64,000 bases of DNA from Balanoglossus misakiensis (lineage: Eukaryota; Animalia; Hemichordata), in contig CM082584.2 in NCBI GenBank assembly GCA_040954595.2, positions 2,759,344 through 2,823,343 of the forward strand, given 5' to 3'. Below, piece after piece: positions 1 to 64,000 of this stretch. A program made the position numbers and the translations under genes. Below the pieces are notes generated by a model that ran no database searches, was not told the DNA's origin, and was given only the letters and a program-made list of their open reading frames with translations. How positions within the stretch are numbered: position 1 is the first letter of the stretch; every line of letters begins with the position of its first letter.

Positions 1-19
1 AGTATTAGCATGAGGTATA

Positions 20-2583
20 TTATAATACAATATATGTGCAGATACAGATAGTGACTTAAGTTTTTGATATCTGGATTATAATTTAAATTCCCAGGCGCTC
101 AAATATGGTAAACCTAGCATTTTACCATTGCAAATGGGCGGCCATATTGGGTTGACATTTCATTAGATGGCAATATTTTTTTATACACTGCAATTTGCTG
201 AAAATCAGTTCAATCACTGTAGTAAGTGGAAATATTTAAAGTCTTGTGTATTTTAGCAATCATAAAGCTGATATTACTACCAAAAACATTTTATACAGTT
301 ACTTCTGAACAGCAAAAATTGCCATCATTCAAGTCAAAGTCTCAGATCGGCCCTTTTGCTTGCCTGTGTCGAGTGGATATCAAAAGTGGAGAAAGTTGGA
401 TAGTTTAATTTCTACATGTTACCTGTACTATCCTTGTAGACTATTAACATTAACAAGAATTTCATATTAAATTTTGGTATGATATGCATGGAAAGACTGG
501 CTGGCTATAAATCATGAAAATGGACGCCGTTGCACCATACAGTTTTTACTGCACACACATGTATTTTAAGCACACTGTGTCTTTCATGTATTCCACTTTT
601 CTCCCTTCCTTGCTGGCTTTGTCTATTTCTTTTCTGACTGCGTCTTTATGAAATTACTGATTTTTTTTTGGTAATTCAACTTCTGGCTCAAATAAATGTA
701 CTAGAGCTGGTAAGGTTTCCTGAACATTAATCCCTGTATCTTTAACGCAGGTGTGCAAGTTCATATAAAGTTCATTGGTTAAAGGAATATTATGAGCTGA
801 TAAATTTACTAAGCTCTTCTTTCCAGTTAGAAGCTCTGCTATATTATCAACTACTCTCAATGCTACTTCAATAATGTTGCCTGTGCAAATTGACAATCAA
901 AATATCCATTAGTTAGACAACATATTTGGTTGGGTAATTACAGAATAATTACTTTAATTCCATGCATACTCTACCTAAACTCAAATTAGAATATATAACT
1001 GAAATTATAATTATAAACAGGTCTATGAAATGCTAAGAAAATGTAAAATCTAGGAAAGAACACCCATGGGCATTCAGCTCTTAGCAGATAACATCAGTCA
1101 CTTTGAAGACATGTCACTTCCCAGACTTTACTAAAAAAACTTCAAACTCTGAAGTGAAACGCATCTCCAAAAAATCCAATATGGCAACCATGAAGAAGAC
1201 AATTAAAGCAACATGCTGCATTGCAGGGGCCAAAGTGGTTTGCATGGTTCCAACATAAAAATGCAAGATTCACAGAAGATAACTTCTTTCAGTTTTACAG
1301 GAGATCATCTAAACTTGTAAAAAAAATCTCTCTATTTTTTGCATGGCACCATGGTAAAATATGAAAATTTGCAATGTTTGATCTTCTGTGTCTCGATCAT
1401 GTTTGATCTAATTTTCACGAAATTTTCAGATTATATTACAATATATGTGCAGATACAGATAGTGACTTAAGTTTTTGATATCTGGATTATAATTTAAATT
1501 CCCAGGCGCTCAAATATGGTAAACCTAGCATTTTACCATTGCAAATAGGCGGCCTTAATTGGGTTGACATTTCATTAGATGGCAATATTTGTTTATACAC
1601 TGCAATTTGCTGAAAATCAGTTCAATCACTGTAGTAAGTGGAAATATTTAAATTCTGATGTATTTTTAGCAATCATAAAGCTGATATTACTACCAAATAA
1701 ATGCTATACAGTTACTTCTGGACAGCAAAAATTGCCATCATTCAAGTCATAGTCTCAGATCGGCCCTTTTGCTTGCCTGTGTCGAGCGGATATCAAAAGT
1801 GGAGAAAGTTTGATAGTTTAATTTCAACATGTTACCTGTACTATCCTTGTAGACTATTAACATTAACAAGAATTTCATATTAAATTTTGGTATGATATGC
1901 ATGGAAAGACTGGCTGGCTATAAATCATGAAAATTGACGCCGTTGCACCATACAGTTTTTACTGCACACACACGTATTTTAAGCAAACTGTGTCGTTCAT
2001 GTATTCCACTTTTCTCCCTTCCTTGCTGGCTTTCTCTGTTTCTTTTCTGACTGTGTCTTTATGAAATTACTGATTTTTTTTTGGTAATTCAATTTCTGGC
2101 TCAAATAAATGTACTAGAGCTGGTAAGGTTTCCTGAACATTAATCCCTGTATCTTTAACGCAGGTGTGCAAGTTCATATAAAGTTCATTGGTTAAAGGAA
2201 TATTATGAGCTGATAAATTTACTAAGCTCTTCTTTCCAGTTAGAAGCTCTGCTATATTATCAACTACTCTTAATGCTACTTCAATAATGTTGCCTGTGCA
2301 AATTGACAATCAAAATATCCATTAGTTAGACAACATATTTGGTTGGGTAATTACAGAATAATTACTTTAATTCCATGCATACCCTTCCTAAACTCAAATT
2401 AGAATATATAACTGAAATTATAATTATACACAGGTCTATGAAATGCTAAGAAAATGTAAAATCTAGGAAAGAACACCCATGGGCATTCAGCTCTTAGCAG
2501 ATAACATCAATCACTTTGAAGACATGTCACTTCCCAGACTTTACTAAAAAATACTTCCAACTCTGAAGTAAAACGCATCTCCA
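20..2583. repeat. Recent tandem duplication, period about 1413 bp (copies ~20-1170 and ~1432-2583)
   Basis: The blocks are near-identical. The 80-aa ORFs at 654-896 and 2067-2309 are offset by exactly 1413 bp and differ by one residue. Confidence 0.95.
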
Positions 2584-2989
2584 AGTTGCATACACAATAC
2601 TATAATATACTGTTAGAGATTTATAATGTTTTAAGTGAAAAAAATACAGAGATGTAAATACCCCTGCCATTTATTCAGTGACATGTAATGCTGCCATTAT
2701 GCACTGATTGACTCTAGCCACTTTCCCAGTAGGAGGAAAAAGACCATATGCCGACTTCAGCATAAAAATCTCAGTTTACTCTGGCTAATTATATTGGAGT
2801 TCTTATCAGTGTTTCGGGACGCTTAGATGATAATCGTTGAAATGGACAACACCAACATATGACGTTAACAAGCGGGAAGAAACAAAAGTTACTCAGTTTT
2901 TGGCATTTTATTTTTATTTGCAAGACCGAGAAATTAAAATATGACAAGTTTAGAAATCAATCAGATTATACAGCATGTCCCACTTTGAA

Positions 2990-3500
2990 TGGTGGCCATA
3001 TTGGATTCTGAACTCCCTAGTAATATAAACATATAGTGTACTTAGTGAGTCTCAGTATAGGGTAATCAACACAATCAGACAAAACTTGGGTTACCCATTG
3101 GAATATTCCTATCAAATTTCAAAGCAATCCCATATGCAGTTTCAGAAAAATCAGTATTTTCTCCAAAATTGTATAATATCTTACTTCAATCGCTTCAGGG
3201 AACATGCCTACCAAAGCTCAAGGCGATCTGACATGCAGTTTGAAAGAAAATAATTTTTGATGAAAAATTCCACAACTTTCACACAAAACGCAAATATGTA
3301 AATTTCAAGTATTTTTTTTAAACATCTCATTTAATTATCCCCAAGGAACAAGCCTACCAAATTTGAAAGCAATCTCACAAGCGGTTTTAGAGGAAACAAT
3401 TTTTGACCAAAAATGGCAAAAATTGCTACAAAATTATAAATATGCACATTTTTCATCAACCAGGTTTTCATCAACTGGGACCACACATACAAAAGTATGC
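2990..3500. repeat. Fragment of a dispersed repeat with internal subrepeats; related fragments at ~6610-7200 and ~51330-51960
   Basis: The motifs CCTACCAAATTTCAAAGCAATCTGACAAG and TTTTGACCAAAAATGGCAAAA recur at all three places. Boundaries are approximate. Confidence 0.7.
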
Positions 3501-6500
3501 TTCCAAGCAACACGACTCTAGGAGAAAAAATCCTTGTCGCCCTGGTCAAAAAATTGGCTTATACTAAAACATCAAATCGGTTATCTCTCAAAGCTAAAAG
3601 GGTTATCACCAAACAGATTACAATGCCTAAGTTAAAATGTTTAAGACATTTTCTTTAGTTGTGGTTTTGGTTTTATCGGTTTTCCCAATAAAAATTAGGA
3701 TAATTTTTTAAGTATGCCAACGGAGAGGTGGAAATCTCACCAGAAAAGCGAAAATACACCAACCACGTTTAAACCGTAAAATTAAAAAAAAAACACCTGC
3801 AAACACCGAGGTGACTCATATAAAAACCTCAAAGAACGTATGGAATTATGTATGGAAAAATACCGTGGTTTCCTGACCTTCCGCTAAACAAAGACTATAC
3901 GTATGGAACTATCGTTCCGTCCACCAGCAAAGAGACTTTCCAGAGAAAAACGTTCTACCCGTACCTTATGTCGCCATAGTGACGTGCCATTTTGCCACAA
4001 CCGTTCGACAGTATGGTCGACTATTTTGACACTAAACATCCTGCAGCGCTGCCATCCTTTTCAATCTCACAAACTGGCCCTACGTGCGCTTAGGCAAGAG
4101 GCCTAGCAATAAAATTCTCACAAAATATAACCCTATAAATATGACTAGACTTTCTCGATTATGACTTCCTGGTCTCCTGATTCGGGAGCCAGCGCAGCCA
4201 TACCCAGAATAGCCGAGAGGCTAGCTGCACGCCCGTAGCTCGGAATTGTTTCTGGAATTAAACCTACTTCTGTTCAACTACAAGGTGTTGTACGGATAGC
4301 TGCAAGTCACCCAATACCAGACAAAACAATCGAGTGACGGTAACATAGCTAAATAGGCTATTGTACTAAAAGCAATGATTCGATTATGAGCCTACCGAAA
4401 AGACGTCTTGATCCCGCGGCAAGTAGAAGGAAAGTGGTCGAAACCCGGCGTCGCACACCGGAAACGGATCAATGATCACCTGTTGTTATGGTGAGTAGAA
4501 CGTGTTACCCAATCACAGACCAAAGTTAGCATTACGACACACTAATGAATATGCATACATGCTACAGCTGCATATTTTATTTCTTTAGAACGCTCTGGAA
4601 CATGCTCGCATTCGAAAGAATATCTCATTTGCTTTTTGAGTGTGAGTGCCTCATTGTCTACACAATAAAATCGGGGGGGGGGGGGGGCACAGTGGGTAAT
4701 TTCTACCACAGCCACGCATTTCAAACCAGGCAAGCGAACTGCAAACTTCCGATGTCTGAGCAACGGGTTTGATGTGCCTTGTGTTGTGAACACTTATTCG
4801 ACTTCGAGGAAACAGAGCTATAATACTTCCTAATGTGTTTCTCTTTCTGTGTCATTTTGGTCAGTCAGACCACGATACCCGAGATCGTAAACTGCTTGGG
4901 TTAGGTCGCTTAGGAGGCTGCAACTGCGGCCACAGGTCATGTCGGTGTGTGTTGTAAACAAACATGGTAAATGCCTCCCGCACAGCAACACGCTCGCTCT
5001 ACCAGCAGTCACTGTGCTCTACCGTACTGTCGATCGTTTCCATGTCAGTTTCACGTTGGCTCGTTATAATGTCCCTATGCTTATCGTAATCTCGGGATCG
5101 TAATTATTATTTTATTATTATTATGATTATTATTTATCTTTATTTCAGACACAACCGTCCATAGAAATAGGTTACAAAAACTGACAAAAACACTAGAAAA
5201 GTAATAAATAAAATAAATGTAAAAAATATAATAGTTTTAAGAATCAATGTAAAATGTCAATCCAGTGGGTATGTAGTCCATAAAAGCGCATATCTCATGA
5301 GACAAGACGATTGATCAAAACATTGGGACTAGTACAGAGACGAACAGAAAAATTAAAAGCGACTTTTCTTCTCATGACGGAGAAGCAGTTTACGGCGTTT
5401 AGAACAAATATTTTAGAGGCACTTTCGTGTCCGGGTGACCAAGAAGTCTTCGAAGTGCATTGTTGTGACATACGATGATATTCCGGATATTATAATCGCA
5501 CCATAAATGAAAGTCATAAATGTTATTACAAAAAGCATTAAATAAACGCAATTTCACATCGACAGAACACGAATTGAACTTTCTCAGGAGAAAATTAGGC
5601 CTAGCCCTTCCACATGTTATGTATTCGTGTTATGATAGTCCCACTGATCTGACAACACGCTCGCTTTTATTGTGGCCTTTTGTCCCGTTCGCCAGCACTG
5701 TGTATAGGCCTGCGTTTTCCGTTAACAGACTATCCCGTTCGCCAACTTTACTGAACTGCAAATTGAAGAATCGGTTTGCAGCTAGGACGAAACGGCCGGG
5801 GTCGCGTACATTAAAGGCCGAACCAATAAGAATAAGTGCCGTAACGACTTGTTACCGACTGGGACGGCTACGAGCCAAGAGCATATTGCAGCTCAGTGTG
5901 GCAGGGCCGGTGGTGTGTCTTACGGGCGATGTCTCCACACACTGTACTGCTCTGTTTGATAAGAGTGTCCAAGCTTCGGACCACGGTCATGTTCGGACTT
6001 ATGTCTTAACTTTGCTTTGTAAACACATTACCAACGTACAACCCCTCCATGTTTGCAGAGAAATTAGATGAAGTCACATGGCGGAGTTCTCATCCTATCG
6101 GGATGCGTTTATCTCTGAATCGGCTGCTTTTCCATCGTCGAGTTTGATTTCATGTCCGATTCATAGTCGAGTTTTATGATGATCCCTGATTGATATATAT
6201 TTTTTTCGGGCGCGCCGGGGGGGGGGGGGGGGGGTTCCATGGGATTGATAATTCGAGGCAGGAGAAGAAATATGTCGACAGCGCAAATTGCCATTTTCTC
6301 GCTTTGTTTCGTCGATTTTGACAACTTCGCTCTGCATTGGTCGAGTGGTCTTAAATTTTACCCATCTAACAAAACAACTTTGTAGTCTATAAAGTGCTCC
6401 CAGCTGGAATAAACGTCGATTCAATTCGATTCATCATGAATTTGATCAAATTTTCTAAAAAACTCACTTGCGGGCGCTGCTCTCAATGAAAGCAGGTAAC

Positions 6501-9500
6501 GTAACACAAACTGGTCGTTTTTTCATACTTGTGCTATATTAAAGTAGGAAGCGTGGCCAACGTTTGGACTTAATTTGTTGTTATTGACCTAATACCACAC
6601 GAGCTGATATGACCTAATTTCAAAAAACTGTCCCAAAACTGCCAAACTCAAATATTCAAACATCACCATAATTGTACAATATCTTACATCAATCAGTATA
6701 AGGAACATGCTTACCGAAGTTCAAAGCAATCTAACAAGTGGTTTCAAGGACAAAAACTTCTGACGAAAAATTGCAACAGTTAGGCCCTACCTCAAGAACA
6801 TAAATATGCACATTTCAGCAAAAATTTAACACAACTCACAATTGCTTAACCCTGAAAACATGCCTACCAATTTTCAAAGCAATCTGACAAGCGATTTCCG
6901 AGAAAACGAATTTTGACCAAAAATTGCAAAATTTGGCCCATAATTACAAATACGCAAACTTAGCAACAATTTGAAAAAAAAAACAAAGATCACCTATAGG
7001 AAGCTTTATAATTATACTGAATTTTTTTTAGAGAAATCGACCAATCACTTTCATAGAAGATGTGGAAAAAATGACAAAAGTCATAAAAAGTAGAAAATTC
7101 ACGATATAAGGTCAAAACTTATAGAGCTCTGTGATGTTGGCAGAAGATATATGCATACCAATTTTCAAAGAAATCTGACCAGTAGTTTTCAGCTAATGTG
7201 TCCGAGATCAGACAAAAACAGAGAACAGAACAGCCAAAGTGAGAGAACAGAATAGCCAAAACTATCACCAGCGCTTAACTCCACATCTGAAAGCAAACCA
7301 TTTGTTAGAGCGATATTCAGGTCCTAAGAAAACCCAAACTTCAATCAGACAGAACATACTGGTAATCACAATTGCCTTCTGATTGGAATCTGTGCAGGAA
7401 AAGCAACAACAAATACTGATCCTCACCTGAAATCAAAGAGACAGACAAAAGCACTCATTTTATCAGAATATTTATTTTAAGTATGCAAAAATCCTAACAT
7501 GATATATCTGTCTACTTATTTATCATGATAGGAAAATTGTTGGAATAAAAATATCAAAGATATTCCTTCCTAATGCTGCATATAATATTTACATACTCTG
7601 GCAGTCTTGTAAATACAATGAAATGTTAGTCAAAAGCTCTTCTTAAGAACTGAGTAATTCTCAGTACAAAAAGCAATGTGTGGAAAATACCAACTTAGCA
7701 TCTTATGCAAAATCAACAAAATTGAGGAATGGTGTCCCCCCTCCCCTTCAGCACTATACATGATTCAACAGCCTCAGAGGGTCATTCTTCACACACACAT
7801 AAAATGAATGGCTGATTACATGAAATATTTTCGAAAGTCAGTAAGTGGTCATGAAAGGCTCTTGTTTTTGTTAAAATAAAAAAATGTTAGGAAATTCAAG
7901 AAAAGTAAAAAGCAATGTATGTGAATATTGATATTAAAAACATGTGATTTTAATTGTTTGGCTACTATGGTCACTGGATAGAAGAGATTAGGACTCGTTA
8001 ATGACTTTATTTGCATTTGAATAGTGAACTTTCCTTTTGACGTTGAACCCCCTAGCTGGACGAGAAAATGATCTAAATGTATCATGAACGTTTATTTTGT
8101 GGATACCATTCATTAATTTACCTTTTTAGGCATATATAAATGCATTATATCTCGATTGTAATTTGAGTGCATTTCGAGTCTATTAAAGTAGTTTTCGTCG
8201 TACGAGGTCTCCTTCACTCCAGTCACTTCCTTATAACAGACTATATTTCTTCACATGCATCTAATAGTTTGATTCTAACATACTTGTCACGGGTGTCGCC
8301 GTTCACCACAAAACACACCAACATGGTTTAAAGGTTTCACAAGACATAGGCCTATAACATTTCTTAACTGAAATTGAACAGGGACATCATCAGTTCATAT
8401 GTGTGGCCGGTCTGGCTACACAGGTGAACTGCTAAATTACGCACATGTATGGGAGTTCACCTACAGCAGAATACACAAAAATTCATGCAAGTGAAAAATA
8501 CAGAAGTACAATTGAAGACTTGACGCAAGTTCAGACACCAATTACTTGTGCTAAAATGAGCCAGTAGAATGCACCTATATAAAAATGCTTCAAGCTACAG
8601 GTAAAGTACAAGGAAAACTAACCTGAAATTGAACATAGACATCTTCAGTTCATACATGTGGCCGGTCTGGATACAGAGGTGAACTGACTAAGTATATGCA
8701 TGGTGTCCTTTTATATCAGCAATCTACACTATGGTGGCGCATTACCTTCAGTTCATTAGTCAAATGAAACATCCTGGTGGTTTGCATATAATTGAGATCA
8801 TCAAATAGACTGTAAGTTCTATCATTACTAGAAAGGTGTTCTCATGAATAAATGATTAAATGATGACTGCAAAGAATACAGGTGTTACATACATACATAT
8901 ATTACATATATATTCAAGTGAACGAATGGTTCGGTCCAAATCCATTGTTTCCTGCTGGAAAGTTGGATGTCTACACAGGGAATTGGGTGAAAGGTGAGAG
9001 TGCTAAGAAAAAAGGCTGATGGTAATTTTCCATTTTTATCTAAATTGAATACATGTGTGGGCTTAATCTTTCCCAATAATGCTGACACACAAAAAGTTCA
9101 TTGTTTTACCAAACTTTCCTTGAGAGTCGAATGAAGGCACTTGATATTAGCACAGAGACTGATTTTTTCCACACACCACTTTTCTCTTTTCATAGAGCTC
9201 CATTCAAATTTTGTACACAACAATGTAATAACATTGTCACTACCCAAGCCTAACTTTCAAATTACAATGTGACATTTCAAAACACTGTTAGACTCCCCAA
9301 TGAACCATTAACTCTGGATCAGCATCCCTTCAAATTAGTGATAGCCCTGGGGTGAGTTTCGTTAATTTTGTTATAATGGTGTTATTTAATTGTTTGGCTG
9401 TAACACAAATTACTACATGGAAGTATAAACATGTTATGTCCACACATATGCTGTAGGTTCAGCTTCAATTCAATTTTCAGCAATCAGATCATAACAAATT

Positions 9501-10342
9501 ATTCCAAAAAAAATGAACATCAAGAGCTGGTGACTTTGTGGCTTTCACATGATAAATATAAACGTGTGAACATTGCCCCATGCTAGAGTGTGATATTAAC
9601 ACGTCTCAAACAACCTACAATTCTCTGTATATAATGAAACACATTCATTATAGCTGGATTAGTTGGTTCACAGGTAATCTGTAACCAGATAGGCTGACCT
9701 GAGCAATCCATGTTTTTGCAAGTGTTTTATTGTCACTGTCATAGTGTGACTTCTTTGGTGTAATGCTCCACTGAACACAAGAGTATTAAAATTGGACAGA
9801 TAAATGACCAATAACACAAAGTCTGTGATTGGGTAATACAAATGATAAGTACACAACTGGAAGATCTGTCACTCAAAGTTTTGTCTATTGCTCTTTTCCC
9901 TGAGGGAGAAATAGAGAGCAATTTTAGAGATACGTTCTTCAGTTTAATGATCAGGCATTAATGAAATATTAGTCTAGTATATAGCTGTATTTTGTCAGCT
10001 TTGCTTCCAAAAACTATGCATGCCACTGCCCCAATAAAGCACGATACCCCTTGCTGGGAATTGTGATGTAATTAATATCACTTTGAAGTCAATCACAGAC
10101 TTTTTTTTCCATTGATTGGTCAAAGGATACATGTGTTGTTAAGGATGAGTACCATTTTGACTTTAGATTAGCCTTGCCTTCACTGTATCTTTACACACAA
10201 TCACCATTGATCAGTTTATGTGCGTGACTTCAAGGGGGATGCTAGTTACATCACAATTCCCAGCAAGGGCTATCAGGTTTTATTGGGCCAGTGGCATGCA
10301 TGACTCTAAATGTTCGTTTTGGAAGCAGAAAAAATGGGTATA

Positions 10343-10554
10343 TACTGTAAAACATGAAATTTTCCCAACAGGAAATTTTCGCAATATCAAAAGTGGCGAC
10401 TGTTATGTAATGATTAATTTTCGCATTCTCGAATTTCAATTCATCATTATTTCAGAAAAACATTTTTTTTGCGACTTTTTAGTTTTCAGGTTATTTTGGC
10501 TCTTGCATGATTCATGCAAATTTATCGCTCGTGAAAATTTCCTGTTTTACAGTA
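10343..10554. mobile_element. MITE with TACTGTAAAAC...GTTTTACAGTA termini; related copy at ~48562-48768
   Basis: Terminal inverted repeats are present, and the internal sequence is similar to the copy near 48.6 kb. Confidence 0.7.
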
Positions 10555-10840
10555 CATCCTAAGTATCTTTTTTTCACACCAGAAGACAATGCATAGTTGC
10601 TTTGTGTATGGCAGACTTTGTATTACGATAGACACTGACAACCAGTTACATCTGTCTCGCATACAAATATGGTCATATTGAAATAAGGTATTACGATGGA
10701 AACAAAGTAAAGCTAATGCAAGAATTAGTACAGAACAAGTCTATTCTGTTACTACACTGGAATAACCATTCTGTGTTATTTGATCTGTTTAATTAAAGTC
10801 TACAGTCTCGTGTTCATTATAGTCAGTTTCCTGTATGAAT

Positions 10841-11125
10841 TTATTGATTCAGAATATCAAAAAGACTCATGTCATCAGCCAGCAGACTACTACTTGATTG
10901 TTGCTGTGTTTGTTGCATGCTGGGTGCCAAGCCCATCTGAGGTACCTGTGGTCGCGGCCGTGGCTGTTGTCCTAGTAACAGCTGTTGTTGTTGTTGTGAT
11001 TGCTGTTGTTGTAAGAACTGCTGTTGTTGTTGCCATGTTTGTTGTGTTGCTGCTGGTTGTTGTTGTTGTGGTGGTGGTGGTGGAATGGTTGCTTGTGTAC
11101 CGCTAGCTTGTTGTTTTTGTTGTTG
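10841..11125 (-). pseudogene. MED25: MED25-like terminal coding exon (poly-Q/P tail)
   Basis: CAG acceptor, then 95 open codons QQQKQQASGTQATIPPPPPQQQQ...SSSLLADDMSLFDILNQ*. The acidic-hydrophobic end resembles the MED25 C-terminus. Confidence 0.7.
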
Positions 11126-12270
11126 CTGTTGAATGCAAACAAAATGGTTTTCTTTTTAAAGTCACTTCACAGAAAGCGGCAATGTATCAGGAGACAGCTC
11201 TCTTTAACGTTCTTCACATTTGTCAATCAGACTGAAATTTAGGGAGGCATAAAGTAACTGTAATTTCGGGTATAGTCGTGTCGTGTCTACTATTTGATGG
11301 TTAATTTCAGGACCCCCATTGACCTAATTAATTATGTACACGCCTAATTCTAGGCTAACCAATAGATCTAGAAGTTTGGATTTTGTAGGACATAAATCAG
11401 TTTAGGATCAAAACTTTTTGACAAAATTTCTGGTATCCACAGCAGATAATCCTTGGCATTCTGTAGAAACCCTGGGAATCGCTTGGGCCCAGTGAACACT
11501 GCTTTCAGCTTTAATTCACCATGTAATCAGATGCAGACATTTTGAAAACAATGTGATTTAAATTCTAAGCAGACTTTTGTTAAAGGGTTATGATCGTCTA
11601 ATGCGCATGTGCCAAAGCAGAGATTCTGGTTACAAAAACTTTATCAATGACACAATTCTGTCTATACAACAGACAAGATGGCGGCAACCATACTCTGTGT
11701 CGTAAATTAGGAAAAAAAACAGCAAATTGAGTGAAAAGAAGAGACAAAATGAAAGTCTTCTTTATATATATATATATATGGTGGGAAAGAAATATGAAAG
11801 GAAGTGAAGGCAGTCCACTATTTGAATGCATGCACATAAAATTTGCAGATATTTGGATTTGATCTTATTTTGTACACACAAAATTACACATATGTGCATA
11901 AGAGTAAGACGATTGTCTGCATTTAAAACTGTCTGACGGAGGTTATCATCAGTGCTTCCACACTGATACCATGGAAAAACTAGAAGAATTGAAAATAAGA
12001 ATGAGACAAGATTTGTTGTATTCCTCTGTCTGTAATTTAGGTCTGCTTTGGGCAAATAGTGCTTTGAATTTATTCTGTGTGACTGTCAGGTCCCAAATAC
12101 ATTAAGATAATTTCGGGAATGGCACAGACCATGTTATTTGTAACATCAAGAAAGCTCCTTTTTTGAGAAAAATGATTTTATTTTTCCCCACATAACAATT
12201 CCCAGGAGTGACACGGGTATCAGTCTTGGTTTTCAAAATATTCACTGTTCACATTATTGTGACAACTTAC

Positions 12271-12489
12271 TTGAAAGTGGTGTCTTAGTTGTTGATTTGT
12301 TGATTGTATATTGGATGGCTGTGCTTGCACTGCTTGTTGTTGTTGTTGGGCTATCTTTGTAATTGCTTTTGTTGTTGTCTTTGTGTTATGAGTTGATTTT
12401 GTCGTGCATGTTGATCTTGCTGATTCTTCAATTCAAGTTCTTATTTTCTGTGCCATCTCTAGATTCTCCTGCAGTGCTTGAATATTCCT
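12271..12489 (-). pseudogene. MED25: MED25-like penultimate exon with compensating frameshifts and an internal TGA
   Basis: TTTTAG acceptor and GTAAGT donor. Reads RNIQALQENLEMAQK, then ELELKNQQDQHARQ in a shifted frame, then NQQLRHHFQ, which resembles the MED25 NxxLRxLL segment. Confidence 0.65.
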
Positions 12490-12752
12490 CTAAAAGATCA
12501 AACAAAGAAAAGTGTAAACAGTCAATCATTGTCATGTGTCAATCTACCAACAGGTAACTGACTACAGGAGCTTCAGCCAATTTTCACTTGGGAGATTATT
12601 GAAATCAATTTAAAGCTCAGTAACTCCAACTTCGGGTTATTTTCTCAATATTTTTTTGGGGTATCAACTGTGGTTTCTTGTCCCACTTATCATGGAATTA
12701 ATCATATTCAAATATTTGAAGGGATTAAAAAGTACATACTGTAAAACACTTT

Positions 12753-13088
12753 AGTGCCTTTCACACGTGCCATCAACGCCGCCCCAGCAGCGGCCCTAGG
12801 GCGGCGTTAATTTGTAAGTGCCACGTGTGAAAAGGTGAGAGCGGCTTTTTTGGGGACGGTGTTGAGGGGTGGGACCTGGGTCGGGGCGCTGCACTAAACA
12901 GCGACTCAAATCACGTGTGAACATTGTGACCTTTAGTCACACTGCTGTGGACGCGCGTAGAGGGCGATGACCCTGTCCCTTTTATATACATGTGCATGCA
13001 AAAGTATTTGAGTCACTGATAAGAAATGTTTACCAAATTTTATAATCCCAAAAAGGGCGCCCTAACAATGGCACGTGTGCAAGCGGCT
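12753..13088. mobile_element. PIF/Harbinger-like MITE inserted into a TACTGTA-family MITE
   Basis: Imperfect TIRs AGTGCCTTTCACACGTGCCAT / ATGGCACGTGTGCAAGCGGCT, T/A-rich flanks and a GC-rich interior. Confidence 0.55.
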
Positions 13089-13387
13089 TTAATTTTTCGC
13101 GAGCAATACATTTTCGCCAAATACGCAAGTGCCAAAATAGTGTAAAAATAAAGTGTCACGTAAATTTTTTTGAAGATAACGATGCAGTGAATGAAATAAG
13201 TGAACGCGAAAATATATACTCGCGAAACAGTGGCCGCTCTCGATATAAGATCTGGAGTGCTGAGCAGTCTCTAACTATGTATACTGATTGGTTGCAATAG
13301 AATACATATCAATAAGCAGGCCTTCTCCGCCCGTCAAATAGTGTTTACCCATCGTACAAATTGCCAAAATGAAGATATATCCCAATA

Positions 13388-13563
13388 CAGTAAAACTCCA
13401 ATTATCCGAACTGACAGGGGGACATTGATTTTGTTCGGATATGCAGACAGTTCGGTTATTCGGATAGCGATCCTATACAAAAGAACTGTTTGGGGGACAT
13501 GACAGCAGTTTGGATAACCAAACAGTTCGGATAATTGGAGTTCGGATAATTGGAGTTTTACTG
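13388..13563. mobile_element. Tc1/mariner (pogo/Tigger-like) MITE
   Basis: TIR CAGTAAAACTCCAATTATCCGAAC with TA on both sides. Confidence 0.85.
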
Positions 13564-14574
13564 TATAGGTAATTTAATGGCCTGGAAGGAACATTTTTAG
13601 TCAAAAAATAGTGCCATGCATGCAACAAGCAGGTGTGTAAAGTGTGTCACCCACCAAGCTCAAGGACGCATGAAATAACAAAATAATAACAAAACCAAAC
13701 AGATTACAGGTAATATTACATATTAAGTGACACGACTTGACAATAGCCAAGTCAGGTACAAAGTGCAGAAGTTTTAATGGAGGGTTCCCATACTGATTTT
13801 ATGTTCTGTGCATACATCTGTAAGTGTTGCATCAACTGAATTTTGCATCAGCAGAATTGTTGGCATGGTATATTGTAAGAAGTAAAACAGACACTTTATT
13901 TCTTTCAGGGTATTTCAACAGGACTTTGTTATATGACATCACATTTTTAAGTGTTTGATTACCATACTACATAAGGTTGAATGTATTTTGCAAACCTGAT
14001 CAGTGAACACAGTGGGGTAAACCTCCATAGCTGCCAAAACGCACATTTTTTCATGAGTTTTCCTTTAAACTTGAATTAATGCATATAAATAGGCTTATCA
14101 AATTTGATTGTGACGGTACTTTGCAATTCGAAAGTCAGCTGGATTAAAGCGGTTCTACCGTTTTTATAGGGGTCCAGTTGACCTCCATGGTGAGTAAACA
14201 AGTATTGTGGTCATGATAGTTCCAGCAGTGCAAATGTTGTGTACACTTCATGATATTAAATATGTTGCTCGGTTGACATAAAAGATTTATCCTTTGACAA
14301 CCATGCTGCCTTTCAGATGGCCAGCCCAAGATAATAGTGGTGAATTTAAAATAGCTGCGAGAACTCCAAACATTTTCATACAAGTAATCCGTTTCCGGTT
14401 GACGACAAATTCATGCACATACAAGGTATGTCGCTTACAGGCATATAAGTTGAAACTTTAGGGATAATTATCATTTTTTTTCAAACTTTACTAGTATTAG
14501 TCCATGCAGATGTAGGCACTGAACTGTATACAAGTATTTTTAACCCTAAATATGAGTGCATTTGCAAGTTTTAA

Positions 14575-15184
14575 AGGGGAAATCCGTCGTAGCTGATTTC
14601 TACATAATTTGGTAGCTTTGATGTCACTCTTTCAGAAAAAAACATATTCGCCATGTATAGGTCGCGCGATTTTTTACAAAATCTAGGGAAAGTTGGCAGA
14701 ATTTCCAATATGGCGTTTACTGTAATTTGAATCATGGGAAAAAAAGCGCCAGGACCAACTTCCGCCCACCTTAGTGTGGGTGATACCATTTTCCGATTGG
14801 TGTCACTGCGTCACAAGCTAAGCGTATTTGCATATTTTCCATGGGTTATAGCTCATGAAAACTGTCAATAGATGACAAATTTTCGACTTTGCTGATGATT
14901 GTTTATAAACTGATGCAAAGAACAAACAATAGCTATGAAAATACGCCTAGTCTGTCGCCCAGTGACACCTATCGGAGAATGGTATCACCCACACCATGGT
15001 GGGCGGAAGTTGGTCCTGGCGCTTTTTTTCCCATGATTCAAATTACAGTAAACGCCATATTGCCAACTTTCCCTAGATTTTGTAAAAAATCGCGCGACCT
15101 ATACATGGCGAATATGTTTTTTTCTGAAAGAGTGACATCAAAGCTACCAAATTATGTAGAAATCAGCTACGACGGATTTCCCCT
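14575..15184. mobile_element. Foldback MITE, Kolobok-like (TTAA TSD, AG...CT ends, ~250-bp arms)
   Basis: TTAA|AGGGGAAATCCGTCGTAGC ... GCTACGACGGATTTCCCCT|TTAA. The mirror-image ORFs 14571-14789 and 14889-15188 confirm the arms. Confidence 0.85.
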
Positions 15185-16322
15185 TTAACCAGATAAATAA
15201 TAAAGCTTTGCCATAAAGAAATATGGCTGCCACCGTGGGAAATGCAAGAAACAATGAAAATGTTGCATTTCTGACTATTGAACTTCATAAACAAAACATG
15301 ATCTCCTCCACTAGAACTCATGCAAGTAAATGTACACCGCTGAGACATTAGATTTTCATTTTTCATTGCAAAATTGCACTTTTTAAAAAATACAGGAATT
15401 TTAGATTTTCTTTCATTTTTGGCCTGTTTTGTCATACATAAGTGTTGATCTTGATATATTATGAAATGTCATTTAATAGACATAATTAAAATCATATATA
15501 AGATTATTTAAAGCTTAATTTAAATGAATATTTCCTTTTTATGAAAAACTGACAATCTCGAGCAGGCAAACACTGAGACTGATTACAGTATGTAGAGGAT
15601 GGGGGCGCAAATTGCATCTGCATAAAGCAAGAAGAATGCTTCAACATAACTGACACATCTGTTTAAACAGCCAATAAATGGAAGGGGATACTGCTCCCCC
15701 CCTCTCTGAAGTCATATTACTTGATCAAGTTTCCGAAACTCTGAGTATACGAGTCAAAATGACAATTTGTGCTTAACGTTTGTTTTGGATCAGCATTTTT
15801 CTGGTATTGGAGATGGTTTCAATCACAGCCACTGGACAAAACTGGCCATGTTAATGTTTCCACAAAATCAACAGTCGATTCAAACTGAGAAAATTTGGTC
15901 ACTGGGAAAAATGTTAGTGATGTCAAAATGTTATGTTTTAGCACCTATTATCGGACTGAATGAGCGTGCTGCGTTTCATGCATTTATGATGGTTGTCTGC
16001 AAAGACCATTGGAGCATGTTTGCCAACAGGACTGTGGTCGAATCTATACTGGTACGTGTTTGTGTAAATTGCCTATATAACAGTTGACCAGCAGGGGTAG
16101 ACACCCTTTGGACAGGAATTTGAATTTTAAAGGCACACAAGCTGCAAATTTTGGGATAGTTATAATAATTTTATCAAACAATTGAAAAGAAAATAAATGT
16201 TTGCGTGTTGGTTGTTTACCATAACTAAAATTTTTGACATTTTCCTACGCGCTAAACAAAACTCTTTTTTTGTCCTTATCAGTAGCAGTGTGGCACCATT
16301 TCCTAGATAGACAGAAGCTCAC

Positions 16323-16373
16323 CTCGTTGATAGCATTTGGGTGTATAACATTTCTCTGTTGTTGCTGGCTTAT
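16323..16373 (-). pseudogene. MED25: Probable small MED25-like exon (ISQQQQRNVIHPNAINE)
   Basis: 51-bp phase 0-0 exon with TTGACAG acceptor and GTGAGC donor. It joins in frame to the 12489 exon. Confidence 0.5.
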
Positions 16374-18819
16374 CTGTCAATAAGATAGGTTACATTTATC
16401 TTTAAGGGATTCATAAGTGACTTTGACATAAGACATCTTAACCCTATGACCTTTCATACAATGAGCAGTTGCCAAATTAACTTTCTCTCTGAACATTAAT
16501 GTGACCAATCCGGACCGGGCACTGTTCCATTCTACTACGCAAAACAACTCATCGCAAAGAAACCCAGGAAGGGAAATGCTGACAAAATCTACACCTATCA
16601 GTAAATTTCAGACATCAAATCTTGTAACTGCATTTATACAATTTATTTGAATAATGCCTTTGTGGTTATCTGATGTCAATTATTTAATTGAAGAGTTGTT
16701 GTGTTGGAGTTAACTTGTGTGAATTGCTTGCCTTTCATTCTGAAAGTCAATTATATCTTGAGGAAGCAGCTCCCACTTCTAGATTGAAAATATGAATTAT
16801 TTAAAATACATGTATATATATTTCTTTTCAATGTACAACACTATATCACAAGTCATCTTTTCACAAGAGGTGGGCCAAACCATACAGGAAACTGTGAACA
16901 ATCATTCAATGCTTTGATATTTGGACTGACAACACCACTCTTTGGCACAATATTCAATTTCAAACATTTTTGAATACTGTAAACGCATTGAATATCGCAT
17001 GTATTAAATGTTGCTATTTTGCAATTGGGGCCAGTGAGTGAGCATTTAAATATAAGAATGCAAGGTTCTCAAAAGAAATAAAAGTCACTGTTTGTTCCTT
17101 TGATTTGTGTATCATTTGATAAACTGCAGCCATACACATTCATTGACGAGAAGTGTCAAAACATCCACAGGTCTATTCATTGAATGTGAGGTGCAAAGCT
17201 AGAAATGGAGATGTTACTAGTAGTGTAATACAAAGACAGCAAATAGCAGCCGGACTTGTTTCCTACAAAAAAATCCAGCCATGTCATGTTGCTGGAAAGT
17301 CTTTGTACTTCAATAACAATACAGTCCAATTATGAAAGGGAAAGCTATGGATATGTCCTGTTTTAAACATTTGTTTGTACTATTTTGATATTCGCCATGT
17401 TAATATCACCACAAGCTAATATCCAAACTACACACAACTGCAAGTTCACTGGCCTCAAGTCACTTGTGGATGTTGACACTAATACCCATTAAAACTTCCT
17501 ATCTGGGAACATGTAAATGCACACTACAGGAAAACAAACCAATAATTCAGAACACTATTGTGACGGTCACAGAACTTGTGAATTTATTACAAAAGCAGTC
17601 ATCCTGAAAATTGAAATACACAACCTGACGACCATCACTGATTTTAGTCAGCTACCATCACTGAATGAAGAACTCAAACAAAAAATTGCTTAATACGCTG
17701 TTAAAAATAACAATGCAACAAAAAACACAAATGATCGACTCCAGTCATATATGTACATCAAGCAACATCAACTGAAAGGCTACAGGCAGTATCGTCAATA
17801 CACAGGTTGTTGTTGCTATGCTCAAGGCGTCAATGAATTGGTGGTCACATTTCATTGAACAATGAATGGGCAAGTGCTCACTCACTTCTTCAGTGAATTT
17901 CACTGTTTGTTTATCTTATCATAAAAACTTGGGCACCACAGTCCTTTGGATAAAAATATTCATGTGTGGTGATTTAAAATCAGTGTTGCAAGAAACAGAA
18001 TTAATCACAGGATTAATGGCTTCTGATTGAAAAATACTAAATGCTTAATATGCCATATGCCGCACACAGAGTGATCACATTAGTCAATTGGACCGCTGTT
18101 CCGAAGGACTAAAATGATTGCAATGTTTTAATATTATATTTATTTTACAAAACCCTTACATCTGAGCTTTACTTTAAAGTACTTCCATTTACAAGTAGTA
18201 CAAGTACACATCAGTTAACATTGACAGCTAGGCATGACGTCATAGATGTAGGACTTCAAAACTGACATTCTGAACAGTGGGGGCGCTCTATCATAGTGGG
18301 TTTTAATGAACATGTGTATTTAATTTCATGAATCAGATATATCAATGAAAACTGTGTGTTTTAACATACGCTTATTGTTTATGCATTTGCAGTATCTAGT
18401 CATATTACAGTAATACACCAGACATGTTCTTAACTCAATCAATGTGTGTGTGTAAGTTCAATTTCTGACCACACTCAGATTACCCAAGTCCATGTGACCA
18501 ACTCTACTGCAAGTATACAGACTTGAACTCCGGAAAACTAGTCACCTACAATACTTGAACTGGAGCCACATCCAAAACTTGACTTTGAGATATTTTATCA
18601 AATCAGTGCTCCTTTTAGAATTAGAACTCCCATGCAATTTTTGTGACAGAAGAAATAAAGAGATTCCCAGAAAGAACCTCCCAGTTCCCTTTTTAGAGGT
18701 CCAACCTTACCATAGAAAACAACGGGTTTGGACTGTACCATGGTGGTGAAATGGTTAAGCCAGAGCATGTATCAAAATACAGTAAAACCTGTCTCAACCA
18801 AAACCTGTCTATTACAAGG

Positions 18820-19783
18820 ACATTGTTCAAACTCCTAGGTTCACTTTTGTTAAATCGCAACACCTGGTCTAGAGCAGTGCAAACATTGGCTAATCAAGCC
18901 AGCAAGGTGTTGTCTCTACTCTCAGTTGCCAGGTGGAAACTAGGGTATATGCCATTTGAATGTCACTTCAAGGTGTTTGATGCCATGATCTTACTCATTC
19001 TTTGTTATGGATCGGAGACTTGAGTTTTATGACATCATAGAAAAAGTGCAAAGAACATGGTGCAGAATTTTTCTAGGTGTGCCAAGGAGCACTACCAATG
19101 AAGCTGTAATTGGAGAATGTGGGCGGTTGCCAGTGTATGTTCACACAATGTTGTATTCGTTACTGGGTGAAACTTATAGAGATGCCACAGGAAAGACTCC
19201 CTAGGCAAGCATATTTAATGCTACATACGTAATCTTGACTGTTTAGGCCGTCACACTTGGGCAACATCGGTGAAACACATTTTATTTTAGCCTGGATTTC
19301 TCAGGAAAGAGGCGATAAGCGTTTGTTCCTTTCAGCATTTGAGACAAGAATTTCAGATATTTTGAAGCAACAATGGAAATCACACTGTCCGTCCAAAACC
19401 AAACTCCGTACATACACACATTTTAAATAATTGTTACAGCCTGAAAAGTAGTTAATGTCAACTGTACACGTAATGTCAAAGACATTTTTGCATGTTTTCG
19501 CTGTTCTGCCCTTCCTCTTGCAATAGAGGAGGGAAGAGATCAGAATGTGGACGTTTCAGAGAGACACTGTAGGCTATGCTCTGGTGCACAAATAGAAGAC
19601 GAGTATCACTTTTTACTTGTTTGCCCCTTATATGACAGTCTTAGAAAACAATATATTGGTTACACTAAAATTCCCCACATTCAAATGTTTGTTAATATCA
19701 GGAGCGCATCAGAATCCTCAAGTATTTATGTTTACAATGCCTTTAAACTTAGAGAAAATGTGTTAAAAAACTTAATCTGCTAA
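18820..19783 (+). mobile_element. Decayed 3' fragment of a non-LTR retrotransposon ORF2 (RTE-X-like clade)
   Basis: Frameshifted peptides FDAMILLILCYGSE / IEKVQRTWCRIFLGV...NEAVIGECGRLP, and the C-terminal knuckle RHCRLC...IEDEYHFLLVCPLYDSLR. Confidence 0.85.
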
Positions 19784-19984
19784 GTTCCTCACTTTGTATC
19801 CCGAGTACGTACTTCCACACAAGTGCTGCTTGATGTTGTCATGTATATTATTTGAGTACATGTATTATTTATTTCATTTTCGTACAATTTTCTGATTACC
19901 TTTATGCCCTCTTACCTATGGGCTGGAGGCCTTGACAATCAATTAACGTGCACTGTTGTGCACCTGAACAATGAACAACAAATC

Positions 19985-20420
19985 AATCACATATTCTCAC
20001 TGAATCGAAAGCTGTATATGACACAAGCGCTGATTCAGATTGGATGACAAAGCTAAATGTTATCCTATGATACAGAAACTACAATTAGCCAGATGACAGT
20101 TCAAGAGTCATTTATTTAATGTTTTAAAACGAATTTGGCTAATTTGTGGCCGTGTGAGAAATATAATCTCACACACCAAGGACCTGGGATCATATTTCTC
20201 ACACTCGTCAGGGATATTTTGTCCCACACTCGACTGCAGCTTGTTTGGGACAGAAAATCCTCAACACATGTGAGAAATATGATCCCAAGTCCTTGGGAGT
20301 GTGAGATTCTATTAGTCTTACAACCTTAGGACCTGGTATAGATTTCTCAGACGAGTTGGGGATATTTTTAGCTCGTGTTAGACAAGCCAAAATATCCCTG
20401 ATGAGTGTAAGAAATTGCGT
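19985..20420. mobile_element. Unclassified hairpin-rich non-autonomous element; second copy in opposite orientation at ~53370-53825
   Basis: Internal ~150-bp palindrome (AATCTCACAC...GGACCTGGGATCATATTTCTCACAC ... GTGTGAGATT). The adjacent sequence is shared with the 53.4 kb copy. Confidence 0.7.
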
Positions 20421-20830
20421 TAAGTACACGGTGGTCCCATTCACGGATAATACAAGAAAAAAGTCTACACCGGAGTACATATACAGACAGACACACACAC
20501 ACACACACACACATCAAGAGATCAACAGGCAAACATTGGCTGACCCATAAGCTGCCAATGGCACGTGTACTGTACACACACCAAATAGAACAGCTGGTCT
20601 CTTTAACAGTTAGCCAGTTATGTAAACATGCAGTTACCAATCACTGTTATTATTAACAAATTGCATCCAAGTCCAGACCCAGGCTTGAATACAATGTTTA
20701 CACATAACAACATTGCTTACCCATCGAGCTGAACAAGAAATGATGGTTGATAACCAGAAAAATACTAAATAAAAATTCAAAAGTTACAGATACTGGACCT
20801 TTCGTTGTCCACATATTGTGCTGGTCTTAC

Positions 20831-20938
20831 CTGTACACTCTCCATTGACCAATCAATATCCCACAGAACAAGTGCAATAAAAAGAGCCTGCTGTATTCAC
20901 ACACTGGCGTTCACAAAGATCTGCTCTCTTATTGACAT
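20831..20938 (-). pseudogene. Degenerate calcium-binding EGF-like exon (phase 1-1) with an in-frame TGA
   Basis: TTTCAG acceptor and GTAAG donor. Reads DVNKRADLCERQCVNTAGSFYCTCSVGY*LVNGECT; the first Cys is missing. Confidence 0.8.
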
Positions 20939-21065
20939 CTGAAATCAAAGATAGTTTATTATTTTTAATTTTATTATTATTTATTTCCTGACAAACGTAA
21001 TACACATACATCTTAGTGCATTTTCTACTGAAAATAATAAAATTGGAAAACAAGTGAAAGCTTAA

Positions 21066-23710
21066 AGAGCATATCTTGCCTTTTTAAATCTTATCAGAAG
21101 GTTAAAAAATGATTGAAAGAAATCTAATATTTACCAAAAGTGACAATATTTTTCGGGTATCGATTTCTATAATATTTGTTTTGTTCTCATAAAATAGACC
21201 AGCTTTAGCGATGCTCACAGGTGTCATACGGTGTTTTCGTGCTTTTCTGTGTAATACCACAATGGGAAAAAGAGGTGGTTGCCGTGGTTGCAGCAACACA
21301 TTACCTAGACGGAAGTCACCCATGTGAATTCCCCGAAAACCAATGAAAGTCTATGCCACGATCATCGATATTGTACGGTGGATATGAAGCCATCCGGCGG
21401 CGGCGGCCGTAACTGTCAATGCATGACCGTTGAACGATAATCGGCCAGGTTTGAATCACGAGAAGACAATCCACACCCTTACAGGAAAATAGAAGCCTGT
21501 CAGTAGGAGAGGTCGACCAGTGATCAATATTCAATTCAGAGCACAACTGATCGTTTATACCCGATATTGGTGTTCATTCAGTGTTCCAGCGACCGCGATT
21601 ACACAGTAGAAGGTGAACTGGCAGGAGGCGTAAACACAATTTTGCGCTGGCCGACATCATGTCGAGATTGCTTATAATTATTCACTCTTTCGTCTGGCTA
21701 CCCGGTACCCAGGGACCGCAAACTTCGATAATTAAGGTTGACAGCAATCAATGTGAAAACTTGAACGTTCAAAATATTACTGTTACTATTTCACATTTTT
21801 TTCAGTCATACCTTTGTATGGCTTCGGCTGAATGGTCGCCATCTTTCTTTTCTAATTTCTTTGTTTACAAGTTTTACGTCGCACTATGTCCGACTCATCG
21901 GTTCCAAAACACACTGTACAAATTTTGAAACAAAATGTGTTGAATAAATTTTGCCGCGTGTGAGTGAAAACCGTTTCGAAACTTGGATATTCGTGTGTAT
22001 CAATGAAAATGTTTCATGCTTTGTGAGCGTGAGTGGGTCGGCCCGGCATGATCGCCTGTTGCTGTTGGTTGTATGGTTTCATTTTGTTATAATGCAGTAT
22101 GAAGCATGTGAAGGAACTTTCATGATTACAGCGACAAGTCATAAATGTTTCTGTTTGTCATCACCAAAAAGGCATATAGCTTACATGTAATTCAGAAGAC
22201 AGAATTTTAGTGCTGGCATGGTACATATACATCGCGGCGCGATATGTGTCATCGCTGCTGACTGCGTGTACACGCATCGGCGCTGATGGAGTTCCCTTGT
22301 AATAACACGCGCGTATTTTGTCTGTTGAGGCAGTGATCGAAAATCGCCAAAAGACCACGATATATCAGTTGTCAATAAGTTGACATTGTCCAAGATAAGT
22401 AGATTGAGACCCAACACTCTAGTCCTAAACCTCTGGGCAATATTCCACGGTTTAAGATGGGTCCCCCGGATCTTTTTGCCCGTTGCTATGGGCCTTTGCA
22501 GGACATTACACCCCGATTTGGACTAAGCCGTTTTCAGAGTCTAACAAGGGGCTGGTAACTAGTTGAAAATCTGCACGATTGTGAGCGCGCGCCCCCTGAC
22601 GCCATTGATATGCAAATTAGCTAGGTCAAATTTCAAAAGCCTAAGGCTTTTTATTCCGTGACCTCAAAAACGAACTTGATACGTATTCATTAGTTGCTTG
22701 AACCAGGGAAGATCGTGACGGATTTTGTTTTCGAATATTATCGTTGTATCCTACGATTTCAGCATACCCGTACCACAGCGGAAAAAGTCATCGATTTTAG
22801 GTGTTTTTGGACGCACTCTTCCACCGGTATCGCTTCTTAGCACGACGAAAACCGAAAAAACGATCCGTCACACTGTGAGGAAGTGCGTTCTCAACAAGCA
22901 GGTCAAATTTGACTGGCGTACGTGGCCTATGAAAAAAGCCTTAGGGATTTTCGTGAACGGTACAAAATCTCTGTGTACAAAACATTTGATTTTTAGCGTT
23001 CGATCCAGTTACTGTGGTCACAGGACGCGCATGCTATCGCTGACCGCTGCTTTACCGTATTAGCGTGGCGGCCTATGGCCGGGCGGTAGCTGCCGTAAAC
23101 ATACTCGGACAGGGGGTGTGCACACAATCGTGTGTATTTTTAACTAGTTACAAGCCCCTTGTCGGACGTTCATAACGGTTTCGATCAAAATTGAGTGTAG
23201 TGTCCTATAAAGGCCCATAGAAACGAGCAAAAAGATACGGGGGACCCATCTTAATCGAGGCAGCAATCATTGTATGTGTAAGGTGCCTATACACATCCGC
23301 TGCCATTGCATGTTGTGTACTGCTTGCAATGCGTAGCCGTAGCCTAACCGGGCCGAGTAGTGTTATTTTTTTCATAATCGCATCTCCCCTAAATGAAAAG
23401 GTATATATGTACATTTATTTTGAATGGAACGGGGGATCCAGAGGCTGACCCAGCAAAGCTGTTTAGATCACAGACATGTATGATTGCAATTCAACCACTG
23501 CAATGTACAGTCTTGCAAACGTAAATGGGTTCCTCTTGTGACGTCACAGAAATGGGCGTGGCCCAAACAGAAGTTTTTTCTCAGGCCCTGAACATTTTTA
23601 AATTTAACATTTATTTATCCATATGAAATAAGTAAAAGGACACCAGCATTTAACACACAAGCCCAATTATTATTTATCCTCAAAGTGTGTTTCGAGCTAA
23701 GATATGCTCT
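21066..23710. mobile_element. Non-autonomous TTAA-flanked (Kolobok-type) element with a 12-bp TIR; hosts the 22456-23250 MITE
   Basis: TTAA|AGAGCATATCTT ... AAGATATGCTCT|TTAA. Confidence 0.7.
22456..23250 (-). mobile_element. 795-bp internally deleted derivative of the Kolobok element at 38189-46016
   Basis: TTAA TSD and GATGGGTCCC termini. About 575 bp match the right end and about 220 bp match the left end of the autonomous copy, in reverse orientation. Confidence 0.93.
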
Positions 23711-24330
23711 TTAAAGGATAAAAAAATTACACTTAAAAACCCCAAAGAAACCAAAACAGTTCTGAAAGACATTCCTTTTAAACCAAAAAAAGCAATGGAA
23801 TGAAATTGTGCAGAATAAAAAGACGAGTTTTTAAACCCCTTTTAAAACTGTCTATAGATCCAGCATTGCGGATAGAAGGTGAGGTTGATGACACATATTC
23901 GTAACCACATATTAATTGATTAGTTGATTGTTTTTACACCAAAGTCCTCAATATCCATGGCAATCTCTTTCTAGGAATTTTAACACTCTCTATCATTCTC
24001 ATTTTAACAAAATCCCCTGAAACTCGTGTACCCTGTCAGCAAAACTTTGTCTGATTTTTAAAACAACAGATTACTTTTTCACCCTTGCAAACAAATTTTC
24101 AATGCTAAGTTTTCACATTTGTTAATTTGTTTATATTATGCATAATTATAATTGGAAAATTTCTGAGATACAATTTCAACAAACATGTGTTCAGTACGAG
24201 TGTGCGGTTGATTTCAAATTTTAAAATGTGTGCAATGGACAGACAGGATGCATGTTTTATTGTAACCATAGCAATATACAATCCCCAAACAGTGTAGCCA
24301 CAGAAGAGATCAATATCCACAGTTACATAC

Positions 24331-24453
24331 CTGCACATGCATGGCCATCCTCCAGCACATTGAAGCCTTGTCTGCAAGCGCAGCAATAACTACCATGGGT
24401 ATTCTGACAATAGTGTTGACACGCATTTCCACAACTGTGACATTTATTCATAT
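24331..24453 (-). other. Calcium-binding EGF-like exon (phase 1-1, open reading frame, host gene unknown)
   Basis: CTCCAG acceptor and GTATGT donor. Reads DMNKCHSCGNACQHYCQNTHGSYCCACRQGFNVLEDGHACA. Confidence 0.8.
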
Positions 24454-24665
24454 CTGGAGGGTAAGAAGAAATTCGAAATAATTTACAAGCATTACATTAT
24501 TCAAGATAAGCCTACTCTTAACAACTGGAATCTCACACCAAAGACAACTGGGCTCAGATTATAACAAGATGGGGATAATTTTTCTCAATTTCATCATTTG
24601 AGACAACATATCCCCAAACTTATGTAGTGTCGACGTAACATTATAACATAGTTATATCACTGTCA

Positions 24666-24745
24666 GGCATTTGTGTCCTACAGTCAAGGGGTTTTAGACA
24701 CCTGCAGTCATTTTGATGGCGTTGGTTTGAATCCCACCAGTGCCA
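24666..24745 (+). pseudogene. Degenerate tRNA-Leu-like sequence (tRNA pseudogene or SINE head)
   Basis: The 3' half CAGTCATTTTGATGGCGTTGGTTTGAATCCCACCAGTGCCA resembles the tRNA-Leu variable arm, T-arm and acceptor. 5' GGCATT pairs with AGTGCC. D and anticodon arms are decayed. Confidence 0.5.
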
Positions 24746-24929
24746 GAAGTGTCCCTTACGAAAAAGGTTCTATAGAACTCTATAGACCTCTATAGAAACG
24801 TGTAGAATTCAATAGAAAATCAATAGAAATTTATTTTCTATAGAATTCTACAGGTGACTTCTATTAATTTTCAACAGAAAATCAATAGAATATTATTTTC
24901 TATAGAATTATACAGATGATTTCCATTAA

Positions 24930-25960
24930 ACTAGCCGTCAATAGATTTTCTATTGAAAATATTACCTAGCATGAAATAAGTGAAAAATGATTTTTAATAG
25001 GTTTTAACATGATTATCATACAATGACAAAGCAATTTGTAAGATTTGCCCCCATTACACATATTTCACTGTGAACAAAGTATATTTTAACAGAAATCCAC
25101 AGACTCTATTGAATTCTATTGATGTCAATAGATTTTCTATTGAAAAATATTGTCAACCTTGAAATGGTTGAAAGAAATATTTTTCCCTAGTTTTTAGCAA
25201 ATGTGTGCACATAATCAACACAAAACGACAAATGAATTTGTCAGGTTTGGCCCAACTACATATATTTCACTGTGAACAGTGTATTTTAACAAAAATCCAC
25301 TGACTCTATTGAATTCTATTGCCGTCAATAGATTTTCTATTGAAAAATATTGTCAACCTTGAAATGGTTGAAAGAAATATTTTTCCCTAGTTTTTAGCAA
25401 ATGTGTGCACATAATCATCACAAAATGACAAAGGAATTTGTCAGGTTTGCCCCAACTACATACATTTCACTGTGAACAGTGTATTTTAACAAAAATCCAC
25501 TGTCTCTATTGAATTCTATTGCCGTCAATAGATTTTCTATTGAAAAATATTGCCAACCATGAAATAGGTGAAAGAAACATTTTCCCCTAGTTTTTAGCAA
25601 ATGTGTGCACATAATCAACACAAAACGACAAATGAATTTGTCAGGTTTGGCCCAACTACATATATTTCACTGTGAACAGTGTATTTTAACAAAAATCCAC
25701 TGACTCTATTGAATTCTATTGCCGTCAATAGATTTTCTATTGAAAAATATTGCCAACCATGAAATAGGTGAAAGAAACATTTTCCCCTAGTTTTTAGCAA
25801 ATGTGTGCACATAATCATCACAAAATGACAAAGAGTTTGTCAGGTTTGCCCCAACTACATACATTTCACTGTGAACAGTGTATTTTAACAAAAATCCACT
25901 GTCTCTATTGAATTCTATTGCCGTCAATAGATTTTCTATTGAAAAATATTGCCAACCATG
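24930..25960. repeat. Left subterminal 200-bp tandem array of the CMC element (about 5 units)
   Basis: GTCAATAGATTTTCTATTGAAAAATATTG recurs at ~25124, 25324, 25524, 25724 and 25923. Confidence 0.95.
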
Positions 25961-27609
25961 ACCGGACGCTAAGGATTTTGATTTAGGCGAAGATTGTATC
26001 GTTTGGCCATGGAAAGTAACCAGTTCACCCCGAGCAAACAGATACCAGTATACATTCAGCTCAAACACACAGCTATTCATTCTTAATCATTCTATTTTAT
26101 ATTGTGAATGAATACTTGACAAATATGTCTCTGTAAATAATTCATTTATTACAATTTTAAAATGATATCTGCAAAACACTGGTACATATACAAATCTGTA
26201 TATAAATACAAATCAGAAGAAACGGACTCTCAACTACAGTACTGGGGTAAGTGTTTGCTACCTACAGACTTTTTTGCAGCCCTTATCAGTCCCTTTCAAA
26301 AGGGTTGGGGAGTGGTGAGAGGTAAATTGACTCACCCATTCCAAGAACTACACATTTACGTCTCAAAAACGACGGTCGCACAGCAATTCTTTCATGTGAA
26401 ATCTCACGCAGTGGTTTTACATGTGTACACTGTATGCCAATTTCATTGTCAACAAACATTGACCTCCCACTTAAACACCTACTGGCTATCAGGAATGATC
26501 TTTCATTACAGTGACAATCACCTTGGCATATGCAACCTGGCCTAAGAATTACAAGGTTTCTTATTACATACAATTGCTCATCTTGTCCCTGAAAATAATG
26601 GTTCGTTCTCTTTGCTGCCCTAGTGTAGCTACTTGTTGTGAACACAGCACCTGATATAGTGAATCTCTTGTAATATTTGGCATTCACATTCAAGATAGGG
26701 TGGCCCACAGCCTCCTCTATAGCTAACCTGTCTGTCAATCTTATTTCCCGTTTGTCAGCAGCTCCCATGGCCACAACCCCTGAGCAGCTATGAAAGTCCC
26801 TCTTTAAATGCACAATTCCTCTAGACAATTTGTCAAATAGTGGCCTCAGATCACTATCCTGTGGTATAATTGTGGATCTTCTTGATAAATCTCTCCACAG
26901 ACAGAATGTGTTTGATATCTGTGAAGGCACACTTTGAGTACCCTGAAATAGCTTCATGATTACACCATTGTGACTTTCAAACACAAAGGAAGATGTAGCC
27001 CAGAGAGGTGCCCATTCCCTAACACTACTAGACAAATGCAGTAGAATGTGCATATTAAATGACATCACTTCTTTCCCATAAAGGCATTCAGTTTGAGTCA
27101 CAAACTTTCTGATTGTCTGCTCTGCCAGATCAACAGAGCGGGCTGTTACTTTTTCCTGAAGTAACGTGTGGATTCCAAAAACCAGCAAAAACCAATGGTT
27201 CAGAAAAACTGCAGGTAACACACCTCTCAGAACAATTAAAGAATAGAAAAGGAGAAATGCCCTCCACTCCGAACCTTTCCAATACTTTCTGTAATCTAAC
27301 GATCGTGGTGTCCTGGTTATTTCATTTGGAGGAAACTGCTGCATCAAACGGGAATTAATTACACATTGTTTAGCAGGGGCTAAGTACCAGGGTTTCTGCT
27401 TGTTTTCACTGTCAAGCCAAAGTGAGGTGATTTGCCTGACAACCCCTAATAAAACACAATGCAAATTAAAGCTGCAAGCAGCATTGTCCGGGCCCAAGCT
27501 CTATTATCTGATCTGATTATTAGATATGCACATAATTAATGAGTAGAAACATAATGCTGTGTTTTATCCCATGAAATATCAAGGTTATATCTTTGTTTGG
27601 TGTTGATAT

Positions 27610-29165
27610 AGTGTAAAGTAGGTCAAAGGTCACCCAGAGGTCACCCACAATTTGGGCAGAAAATTTTGACCCATAGTGTTCCATGTCCAACAAAAACCAG
27701 ACCTCTAGCCCTTTTGGTTAGCCCGGAATTACGTATGCACATAAATAATGAGTAAAGCAGGTGTCACAGGTGACCCAAAACTTTTGCTTTTCATTATGGC
27801 CCAATACCTCCAAACGCCAAGGCTGTATCTGCTGTGGATGTCGAGATATGCAAAAGTAGGTCAAAGGTCATCTGAGGTCACCCAAAATTTGGGCAGAAAA
27901 TTTTGACCAATAGTGGTCCATGTCCAACAAAAACCAGACCTCTAGCCCTTTTGGTTAGCCCGGAATTAGTTATGCACATAAATAATGCGTAAAGCAGGTG
28001 TCACAGGTGACCCAAAACTTTGGCTTTTCATTATGGCCCCATACCTCCAAATGCCAAGGCTGTACCTGCTTTGGATGCCGATATATGCAAAAGTAGGTCA
28101 AAGGTCATCTGAGGTCATCCAAAGTTTGGGCAGAATATTTTGACCCATAGTGGTCCATGTCCAACAAAAACCAGACATCTAGCCCTTTTGGTTAGCCCGG
28201 AATTTGGTATGCACATAAATAATGAGTAAAGCAGGTGTCACAGGTGACCCAAAACTTTGGCTTTTCATTATGGCCCCATACCTCCAAACGCCAAGGCTGT
28301 ATCTGGTGTGGATGTCGAGATATGCAAAAGTAGGTCAAAGGTCACCTGAGGTCACCCAACATTTGGGCAGAAAATTTTGACCCATAGTGGTCCATGTCCA
28401 ACAAAAACCAGACCTCTAGCCATTTTGGTTAGCCCGGAATTAGGTATGCACATAAATAATGAGTAAAGCAGGTGTCACAGGTGACCCAAAACTTTGGCTT
28501 TTCATTATGGCCCCATACCTCCAAACGCCAAGGCTGTATCTGGTGTAGTCTCGGTTACCCAGACGCCTTTGCTTCTTCCGATGCTCTCCAGAAAAGGGTC
28601 TGGGGAAATGCTATTGAAAGCTTTGTAAAACAAAATGGCCGATGTCAGGATTTTGATCATCGCCTGATTGGCTGAGCTGTCTGTATGACCCGGGTCACTG
28701 CAATAGTTTTGACAATCGTCTACCAAAGATATTTCATATAACTTCTCCAACAATGCTAACAGAGGACGCCTTTTGCCTTTCGCATGAACCAACAAGTACC
28801 GGTCTCTTGATATGAAGATACGACAAATAATCACACATTGTCGAGAGTCAGTGACCCGGGTCATACTGACAGCTCAGCCAATCAGGCGATGATCAAAATC
28901 CTGACATCGGCCATTTTGTTTTACAAAGCTTTCAATAGCATTTCCCCAGACCCTTTTCTGGAGAGCATCGGAAGAAGCAAAGGCGTCTGGGTAACCGAGA
29001 CTATATCTGGTGTGGATGTCGAGATATGCAAAAGTAGGTCAAAGGTCACCCGAGGTCACCCAACATTTGGGCAAAATATTTTGACCCCATACTGGTCCAT
29101 GTATAACAAAAACAAAACCTCTAGGTCTATTGGTTCATCTGTAATTAGGTATATGCATATTTAAT
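27610..29165. repeat. ~238-bp tandem repeat inside the outer HINE (about 4.5 units)
   Basis: AAGTAGGTCAAAGGTCA recurs at ~238-bp intervals; one unit is split by the 28546 MITE. Confidence 0.9.
28546..29003. mobile_element. MITE with ~155-bp TIRs, TAG...CTA ends and a 9-bp TSD (AcademH-like)
   Basis: TSD TATCTGGTG at 28537-28545 and 29004-29012. The empty site is visible in the neighbouring 238-bp unit. TIRs are almost perfect. The family label is inferred from the termini and TSD length. Confidence 0.85.
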
Positions 29166-29810
29166 GAGGTCAGTAGAGGTCAAAGGGGTCATGAAAAGTA
29201 GCAAAATTTTTTGATCACATACAAATCCACATACATCAAAAACCAAACTTATAGCCCTATTGGTTAGCCTGGAATTAGATATGCAGAAAAATGATGCGTC
29301 AAAAGTAGGTCAAAGGTCATTGCCAAAATTACCAAAATATTTATAGGTTATTCTTGTCATATGATGATTCATATCCATAAAAAGAATTTCTGTGCTATCA
29401 ATTTTTAGGCTAGAAAAGGAATTTTTACTTTTTAATCGTTTTTCACAAAATCCAATATGGCCGCCATAATCTTCGACCAATCACATTCCCCTTCGCAAAC
29501 TTGATAGACATCTGTTTAATGACCACACACACCAAATCTTGTGACTCGGTTATCGCCCGTTCTGGAGAAGAAGATTTTTGAAGTTTTACTATGGTTTTTC
29601 GAAAATCCAATATGGCCGCCATAATCTTCGACCAATCACAATGATCTTCGCAAACTTGATAGACATCAGTTAGGTGACCACATACCCCAAACGGCGTGAC
29701 TCGGTTATCGCCGGTTCTGGAGAAGAAGATTTTTGAAATTTTGACCAGATTTCAGAAAAACAACTGTAGCAAAAAAACTGCAACATTGACAGCAAAATAT
29801 CAAATTACAA

Positions 29811-31291
29811 TTAAAGCTGCAAGCAGCATTGTCGGGCCCAAGCGCTGATCTTGAATTATATATGCACAGTATGAATGAGAAGAAACATAATTTTCTATCG
29901 GGTGTATTATCTCATGACATAACAAGGGCGTATGTATTTTTGCTGCTGAAATAGGGTAAAGTAGGTCAAAGGTCACCTGAGGTCATCCAACATTTGGGCA
30001 AAATATTTTGACCCATGCTGGGCCATGTCCAACAAAAACCAAAACTCTAGCTCTATTGGTTCGCGTGTAATTAGGTATGTGCATATTTAATGAGGTCAGC
30101 AGGTGTCACAGGTGAGCCAAAAATTTGGCTTTACATTTAGGTCCCATCCTGCCAAGTGCCATGGCTGTATCTGCTCTGGATGCTGAGATATGCGAAAGTA
30201 GGTCAAAGGTCACCAGAGGTCACCCAAAATTTGGGCAAAAATTTTGATCCCATACTGGTCCATGTCCAACAAAAATCAAACCTCTAGCTCTATTGGTTCG
30301 CCTGAAATTAGCTATGCACATAATTAATGAGGTCAGCAGAGGTCAAAGGGGTCATGAAAAGTAGCAAAATATTTTGATCACACACTAATCCACAGTCATC
30401 AAAAACCAAACCTCTAGCCCTATAGGTTAGCCTGGAATTAGATATGCAGAAATAATAACGCATGATAAGTAGGTCAAAGGTCATGTGAAAAATCACCAAA
30501 AAATTGTAGCATATTTTAGTCACATGACGACTGATATCCATAAAAAGAATTTGTATGCTATCAATTTTTAGACTAGAAAAAGGAATTTCAATTTTTCACT
30601 GCTTTTTACAAAATCCAATATGGCCGCCATAATCTTCGACCAATCACAATGCTCTTTGCAAACTTGATAGACATCAGTGTAGTGACCATACTCCCCGAAT
30701 CTTGCGACTCAGTCATCGGTCGTTCTGGAGAAGAAGATTTTTGCAGTTTTACTATGGTTTTTCGAAAATCCAATATGGCCGCCATAATCTTCGACCAATC
30801 ACAATGATCTTCGCAAACTTGATAGACATCAGTTAGGTGACCACATACCCCAAACCCCGTGTCTCGGTTATCACTGGTTCTGGAGAAGAAGATTTTTGAA
30901 ATTTAAGCCAGATTTGAGAAAAACAACTGTAGCAAAAAAACTGCAACATTGACAGCAAAATTTCCAATTACACAAATGATGGGTAGAAGGTAGTCTACCT
31001 GCATGCCAAATTTGAAGTCGATCTGACTTGTAGTTTCTGAGATCTGAGATTTGATTTTTTTCAGAAAATCCAATATGGCCGCCAGGTCACGTGACTAATT
31101 AAGTATTCACAAGTCACTGCACATCTACTCATTGACCTTGACCACTGTAGCAAGTTTGAGAAGTGTACCTGCAGCGGTGTCTGAGATCTCGTTGCCCAAA
31201 GAATTGACACAAGAATAAAGAAAGAAAGAAAGAAAGAAAAATTCCAACGAAACCAATAGGGCCCAAGCGCTTGCGTGCGCTTGGGCCCTAA
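29811..31291 (-). mobile_element. Inner HINE copy nested in the outer HINE of the same family
   Basis: Same end structures (TTAAAGCTGCAAGCAGCATTGTCGGGCCCAAGC ... TAGGGCCCAAGCGC-GCGCTTGGGCCCTA). It splits the outer copy at CAAATTACAA|AAATGATGGG. Confidence 0.8.
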
Positions 31292-34056
31292 AAATGATGG
31301 GCAGAGGGTATACTACCAGCACGCCAAATCTGAACTCGATCTGACTTGTAGTTTCTGAGATCTGAGATTTGCATTTTTTCAGAAAATCCAATATGGCCGC
31401 CATGTCACGTGACTAATTAAGTATTCACAAGTCACTGCACATCTACTCATTGACCTTGACCACTGTAGCAAGTTTGAGAACTGTACCTGCAGCGGTGTCT
31501 GAGATCTAGAGCGCGAAAGAAGTGAACCAAGAATAAAGAAAGAAAGAAAGAAAGAAAGAAAGAAAAACCCCAACGAAACCAATACGGGCCCAAGCCTGGC
31601 TTGGCTTGGGCCCGTAAAAATCAGGAACAAACCCTTTCACAATGTCGAAATTGGGAAGCAACATACACACACTGGGTCCCTTCACACCCAATATTGGTCG
31701 GTCTCTTTCAACCGCCTGCCTACAACAATCCTCATACTGATCGTTATTCCTCAACTCAGGATGAGGAAGATCCTGTACACTATATACACGTGCATGACCA
31801 TTGCCCTTTGCTATGTATTCCCCTGGGTGCAGGCACCAGTCACATCCATACTGCCCATTATACTGTTTGCAATTGCGCATCAAAGGCCTGGCAGCTGAAT
31901 CAGAAGAACACAATAACACATGGACACATGTTGTGATTATCTCACCAGAACTTTGATTTCTCCAGGTAAAACCATCATTACCCAATTTCACACATTCTTC
32001 AACAAATGGTGCCAAAAAACAATCCATCTGTGGTTTGGATTGACCAAACCATAGGCCAGGCATGAGAATATTTTGTTTTTGACATTTTGGAGTCAGTTCT
32101 GTCACTACACACTGAATGGGCCATATTGAGAAACCAGAGGACTTAAAGGCAGGGACCCCATCACAATTCCAGAGAAGGGTTAAGTCATTATCTCTTGTGA
32201 TACCATTTTCAAGGAGATCTTGATAAATGGAGCCATCCAATAAAGTTGAAACTGACAATTCACTATTAATATTCTGATTTTCTAATAAATCTACAAGTTG
32301 GTCCTTGATTGGCATTACAATGAAAAAATTGTTATTTGCTACAGATATTTGCTCACTGAAAGGCTCATTACAGCTACCACAAGTGGTGTCAGTTTGAATT
32401 TCGCCCTCGGCACCAAGATATGCCATACAACTACAGCAATAGAAGTGCTTCTTACACGACACAGCTGTCTCAGCAAAACAGTTCTTAAAAAAGTATGGTG
32501 TTGCTGGTACAGTTTCTGGTGCTATCAGGTTAATGACGTGCAACAAGTCTTTGAGAGCATCTTTCGTAAGTCGGTGTCTGAGGACAAAAGCCTGGAGAAG
32601 TAGACAAAGCTGTTCTGTTGTGACATTCATCTCTCCAGTTCCTTCTTCAGCTCCCTGAGAATTAGAAAAATAGTAGTACATTTAGAAAAATAGGACAACC
32701 AGAAATAACATGAACAATGCAATGGTCACACTCACAGGACTGACACATTTAATTGTGATTTGACATTTGTGAAAACAGGTTCTGATCTCTTATGCATTGA
32801 TCACCAGATTTTGAAAACAGGGGTCATGCTCTAAATAATAGGCCTCCTTGAGAATTAAAATAAATGCATTCACAACCATAGAGACACTAGCTTTCATACT
32901 TGTATTTTATAATAACGATGTGTATTAAGTTGCATTAACATATAAAACAGATTGATTAGTGGAATACTAAACGATGTTGTAATAGCTAAACAAATAAAAA
33001 AAATTTAAATTTCCGATGATCAAAAGTTGGTCACATTGCTAAAAGAATAGAGACATTTTGGTGTGTATCACTGTCATGTTTCTGTCAAGGAATCAATGTG
33101 TATATTGCACCATGTCCACTTTTTCAAGTTGTAAATGCACACCCTTCAGTAAGTACACTTACTTTGAAAGTAAATCATCAAAATAATGTAAAAAGTCATA
33201 GATCATAAGTGATTAAGGTAAGTTACCGCACAAAATTCAAATTGGCAACCATAAAATTTTTAAAGTCAAAAGCAGAACCTACCAATTCATCACCACTTTC
33301 TCCTGTGCCCGTCCCATTAGTGTTTTCGTTTGATATGCGTGTGTGTATAATTTCTTCACTTTCTTCAATCTCTCCACTTCCGTCACTCAGTAAGTTGACA
33401 TGTGACGTTTCCTGAGCTGGTACTTGGTCATCTATGATGAATGATGTCTGATCATCTGATGTTTCGTCGGCTGATAAATAGTCATCTGTGTCTGGTTCTG
33501 TAGTGCTGTATTCATCAATGTCTGTATCTCTGTGAGAGAAAGTTAGTCCACTTCGATAACTGTCATGAGAGGCGTTACCATCATATAAATATTCATCATT
33601 GCCACTTTCAGATTGGTAGTCACTATTTACAGAACAACTGTCAGTGTCGATGGCGATATCATCAGTCTGAAAGATATGAATAGAATGTGGTTAAGATATG
33701 TATTTCAGTATAGCGGGACTACATAATGCATATTACATCATTTGATTCTAAATCTCAGAGGAAAGTGCTAATGCTTTAATAGTTCTTATAAAGAAAAGTA
33801 GGCTGGTGTCAGTAATGACCTGTTTTTTTTGTTTTTTTCCCTCAATATTCGTAGTACTAAATTATTTTTCAATTAAAAAAATACTGCATCGGCATAAATG
33901 CTGCTATATTTAGACAAAGAGTTGGAGATGTACAAGCTAGCCTTTTGGACTTTAATAAAACCAAAAAGAACAGAAATAAAATGCATACACTACCTATGAC
34001 ACCCTATAATTATAACAATCACCGAGAAATGACAGACAATGCCAGTTTTCGCCCGG

Positions 34057-34177
34057 CGCTTGCTGCAGTTCCGTAGCCAGCAACTTTCCTCGATGTGTGT
34101 GTTACGGAAGGGGCACCTTTCCGTAACACACACATCGAGGAATGTTGCAGGCTACGGAACTGCAGCTGCAGCAAGCG
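34057..34177. repeat. ~120-bp near-perfect palindrome in intron 1 of the CMC transposase
   Basis: Arms CTGCAGTTCCGTAGCC...TTACGGAAG / CTTTCCGTAA...GGCTACGGAACTGCAG around a very short loop. Confidence 0.9.
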
Positions 34178-34330
34178 CGGCCCATACTTCAGGCCGTGGT
34201 AAAAAAGAGCTACACTTACCTCTAAACCATGTTTATCGCGAATTCGCCGTCTTAACAAGGTTCTCTTTGGAATACTGACTTCGGTATCATTTAGGTAACG
34301 CTTGTATGGACCGCGCACGACCCTCGACAT

Positions 34331-34769
34331 GTCTCTTCCGCGACGAACAGCGATCTGATGATCTAGTGAATCAACTGTGCAAGCGTCGGTGACTGCGGTG
34401 CATGCTGGGTGATAGATATGGCATCATCTCAAGTACAAATTTTAACGTTCCGATCGATCTGTGGTACTACTTTAAGGTGAATTTTGGCGTTTCAAAATAA
34501 AGTGAATGATATCTTAACGTGTTTTTTTTTCAAATAACATCTCAGCTCTAAGAAATGCTGTATTTTAAAATCACATGACCTACTGCATGACCTTTGACTC
34601 TTCTCATAAACGCCCGCATTTCTTACCCAGCATGCATCGAGGTAAATAAATAGTCGGCGAACTCCTGACCTTTTACAGCTGATTCAGTAACCACCGAAGA
34701 CACACTACGCGTCACTCGCTACCAGCTCCGCTTAAGATTTCGCTATTTACGAACGTCGATCTAGTCACC
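34331..34769. promoter_or_regulatory. Bidirectional promoter region between the transposase and BEN genes, with two outward-facing CCCAGCATGCA motifs
   Basis: Head-to-head ATGs are 439 bp apart. The motif lies at ~34399-34411 (minus) and ~34624-34637 (plus) and resembles the Staf/ZNF143 site. Confidence 0.55.
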
Positions 34770-37700
34770 ATGAAGTACGCTTTATTTGATTTTTACGAAG
34801 AAAAGAGTGTTGAAGTTGGTGAGACGAATTGGATAGAAGATCTCGATGAAGACGACGTTATGAGTTTTGACTTCGACGAAGATTGTGCTGTCCAGTGGTC
34901 ATCAAAGAAGGCAGGAAGAGATCCGGCGAGATATGTAGCAAAAGTTATCAAGTTTAGCGGTAAGAATTGTTTGGATTTTTTCAAAACTCAAAAAAAACGT
35001 GTCAGGTAGAAACATTTCCCAATGTTGAAGACGTTCATTGTAGAAAGTTACCTTTATCTCGATCCCAGGGTCTTGGGCTCCCTTGAACCAAACACAGCTT
35101 GTTTACTTCCTGTTCATTGTTATACTATTTGCATAACAAAACGAGTTGCCAGGAAAGCCAGCAACCCCTTTGTTTTACTTTGTGACACAATTTTTTTACG
35201 TGGTTTGTGTTGTGCATTTTTGATCGTCAGCAAAAGTTTCTCATTCAGTTGTGTGTGTGTGTGTTTTTCACAACCAGGTCATAATGTTTATCTTTACAGA
35301 TGACAGGCAGGAGCTGTTGCGACTAGCCAACGTCTATGTCAAAAAAGGGGTGAACACAAACATTAAGACTCCAGAATATGGACGGGGGAAACGTGAAAAG
35401 GCACCAAAGAGAATCTACACCGACAGCGAAGATGATGAAGATGATTATGTACCGGTAAGTTGATATTTAACTACCATGTGGCTGATGCAGAATTCAATAT
35501 GATTTATCTAGGTACAGATGATATTAATTTATCGTTGTCAATATAAACACCCATTTTCAAAACTCCATGCCAAGTGTTCAGAAGTATCTCACAATAATCA
35601 TTTCATTTCTTTTTTAGGAAAAAAATAACTTGAATAAAAAAAAGAAGATCAGCCAAAAGAATTCGTCTTTAAATTTGCTGAGAAAGTTAGAAAGCAAGAA
35701 GACATCTGAAGTTCGTAAAAAAATGGAGGAGGATGTCCAGTCACTTAAGTCTGTAAGTACTGGCAATGTCATACGCCACAATTTCTGCCCCTGAAGCATA
35801 TACTTTTACTTCCAAACTTGCACAAAAGCTAAAATAATGCTGACGTATAAGAGAGTGTTGTGAGCTTGTGTGGCTTAATTATGAAACAGGGATTGCACTA
35901 GTGTTTGCTCAGAATGAGTCCCTGTCACATGAAATTAAAGACAGGAAATTAAAATTTTTGTATTTATGTGAGAGATGGGACCCCTCTGTGTAAAAAGTAA
36001 GAGTCCCCCTGAAAAGTTCGGGAAGCAAAATATGGGGTTAACGCAACCCCTGCAAAATGTATCTTTAAAATGTGAGCAAAGTTATGCAATTATTGAAACT
36101 AATAATATTTCCATCAAAAAGTGACTGCAGTTCAGTGCTGTTGATGGGTAAATATCACAAGCATGTTGAAATCCATGTATGAACTGTGTTGTTATTGTTG
36201 ACAACTGTGATTTTTAGTCTATTTCATTAATGTTCCTCTGCATTCTAGAGTTCATTCCGTGCTTCAACACCAGTGTCCAGTGGCTCAGAAGGCTATGATG
36301 AGGACAAGCTACACCAAGAAATAAGGGAATTGAAGGAGGAAAATGCTGCACTACGCTATTCTCTTCGAGTGTTAAAAGGTAAAAGAATATTGATACACGC
36401 ATTGAATAAAGTCAGTGGATTGTTTTAGTTCTTGTATATTTTTAATGCAATGAGTAGGTTTTAGCTGAATCAAATGATTTTGTCAGTGTTTTTTTTGTTT
36501 TATTTTTAGAAATATCAAAAGTCAACAGCCAAAATATGCCACAGAATGACTGTTTTTGAAAATACTCATGAATATCACAAAAGAACATCATTTTCGGCAT
36601 TTTTTTGACGAGAAATTGAAGTATCAAGGACTCCATATATGTTTTGAAATACAAAGTAAAATGTTACCATAATTAATTTATAAATGAAAAACATTTAATT
36701 TATTCACTTGTACATGATGACTAAGCTGGGCAAGCTGTAACTTACCTTTTTCAGCACCAATGAAAGCCTTCATTTGTGACCAGCTTTCTCAAACTATGTG
36801 TTTTGTAGTTACTTGACAATAGTTTGATAATGCTGGTCAGTATGTAAACATCTCAGTTCACCACAATTAAAATAATTTTGTTTATGGATGATGGTCCACT
36901 GTCTTATTGGTTAACAATATTTTTTTGCCAGGATTGTCTCTTTTTTATTCCTTTTCCTATGAACTATTGGAGTTAAATCAATGAACATATGTCCTATACC
37001 TCTATTTTCTAATCTTTTCAAATGGTATAGAGTTACCTGGCCTGCTTGGACAAATTGCTGATGTAAAAAGAACATTTGGTGTAAAGACTGGTGCACCTGC
37101 AGTCTCAAAGACAAATAAATCCAGTGGAACACATGATGCCCAATTGAACAGTGAAGAGGTAACTGTTGACATCTATTTCAATTTATCATGAATGTCTGAT
37201 TTCAGGAATCTGCATAGACATAGTCATAGTCATTCAAATAATACTTCTGCTTCTTAGGTTCAACCATATGGCCTAAGTAAGAAAATTCTTTGTTCTGCAT
37301 GTGTATGTTTTGCGAGATTTCATGAAAAAAACTTTTCTGCCTGCAAATTTTTGTATACATGCTTTGGGAAATGTGATTGGAACACCTGCATGCTTGCAGA
37401 ATGTCACATTTGAGTGCAACTTAACAGGGTGAAAAATTAGTTTCTGCTGAGATTCTTGATAAGGTGCTTGTATTACATGGAAACTATCGAGTAAATATTA
37501 AATTTACCTGTTAAAAATTTCTGTGTTTCTGAACTTGTGCACTTACCTATCAAAATCTGAGTAGATGCAAAACAAAGAATTTAATTATTTTGGTCATAAA
37601 GTTTTTGTTTATTTATCTGCAGACCTGATGATTGCAACTCTGTTTAGAACAGATCATGGCTCTGCAACTTTACTTCCATGGAAAATGTGGTTGTATTGTT

Positions 37701-40700
37701 AGAGCTGTTGATTTCATAGAAAATAGAAAGTATTGTAAGAACTCTGTGATAGAGTTTTTACTGTACTTTCTATTTTATCAGGTTTTCTATGACAGAAATC
37801 ATATTTATTTTGTGTCTGCCTCTAGTGTTACCAATTATTTTGGTCTTTTTCAGATTTTGGTCAATGATGAGATGATAGTAACTGCCAAGCAGCTGAGCCG
37901 CGTTGACAAATCAACAGCGAAGAAAATGACGTATGATTTGATGGCAGTGGTGTTTGATAGGGAAACACTCAGGACTCATTCGTATAGTGGCAGAGTGTGC
38001 AACTCAGTCAAGGGTTCTTTACCCAAACCAGCGCTGGATGCCGACAAAATAAGAGCCATTAAAGGTATGTAGGTATTAAGTTACTTATCATCTCCAATTA
38101 TTAATTTGCTATTTTAGGTCATAGGAATACACAAAGATATATTGGCATTTTGTATATTTGGAGTGATCAGTGATGTATACCTCTTTAAGATGGGTCCCTA
38201 GGATCTTTTTGCTCGTTGCTATGGGCCTTTATAGGACATTACACCCCGATTTGGACTAAGCCGTTTTCAGAGTCTAACAAGGGGCTGGTAACTAGTTAAA
38301 AATACGCACGATTGTGAGCACACCCCCTGTCCGAGTATGGTTACGGCGGCTACCGCCCGGCCATAGGTCACCACGCTAATATACGGCAAAGCAGCGGTCA
38401 GCGATAATATTTGCATAACAACGCCCGCTCCGAGAGTTTGATAATAACGTGAATCGCGAGAATATCACTGTACGCATGCGTCTAGAAATGTAAACATAAC
38501 CTCTGATGACCTTGCGCGATTACGCAATTTGCCGGCACTTACGGAAAAAAATATTTTTTTTTAAGAATTATTAAAAATTTCATGTGTCATGCCTCGCAAA
38601 AGGAAGAGACAATTTTTAGCAGCTGTTGCAAACGAAAAGCGTTGGTGTAGACTACCTTCTCAAGAGGATCCCGACATCGATAGGCTGGCATCGGAAAACG
38701 GTAAGTTAGTACGGTGTTCATATTTCATATTAACCTGTATGGGATTGGGTCGAAGTATTTTCTGTTGACCGCTTATTAACCGTGGCATGTACAAACATAT
38801 TTTTTGTAATCAAATGGGAAACTTTCGCTACATAAATAGGTGGTAATAAAGAAACAAATGATTTTTGCAGTGATCGACCCTTTTCTTTCGTGACAATACT
38901 GACATACACGCCCGGCATACACGTAAATTTGACGAGGCAACAAATGTGTACTACTGTCTCATGTTGATGCACCAGGCGCCTTCGCAGCAAATACTAGTAT
39001 TCAGTTTCATTAATACCAAATTCGCGGATGCACTGAAATCACAACCGAGGCGCCGCGTGTTCAAATAATAATCGAGAATTGTCGTACAACATGAAACACG
39101 GCCGCGGGTACTGACGCTCGACAGGCGGACGAACATGCCAGCTACGAGTGTTGGCTGTGCCGTTCACCCGTTTCGCGTCAATCACGGTCGGCTCCACGTC
39201 TGTATTGTGCGTAGGCGCCAATAGGTGCAGACATGTAGTCCTGCATTTCATGGCCTCCACCAAAATATTGTACACGTACGCCAGGCAAGTGGCAATCAAT
39301 GTTGACAAGGGCTGAATTATACTCGCGATGGGGGCGCTCTTGTATTGACCGGGGGGGGGGGGGGGGGGGGGAGGGGTCAGTGGCATATTATTTGCATGTT
39401 TTATGCTATTAGGTACCAATCACATACTAGTAATAATTTCCTAATTTTTCTACAGCTCTGGTGCCAGATCAAGAGTTCTGGAATGCAATTAACCTTCCAC
39501 AAGCACCTAATCTGCCTTCACACCCTCTGCAAAACTGTAGTTTGCCAAATGATTTTCCCCACTCTTCCGTGCACGAATCAACATCAGTTTCATGTCAAAC
39601 TAAACTTCAAGATTTCATGGAATCAGAAAATTTATCATTTCCCTTTCCACTAATCAGTAAATCCCTCTGTGATTATGTACAACCTAATGATCCACTATTA
39701 TTAACATCTGACAGTATTGAAAAATTAATATCCCAAACAACCTGTGGTCAGTGTCGACTGGGAAGATTACAACAATTACATACCCATAGTCCAAAATTAC
39801 AATTCAAATGTGACATTTGCAATCATCAGATTGATCTTACAGAAAACAAAAAAATACCCTCCATTACAAAACCTAAGAATTGGCTGCCGACGTACACTGT
39901 CATGTCATTCCTTATGTCTGGGCAATATCACAAAGATTACAGTGATGTTATGGATCTGATGGGATTGCCCAAAGTGTGTGGAGGAACTTTCGATAACAAT
40001 ATTAAGTGGATGTTTCCAGCTGTGACAGCACTGTGTGACTGGTCATGTGCGCAAGTGCAGAAGTCCATTATTGAGAGGGGGGATGGACAACAGTGGGATG
40101 CTGTTGCTGACGGATTCTATGGAAGTCGGAGAAATGCAAACAACAGCTCTTTTACTTTACATGATTTAGAATCAGGTAAAATTGCTTTTAGAGCGCATAG
40201 AACCAAGTTGGGTCAGGGCCATAATTGGGAAGGGACTAGTGCTGGGACTGAGGGGAACATGTTTGGGGAAATATGCAGAGGTGTAAAGGAATCAGACATG
40301 GCTATAGGGAGGCTTATAGCGGATAAAGATGCTGCTCTCGCCAACATCTTAGTTGAGGTTTTTCCAGAAGCTGAAGTTATATACTGCAGCAACCATGTTA
40401 AGAAAGCTCTCTTTGCAGAATTGGCAACCTTGTCACATATAAAATGTAAGGTAAGAAAGAAATTAGTAGTGATCATTGTAAATGTACCCTCTTAAAGTTT
40501 GTATTTTTCAATTTCCATCATTTGATAGGCGGACAGTTTGGTTCATTGTTTTTGACACTGCCAGACAATAGATTTCTCAAGGGGAAATGGAAATGGGAGT
40601 TTGACAAAACTACTTATAATTCATGATAATTTTTGAAATTTTCATTTATTGCAAATTCATTTTTTACAATTAACAAAATAACGATTTGTTCTATATAAGA

Positions 40701-43700
40701 CCAGATTTACCTTATTCATAGCACACATTATCGGTACATTGCATATTTTGCCTTTTTCAACAGTGTACCAAGAAATGTGATCGATTCGTTTCAAGCAAAC
40801 TGGAATCTTTCAAAGAATCATTCAACCACTTCATAAATTCAGAAGACATTCTTAATGCAGAGAATCCACTTCAAGAGTTTTCATCAGCCATCAAGAATTT
40901 CCCCCGACACTATGCAGACGACCATTCCTCACACTGGTGTAGATTTCATCCTAAGGTAATTATCGCATTAACTGATGCAAACTCCTTATATCTGGAAAGT
41001 AATAACAATATTCTGCTTTAATTATAATTTAGACAAATATTGGAAAAAAGCATCATCACATCAATGCAAATCCCAATTGTGTATTGTAGTATGCTCGGTC
41101 TGAACCCAGCTATCCGATTGGCTGGCATGTTCTTAAACAATGAGTGGTGAGGACCTTGACTGAATAATTTCAGTTTTGAAGAACATATTTAAATAATTAC
41201 ACGTCAGTGAGGGCAATGTCATGACCTTTTGCCTGCATGTGGGACGGTGATCTCTGACCATAGTATTGATGATACCCGAGCCGCAGAGATCACCATCCCG
41301 AGTACGGAATACACAGTGGTGTAATAAACATGTGTAATTTTTTTTTCAGGAAAAGGATGGAAAGCCCTACACCACAAAAAATCGTATCAACTGCCCAGAA
41401 CAGCTAAAGAAGTTTACAGAAATTATGATGAAAGTGGCATCAAAACCAGAAGAATATATCCATCCAACTGGGAGATTCACTACGAATGTAGCAGAAGCCT
41501 TCCATTCCCTAGCACTTAAATATAGAGACAAGAGAATATATCTTGGTCACATGCATTACTGTTTGAAAACAGATATGGCAATCTTACACAAGGTAAATGT
41601 TCATTTGAATTGCTTCAAGTCCATGAATACCAGAAAATTCCTCTGTGTTGTTTTTAGGAAATTATTGTTTACACATGTACTGTATTTTACTTACTTAGAA
41701 TATTGGACCTATATGGAAGCTGCTTCTCTTCATGTATCTCAAGGTTGATATTCCTGAAATGGCAATAGATCAAATATTTAAACAACAACAACAATGGGTG
41801 GCAAAGAAAGAACAAAATAAATGTGAGGAGACTATCAAGAAGAGGTATGGGTTTTACTGACTGATATATAACTGAATTATACAGTTAGTTTTTATGAGTT
41901 CTCAGTGACTTTAAAAACATGTTGTTTTATATGCACACATTAGATCACGTTTTCCCATGTTATTTAGATAAAATTTTTAAAAAGCACCATCATTACATGC
42001 ATAGTGACTGCAATTACTACTCTATGGGTTTGTCAGTTATGTATCTCGTAATCTCATTTATATGAATGTCACTAGGTCAGAACAGAAAAAGAAGAAAAAA
42101 CATCGTCTGCTTCATGAAAAATCCAGAATGGATAGCATAAGAGGAACCGGGGTTACAACTGTTCAGTATGTTGGAAAAAGTATGGCCTTAGAACAGAGTG
42201 ACAGCAGTGATGATGATACTGTCTTCAATGAAGAAAATGTCCATGCTGTCCCTTCACCACCACCACCACCACCACCACCACCACCACCATCTGCTTCTAC
42301 TACTGCCGCTCATGTTGTTGATGATGATGATGGTGCTCCCAGTGTTACATCCAATGCTATTCCAACTACATCTGTTTCTAACCACTCAAAACCCACAGAA
42401 AAAAAAATCTTCATCTTCTTTGACATGGAAGGAACTGGTGGTAATACTCACAGAGATAGCATCATTGAAATCGGAGCAAGTCTGTACATTCCACATAGAA
42501 ACTGCCATCTGGACTGTCCTCTGGAATTCTCGACTCTTGTTCAAACTTCTGCAAAGGTAAAGTCAATAGGTAAGTTCACTATGTTTCTGTATTGAATTTG
42601 CGAACAATCAATGCACTGTTTCTAACTTTAGCCATACATGAACATTTTAAATTGTTAATGAAAACAGTTATATCAGCTTTATTTGATTACAGTATAATTG
42701 TTTACAATGTTATCTCTTTTAATACCTTTAAGTTGCCACGAAGACAGGTATTTCCCAAACGATGTTGCAGGGAAAACCCAAACTATCAACAGCGCTACCA
42801 AGGTTCATGGATTGGATTGCTACGGTTGTACAGAAGACTAAAGAACAGTTAACTTGTGAAATTACCCCAGGTGAGTATCAAGAAAAAACATTCAGTTCAG
42901 TTCACAATATTTACCTCAGATCCAATCCTATGACCATTACATTCCACGAGCCAAAAGGATGGAGATAAATAAGATACTATTGTCTGGTGCCAAAAAGTCA
43001 GCAATCAATAAACTTACTTGTTTACCATATTGAAAGTATAATGCCTACAAGGAGAAAAAAAGAAATAGAAACAGAAATGGGAAATAGTTAGAGGTAATGA
43101 ATGGAGTGGAAAAGCGCAGGTTAACAGTTACCATTGACATTTTTTAAAGGGGTCTTGATGCAGCTTTTGATGATAGTTCTACTTATAGTAATTGTACATG
43201 ATAGTCCTGACTTTTTGTTTTGAATGTCACTAAATGGTTGACAATTTCTTTACCGTATATTTTTTCTTACAGTGTTGGTGGCACACAATGGCTTTGGTTA
43301 TGACTTCCCTCTACTATTTAAAGAAGTACATGTGAGGGGAATGATGGGTGATATTATGACAAGAATGGAAAACAGCAAAATGTTGTTTGCAGACTCATTG
43401 AAGCTATGTAGAGAGGTGAATTAAAATTTCAATATTCACGTCATAGAGTACACAATCATCGGGATTAGTTTTCCCTGGCCATGGGCCTAGATGTGAACCC
43501 AACTTAATAAAATTTGTGTGTGTGAACACAACACTACTCAAAGGATTAATGCTCTGTGTTTACTATGGGCAAATAGTGTCTCAAATTTTACCCTGTGTGC
43601 ACCTGGTATTAGAGCCTGAGGAGATAATGATAATCAGATTTACGTAATCTATCTTGTTTTATTAAAATTACAAAACAACCCTTTCATTACAGCTTAAACG

Positions 43701-46429
43701 TCAAGACGTTTTAAAGACAAACAGTGTATCAATGGAGTCGCTCTTCAAGTTGCTTTATCCAAAGAGAAGATATAATGGTAAGATACTGAGGCACTTTCTA
43801 CATTGTAAGAAATTAATTTTACAAGCTAAATTAAACCAAGGTGTTGAATACAGGCGATCAAACTTTTTATAATTGTTGACATGATTAAACTGTTGAGAAA
43901 GGTTTGAATGGCATGTCTTGTCTAGTTGTCTATTCATCAGGTTATTAACTGTGTTATTATTTTGCAGCACATCGATCACTTGACGATACAAAGGCATTGA
44001 AGATGATATTAACATGCAGGAGAATGGTACAACACCTCAAAGCCATAGAAACAAGAGATGTTAAAGAAATACAGAATTCATGGAATATAAAATACAATCA
44101 TTACAATGCAGTGACTTCCCTGAAATTGAAAATCGTTGAGAATACACCACCCCATTGTTCAGTAGTTAAAGTGTCTAACTACGCTTACAATAAACTAATT
44201 GAGAAAGAGCTAACGTATGAAAGGCTTCATGACCTGTATATCACGAGAACCTGTAATAATGACTTCAGAGAAAAAATCAAAAGTCATGGTTTCACAAAAC
44301 CAGAAATGATAGGACAACTTTTGAAGCACTTTGGGAGGATATGCATGGTGTAGCTTTGTTCACTTCTAGTACACACATTCTTGTGTCTCTGAGTGAAATT
44401 AATTAATGCAATTCATGCTACACGATATGACTTTTAATGTCCAGACGTGACTTTTTCTGCAACACAGTTACATGCACAAGTAGATTTAGCATCATATCAG
44501 GGCAGACTATAATGAACTTATGATCAGTGCAAGATGATTTTATAATGAGTCAAAGTTTGGATAGTAGTTGAAAGTATTTTTAGCTGAAAGTATTTTTAGC
44601 TATTGTCTTTTGAATATGTCTTTCATAAGGTTTGATAATGATCATTATATTAAATTTTCAACAATTTGCCTATATTAATTATTGCAAAGGATTTGATAAT
44701 ATATATGTAACAGTGATACTGAAAGTAATAAAAAATGAATTTGACCATGATACTGGAAGCAGAATTTTTCTATATTTTCATGGATAGCAAACTTGCTAAA
44801 GAAACAGAATACATGGCCTGAAAAAAGCACAATTTATGTTCCACATTACACACCCTTTTCCACCACACTGAATGCAAACTGACAAAGAGCAGTTTACCAA
44901 CCAAGCACATTTACCCCCCCCCCCCCCAATAAATAAATAAATACAATGTTTCTGGGGGGAATGATGACATCATATTTCATGGGTAAACCCTTTTTTCTAT
45001 TTGGCATTTAGCTCTGCGTGACAGGGCTGTGTGATACAGCTACGCCTCCACAACATTGGATGGCATGGTGTTCAGGCATAGCCAGGTGTAACACTACAGG
45101 AACACACACACCCGTCATTGCTAATGCTAGTGTAACAGCTACTGGTACCAGCAACATGGCGTACAAGTGTTAAATTCATGCAAAATGGACTTACCTGCTG
45201 CATATCATGGACCTCCATGCGTGCATCATTCATGTGTAGCCAAAGCTCAGCTCATGCAGATATCCGATTAACTCATCACATGTACTGTATTTTCCTATAC
45301 GTCACGAATCGGTACCCTTCCACCACAGACCGAGAATGACGAGATCAAGAGTGTATGCTATGCGTGACCTGATGACTGTGTCGCCTCGGATTTGGAGGCG
45401 GCGCGCCGATCGCGAAGCCGTAGCATGTAGCGTCAGCGCGTGTGCGTCCTGTAACCACAGTAACTGGATCGAACGCTAAAAATCCAATGTTTTGTATACA
45501 GAGATTTTGTACCGTTCACGAAAATCCCTAAGGCTTTTTTCACAGGCGACGTAGGCCAGCCAAATTTGACCTGCTTGTTGAGAACGCACTTCCGCATAGT
45601 GTGACGGATCGTTTTTTCGGATTTCGTCGTGCTAAGAAGCGATACCAGTGGAAGAGTGCGTCCAAAAACACCCAAAATCGATGACTTTTTCAGGTGTGGT
45701 ACGGGTATGCTGAAATCGTAGGATACAACGATGATATTCGAAAACAAAATCCGTCACGATCTTCCCTGGTTCAAGCAACTAATGAATACGTATCAAGTTC
45801 GTTTTTGAGGTCACGGAATAAAAAGCCTTAGGCTTTTGAAATTTGACCTAACTAATTTGCATATCAATGGCGTCAGGGGGCGCGCGCTCACAATCGTGCG
45901 TATTTTTAACTAGTTACCAGCCCCTTGTTAGACTCTGAAAACGGCTTAGTCCAAATCGGGGTGTAATGTCCTATAAAGGCCCATAGCAACGGGCAAAAAG
46001 ATCCTAGGGACCCATCTTAACATAGTGTAACCTGCTGTAGATAGGGTGCAAATTTTGCAGTGCTTTTGCAAAATCTGCTTTGGTCTGCTAATGGAGACCT
46101 GTATGTGGAATGAGATAGGCCATCTTTAAAAAGTTGTAAAAGCGTTTAAGGGACTGCAAATCAAATATACCATTCTCTCTACCGTAACCTTGATATATTT
46201 TCATTTAGTTTGTTCTTTGTTTCTGGCGGTTAGGTTTTAGAAAAAAAAAATATAGTATGGCAAACAAAGACATCTCTAAGGTTTGAGCTTTGGTTCAGTA
46301 CAATTTCATTCAGCAATTATTTTTCTCTGTTTCCCCACAGATATTGTATGCAGCAAGTTTGACTGCAAGGTTGCTGAGGTGGAGCAGTACATTAAAATGA
46401 AAATTTACTCCGAAGCAAAACACAAGTAG
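34770..46429 (+). CDS. CMC accessory protein, coiled-coil plus C-terminal BEN domain (345 aa). Exons 34770-34959, 35300-35454, 35618-35752, 36249-36378, 37031-37158, 37854-38064, 46341-46429
   Basis: All introns are GT-AG with compatible phases and no stops. BEN-like signature: MTYDLMAVVFDRETLRTHSYSG...KPALDADKIRAIKDIVCSKF...EQYIKMKI. Confidence 0.82.
38189..46016 (+). mobile_element. Autonomous Kolobok DNA transposon, 7828 bp, in the last intron of the BEN gene
   Basis: TTAA TSD at 38185-38188 and 46017-46020, GA...TC termini, near-perfect ~130-bp TIRs and an intact ORF. Confidence 0.92.
38589..44353 (+). CDS. Kolobok DDE transposase fused to a DEDDh 3'-5' exonuclease (977 aa). Exons 38589-38700, 39456-40450, 40764-40955, 41350-41592, 41699-41844, 42076-42569, 42733-42870, 43273-43415, 43693-43777, 43968-44353
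   Basis: Ten phase-compatible GT-AG exons with no stop. Zn ribbon CGQC..CDIC. Transposase motifs VADGFYGSRR, IADKDA, CSNHVKK and TTNVAEAFHS. Exonuclease motifs FFDMEGTG, AHNGFGYDFP and AHRSLDD. Confidence 0.9.
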
Positions 46430-46755
46430 TGTGGTTAACTGTTTCATTTATGTGTTTTGCTTATCTTTATTTATTTAAACTCTATTTTTCATGTCACCTT
46501 TTTTATTGATTTATTGCAATAAAATGTTAAGTTTTAATTTGATGAGTATGTTGGTTTTTTCTCAAATATTTCACTGAAAGCCAGCAGAAAACTAATTTGA
46601 CTGAGGCAACACTGTATTTAGCACATTTATGTGTTAATATTAAACAACAGACTGAAAGAATATGCTGAGTATTCAGTGAAGTATTTTTTTTTATAAATAT
46701 CAATCTTTTTGCCCGAATCCCACCCCTCTGTCTTTGGTAACCAGATAATACAGGA

Positions 46756-47545
46756 TCAATACACATCTATAACTCTTCTATAGAAGTTCAATAGAAAATC
46801 AATTGAAATCTATATCTCTTCTATAGAAAATCAATACACATCTATAACTCTTTTATAGAAGTTCAATAGAAAATCAATTGAAATCTATATCTCTTCTATA
46901 GAAAATCAATAGCATATCAATGGAAATCTAGATCTCTTCTATAGAAAATCAATACACATCGATAACTCTTCTATAGAAAATCAATAGAATATCAATTGAA
47001 ATCTATATCTCTTCTATAGAAAATCAATACACATCGATAACTCTTCTATAGAAAATCAATAGAATATCAATTGAAATCTATATCTCTTCTATAGAAAATC
47101 AATACACATCTATAACGCTTTTATAGAAGTTCAATAGAAAATCAATTGAAATCTAGATCTCTTCTATAGAAAATCAATACACATCGATAACTCTTCTATA
47201 GAAAATCAATAGAATATCAATTGAAATCTATATCTCTTCTATAGAAAATCAATACACATCGATAACTCTTCTATAGAAAATCAATAGAATATCAATTGAA
47301 ATCTATATCTCTTCTATAGAAAATCAATACACATCTATAACTCTTTTATAGAAGTTCAATAGAAAATCAATTGAAATCTATATCTCTTCTATAGAAAATC
47401 AATACACATCGATAACTCTTCTATAGAAAATCAATAGAATATCAATTGAAATCTATATCTCTTCTATAGAAAATCAATACACATCTATAACTCTTCTATA
47501 GAAGTTCAATAGAAAATCAATTGAAATCTATATCTCTTCTATAGA
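46756..47545. repeat. Right subterminal array of the CMC element built from short CTATAGAAAATCAATA units
   Basis: More than 20 copies of TCTTCTATAGAAAATCAATA variants. The same core occurs near the left TIR. Confidence 0.95.
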
Positions 47546-47839
47546 AGTTAAATTGAAAAGTGGCCAAAAGTCCATAGAAGTCAATAGAATTTCCATAGAA
47601 ATTCCATTGAGTTTCCATGGAATATCCATTGATTCTTAATAGAAATTTTTATTGAAAAGCAATAGAAGTTCTATAGAACTTTTTCGTAAGGGAATCAATC
47701 AAAGTGTATTATAAAACCAGATTCCAAGAAAATACAGCTGTTCAAAGGGGCTTAGGCTTTTTTCATCTTCCCTTGTCAGGTTGATATGACTATTGTTAGT
47801 ATGCAGTGTTGTATGAAATGTTTTACATCGCTTACTTAC

Positions 47840-47959
47840 CTCACCCAACATGGCAGCCAATTGTTCTACAGTAAATCCACTGTAATTAATACTACCTTGA
47901 CTTGGCAAAGGATATGGAGGAGAGTTCAGATCAATATACAATGTTTCTATATTGGTGCG
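47840..47959 (-). pseudogene. MED25: MED25-like VWA exon with a premature TAG and a 1-bp deletion
   Basis: Reads SAPI*KHCILI-TG(-)-NSPPYPLPSQGSINYSGFTVEQLAAMLGE. It is 120 bp where the phases require 121. Confidence 0.88.
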
Positions 47960-49028
47960 CTGTATACAAAGAGAAGATAAAACAATATTTTGTTATTGGC
48001 AGTATTGTCAGTCAGTGTTTTTTTTTAACCCTTCCACCCCAATTTCCTCTTCAGTGCTCCAACCTTAACATAGAAAACAATGCAGTTGGACTGAACCATT
48101 GTGGTGATCAGGGTAATGTAACCAGGGTTCCCCAGTCATTTTGTTAACATTCCTTATGGTACCATAAATGCAGTCATATTAATGGTAAGACAGGTGTTAC
48201 ATGGGGTTTCAAAATCACTTATTGCTCCACCCCCCCCCCCCCAACAATAGCCAAAATACTGTCAGTGTTATCCAAATTCTTATTTCACACCTGTTACAAC
48301 TAACAAGGTATCTGTCGCAGTCATTTTATGCTCTTTTAGTATCCAGGATCTATTGTCTATGATATAATCATCTCTGATCAGACTAGATTGCATGTATAGC
48401 TCAACAGAATAATATTGCAGGTCAGAATGCTTTTGATGAGGAAACAAAACACCAACTGCGAGAATATATCTTCTTCAGAAAATACCATCATTTTTATGTT
48501 AGTCAAGATACTTTGCAACTGGTGTATTGTTCTCTCATCAAAAGCATTCTGACCTTCAATATTACTGTAAAACGGATTATTTTCGTGACAGGAAATGTTC
48601 GCGATATTAAAAGAGGCAACTGTTATGCGAGGATTAATTTTCATGTTCTTGTATTTCATTGCATCTTTATCTCCGAAAAACATTTTACGCAACTTTTTCT
48701 TTTCACATGTTGTTGGCTCTCGCCTATTTCGCAAAAATTAATTGCTTGCGAAAATAACCCGTTTTACACACAGGTGCAAGCTTTCTCTTATGTGAGTATG
48801 GCAGAGAAAGTTTTGGCTGCTGTCAAAATTTTCTGACAAAGACATCCAGAAGGATTATGAAACTGAAAATGTTGATAATACAGTGAAACCTGTCAATTAA
48901 TACAGACATCTCTCTAATCAGGACACTTCTCTATTAAGGAAAGATTGTTCAAGACAAGAGTAATGGTTTGAATAGAATATTACATGCACATTTCTGTTAA
49001 AGGGACAAAGTCTCTCTCTCGCTGCCCT

Positions 49029-49330
49029 TTTTAGGTCCCATTGGTATAGGCCTATATACCATGGGACCTTATGGGATTGGTTGCGTCTGTATGTATGTAT
49101 GTATGGATGGATGGATGTATGGATGTATGTCCGTCCACATCAAAAACTTGAAAACCACTGTGTGTATCACCTTGATATTTGGTGTGCACATGCAGGCTGG
49201 GCTGTAGATGGGAGTTTGTTCAAATGAAGTTGTCGTTGCCAAAAATATGCAAATTAGCTGGAAAAATGTGAACTTAGTCAAAACTCAGTAACTCAAGAAC
49301 TACTGGTCAGATTGCTTTGCGAAGTGGTGT
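49029..49330. mobile_element. End fragment of a second HINE/DINE-like family (hairpin plus TGTA/TGGA microsatellite); inverted relative at ~51980-52166
   Basis: TTTTAGGTCCCATTGGTATAGGCCTATATACCATGGGACCT hairpin followed by a microsatellite. It is nested in a CAGTGAAACCTG-type MITE (~48881-49898). Confidence 0.6.
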
Positions 49331-50028
49331 GTATTTACTTTATTGAGTTGTTTATATACACAGGAAATTCCTGAATGATTACATAACTGGCTAAGTTTTA
49401 AAGAGGCCAGCTGTTCTATTTAGTGTGTGTGTCTGTCAGTATATCGCCATTTACTCCGGTGTAGACTTTTTCTTGTGTATTCCCTCAATGGGACCACTGT
49501 GTCCTTGACGCGATTTTTTCCATTATGTTTGATACAAGAGACATTTTATATTAATGTACATGTGTATATGTAGTTAATGAACGTTCAACCATACACAATT
49601 TCCATCCCACTTGAATGATATGAGCATAAAAACTCGCATAAAATGAATAAATGATAGAGACCGATTATTGGCGTGTGTTTTTTATCACTCTGGTGGCTAC
49701 AAGCAGGGTTGAAGTTGTGTGTGGTGAAACATTGATTCACTATATATCCACATGTAGAATAACAGAAATGGTGCCCTGTAACAAACCTAATTCATGGAAA
49801 AGGGGCAGCGAGGGAGAGAATTTGTCCCTTTAAGGACACCTCTCTATTAAGGACACATTTTGTGGTCCCAGAGGTGTCCTTCCTAGGCAGGTTTCAATGT
49901 ACTCCACTGTCTGTATGGAATCATTTCCTGGTTGACATGGTGAACTTTACAAAAACAGATAAACCACCAAAAAAGTCAGGGCCATATGTAGAGAATGATC
50001 TTGAAACTCAGAATTTTACCATAATTAC

Positions 50029-50127
50029 CTTGAATATCGTAAACTCTTCATATCGTCAAATAACTGCAATGCAGTACTCAGACCTTCAGAAATCATACCA
50101 TATTTCTCACCTGCTCCTGACAACAAT
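50029..50127 (-). pseudogene. MED25: MED25-like VWA exon (phase 2-2, open)
   Basis: Reads LLSGAGEKYGMISEGLSTALQLFDDMKSLRYS, with TTTCAG acceptor and GTAATT donor. Confidence 0.88.
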
Positions 50128-53100
50128 CTGAAATACAACAACAATCATTTAACAAAAGGTATATGTAAACAATGTCTACTCTGATTGTAGACAGATTTGA
50201 TTAAACATTTTATGAAACATTTAAAGGTAGGAACCTCTAATAAAAGCAAGTGAGTCAAAAGTCAAAAAGAGCGACTTTGTCCCTTTAACCCTTTCACCCC
50301 AAGTTCCTTCTATACAGGTCAAACCTTTTCATAGAAAACAATGGGTTTTGACTGAACCTTGGTTGTGAAAGGGTTAATGGGCTTCCATAATTAGTGTTCT
50401 TTAAAATTAGAGGGTGGTACTTAGGGGTTATTACACTAAATTTGGTGAGAACAATAGAAAGTGGCAAATTCAGGCTCTGCATGTAAGATACTAATGACAA
50501 TTAGCCTTCTGCTTTAGAATCATCACCATTAAGCTATATTGATTGTATCCGCATCAGTTTATCATCTTTTGCTAATGCATAACACGACTGTTGTGTACTC
50601 TTTGAATGGAGGCTGATTAAATCGGTGTGACACCCATTTAAAATAACACTAAATAACACAAAACTACAATGTGTGCGCGCAAATATTTTGTCACAGTTGC
50701 GTGACATGCGCACACAAAAAATCCATTGAAAGATAACAGCGGGCGAGGCTATCTGGGGCGCCTTGTCAAGGTTGGCCGGTCAGGCGCCCTGTACACATGT
50801 ACGCGTATGCGCGCTTGTATGCTGTAGCAGGACGCACAATGATGTACGTGCGGTAACCTAGGCCACAAACTTGACACGTGTCGGGCTATAATTTATGCAC
50901 ACAGAAGCCATTAGATATAACAAAGCAAGTAGGGCTTCTGGGTCATTTTCCTTGATGATATAACACAAGAATTCCATACCTTGTCTGTACTTAATACGTA
51001 TCGGGGGGGGGGGGGGGGGGGACCACTGTACACAGTCTCTTTCATGATGTTTATGTACTTTATTCGCTACATTCTAAATGATATTTTTTGTGTTGGGCCA
51101 TCTAGACATGAAGGGAGAACTCATTCAAGTATGTTTATCTGAAAGCCTGCTTGTCTATCGCTATTTTGTTGCACGTAATTCAAATACAATTTCACGAAAA
51201 AAAAATTGGCTCTTTGCGTGCACTGCGCGTAAAAAATAAAATATCAAACGCAAGCCCAGTAGAAATTCCAAATTACCTATGATATGATTTCATAATAATT
51301 CTAAAGAAGCCAATCCCATTAACTTACAACTAAAATTTATAGAAATCAGCCATACAGTGTACACTTTCTGAGAAATATAATTTTTTATCAAAATTGGTAA
51401 ATATACCCCCAAAATACAAGACATTGCCCCCACAAAACATTGACACTTTCATCATAGGTTTTGTAAATCATCATGACAACTCACCATGGAACCTTCAAAT
51501 CAAATTTCAAAGCAATGGGGTAGAGGGTTCTGAGAAAGAGTTTTGACCAAAAATGGCAAAATTCACCCCAAAAATATACTATTGAATTCTACAAATTGAT
51601 TTGACAAACACACATCTCTATGCCTACCAAATTTCAAAGCAATCTGACAAATGGTTTTACAGAAAAAAATTGATCAAAAAGGCAAAATTTGCACCAAAAT
51701 TATAAATTTGCAAATTTTGCAGCAAATTTAAACAAAACTTTGATAACTCACATCACCTATATGAAGCCCCATACTAAATTTCAAAGAAGTCAGGTCATCA
51801 ATTCCAGAAAAGTAGATTTTTTACCAAAAATGTGGAAAAAGACAAAAAAATACATAAATTATAGAAAATTCAAACTATTAGTTCAAAACATACACAACTG
51901 TGTGAGGTTAATATAAGGTACATGCATACCAATTTTCAAATCAATATGACCAGTGGTTGTTGAGTTTCTGAGTTTTGGCCAAATTTACGTTTTTCCCAAC
52001 AACTTCATTTGAACAAACTCCCATCTACAGCCCTGCCTGCATCTGCACACCAAATATCGAGGTTATATGCTCAGCGGTTTTCAAGTTTTTGATGTGAACG
52101 GACATACATCCATACAGACGCAACCGATCTCATGAGGTACCACCAGTATATACAAATGGGACCTAAAGATATTTCGGTGCAACTTGTAGACTGCATCATA
52201 TATATATATTGTGTTGTCGCCCAAATTGTGTGTGTGTGTGTGTGTGTGTGAGGGGGGGGGGGGTTCCCAATGTGCCCTTCCTATGATATCTGCAATAATT
52301 GTAGCCTAGATGGGATGATTGATCAAGCCCATAAGCGATCAACCAGCCCACCAAAGCTACAATTATTGCACCTATTCCTATGATAGCTGGATCCATAGGG
52401 TAAACTGTACAAAACAAATAAGTGTCAGTATAAAATGTGGTAACTTTTGGCGTTTGTTTCTTCCCACTGAATTTCGACATCGCAAAGTGATTTCAGATGT
52501 CAGTTTATATTTATAATAACATTACTGCCACTAAGAAATATGAATGAAGTTGCACAGTTCATATAAACATTACACCACTGGCAACTGTGCTATATCATGC
52601 CACTTTTATGACCCCTTTTGACCTCTACATCCTGGCTTTTTGTCGGTGTGTGAGTATACAATTTCGAGTTTACCAACCATGCTATTGAATCAATGCATTT
52701 TTTCTCATCCTTGAACAAAACTGGTGAACATTGCCTGTTAGAAAAGGTTAGCTGTTCAACATTGAATGATGAATGATGTCAAACCAACAAATCACCAGGA
52801 TGTAAGGTCACACAGGGGTCATGAAAGAGGCCTGTAAGATACTCTTGTTCTCTGCCCACTTTCTAACCCTGCTGTCACTACCAGCAGCAGGAATGGGACA
52901 GGGGACCAGGCTATATCTATAGGACTGTTTGCTAACATTAAGTGTGTTTACTTGAGTAAGTTGGGTACTATAAAAAGAATTGTCACCATTACTGTAGGGG
53001 GAGACATGAGTCTACCTGGTTGATTTATATTTTACATAATGTGCTTAGATTAATAGAAATAATTTATGCATAGTTACTTAGGAACACTTCCATAACTAGT

Positions 53101-53832
53101 CTGCATTTTGCCTCTGCCAAATAGTAAAGAAAAAACATCAGAGAATAGGCAGAGTAGAAACTAAACTGCACTCTCCTAAATATAAAATGGTTTACCCCTA
53201 AGTCTAATGTGATGCATAGTGTGATTCAATTTGTGTCAATAAAATTGCAACCACATCAGTGTTCAGTGAAAACAGTATGTGACATACTTTTCCACCTGAC
53301 CAAATCTATTAGAAACACATTTTTTAAAGAAATTGTTTTAAAGGGGCAGCTGCTATGACATTTGGGATTAATAGAATCTCACACTCCCAAGGACCTGGGA
53401 TCATATTTCTCACACGAGTTGGGGATTTTCTGTCACACACGAGCCGCAGGTGAGTGTGGGACAAAATATCCCTGACGAGTGTGAGAAATACGATCCCAGG
53501 TCCTTGGTGTGTGAGATTATTTTTCTCACACGGTCACAAATTAGCCAAATTCGTTAAAACATTGAATAAATGACTCTGGAACTGTCGTCTGGGGGCACGT
53601 TATAGTTCTGTGCCTGTAATACACATCACGCCATTGGATAACATTTAGTGCGCGAAGAGAAAGAACTCTTTGTCAACCAATCAGCGCTCGCGTCATATAC
53701 AGCTTTCGATTCAGTGAGAGTGTGAGAATAATAGAATCTCACACTCCCAAGGACCTGAGATCGTATTTCTCACACTCGTCGGGGATATCCTATCCCACAC
53801 TCCCAGCGGCCAGCAGTGTGAGAAATTAAATA

Positions 53833-54009
53833 CAGTAAAACCTGTCTGAACCGAACACTGAAGGCACTGAAGAAATTGTTCAGTTTACAGACATTTCCAG
53901 TTTGTAAAGGTTCTTTTAACATGTGATTCTATGTCGAAGGTACTGAAAAGGTGTTCAGTATAGACAGGTTTCCAGATTAGACAGGGTTTGGTTTTGACAG
54001 GTTTTACTG
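53833..54009. mobile_element. Tc1/mariner-type MITE
   Basis: TA|CAGTAAAACCTGTC ... GACAGGTTTTACTG; the right TA is not preserved. Confidence 0.7.
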
Positions 54010-56904
54010 AAGGTTGAAAATTAATTCTATGTGGCCACTTAAGATTCTTGTGCTACTCCCAACAATATGATGAAACCCACAATTGATGTATAAAATACCA
54101 TCCACTAAATATTTAAATGTCACCAAAAACATTTTACTCTAAATAAATAAATATATTCTATAAAAACATATTTTTTAGACATGTTGCATATTTACGTAAC
54201 AGTAGTAAAAAAATGTGAATGATAACATTACACATTCACGGGCTATGTTGACAAGTGAAGTATAAATGGGTATATTAGCATGCTGTTTGGAGTAGAACAA
54301 GAAATTCCCATTGATACTCAGAACAAAAATATATGTACATCAATTAAAGCCAAAAGTTACAGCTAATGTCCCGTTAAGTGCATTGTAATTCAGAAAACTT
54401 CTGGAGCAGTGAATAAATCCTACTATTCCTAGTATATCAGAAGTTTTTTTCATTTTAAAAATCAAGCTAGTTGCTTTAAAAAAAAATGAGACACTACTTT
54501 GTACAAAAGTTATGACAGCTTGCATTCACGCAGATTTGAGCCAGACATCTCAAAGCGTTAACAAAAAAACATAGAGCATACTGTTTTTGCGAAGGTAATT
54601 TAAATTGCTTGTTACGTGATAGTAGTGAAAACAATGGTGACATTGAAGTAACCGAAATGTTCTCCTATATCAAGCTTTCAGAGATAATTAACAGAGAAAT
54701 GTTTATTTCAAAAAGTGAATGTCTTATTTTTTAGCTTATACAGTCACAGTATGTAATAGAGGGACTGTGATATAGTGCACTGGTTTGGCTGTTGTTTCAC
54801 TACAGATTTTTGTGGTGGGGGTCACGGGTGGGTCTATGATGGGGGAAACCAGCATAGAACCCCCCCCCCCCTCCACCCTCCCCCTAGCTGTGTTTCCATA
54901 GAGATAATGTAGTACTAAATGTGACATTATTATATGACTCAGAAGGTCACATAGCTCTGCGTACAGGTCTGTGTGTTCCCGGCTGTATGCAGAGCTAAAG
55001 GTCACACAGAGAAACCACACGACAGAGATCTCACCATCTCAAAAAGCTGACTCTGAAAAGCATGTAAAAGAATTAAGACTGGCTTACCTGTAGGAGGACC
55101 TGTGTCACACATCTCTGCCCGCCAAGGTCTTGCCAACGACCCTGGCGATGTCTGTCATCTAGTCTTGCTCCAAGCGATGCTAATCACACTGGCGGCGCGT
55201 TGTACTGTTCCTTTCCTTTATCTACAGGCACAGCGACTGCCGTAAAGCCAAGTCATCACCGGACTCATCATATCTGATATACTTCCCTGGCCGGTCGGGG
55301 CAACACCGACGTCACGATAAAACGTCGTAGGTCCCGTGGCAACACCGTAGCTACACCCTAATGAGAGAGAATATCTAGTGATCTGAGTGACGGCAACTGA
55401 TCCAGGATCTCAATCACTCACCCGGCTCTGTCAGTGTCATGGCTCTCTCTCTCAACTACGGTGCGACCTGTGATGACGACCACCTCGCAAAGTTCTGCCA
55501 AGCGCCGCCGCGTCCCATGTAGAAAGGTTGCGAAACCCTTTGAAAACACTGCCAAGAATGCTCCATTATCCGAAATATGTTCTTTCACTGACGTCTCCAC
55601 TCATGAGAAATTTAAAAAAGGGGCGTAACACGCTGTTGTAAAAGATCAGCTGATTCGCGACCAAAACATTCACGATTGACCCTTGACCTAGGATAGTCCT
55701 GTACCCTCGATCCAGCGCCAGCTAAGTTGGCGTTGTTAAAATAATTATTAGGTAAACAGCCATCACTATAAGCTATAGATGTAATTCAGTAAACCAAAAT
55801 CTTTAAAAATATATGTTGTCAAGAACAATTTATAGACCAAGGCCATGGCCAGAGGTACATCCGAAAAATACCAACTGTACATGGTTATTCTTGTATAACC
55901 TTTGACCCCGATTTGTAAACAGTGCTGCATGTTTGAAGTATCGCTCTTAAAATTGAGATTCACCTGATGCAGTGGTTTTATATGAAAGCCAGTTGGGGAC
56001 ATGTACATACGCAATAAATAAAAAATTATCTCGAGATCTCGAGATAATTCCATTCGTTTTCCTGACTTTTTATTTTTTTATCTCGAGATCTCGAGATAAA
56101 TTTGTCTAAAGAGGGCGGGTGTATTGGTACGGAGACTGTCCAGAGAGGGCGGTGTATCGGTACAGAGAATATGGCGTTCTTTTACTAGCTTGACCTAGCA
56201 CCAGGACTTTTCGTCGGATTCTGCCTTACATGCTGCATCGTATCTTATCAGACTGACTGAGTGTTGGTAAGTTGAGATTTTACCTCCTTCTCATAACCGT
56301 TAGATTTGTCGTACACGTAACATGACCACACGATGCACAATTTGTACTGGTTTGTGATGTGGCAATCTATTGAGTCGCCTTGCACGTCAAGCGTCATCAT
56401 GATCATGCCAAACACGATCGACGCGACGTTGACAATGTGCTGCATGCAATAGGTTGACTGAGACGTTCTTGTCAGTATCTCGTACTCAACTTAACTTGCT
56501 TGATTTTTGATTCATGATGTAACATATGCCATCAATATATATATATATATATATATATGCCATCACAACTTGAGGCTAACTCTGGCCTTATGCCGCGCTG
56601 TTTGAAACATATATCATACATGATTCAACTTGTGTGTGGGGCGGATAGTTACATCGCCTAGGATCAAGTTGCCATAACTGGATTCTTCCAATAAATAAAT
56701 GCACTTTAACTTGATCTTGAATATTAAACAATGCAATGTTAACATCAGTACAGCTGCTGTGATTTATTTTACTTTGCTTCAGTCTGTGATTATGACACAG
56801 ACAAATGTGAGTGTGTATGGTGACCTCAGTACATCCAAGGTCAAACGTCAACAACTCTTCAGTTGATATGAAAGTTTCAAACAAAAAAATTAAAGCAAAA
56901 TAGG

Positions 56905-56953
<49 letters not shown>

Positions 56954-57044
56954 TGAGTGTGTATGTGTCTGTCTATGTCTGTCTCTATGTATTAATGAGT
57001 GTGTGTGTAATGTTTGTGCACATTGATTGACTTGATTTAATATT

Positions 57045-57357
57045 TAAGCAATAAAACACCCCCAGCCATGGTATACCACGAGATTTTGACCAGTTCACGA
57101 CATATACGCACGAGCGATAGCGAGTGCGTATATGGAGTTGAACTGGTCAAAATCGAGTGGTATACCATGGCTGGGGTGTTTTATTGCTATTATATTATGC
57201 CAGTATATTGAAACTTTGCATTAAACATTTTAAAAAGGCATTTTCTTTGACTATGATATATGACTGTGGTATATGGCTAATATATCACGGTCACGTGTCG
57301 TGTCTCGACCAATCAAATAGCGTGATTTACACCATCAATATACTGGTATAATATAAT
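57045..57357. mobile_element. Unclassified palindromic non-autonomous element (Crypton-like hairpin architecture)
   Basis: ~145-bp palindrome centred on GCACGAGCGATAGCGAGTGC, followed by a second inverted pair TATATTATGCCAGTATATTG / CAATATACTGGTATAATATA. Confidence 0.6.
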
Positions 57358-57454
57358 GAAGATTTAAGCACCGATGGCATTTATTACAAAGAGTTATATT
57401 ATTATCAATAGAGTCCAAGTTGAAGTCTTAATCACTCCCTAAATTATTTTAAAT

Positions 57455-57565
57455 TGTATGTATGTATGTATGTATGTATGTATGTATGTATGTATGTATG
57501 TATGTATGTATGCATGTATGTATGTATGTATGTATGTATGTATGTATGTATGTATGTATGTATGT
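57455..57565. repeat. (TGTA)n microsatellite; a (TG)n tract also lies at ~56908-56951
   Basis: Directly visible. Confidence 0.95.
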
Positions 57566-57827
57566 TGACAATTGAGAAGTTTCCTCATCAAAAATTCTGA
57601 ACAAAATTCTTGCTTCACTGTAATTTTTGGTGAAATATCAACTTTATTCAAGGTGAGAAAGTAGATAGTTTTTCCTTCTGAGATAATATTCTCAAATTTC
57701 CCAAACTGTTCATAAAAATCAAGTTGATGCATTATTTCATGCTTGTCTTTAGGTACATCAGTTTTGATTTAACTGTTGTTGATTTTCCTTACAGAAAAAT
57801 ATTACTTAAGCAAACAGATCAGACAAA

Positions 57828-60301
57828 ATGGCAGAAAAACTATATGAATTTCTTAGACGACGCAGAGTGCCTGAAGAGGAAATTGACAGACTTGAACAGG
57901 AAAAGGTAAATTTTTTATTAGTTCTTGTTGCATATATGTAAATATGGCTAAATGAGCTTTAAGGCTAGTAGGTGGAAAAATATTCATTGACAGTCTTTCC
58001 ATCTTTGTTTGTTTGTTTGTTTGTTTGTATGTATGTACCCGTATGTATGTATGTATGTATGTATGTATGTATTTAGCGAGACCCCCCGCACCCTCTGCCC
58101 ATATGCATGCACTAAGATTCCATGTGCTTTAAATTGATTTTCAGATTGATCCATCGGTGATCCTCTTAATGGATGATGAGATGTTATCTAAGTATTTGAC
58201 ATCTTATGGGGACAGAGTTGCTGCTGTGGACTTCTCTCGCAGATTATTTTGTACTGTTCCAGACAGAGAGAGCAGGAAGTCAGAACTACTGAAAAAAATA
58301 AGACAAAAATTTAGCCTTCGAAATGGAAAGCAGAATAGTGTATCAGATGACAAGGGAGAATCAAGTAAAGGTAATCGTGGACAAGCCTCAACTAGACCAA
58401 GACCATTTGGTAATACACATGCAGCAAAAATAAAGCGGAAAATTGAAATAGGATGGCTTGATTTTGATTTCATTGAAAAAGAATACAAGCAAGTTCGAGC
58501 CAGAAAAGGTGGTGGAACAAGGTGTATATCAGTAAGTAAGTCGAGCACGAAAGCTGATCTCCTGACTACAGGAAAAGATTTGTTTTTCCCCAACGGCGTA
58601 TCACAGCGAGGAGACATGGACAGTTATGACGTTGACATAAGAGATTCAGGAGAAAGAACAATTGATGAAACAAGCACCGTTGGCGAATTGTATGAAGTAA
58701 CTGGATTTAGAATGCTCCGCTTCTACATTATGACAAAGAGAAAAGACTGTGAACAGGTAGTGAAACCTAAAAAGAAGAGCAGACAAACAAGTAAGCAGTC
58801 ACAATTAGAATCAGTGTCATTGTCAGATGACAGCAGTGATGCTGATCTACCTGATCCAGGACTTGATAGGCATGTGCCAGTTCCACCGGCAAAGACGAGA
58901 CAAGCAAGCAAGGGACAGTCACAAGCTCTTCCACAGGAATCTATTGATATGTTGTCTGATGAGAGCAATGATGCAGGTGTACCAAGTGCAGGAAACCACA
59001 ATAAGCATATCCTAGATACAGTTCACCATGATCATGGTATGCCCAGTTGTAGCAGATTCCAGTCTGAACCCATCCCTGACGTAGGTTCTGAAGTCACATT
59101 AGAGACAGTCGATTCTGATGCAGAACCACTGGTGATTAGTGATAATGATTCAAACATTGTTCAGTTTGGATCACGGGGTTCCAATAGTAACTCAGCAGAA
59201 AGCCTTGATTCTACATTGCCGTTCTTTGAAAATGATGAACCTGTTAGCCAATCCCAGCCCCAAGACACTACCAGTCATATCAGTGAAGATCAAGACCCAG
59301 TGGAGACTAGAACACTTGTAATACACAGGAGTGATGTTTTGAATGACATGATTTCAGAATTCTCAGATCCAAAGATTATGGCATGTCCTATCAATGTGGC
59401 CATGGTTATGCCAGGAGGTAATATTGAGCGTGGTAGTGGTAGTGGAGTTGTGAGAGACTGTTTTACAAGTTTTTGGTCCGAGTTCTATGAATGTTGCACA
59501 GTTGGAAAGAATTGCCGGGTGCCATTCATTAGGCATGATTACCCAAGAGAAAAATGGGAAGCTGTAGCAAGAATAATCATGAAGGGTTGGAAGGAAATGG
59601 ATTACTTCCCTATTGAGTTTGCAAAGCCATTCATGGAAGAAGTAATGTTTGGAGACCAGAAGTGTGAAGAGGCAAGTCTACTTCAAGTGTATTATCACTT
59701 CCTGTCTGAATCGGACCGTGAAGTATTTGAAGCTGCAATGAAGAACTTCCAAGAAGTAGAAGAAGATGAGTTAATTGAAGTGTTAGACCGACATGACTGT
59801 AAAAGACTGCCAACCAAAGAAAACATTGGATCCATTCTGCACGAAATAGCGCATAAAGAGATAGTACAAGAGCCAATGTTTGTCATTGATAGTTGGCGAC
59901 CAATCTTACAGCCATTAGGCAAACAAATTGGCAAAGAGAACTTGGATAGACTGTATAATGACAAGAAACCAACAACAAAGAAAGTCCTACAACATCTTCA
60001 AATCGCCGAATGCTTGAATAATGATGAGAGGGCTGTTGCTAATCACTTAAAACGATACATCCGTGAACTTGAACAAAGTACTCTAAAGAAGTTCCTGAGA
60101 TATTGCACTGGTTGTGACATAATGACAGCAGAGCCGATTCAAGTGTCATTTGTTAAACTTGATGGTTTACAACGTCGTCCAGTTGCTCACACATGTGGCA
60201 ATGTGCTTGAACTGCCATTGTCATATGCCAACTTCGTAGAATTCAGAAGTGAGTTCAATGCAGTTTTGAACAGTGGTTTTTGGGACATGGATATTATTTG
60301 A
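57828..60301 (+). CDS. SAM-like + HECT-domain E3 ubiquitin ligase (G2E3-like HECT), 744 aa. Exons 57828-57905 and 58145-60301
   Basis: Phase-0 GT-AG intron. N-terminal LYEFLRRRRVPEEEIDRLEQEKIDPSVILLMDDEMLSKYLTSYGDR is SAM-like. HECT motifs: GSGSGVVRDCFTSFWSEF, FLRYCTG and RPVAHTCGNVLELPLSY with the catalytic-position Cys. Confidence 0.88.
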
Positions 60302-60685
60302 GACCATTGATATTGTTTCCATTGGTAGAACAGCAATGGTGAGTTATTACATGAATTAAAGGGACAATATTGTTGTGTTTGGCTTACATTGATAGAAAGA
60401 ATACAGGGAATACTTGTGTAAAGTCACTTGGTATGCAAAGTAATGATTATGTCAATGATGAACCTGACGTGTCAGAAGTCACCTCTTTGCTGCATGGAAG
60501 AGGTGAATTTATGTGGATTCATTAAGGGATGCGCCTGTAACTTTGCACTATTTTCAGTGTTTTCTTTAAATGTTCATACAGTTGCCATTTACTGTCATAT
60601 TTCCTACAAATTGTTTTATCATTGATTACGTTAAAAGTTTACACATATTATCTAATATATGGAGAAGCTAAATACTTGATGTGTT

Positions 60686-60867
60686 ATTGCAGCCTGTTGT
60701 GGGGAGTTATTCAGTTACTTATTCAGCCTGTTGTGGGGAGTTATTCAGTTACTTATTCAGCCTGTTGTGGGGAGTTATTCAGTTACTTATTCAGCCTGTT
60801 GTGGGGAGTTATTCAGTTACTTATTCAGCCTGTTGTGGGGAGTTATTCAGTTACTTATTCAGTTACT
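60686..60867. repeat. 34-bp minisatellite (about 5 copies) between the convergent genes
   Basis: Unit TTATTCAGCCTGTTGTGGGGAGTTATTCAGTTAC. Confidence 0.95.
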
Positions 60868-61386
60868 ATGTGACACAGTGTGTGACATAATGGTTAAAGC
60901 ACAGGATGACCAGGCTTGGTTATTGGTGTAGATATAATGTAAACAAACAACTAGGAGTAGTCTCTGTTCCACTCTACCAAAGAAGATCAGTGCTTTACTT
61001 GTCACTTATCGTCTGTATACTTAGTTTCTTTATTAACATGTTTGTTTGTTTGTTTACATATTTACATCTACAACCAAGCCTGGGCATCATGTGGTTTTAA
61101 GGTGCAAACAGTTGAGTCACAAAGTTGTTGTATTTCAGCTTTTATTTGCGGTGACAGTATTATACTTTACAGAATTAGATCTAACATTAACACAAAGTCT
61201 GTGCCATAGTTTCATATTACTTCAGTGTTGAAGATGAACAATATTGTCATTATGTTCTGAAAGTTAATAAAACTTTGTTGTGTTGACAAATATCTTGCTT
61301 TAATTCATCCAGTTCCTTGCATGGAAGTGACATTGTTGTTGTTGTTTGGGTGATGTATAATAATTTCCTTTTACAGTAAGGTCTTG

Positions 61387-63354
61387 CTAGTCAGATAAGG
61401 ATTCATATTTTATAGAATTTCGGAGATTCACGTACAATTCCACAGCAGAATATGGGTCAGAAGGTAAATGCATATTGTTGTCGACCATGTATGAGACACA
61501 GTACTCGAATAAATCTTCATCACAGGGGCACGCTCCTTTGAACACACATTCCTCTCGGCATGTGTTAATCTGTTCCTGAGAAACAGTTGATCCGAAATCA
61601 TGACTTCCATACATCTCCGGGACAAAGAACATCATGTGAGGTCGCCCGATGGGAGAGACTGCGTTACGTGAACGACTGATCCTGTGACAATTCCATTCCA
61701 TTACAGCATCATCTAGTTCATCCTGAATTATAAAATGACAGGCACAAAATGTATGAGGAAGTTCAATGTTAGCAGTTTAATACATGCATCAGTTAAACAT
61801 AGTCCCTAGGTACTATAGGATATCTAAAAGATACATACATGGTGACACCTCATCTACATGAACTCTTCAGACGGGAAGGTACACCTAAAATTAATTTATT
61901 GTAGTGAAATATAACCAAACAAACGGAATATAATTACAAATATTATAATTATAACAATTTACATATATTAGATTATCAATTGGTGTATAGACGGGTTTAC
62001 CAGCTGGCGTGTAATTTATGATGAGGCTTATCACACCAACAGTATTCGATCCGAGATTAATAGTAAGGTATTTATCGAAGGAGTGGAAAGTCTAAAATGT
62101 TGTCCAACATATGCATGCAGGATAGAGGTGCATAAAATGGACAATTGGAATAAGTAGACAAGGACAGTCTTAAATCACACACACAATGCATTGCAGGTTG
62201 TGATTTTTGTTCATCATGATACATATCAACACATGTACAGCACATTTTAAGCCTTTTTTACTTTGTATTTGAAGGTTTAAACCAAAATATGTGAGCAGTC
62301 CTTTCTTTTCAATACATAAAAACGTTCTTTTTTATACTCCTCCCATTTGGAAGAGCGTAGGGTTATTGTTAGTCAGTTTATACATGGGACTTCTTATATT
62401 TTATTGTATTGTACGTTTTCACTATATAATATCAATCCTAGCAATATTTTCTGTATAAGTATTTAAAGTATATACAGTATAAGTGATAGTGTAACAGATT
62501 GAGGAAAGACAATTATTTTTTAAGTCCCAAATTCTTCTTCTTACCTGTATCATTTTCAGGAAGCAAAATCTGACCAGATCTTTATCAAGATAATCACCAC
62601 TGAAGACTCCATCATCCTTTAGTTTGTAGAAAAGATCCAACCAAAACTGTCCACAGTGTTGGCGAAATGTACCCCACCATCGTTCTATGCGTTGGTTGAG
62701 TTGACTGCTGCCATAATAAAAGCAGTTGTCATCATTTGTTAGAAACTTCTGGAACTGTTCAACATGTCCATTTTCTGTGCCTCTATCCGCTCGCATGTTT
62801 TGGGGGCAAGATTTCAGACTTTCAACTTCTTTGATGAAGTACCCTGCTATAATCTTCGGATCACTGTTGGTGTGATAAGCTTGAGCCCAAATTACACGCC
62901 TGGAAAACCCGTCTATACACCCATTGATTGCTATTCCGTAAGGGGAAAGTTTGTCATACGAATCTAGGTGCCACATATAGTTCGGCCCAGGAGACCCATA
63001 CTGGCGACGGCGTAGACGACGTCTCTTTCTTAATTCCACACCTATGGGGTCAATGATCTGGAGTAACAACCGCACACTCTCCCTGTCGATAACCAATCCT
63101 CTCTGGACACACTTTAAATGCATCCACCGATAGCCGTGGAGTCTTCCAGATTTGTCAACCTCTTCTCTCAGAAATGTTATTACCTCATTGATGTCTGAAT
63201 GGTACTTCCGTCTGAAAAGTCCGAGTTTCTTCAGTAATCTTTTAAGATGACGCATACTAATGACAACGTTATGATTGACAGCTAAAGTAGCCAGGATTTC
63301 ACTGTAGTTGAAGCCCATGTTGAAATAGATACGGATTATATCATCTCTTTCCAT
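61387..63354 (-). CDS. IS3EU-like integrase-core DDE transposase, 381 aa. Exons 63354-62545 and 61722-61387
   Basis: GTCACCATGG start and an N-terminal HTH-like region. Motifs GPNYMWHLDSYDKL, GCIDGFSR, MRADRGTEN, NQRIERWW and WNCHRI. Phase-0 GT-AG intron and no stops. Confidence 0.92.
61974..62155 (+). repeat. Diverged inverted copy of the transposase catalytic-core sequence (source ~62752-62928) inside the transposase intron
   Basis: GGTGTATAGACGGGTTT...GGCGTGTAATTT...GCTTATCACACCAACAGT...GAAAGTCT...GGATAGAGG...AAAATGGACA reproduces the minus-strand coding sequence on the plus strand. Confidence 0.88.
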
Positions 63355-63789
63355 GGTGACGTTATCTGTTCGATAGAGGAGGAATGTTAATTGTCGCATT
63401 AGATAAAAGGAATTATCGTATAATGATAATGAATAATGTATAATATTGAAACCAATTGTTTAGTAACTTTACCACTGAGTCAGTTTTCTTGCCAACTTGG
63501 AAAGTAATCTCAGGCCAAGACTTCGGTAATTTGTCCCAGTACGTATAACTAGTAATTATAAATATTACGAAGTTGAAATGTCAACTAATTACCAAGACTC
63601 ATGCACTCAGTCTGATGATACGATGCAGCATGCAGCTCTGAAACCGACGATCACTCCTACCATTGAATACACTGAGTGCTTGCTTGCCAATTCTCCGTAC
63701 CGATATCGATGCATGTCCCTCTCTGGACCGATATCGATGCATGGTCCTCTCTGGACAGTCTCCCTACCAACACACCGCCCTCTTTCGAG

Positions 63790-64000
63790 AGAATTATCTC
63801 GAGATCTCGAGATAAAAAAATAAAAAGTCGGGAAAACGAATAGCATTATCTCGAGATCTCGAGATAAAAAAATAAAAAGTCAGGAAAACGAACTTGAATT
63901 ATCTCGAGATCTCGAGATAAAAAAATAAAAAGTCGGGAAAACGAATAGCATTATCTCGAGATCTCGAGATAAAAAAATAAAAAGTCAGGAAAACGAACTT
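63790..64000. repeat. Subterminal ~52-bp repeats, each with the 22-bp perfect palindrome TTATCTCGAGATCTCGAGATAA
   Basis: Four copies here and two at the left end (~56026 and ~56078). Confidence 0.95.

What the first reader, a model, noticed from the sequence alone, without database searches (positions are those of the whole stretch)
55981..64000. IS3EU-like DNA transposon carrying its own intact HECT E3 ubiquitin ligase
Seen: two convergent, stop-free spliced genes lie between the element's inverted ends. One is a 381-aa DDE transposase. The other is a 744-aa protein with a SAM-like N-terminus, a possible beta-grasp domain, an acidic linker and a HECT domain that keeps the PxAHTC catalytic cysteine. 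Established: IS3EU elements have an IS3-like transposase and a second ORF, which as far as I recall is uncharacterised; HECT ligases use this Cys to transfer ubiquitin. Inference: the element may be a transposase + ubiquitin-ligase module that degrades host silencing or restriction factors, or controls its own transposase. Some 'G2E3-like' genes in aquatic animals could be cargo of this kind.
Basis: partly seen in the sequence, partly recalled or inferred. Interest (0 to 1): 0.88.

Follow-up and report, generated by a model that had tools for sequence, protein, structure and literature searches.

The report
Transposon carrying its own ubiquitin ligase
An intact jumping gene in a probably animal genome carries, facing its transposase gene, a gene for a ubiquitin ligase that is predicted to be active; the same gene pair recurs in related elements from fish, a frog and many environmental samples, so the ligase belongs to the transposon and likely helps it disarm host silencing.

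Summary
Observation confirmed. Two convergent, stop-free spliced genes (744 aa, 381 aa) lie between inverted arms. The 381-aa protein is an IS3EU/GingerRoot-type DDE transposase. The 744-aa protein is SAM-like (weak) + ubiquitin-fold + acidic linker + full HECT domain with Cys710. A sequencing-run contig shows the predicted other end flanked by the 6-bp duplication GTTTTA. The ligase is a regular part of the element, not a neighbour. Among 80 related transposase loci, a HECT gene lies tail-to-tail downstream in 16 of 20 with at least 3 kb of sequence and 11 of 11 with at least 6 kb. Gene-id pairs occur in 7 of 11 genomes checked. A second HECT clade in these elements matches genes annotated 'G2E3-like'. 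Activity, expression and substrate are untested; vertebrate G2E3's HECT is reported non-functional. I found no paper on HECT in IS3EU, but Repbase entries and the 2019 review could not be read. This scan already noted the pairing on other DNA. Verdict: new variant of a known superfamily.

The parts
55975..55980 (+). Left copy of the 6-bp target-site duplication, GTTTTA
   Evidence: Window sequence; its reverse complement flanks the same terminus in another contig of run X1
55981..56280 (+). Left terminus (TATGAAAGCC...) and imperfect inverted arm
   Evidence: Contig branch at 56010; inverted match to 63576-63997
56026..56099 (.). Two 22-bp subterminal palindromes TTATCTCGAGATCTCGAGATAA, likely transposase-binding sites (inferred)
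   Evidence: arrays of similar short palindromes lie upstream of the transposase in L004, L007, L013, L022, L031, L041
57044..57356 (.). Small high-copy hairpin element inserted upstream of the HECT start codon
   Evidence: Inverted repeat 57060-57176; depth about 290,000 against about 1,200 around it, and a joint skipping 313 bases
57828..57905 (+). HECT-ligase gene, coding exon 1 (aa 1-26, start of the SAM-like domain)
   Evidence: homologues P0001, P0004, P0018, P0030, P0049 have the same N-terminus
58145..60301 (+). HECT-ligase gene, coding exon 2 (aa 27-744)
   Evidence: 718-codon open frame; 74 homologues
58427..58744 (+). Ubiquitin-like beta-grasp domain (aa about 121-226)
   Evidence: Model pLDDT mostly above 90; best fold match Z 9.3, rmsd 2.5 over 80 residues, nearly all top 50 rows ubiquitin-fold
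58757..59293 (+). Disordered acidic, serine-rich linker
   Evidence: pLDDT below 50 for model residues 204-365; 32 D/E against 13 K/R in 181 aa; 17% mean identity to homologues
59294..60298 (+). Complete two-lobed HECT domain; catalytic Cys710 codon at 60194-60196
   Evidence: UBR5 HECT Z 22.6, rmsd 4.3 over 317 residues; Foldseek E=1.9e-12 to HUWE1 HECT; Cys in 67 of 74 homologues
60684..60862 (.). 34-bp minisatellite, 5.2 copies, between the two stop codons
61387..61722 (-). Transposase coding exon 2
   Evidence: matches the C-terminal part of full-length homologues
61975..62143 (+). Decayed, inverted copy of part of the transposase core inside the transposase intron
   Evidence: 79% identical to 62765-62928 with indels
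62545..63354 (-). Transposase coding exon 1 with D131, D190, E224
   Evidence: Pfam rva_4 E=5.6e-25; the three residues are kept in 32 of 32 aligned sequences
63576..64000 (-). Right inverted arm with four subterminal palindromes in a 52/53-bp array; the terminus lies past the window end

Best explanation
This is an intact IS3EU/GingerRoot DNA transposon whose second, convergent gene encodes a HECT ubiquitin ligase that is predicted to be active and that likely ubiquitinates a host silencing or chromatin protein so that the element can be expressed and move. Shown: the two open genes, the ends and duplication, the HECT and ubiquitin folds, the conserved catalytic Cys, and the lineage-wide tail-to-tail pairing (about 0.97 that the ligase is part of the element). 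Inferred: the transposase binds the subterminal palindromes, cuts at the TA ends and inserts with a 6-bp stagger. The HECT N-lobe would take a host E2, and Cys710 would carry ubiquitin (about 0.75 that it is catalytic). The SAM-like and ubiquitin-like domains, held apart from the HECT by a flexible linker, would pick the substrate. That the substrate is a host repressor is the least certain step.
For: Pairing: 24 of 80 transposase loci hold a HECT match. All 36 matches lie on the opposite strand downstream; 16 of 20 loci with at least 3 kb downstream and 11 of 11 with at least 6 kb are positive; the motif scored 0 in 20 shuffles. Pfam confirmed HECT in 11 of 20 neighbouring frames submitted. 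Neighbouring gene ids in 7 of 11 genomes. Selection for catalysis: Cys kept in 67 of 74 homologues, with a 34-residue tail ending W-x-M-D-I-V in most; C-lobe 50% and SAM-like part 50% mean identity, against 17% in the linker. Host-directed reading: HECT clades are mixed across the transposase tree. The same slot holds an alpha-kinase, with a TET/JBP dioxygenase alongside, in rust-fungus IS3EU (PMC12730594, passages) and a protein kinase in L080. So the slot takes different modifying enzymes, which fits a host target better than a fitted partner of the transposase. Polycomb RAWUL domains are among the top fold matches of the ubiquitin-like domain (5fr6 Z 9.3, 2na1 Z 8.4, 3gs2 Z 8.1), a lead only. 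That viral E3 ligases mostly target host restriction factors is recalled knowledge.
Against: No substrate, activity or expression data. Human and mouse G2E3, in the same divergent HECT class, are reported to have a non-functional HECT (PMC3673628, passages, citing Brooks 2008, which I did not read). The RAWUL matches are tied within about 1 Z with USP11 UBL, ATG8 and ATG12. The position four from the C-terminus is Met, where canonical HECTs have Phe (recalled). Ligase and transposase distances are correlated (Mantel r=0.29, 25 pairs), and L037 keeps the window-type N-terminal module beside a window-like transposase although its HECT is of the other clade; both fit a transposase-directed role as well. 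4 of 20 loci with at least 3 kb downstream (L014, L042, L044, L051) showed no HECT, and 4 of 11 genomes showed no neighbouring ids among the members listed.
Confidence: 0.42

Rival explanations
1. The ligase acts on the element's own transposase. It would ubiquitinate the spent strand-transfer complex for removal by p97 and the proteasome, or keep transposase levels low.
For: Near-constant pairing suits a core step of the cycle. The N-terminal module tracks the transposase in L037. 3 of 21 long clade-B proteins carry a UBX domain, a p97-binding fold (recalled). A self target would work in any host, which suits a range from beetles to frogs. An earlier unchecked scan note (e1-8148473) reports a model docking such a ligase on its transposase; that is a lead, not support.
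Against: Fungal and plant relatives are described without a HECT (passages), and L080 has a kinase in the slot. HECT clades are mixed across the transposase tree.
Confidence: 0.3
2. The protein is a catalytically dead HECT used as a scaffold or decoy (binding E2, ubiquitin or chromatin proteins), as reported for vertebrate G2E3.
For: Only 11-17% identity to solved HECTs. The nearest named class contains G2E3, whose HECT is reported non-functional.
Against: The Cys and the tail length are nearly invariant in the window's clade, and the Cys is invariant in 10 of 10 clade-B C-lobes, which also keep a terminal Phe. The C-lobe is among the best-conserved parts.
Confidence: 0.13
3. The HECT gene is a host gene or a chance passenger that happens to lie next to, or was recently captured by, a transposon.
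For: In run X1 the element's interior is no deeper than its flanks (about 1,130-1,290 against about 1,500-1,600), so there is no sign of many dispersed full copies in that sample. GingerRoot elements are known to capture host gene fragments (PMC6839031).
Against: The gene lies inside ends with a matching duplication. It has the same position and orientation in 21 of 69 distinct metagenome elements, including all 8 with at least 6 kb downstream. Homologues are multi-copy within fish genomes and patchy across animals.
Confidence: 0.03

Closest known systems
[quoted passage not shown]
   Same: TA termini, 6-bp duplication, integrase-like DDE transposase without HHCC, long inverted arms, length of about 8 kb, occurrence in aquatic animals.
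   Different: Neither paper contains the word HECT or ubiquitin. The terminus is TATGA rather than the TAYGG of rust-fungus families. Plant GingerRoot carry host gene fragments, not a conserved whole second gene.
Rust-fungus IS3EU with alpha-kinase and TET/JBP genes (PMC12730594, passages and supplement search)
   Same: Second enzyme gene in opposite orientation to the transposase; a proposed role in escaping silencing.
   Different: The cargo here is a HECT ligase; HECT does not occur in that paper's text or supplement.
Class IV HECT ligases: UBR5, G2E3, GL-Metazoa (PMC3673628, passages)
   Same: The best structural match is the UBR5 HECT. The sister clade found in these elements resembles proteins annotated G2E3-like.
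   Different: No PHD/RING fingers were found in the window protein or in 21 long clade-B proteins. The N-terminus is SAM-like plus ubiquitin-like. That survey does not mention transposons. Placement in GL-Metazoa was not tested with a tree.
Two-gene DNA transposons with accessory enzymes, e.g. KolobokP with a His-Me nuclease on the opposite strand (PMC9587614, passages)
   Same: A transposase plus a convergent accessory gene.
   Different: A different transposase superfamily, and a nuclease rather than a ubiquitin ligase.

Membership tests
IS3EU/GingerRoot | IS3/IS481-like DDE transposase of this lineage | tested here: met
   Pfam rva_4 E=5.6e-25; D131, D190, E224 in 32 of 32. No Repbase reference sequence was available for a direct tree, so the link of rva_4 to IS3EU rests on the other features and on recall.
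IS3EU/GingerRoot | TA..TA termini | tested here: met
   Left end TATG at 55981. The second end is seen only through a run contig that starts with the same terminus, not in the window.
IS3EU/GingerRoot | 6-bp target-site duplication | tested here: met
   GTTTTA on the left; the other flank ends in its reverse complement TAAAAC. Assigning that contig to this copy rests on matching depth.
IS3EU/GingerRoot | Terminal inverted repeats (over 30 bp; 100-150 bp in GingerRoot) | tested here: met
   137-bp arm at 89%; contig 55981-56025 has twice the interior depth (2,500 against about 1,250)
IS3EU/GingerRoot | No HHCC zinc motif before the core | tested here: met
   No Cys pair precedes D131 in the translation (judged by eye)
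IS3EU/GingerRoot | Mobility of this copy | not testable with these tools
   No genome held; no dispersed high-depth flanks seen in X1 beyond the two ends
HECT E3 ligases | C-terminal two-lobed HECT fold | tested here: met
HECT E3 ligases | Catalytic Cys in the C-lobe near the C-terminus | tested here: met
   The profile aligns pvahtC with HUWE1 PSAHTC; Cys710, 67 of 74 homologues
HECT E3 ligases | Ubiquitin thioester formation and transfer | not testable with these tools
   Needs an in vitro assay
G2E3 orthologues | N-terminal PHD/RING-like zinc fingers | tested here: not met
   Pfam finds none in exon 2 or in 43 family members; the model shows helices and a beta-grasp instead
SAM domain | Five-helix SAM fold or profile match | tested here: inconclusive
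   P0068 SAM_1 E=2.5e-4 and L039 E=0.07, both below cut-off; the window piece has no hit. The models lacked exon 1 and the domain was not folded alone.
GL-Metazoa HECT family (PMC3673628) | Clade membership in a HECT tree | not tested
   Reference sequences were not obtained

The most novel reading that the evidence does not exclude
Animal IS3EU elements are two-enzyme machines that bring their own ubiquitin ligase to destroy a conserved host silencing factor, possibly a Polycomb component docked through SAM and RAWUL-like domains. The thousands of divergent 'G2E3-like' HECT genes in aquatic animals are mostly this transposon cargo, and vertebrate G2E3 is a domesticated, catalytically retired descendant of it.
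Probability: 0.2. Interest if true: 0.9.

Novelty: new variant of a known kind. Interest (0 to 1): 0.72.

Why it matters
Viruses are known to carry E3 ligases against host defences (recalled). My searches found no report of a cut-and-paste transposon with its own HECT ligase. The pairing names the second gene of a barely studied superfamily; one paper says the structure and function of IS3EU remain largely unexplored (PMC11934779). It warns that many 'uncharacterized' and probably some 'G2E3-like' gene models in fish, frog and invertebrate annotations are transposon genes. This copy has both frames open, both ends and a simple two-exon ligase, so it is a ready reagent: substrate trapping would show directly which host or element protein a DNA transposon pays to ubiquitinate.

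Tried and rejected
No whole genome is held for the window, so copy number, the right terminus and dN/dS among copies could not be computed. No RNA holder was listed. Scans of viral contigs with the HECT and transposase alignments and of prokaryote genomes with the HECT alignment found no confirmed relative. A search for longer relatives of the L032 C-lobe found none at E<=1e-8, a weak negative since one search found thousands. Complex prediction of the transposase with the N-terminal module was not available, so there is no result either way. A scan for paired termini with 6-bp duplications in 13 long loci found no whole element; the only hits were internal repeats in L006, and most contigs are too short. 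The SAM fold was not shown by fold search, because the ubiquitin-like and HECT domains filled the lists. The Atlas gave only unnamed clusters by features for the N-terminal module. My first, strict HMM found HECT-family matches in 12 of 80 loci and missed the second clade. The motif used afterwards was written after seeing those frames, so its counts lean upward; Pfam is the independent check. Kojima 2019 (PMID 30416149) is not held. Literature searches; HECT + IS3EU returned 0 papers. A look-up of earlier scan notes by sequence and by genome returned nothing.
Full report
What is in the window. On the plus strand a gene runs from ATG 57828 through a 239-bp GT..AG intron to a stop at 60301 and gives 744 aa without internal stops. 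On the minus strand a gene runs from 63354 through an 822-bp GT..AG intron to 61387 and gives 381 aa. The splice junctions are inferred, but full-length homologues continue across both at the same residues, and three related loci begin their long frame at the same 'ID' dipeptide. The two genes face each other across about 1.1 kb that holds a 34-bp minisatellite. The ends are inverted arms (137 bp at 89%, weaker similarity beyond) carrying a 22-bp palindrome twice on the left and four times on the right within the window.

The ends. No genome is held, so I laid contigs of public runs on the region. Run X1 holds 95% of the sampled words and may be the source sample, so it is not independent support. 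The contig that covers the left flank stops at 56010, 30 bases into the element, which is where a 31-mer graph branches if the terminus is 55981. The next contig, 55981-56025, has depth 2,500, twice the interior (about 1,130-1,290). A further contig joins the same terminus to a different flank whose last six letters are TAAAAC, the reverse complement of GTTTTA at 55975-55980. Its depth by subtraction from the depth table is about 1,520, like the left flank (1,613). I read it as the right junction with a perfect 6-bp duplication. One caveat: a low-depth contig (27.7) also matches 55975-56005 with one difference and then has another flank, so a target preference for GTTTTA-like sites is possible and would weaken the chance argument. 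The depths give no sign of many dispersed full copies in this sample. They could mean one copy in a deep run or a copy inside a larger amplified unit; I cannot tell which.

The transposase. Pfam gives the rva_4 integrase core (E=5.6e-25). D131, D190 and E224 are present in 32 of 32 aligned sequences. The search returned 549 relatives among 997 candidates; the best 120 are 51-61% identical and come from fish, frogs, molluscs, echinoderms, a firefly and unnamed assemblies. TA ends, a 6-bp duplication and no HHCC motif are the published marks of IS3EU/GingerRoot (PMC10045372, passages; PMC6839031, sections 15 and 21).

The second protein. Pfam finds HECT above its cut-off. A model of exon 2 (mean pLDDT 74.5) has a helical N-terminus, a beta-grasp domain, a disordered linker and a complete two-lobed HECT. 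The best matches are the UBR5 HECT (Z 22.6, rmsd 4.3, 317 residues) and HUWE1 (E=1.9e-12). The N-terminal model alone (pLDDT 85.7) matches ubiquitin folds: Polycomb RAWUL domains, USP11 UBL, ATG8 and ATG12 lie within about 1 Z of each other, so no subfamily can be named. The SAM call is weak: one of 43 members hits SAM_1 below cut-off, although the aligned G48-D49 are invariant in that alignment. A search scored 74 homologues among 7,991 candidates, from an acorn worm (best hit, 38% over the full length), many teleosts, frogs, a sea cucumber, a mussel, a limpet and two beetles; none is named G2E3. The catalytic column is Cys in 67 of 74. Six rows have a gap there and one long fusion has Leu; one of the 67 (P0071) is truncated and probably misaligned. 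Mean identity to the window protein is 50% in the SAM-like part, 40% in the ubiquitin-like domain, 17% in the linker, 40% in the N-lobe and 50% in the C-lobe. This is the pattern of purifying selection; dN/dS was not computed.

The pairing is lineage-wide. (a) Gene ids. I looked up HECT and transposase clusters chosen because both came from the same species. Neighbouring ids or shared small contigs appear in 7 of 11 genomes: Synchiropus (LOC128746623/24, 128757643/44, 128751756/57), Gymnodraco (LOC117532431/30, 117533906/08, 117557759/62), Chaenocephalus (KUCAC02_006291/90), Sarotherodon (ACER0C_002508/09, 024914/17), Xenopus tropicalis (XP_031750185/186), Hippocampus (LOC127613309/313 and 127615226/238, same contigs), and an unnamed assembly in which 9 of 12 transposase members share a contig length with a HECT member. 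None was seen for Photinus, Misgurnus, Girardinichthys or Oryzias latipes among the members listed; at most 15 members per cluster are shown. Ids are a proxy and give no orientation. (b) DNA. A metagenome scan with the transposase alignment kept the best 80 of 459 confirmed loci, which fall into 69 clusters at 90% identity. A HECT match (family profile at E<=2e-3 or a catalytic motif) occurs in 24 of 80 loci: 20 of 28 with at least 2 kb downstream, 16 of 20 with at least 3 kb (13 of 17 clusters), and 11 of 11 with at least 6 kb (8 of 8 clusters). All 36 matches are on the opposite strand downstream of the transposase, none in the upstream sequence, and the motif scores 0 in 20 shuffles. The motif was written after I had seen the frames. 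Pfam independently called HECT in 11 of 20 neighbouring frames submitted; six others gave no family, one was the N-terminal module of L037, and two were kinase frames of L080. Misses at 3 kb or more are L014, L042, L044 and L051.

Two HECT clades. Quick trees of 25 pairs split the C-lobes into the window's clade (15 rows) and a clade with a PPLGF-like loop and a Phe near the C-terminus (10 rows). The clades are mixed across the transposase tree. Distances are still correlated (Mantel r=0.29; 0.34 with four of the teleost rows left out), which shared descent alone can give. L037 and P0414 join the window-type N-terminal module to a clade-B HECT. A profile of clade B hits 4,912 clusters at 50% identity (E<=1e-3; 971 at 1e-10), a count that may include ordinary HECTs. 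Of 10 long hits looked up, 2 clusters are named 'G2/M phase-specific E3 ubiquitin-protein ligase(-like)' (Photinus; Clarias, six members), and the Atlas gives the same name at score 0.97. None of 21 long hits has a PHD finger and 3 have UBX.

How it likely works. The transposase would bind the subterminal palindromes, which have counterparts in several related loci, and move the 8-kb unit with a 6-bp stagger. HECT ligases take ubiquitin from an E2 on the N-lobe onto a C-lobe cysteine and pass it to a substrate chosen by N-terminal domains (PMC6457168, passages). The layout here fits that. I put catalysis at about 0.75, tempered by the report that vertebrate G2E3 has a non-functional HECT (PMC3673628, passages). 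For the substrate I favour a host silencing or chromatin factor (0.42 overall), because the slot opposite the transposase holds different modifying enzymes in different IS3EU lineages (alpha-kinase with TET/JBP in rust fungi; a protein kinase in L080) and because HECT clades are exchanged. The element's own transposase is a close rival (0.30).

What is known. The superfamily is known and its first families came from zebrafish, Hydra, a beetle, an acorn worm and a fungus (PMC11934779, passages). No paper in the library holds both HECT and IS3EU. Related searches (listings only) showed nothing on a transposon-borne HECT. The two HECT surveys I searched do not mention transposons (PMC3673628, PMC2837046; passages); the second dates G2E3 after the chordate/echinoderm split, which would fit a late domestication. 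Also seen as passages, without bearing on the pairing: bioRxiv 2021.09.26.461848, PMC13015453, PMC9547173, PMC9587614. Repbase entries, Kojima 2019 and supplements other than that of PMC12730594 were not seen and could already annotate this gene. Earlier notes of this scan report the same pairing in at least 5 other genomes; they are unchecked and I do not count them as support.

Verdict. A real, intact IS3EU element with a conserved second gene for a HECT ligase; a new variant of a known kind; interest 0.72.

Noticed in passing
window 61975-62143: A decayed, inverted copy of part of the transposase core (79% identical to 62765-62928) sits inside the transposase's own intron, so the unspliced transcript could form a roughly 170-bp duplex. 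It might trigger or dampen silencing.
   Followed up: partly
window 57044-57356: A very high-depth hairpin element lies upstream of the HECT start. Contigs in X1 and X2 join across it (skip of 313 bases, only 29-35 letters on the short side), which hints at alleles or copies without it.
   Followed up: partly
window 54954-64000 in runs X1, X2: The element and both flanks sit at depth about 1,100-1,600 in X1, while many other laid contigs are at 20-60. The locus may lie inside a larger amplified unit. Unexplained.
   Followed up: no
window 55981-56046, loose ends: Other contigs begin TATGAAAGCC and then diverge before the palindrome block, pointing to a related, perhaps non-autonomous, family with the same ends.
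   Followed up: no
L080:2956-4352 (minus strand): A related transposase has a protein-kinase gene (Pkinase E=2.6e-41) facing it where others have HECT.
   Followed up: partly
L037:2585-9369 and P0414: Window-type SAM-like plus ubiquitin-like module combined with the other HECT clade, suggesting domain exchange between elements.
   Followed up: partly
P0384, P0426, P0357, P0383: Clade-B HECTs appear in gene models with caspase plus CARD, SIX1, fibronectin III or MADF domains. These may be annotation fusions from insertions into host genes, or real chimeras.
   Followed up: no
window 39437-40492 (+), 31509-32681 (-), 26289-27500 (-), 42008-42592 (+): Other transposon genes in the window: a Mutator-like transposase (E=3.7e-15) and a Transposase_21 (CACTA-type) frame (E=4.7e-9). 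The frame at 26289 looks like its continuation and the one at 42008 has an exonuclease-like motif; both are judged by eye and have no Pfam hit.
   Followed up: partly
P0013, P0202, P0206-P0208: Proteins labelled both Oreochromis niloticus and Mustela putorius furo; the ferret label is probably a database error.
   Followed up: no
window 53363-53802 and 52286-52375: Further inverted-repeat structures left of the element, probably small non-autonomous transposons.
   Followed up: no
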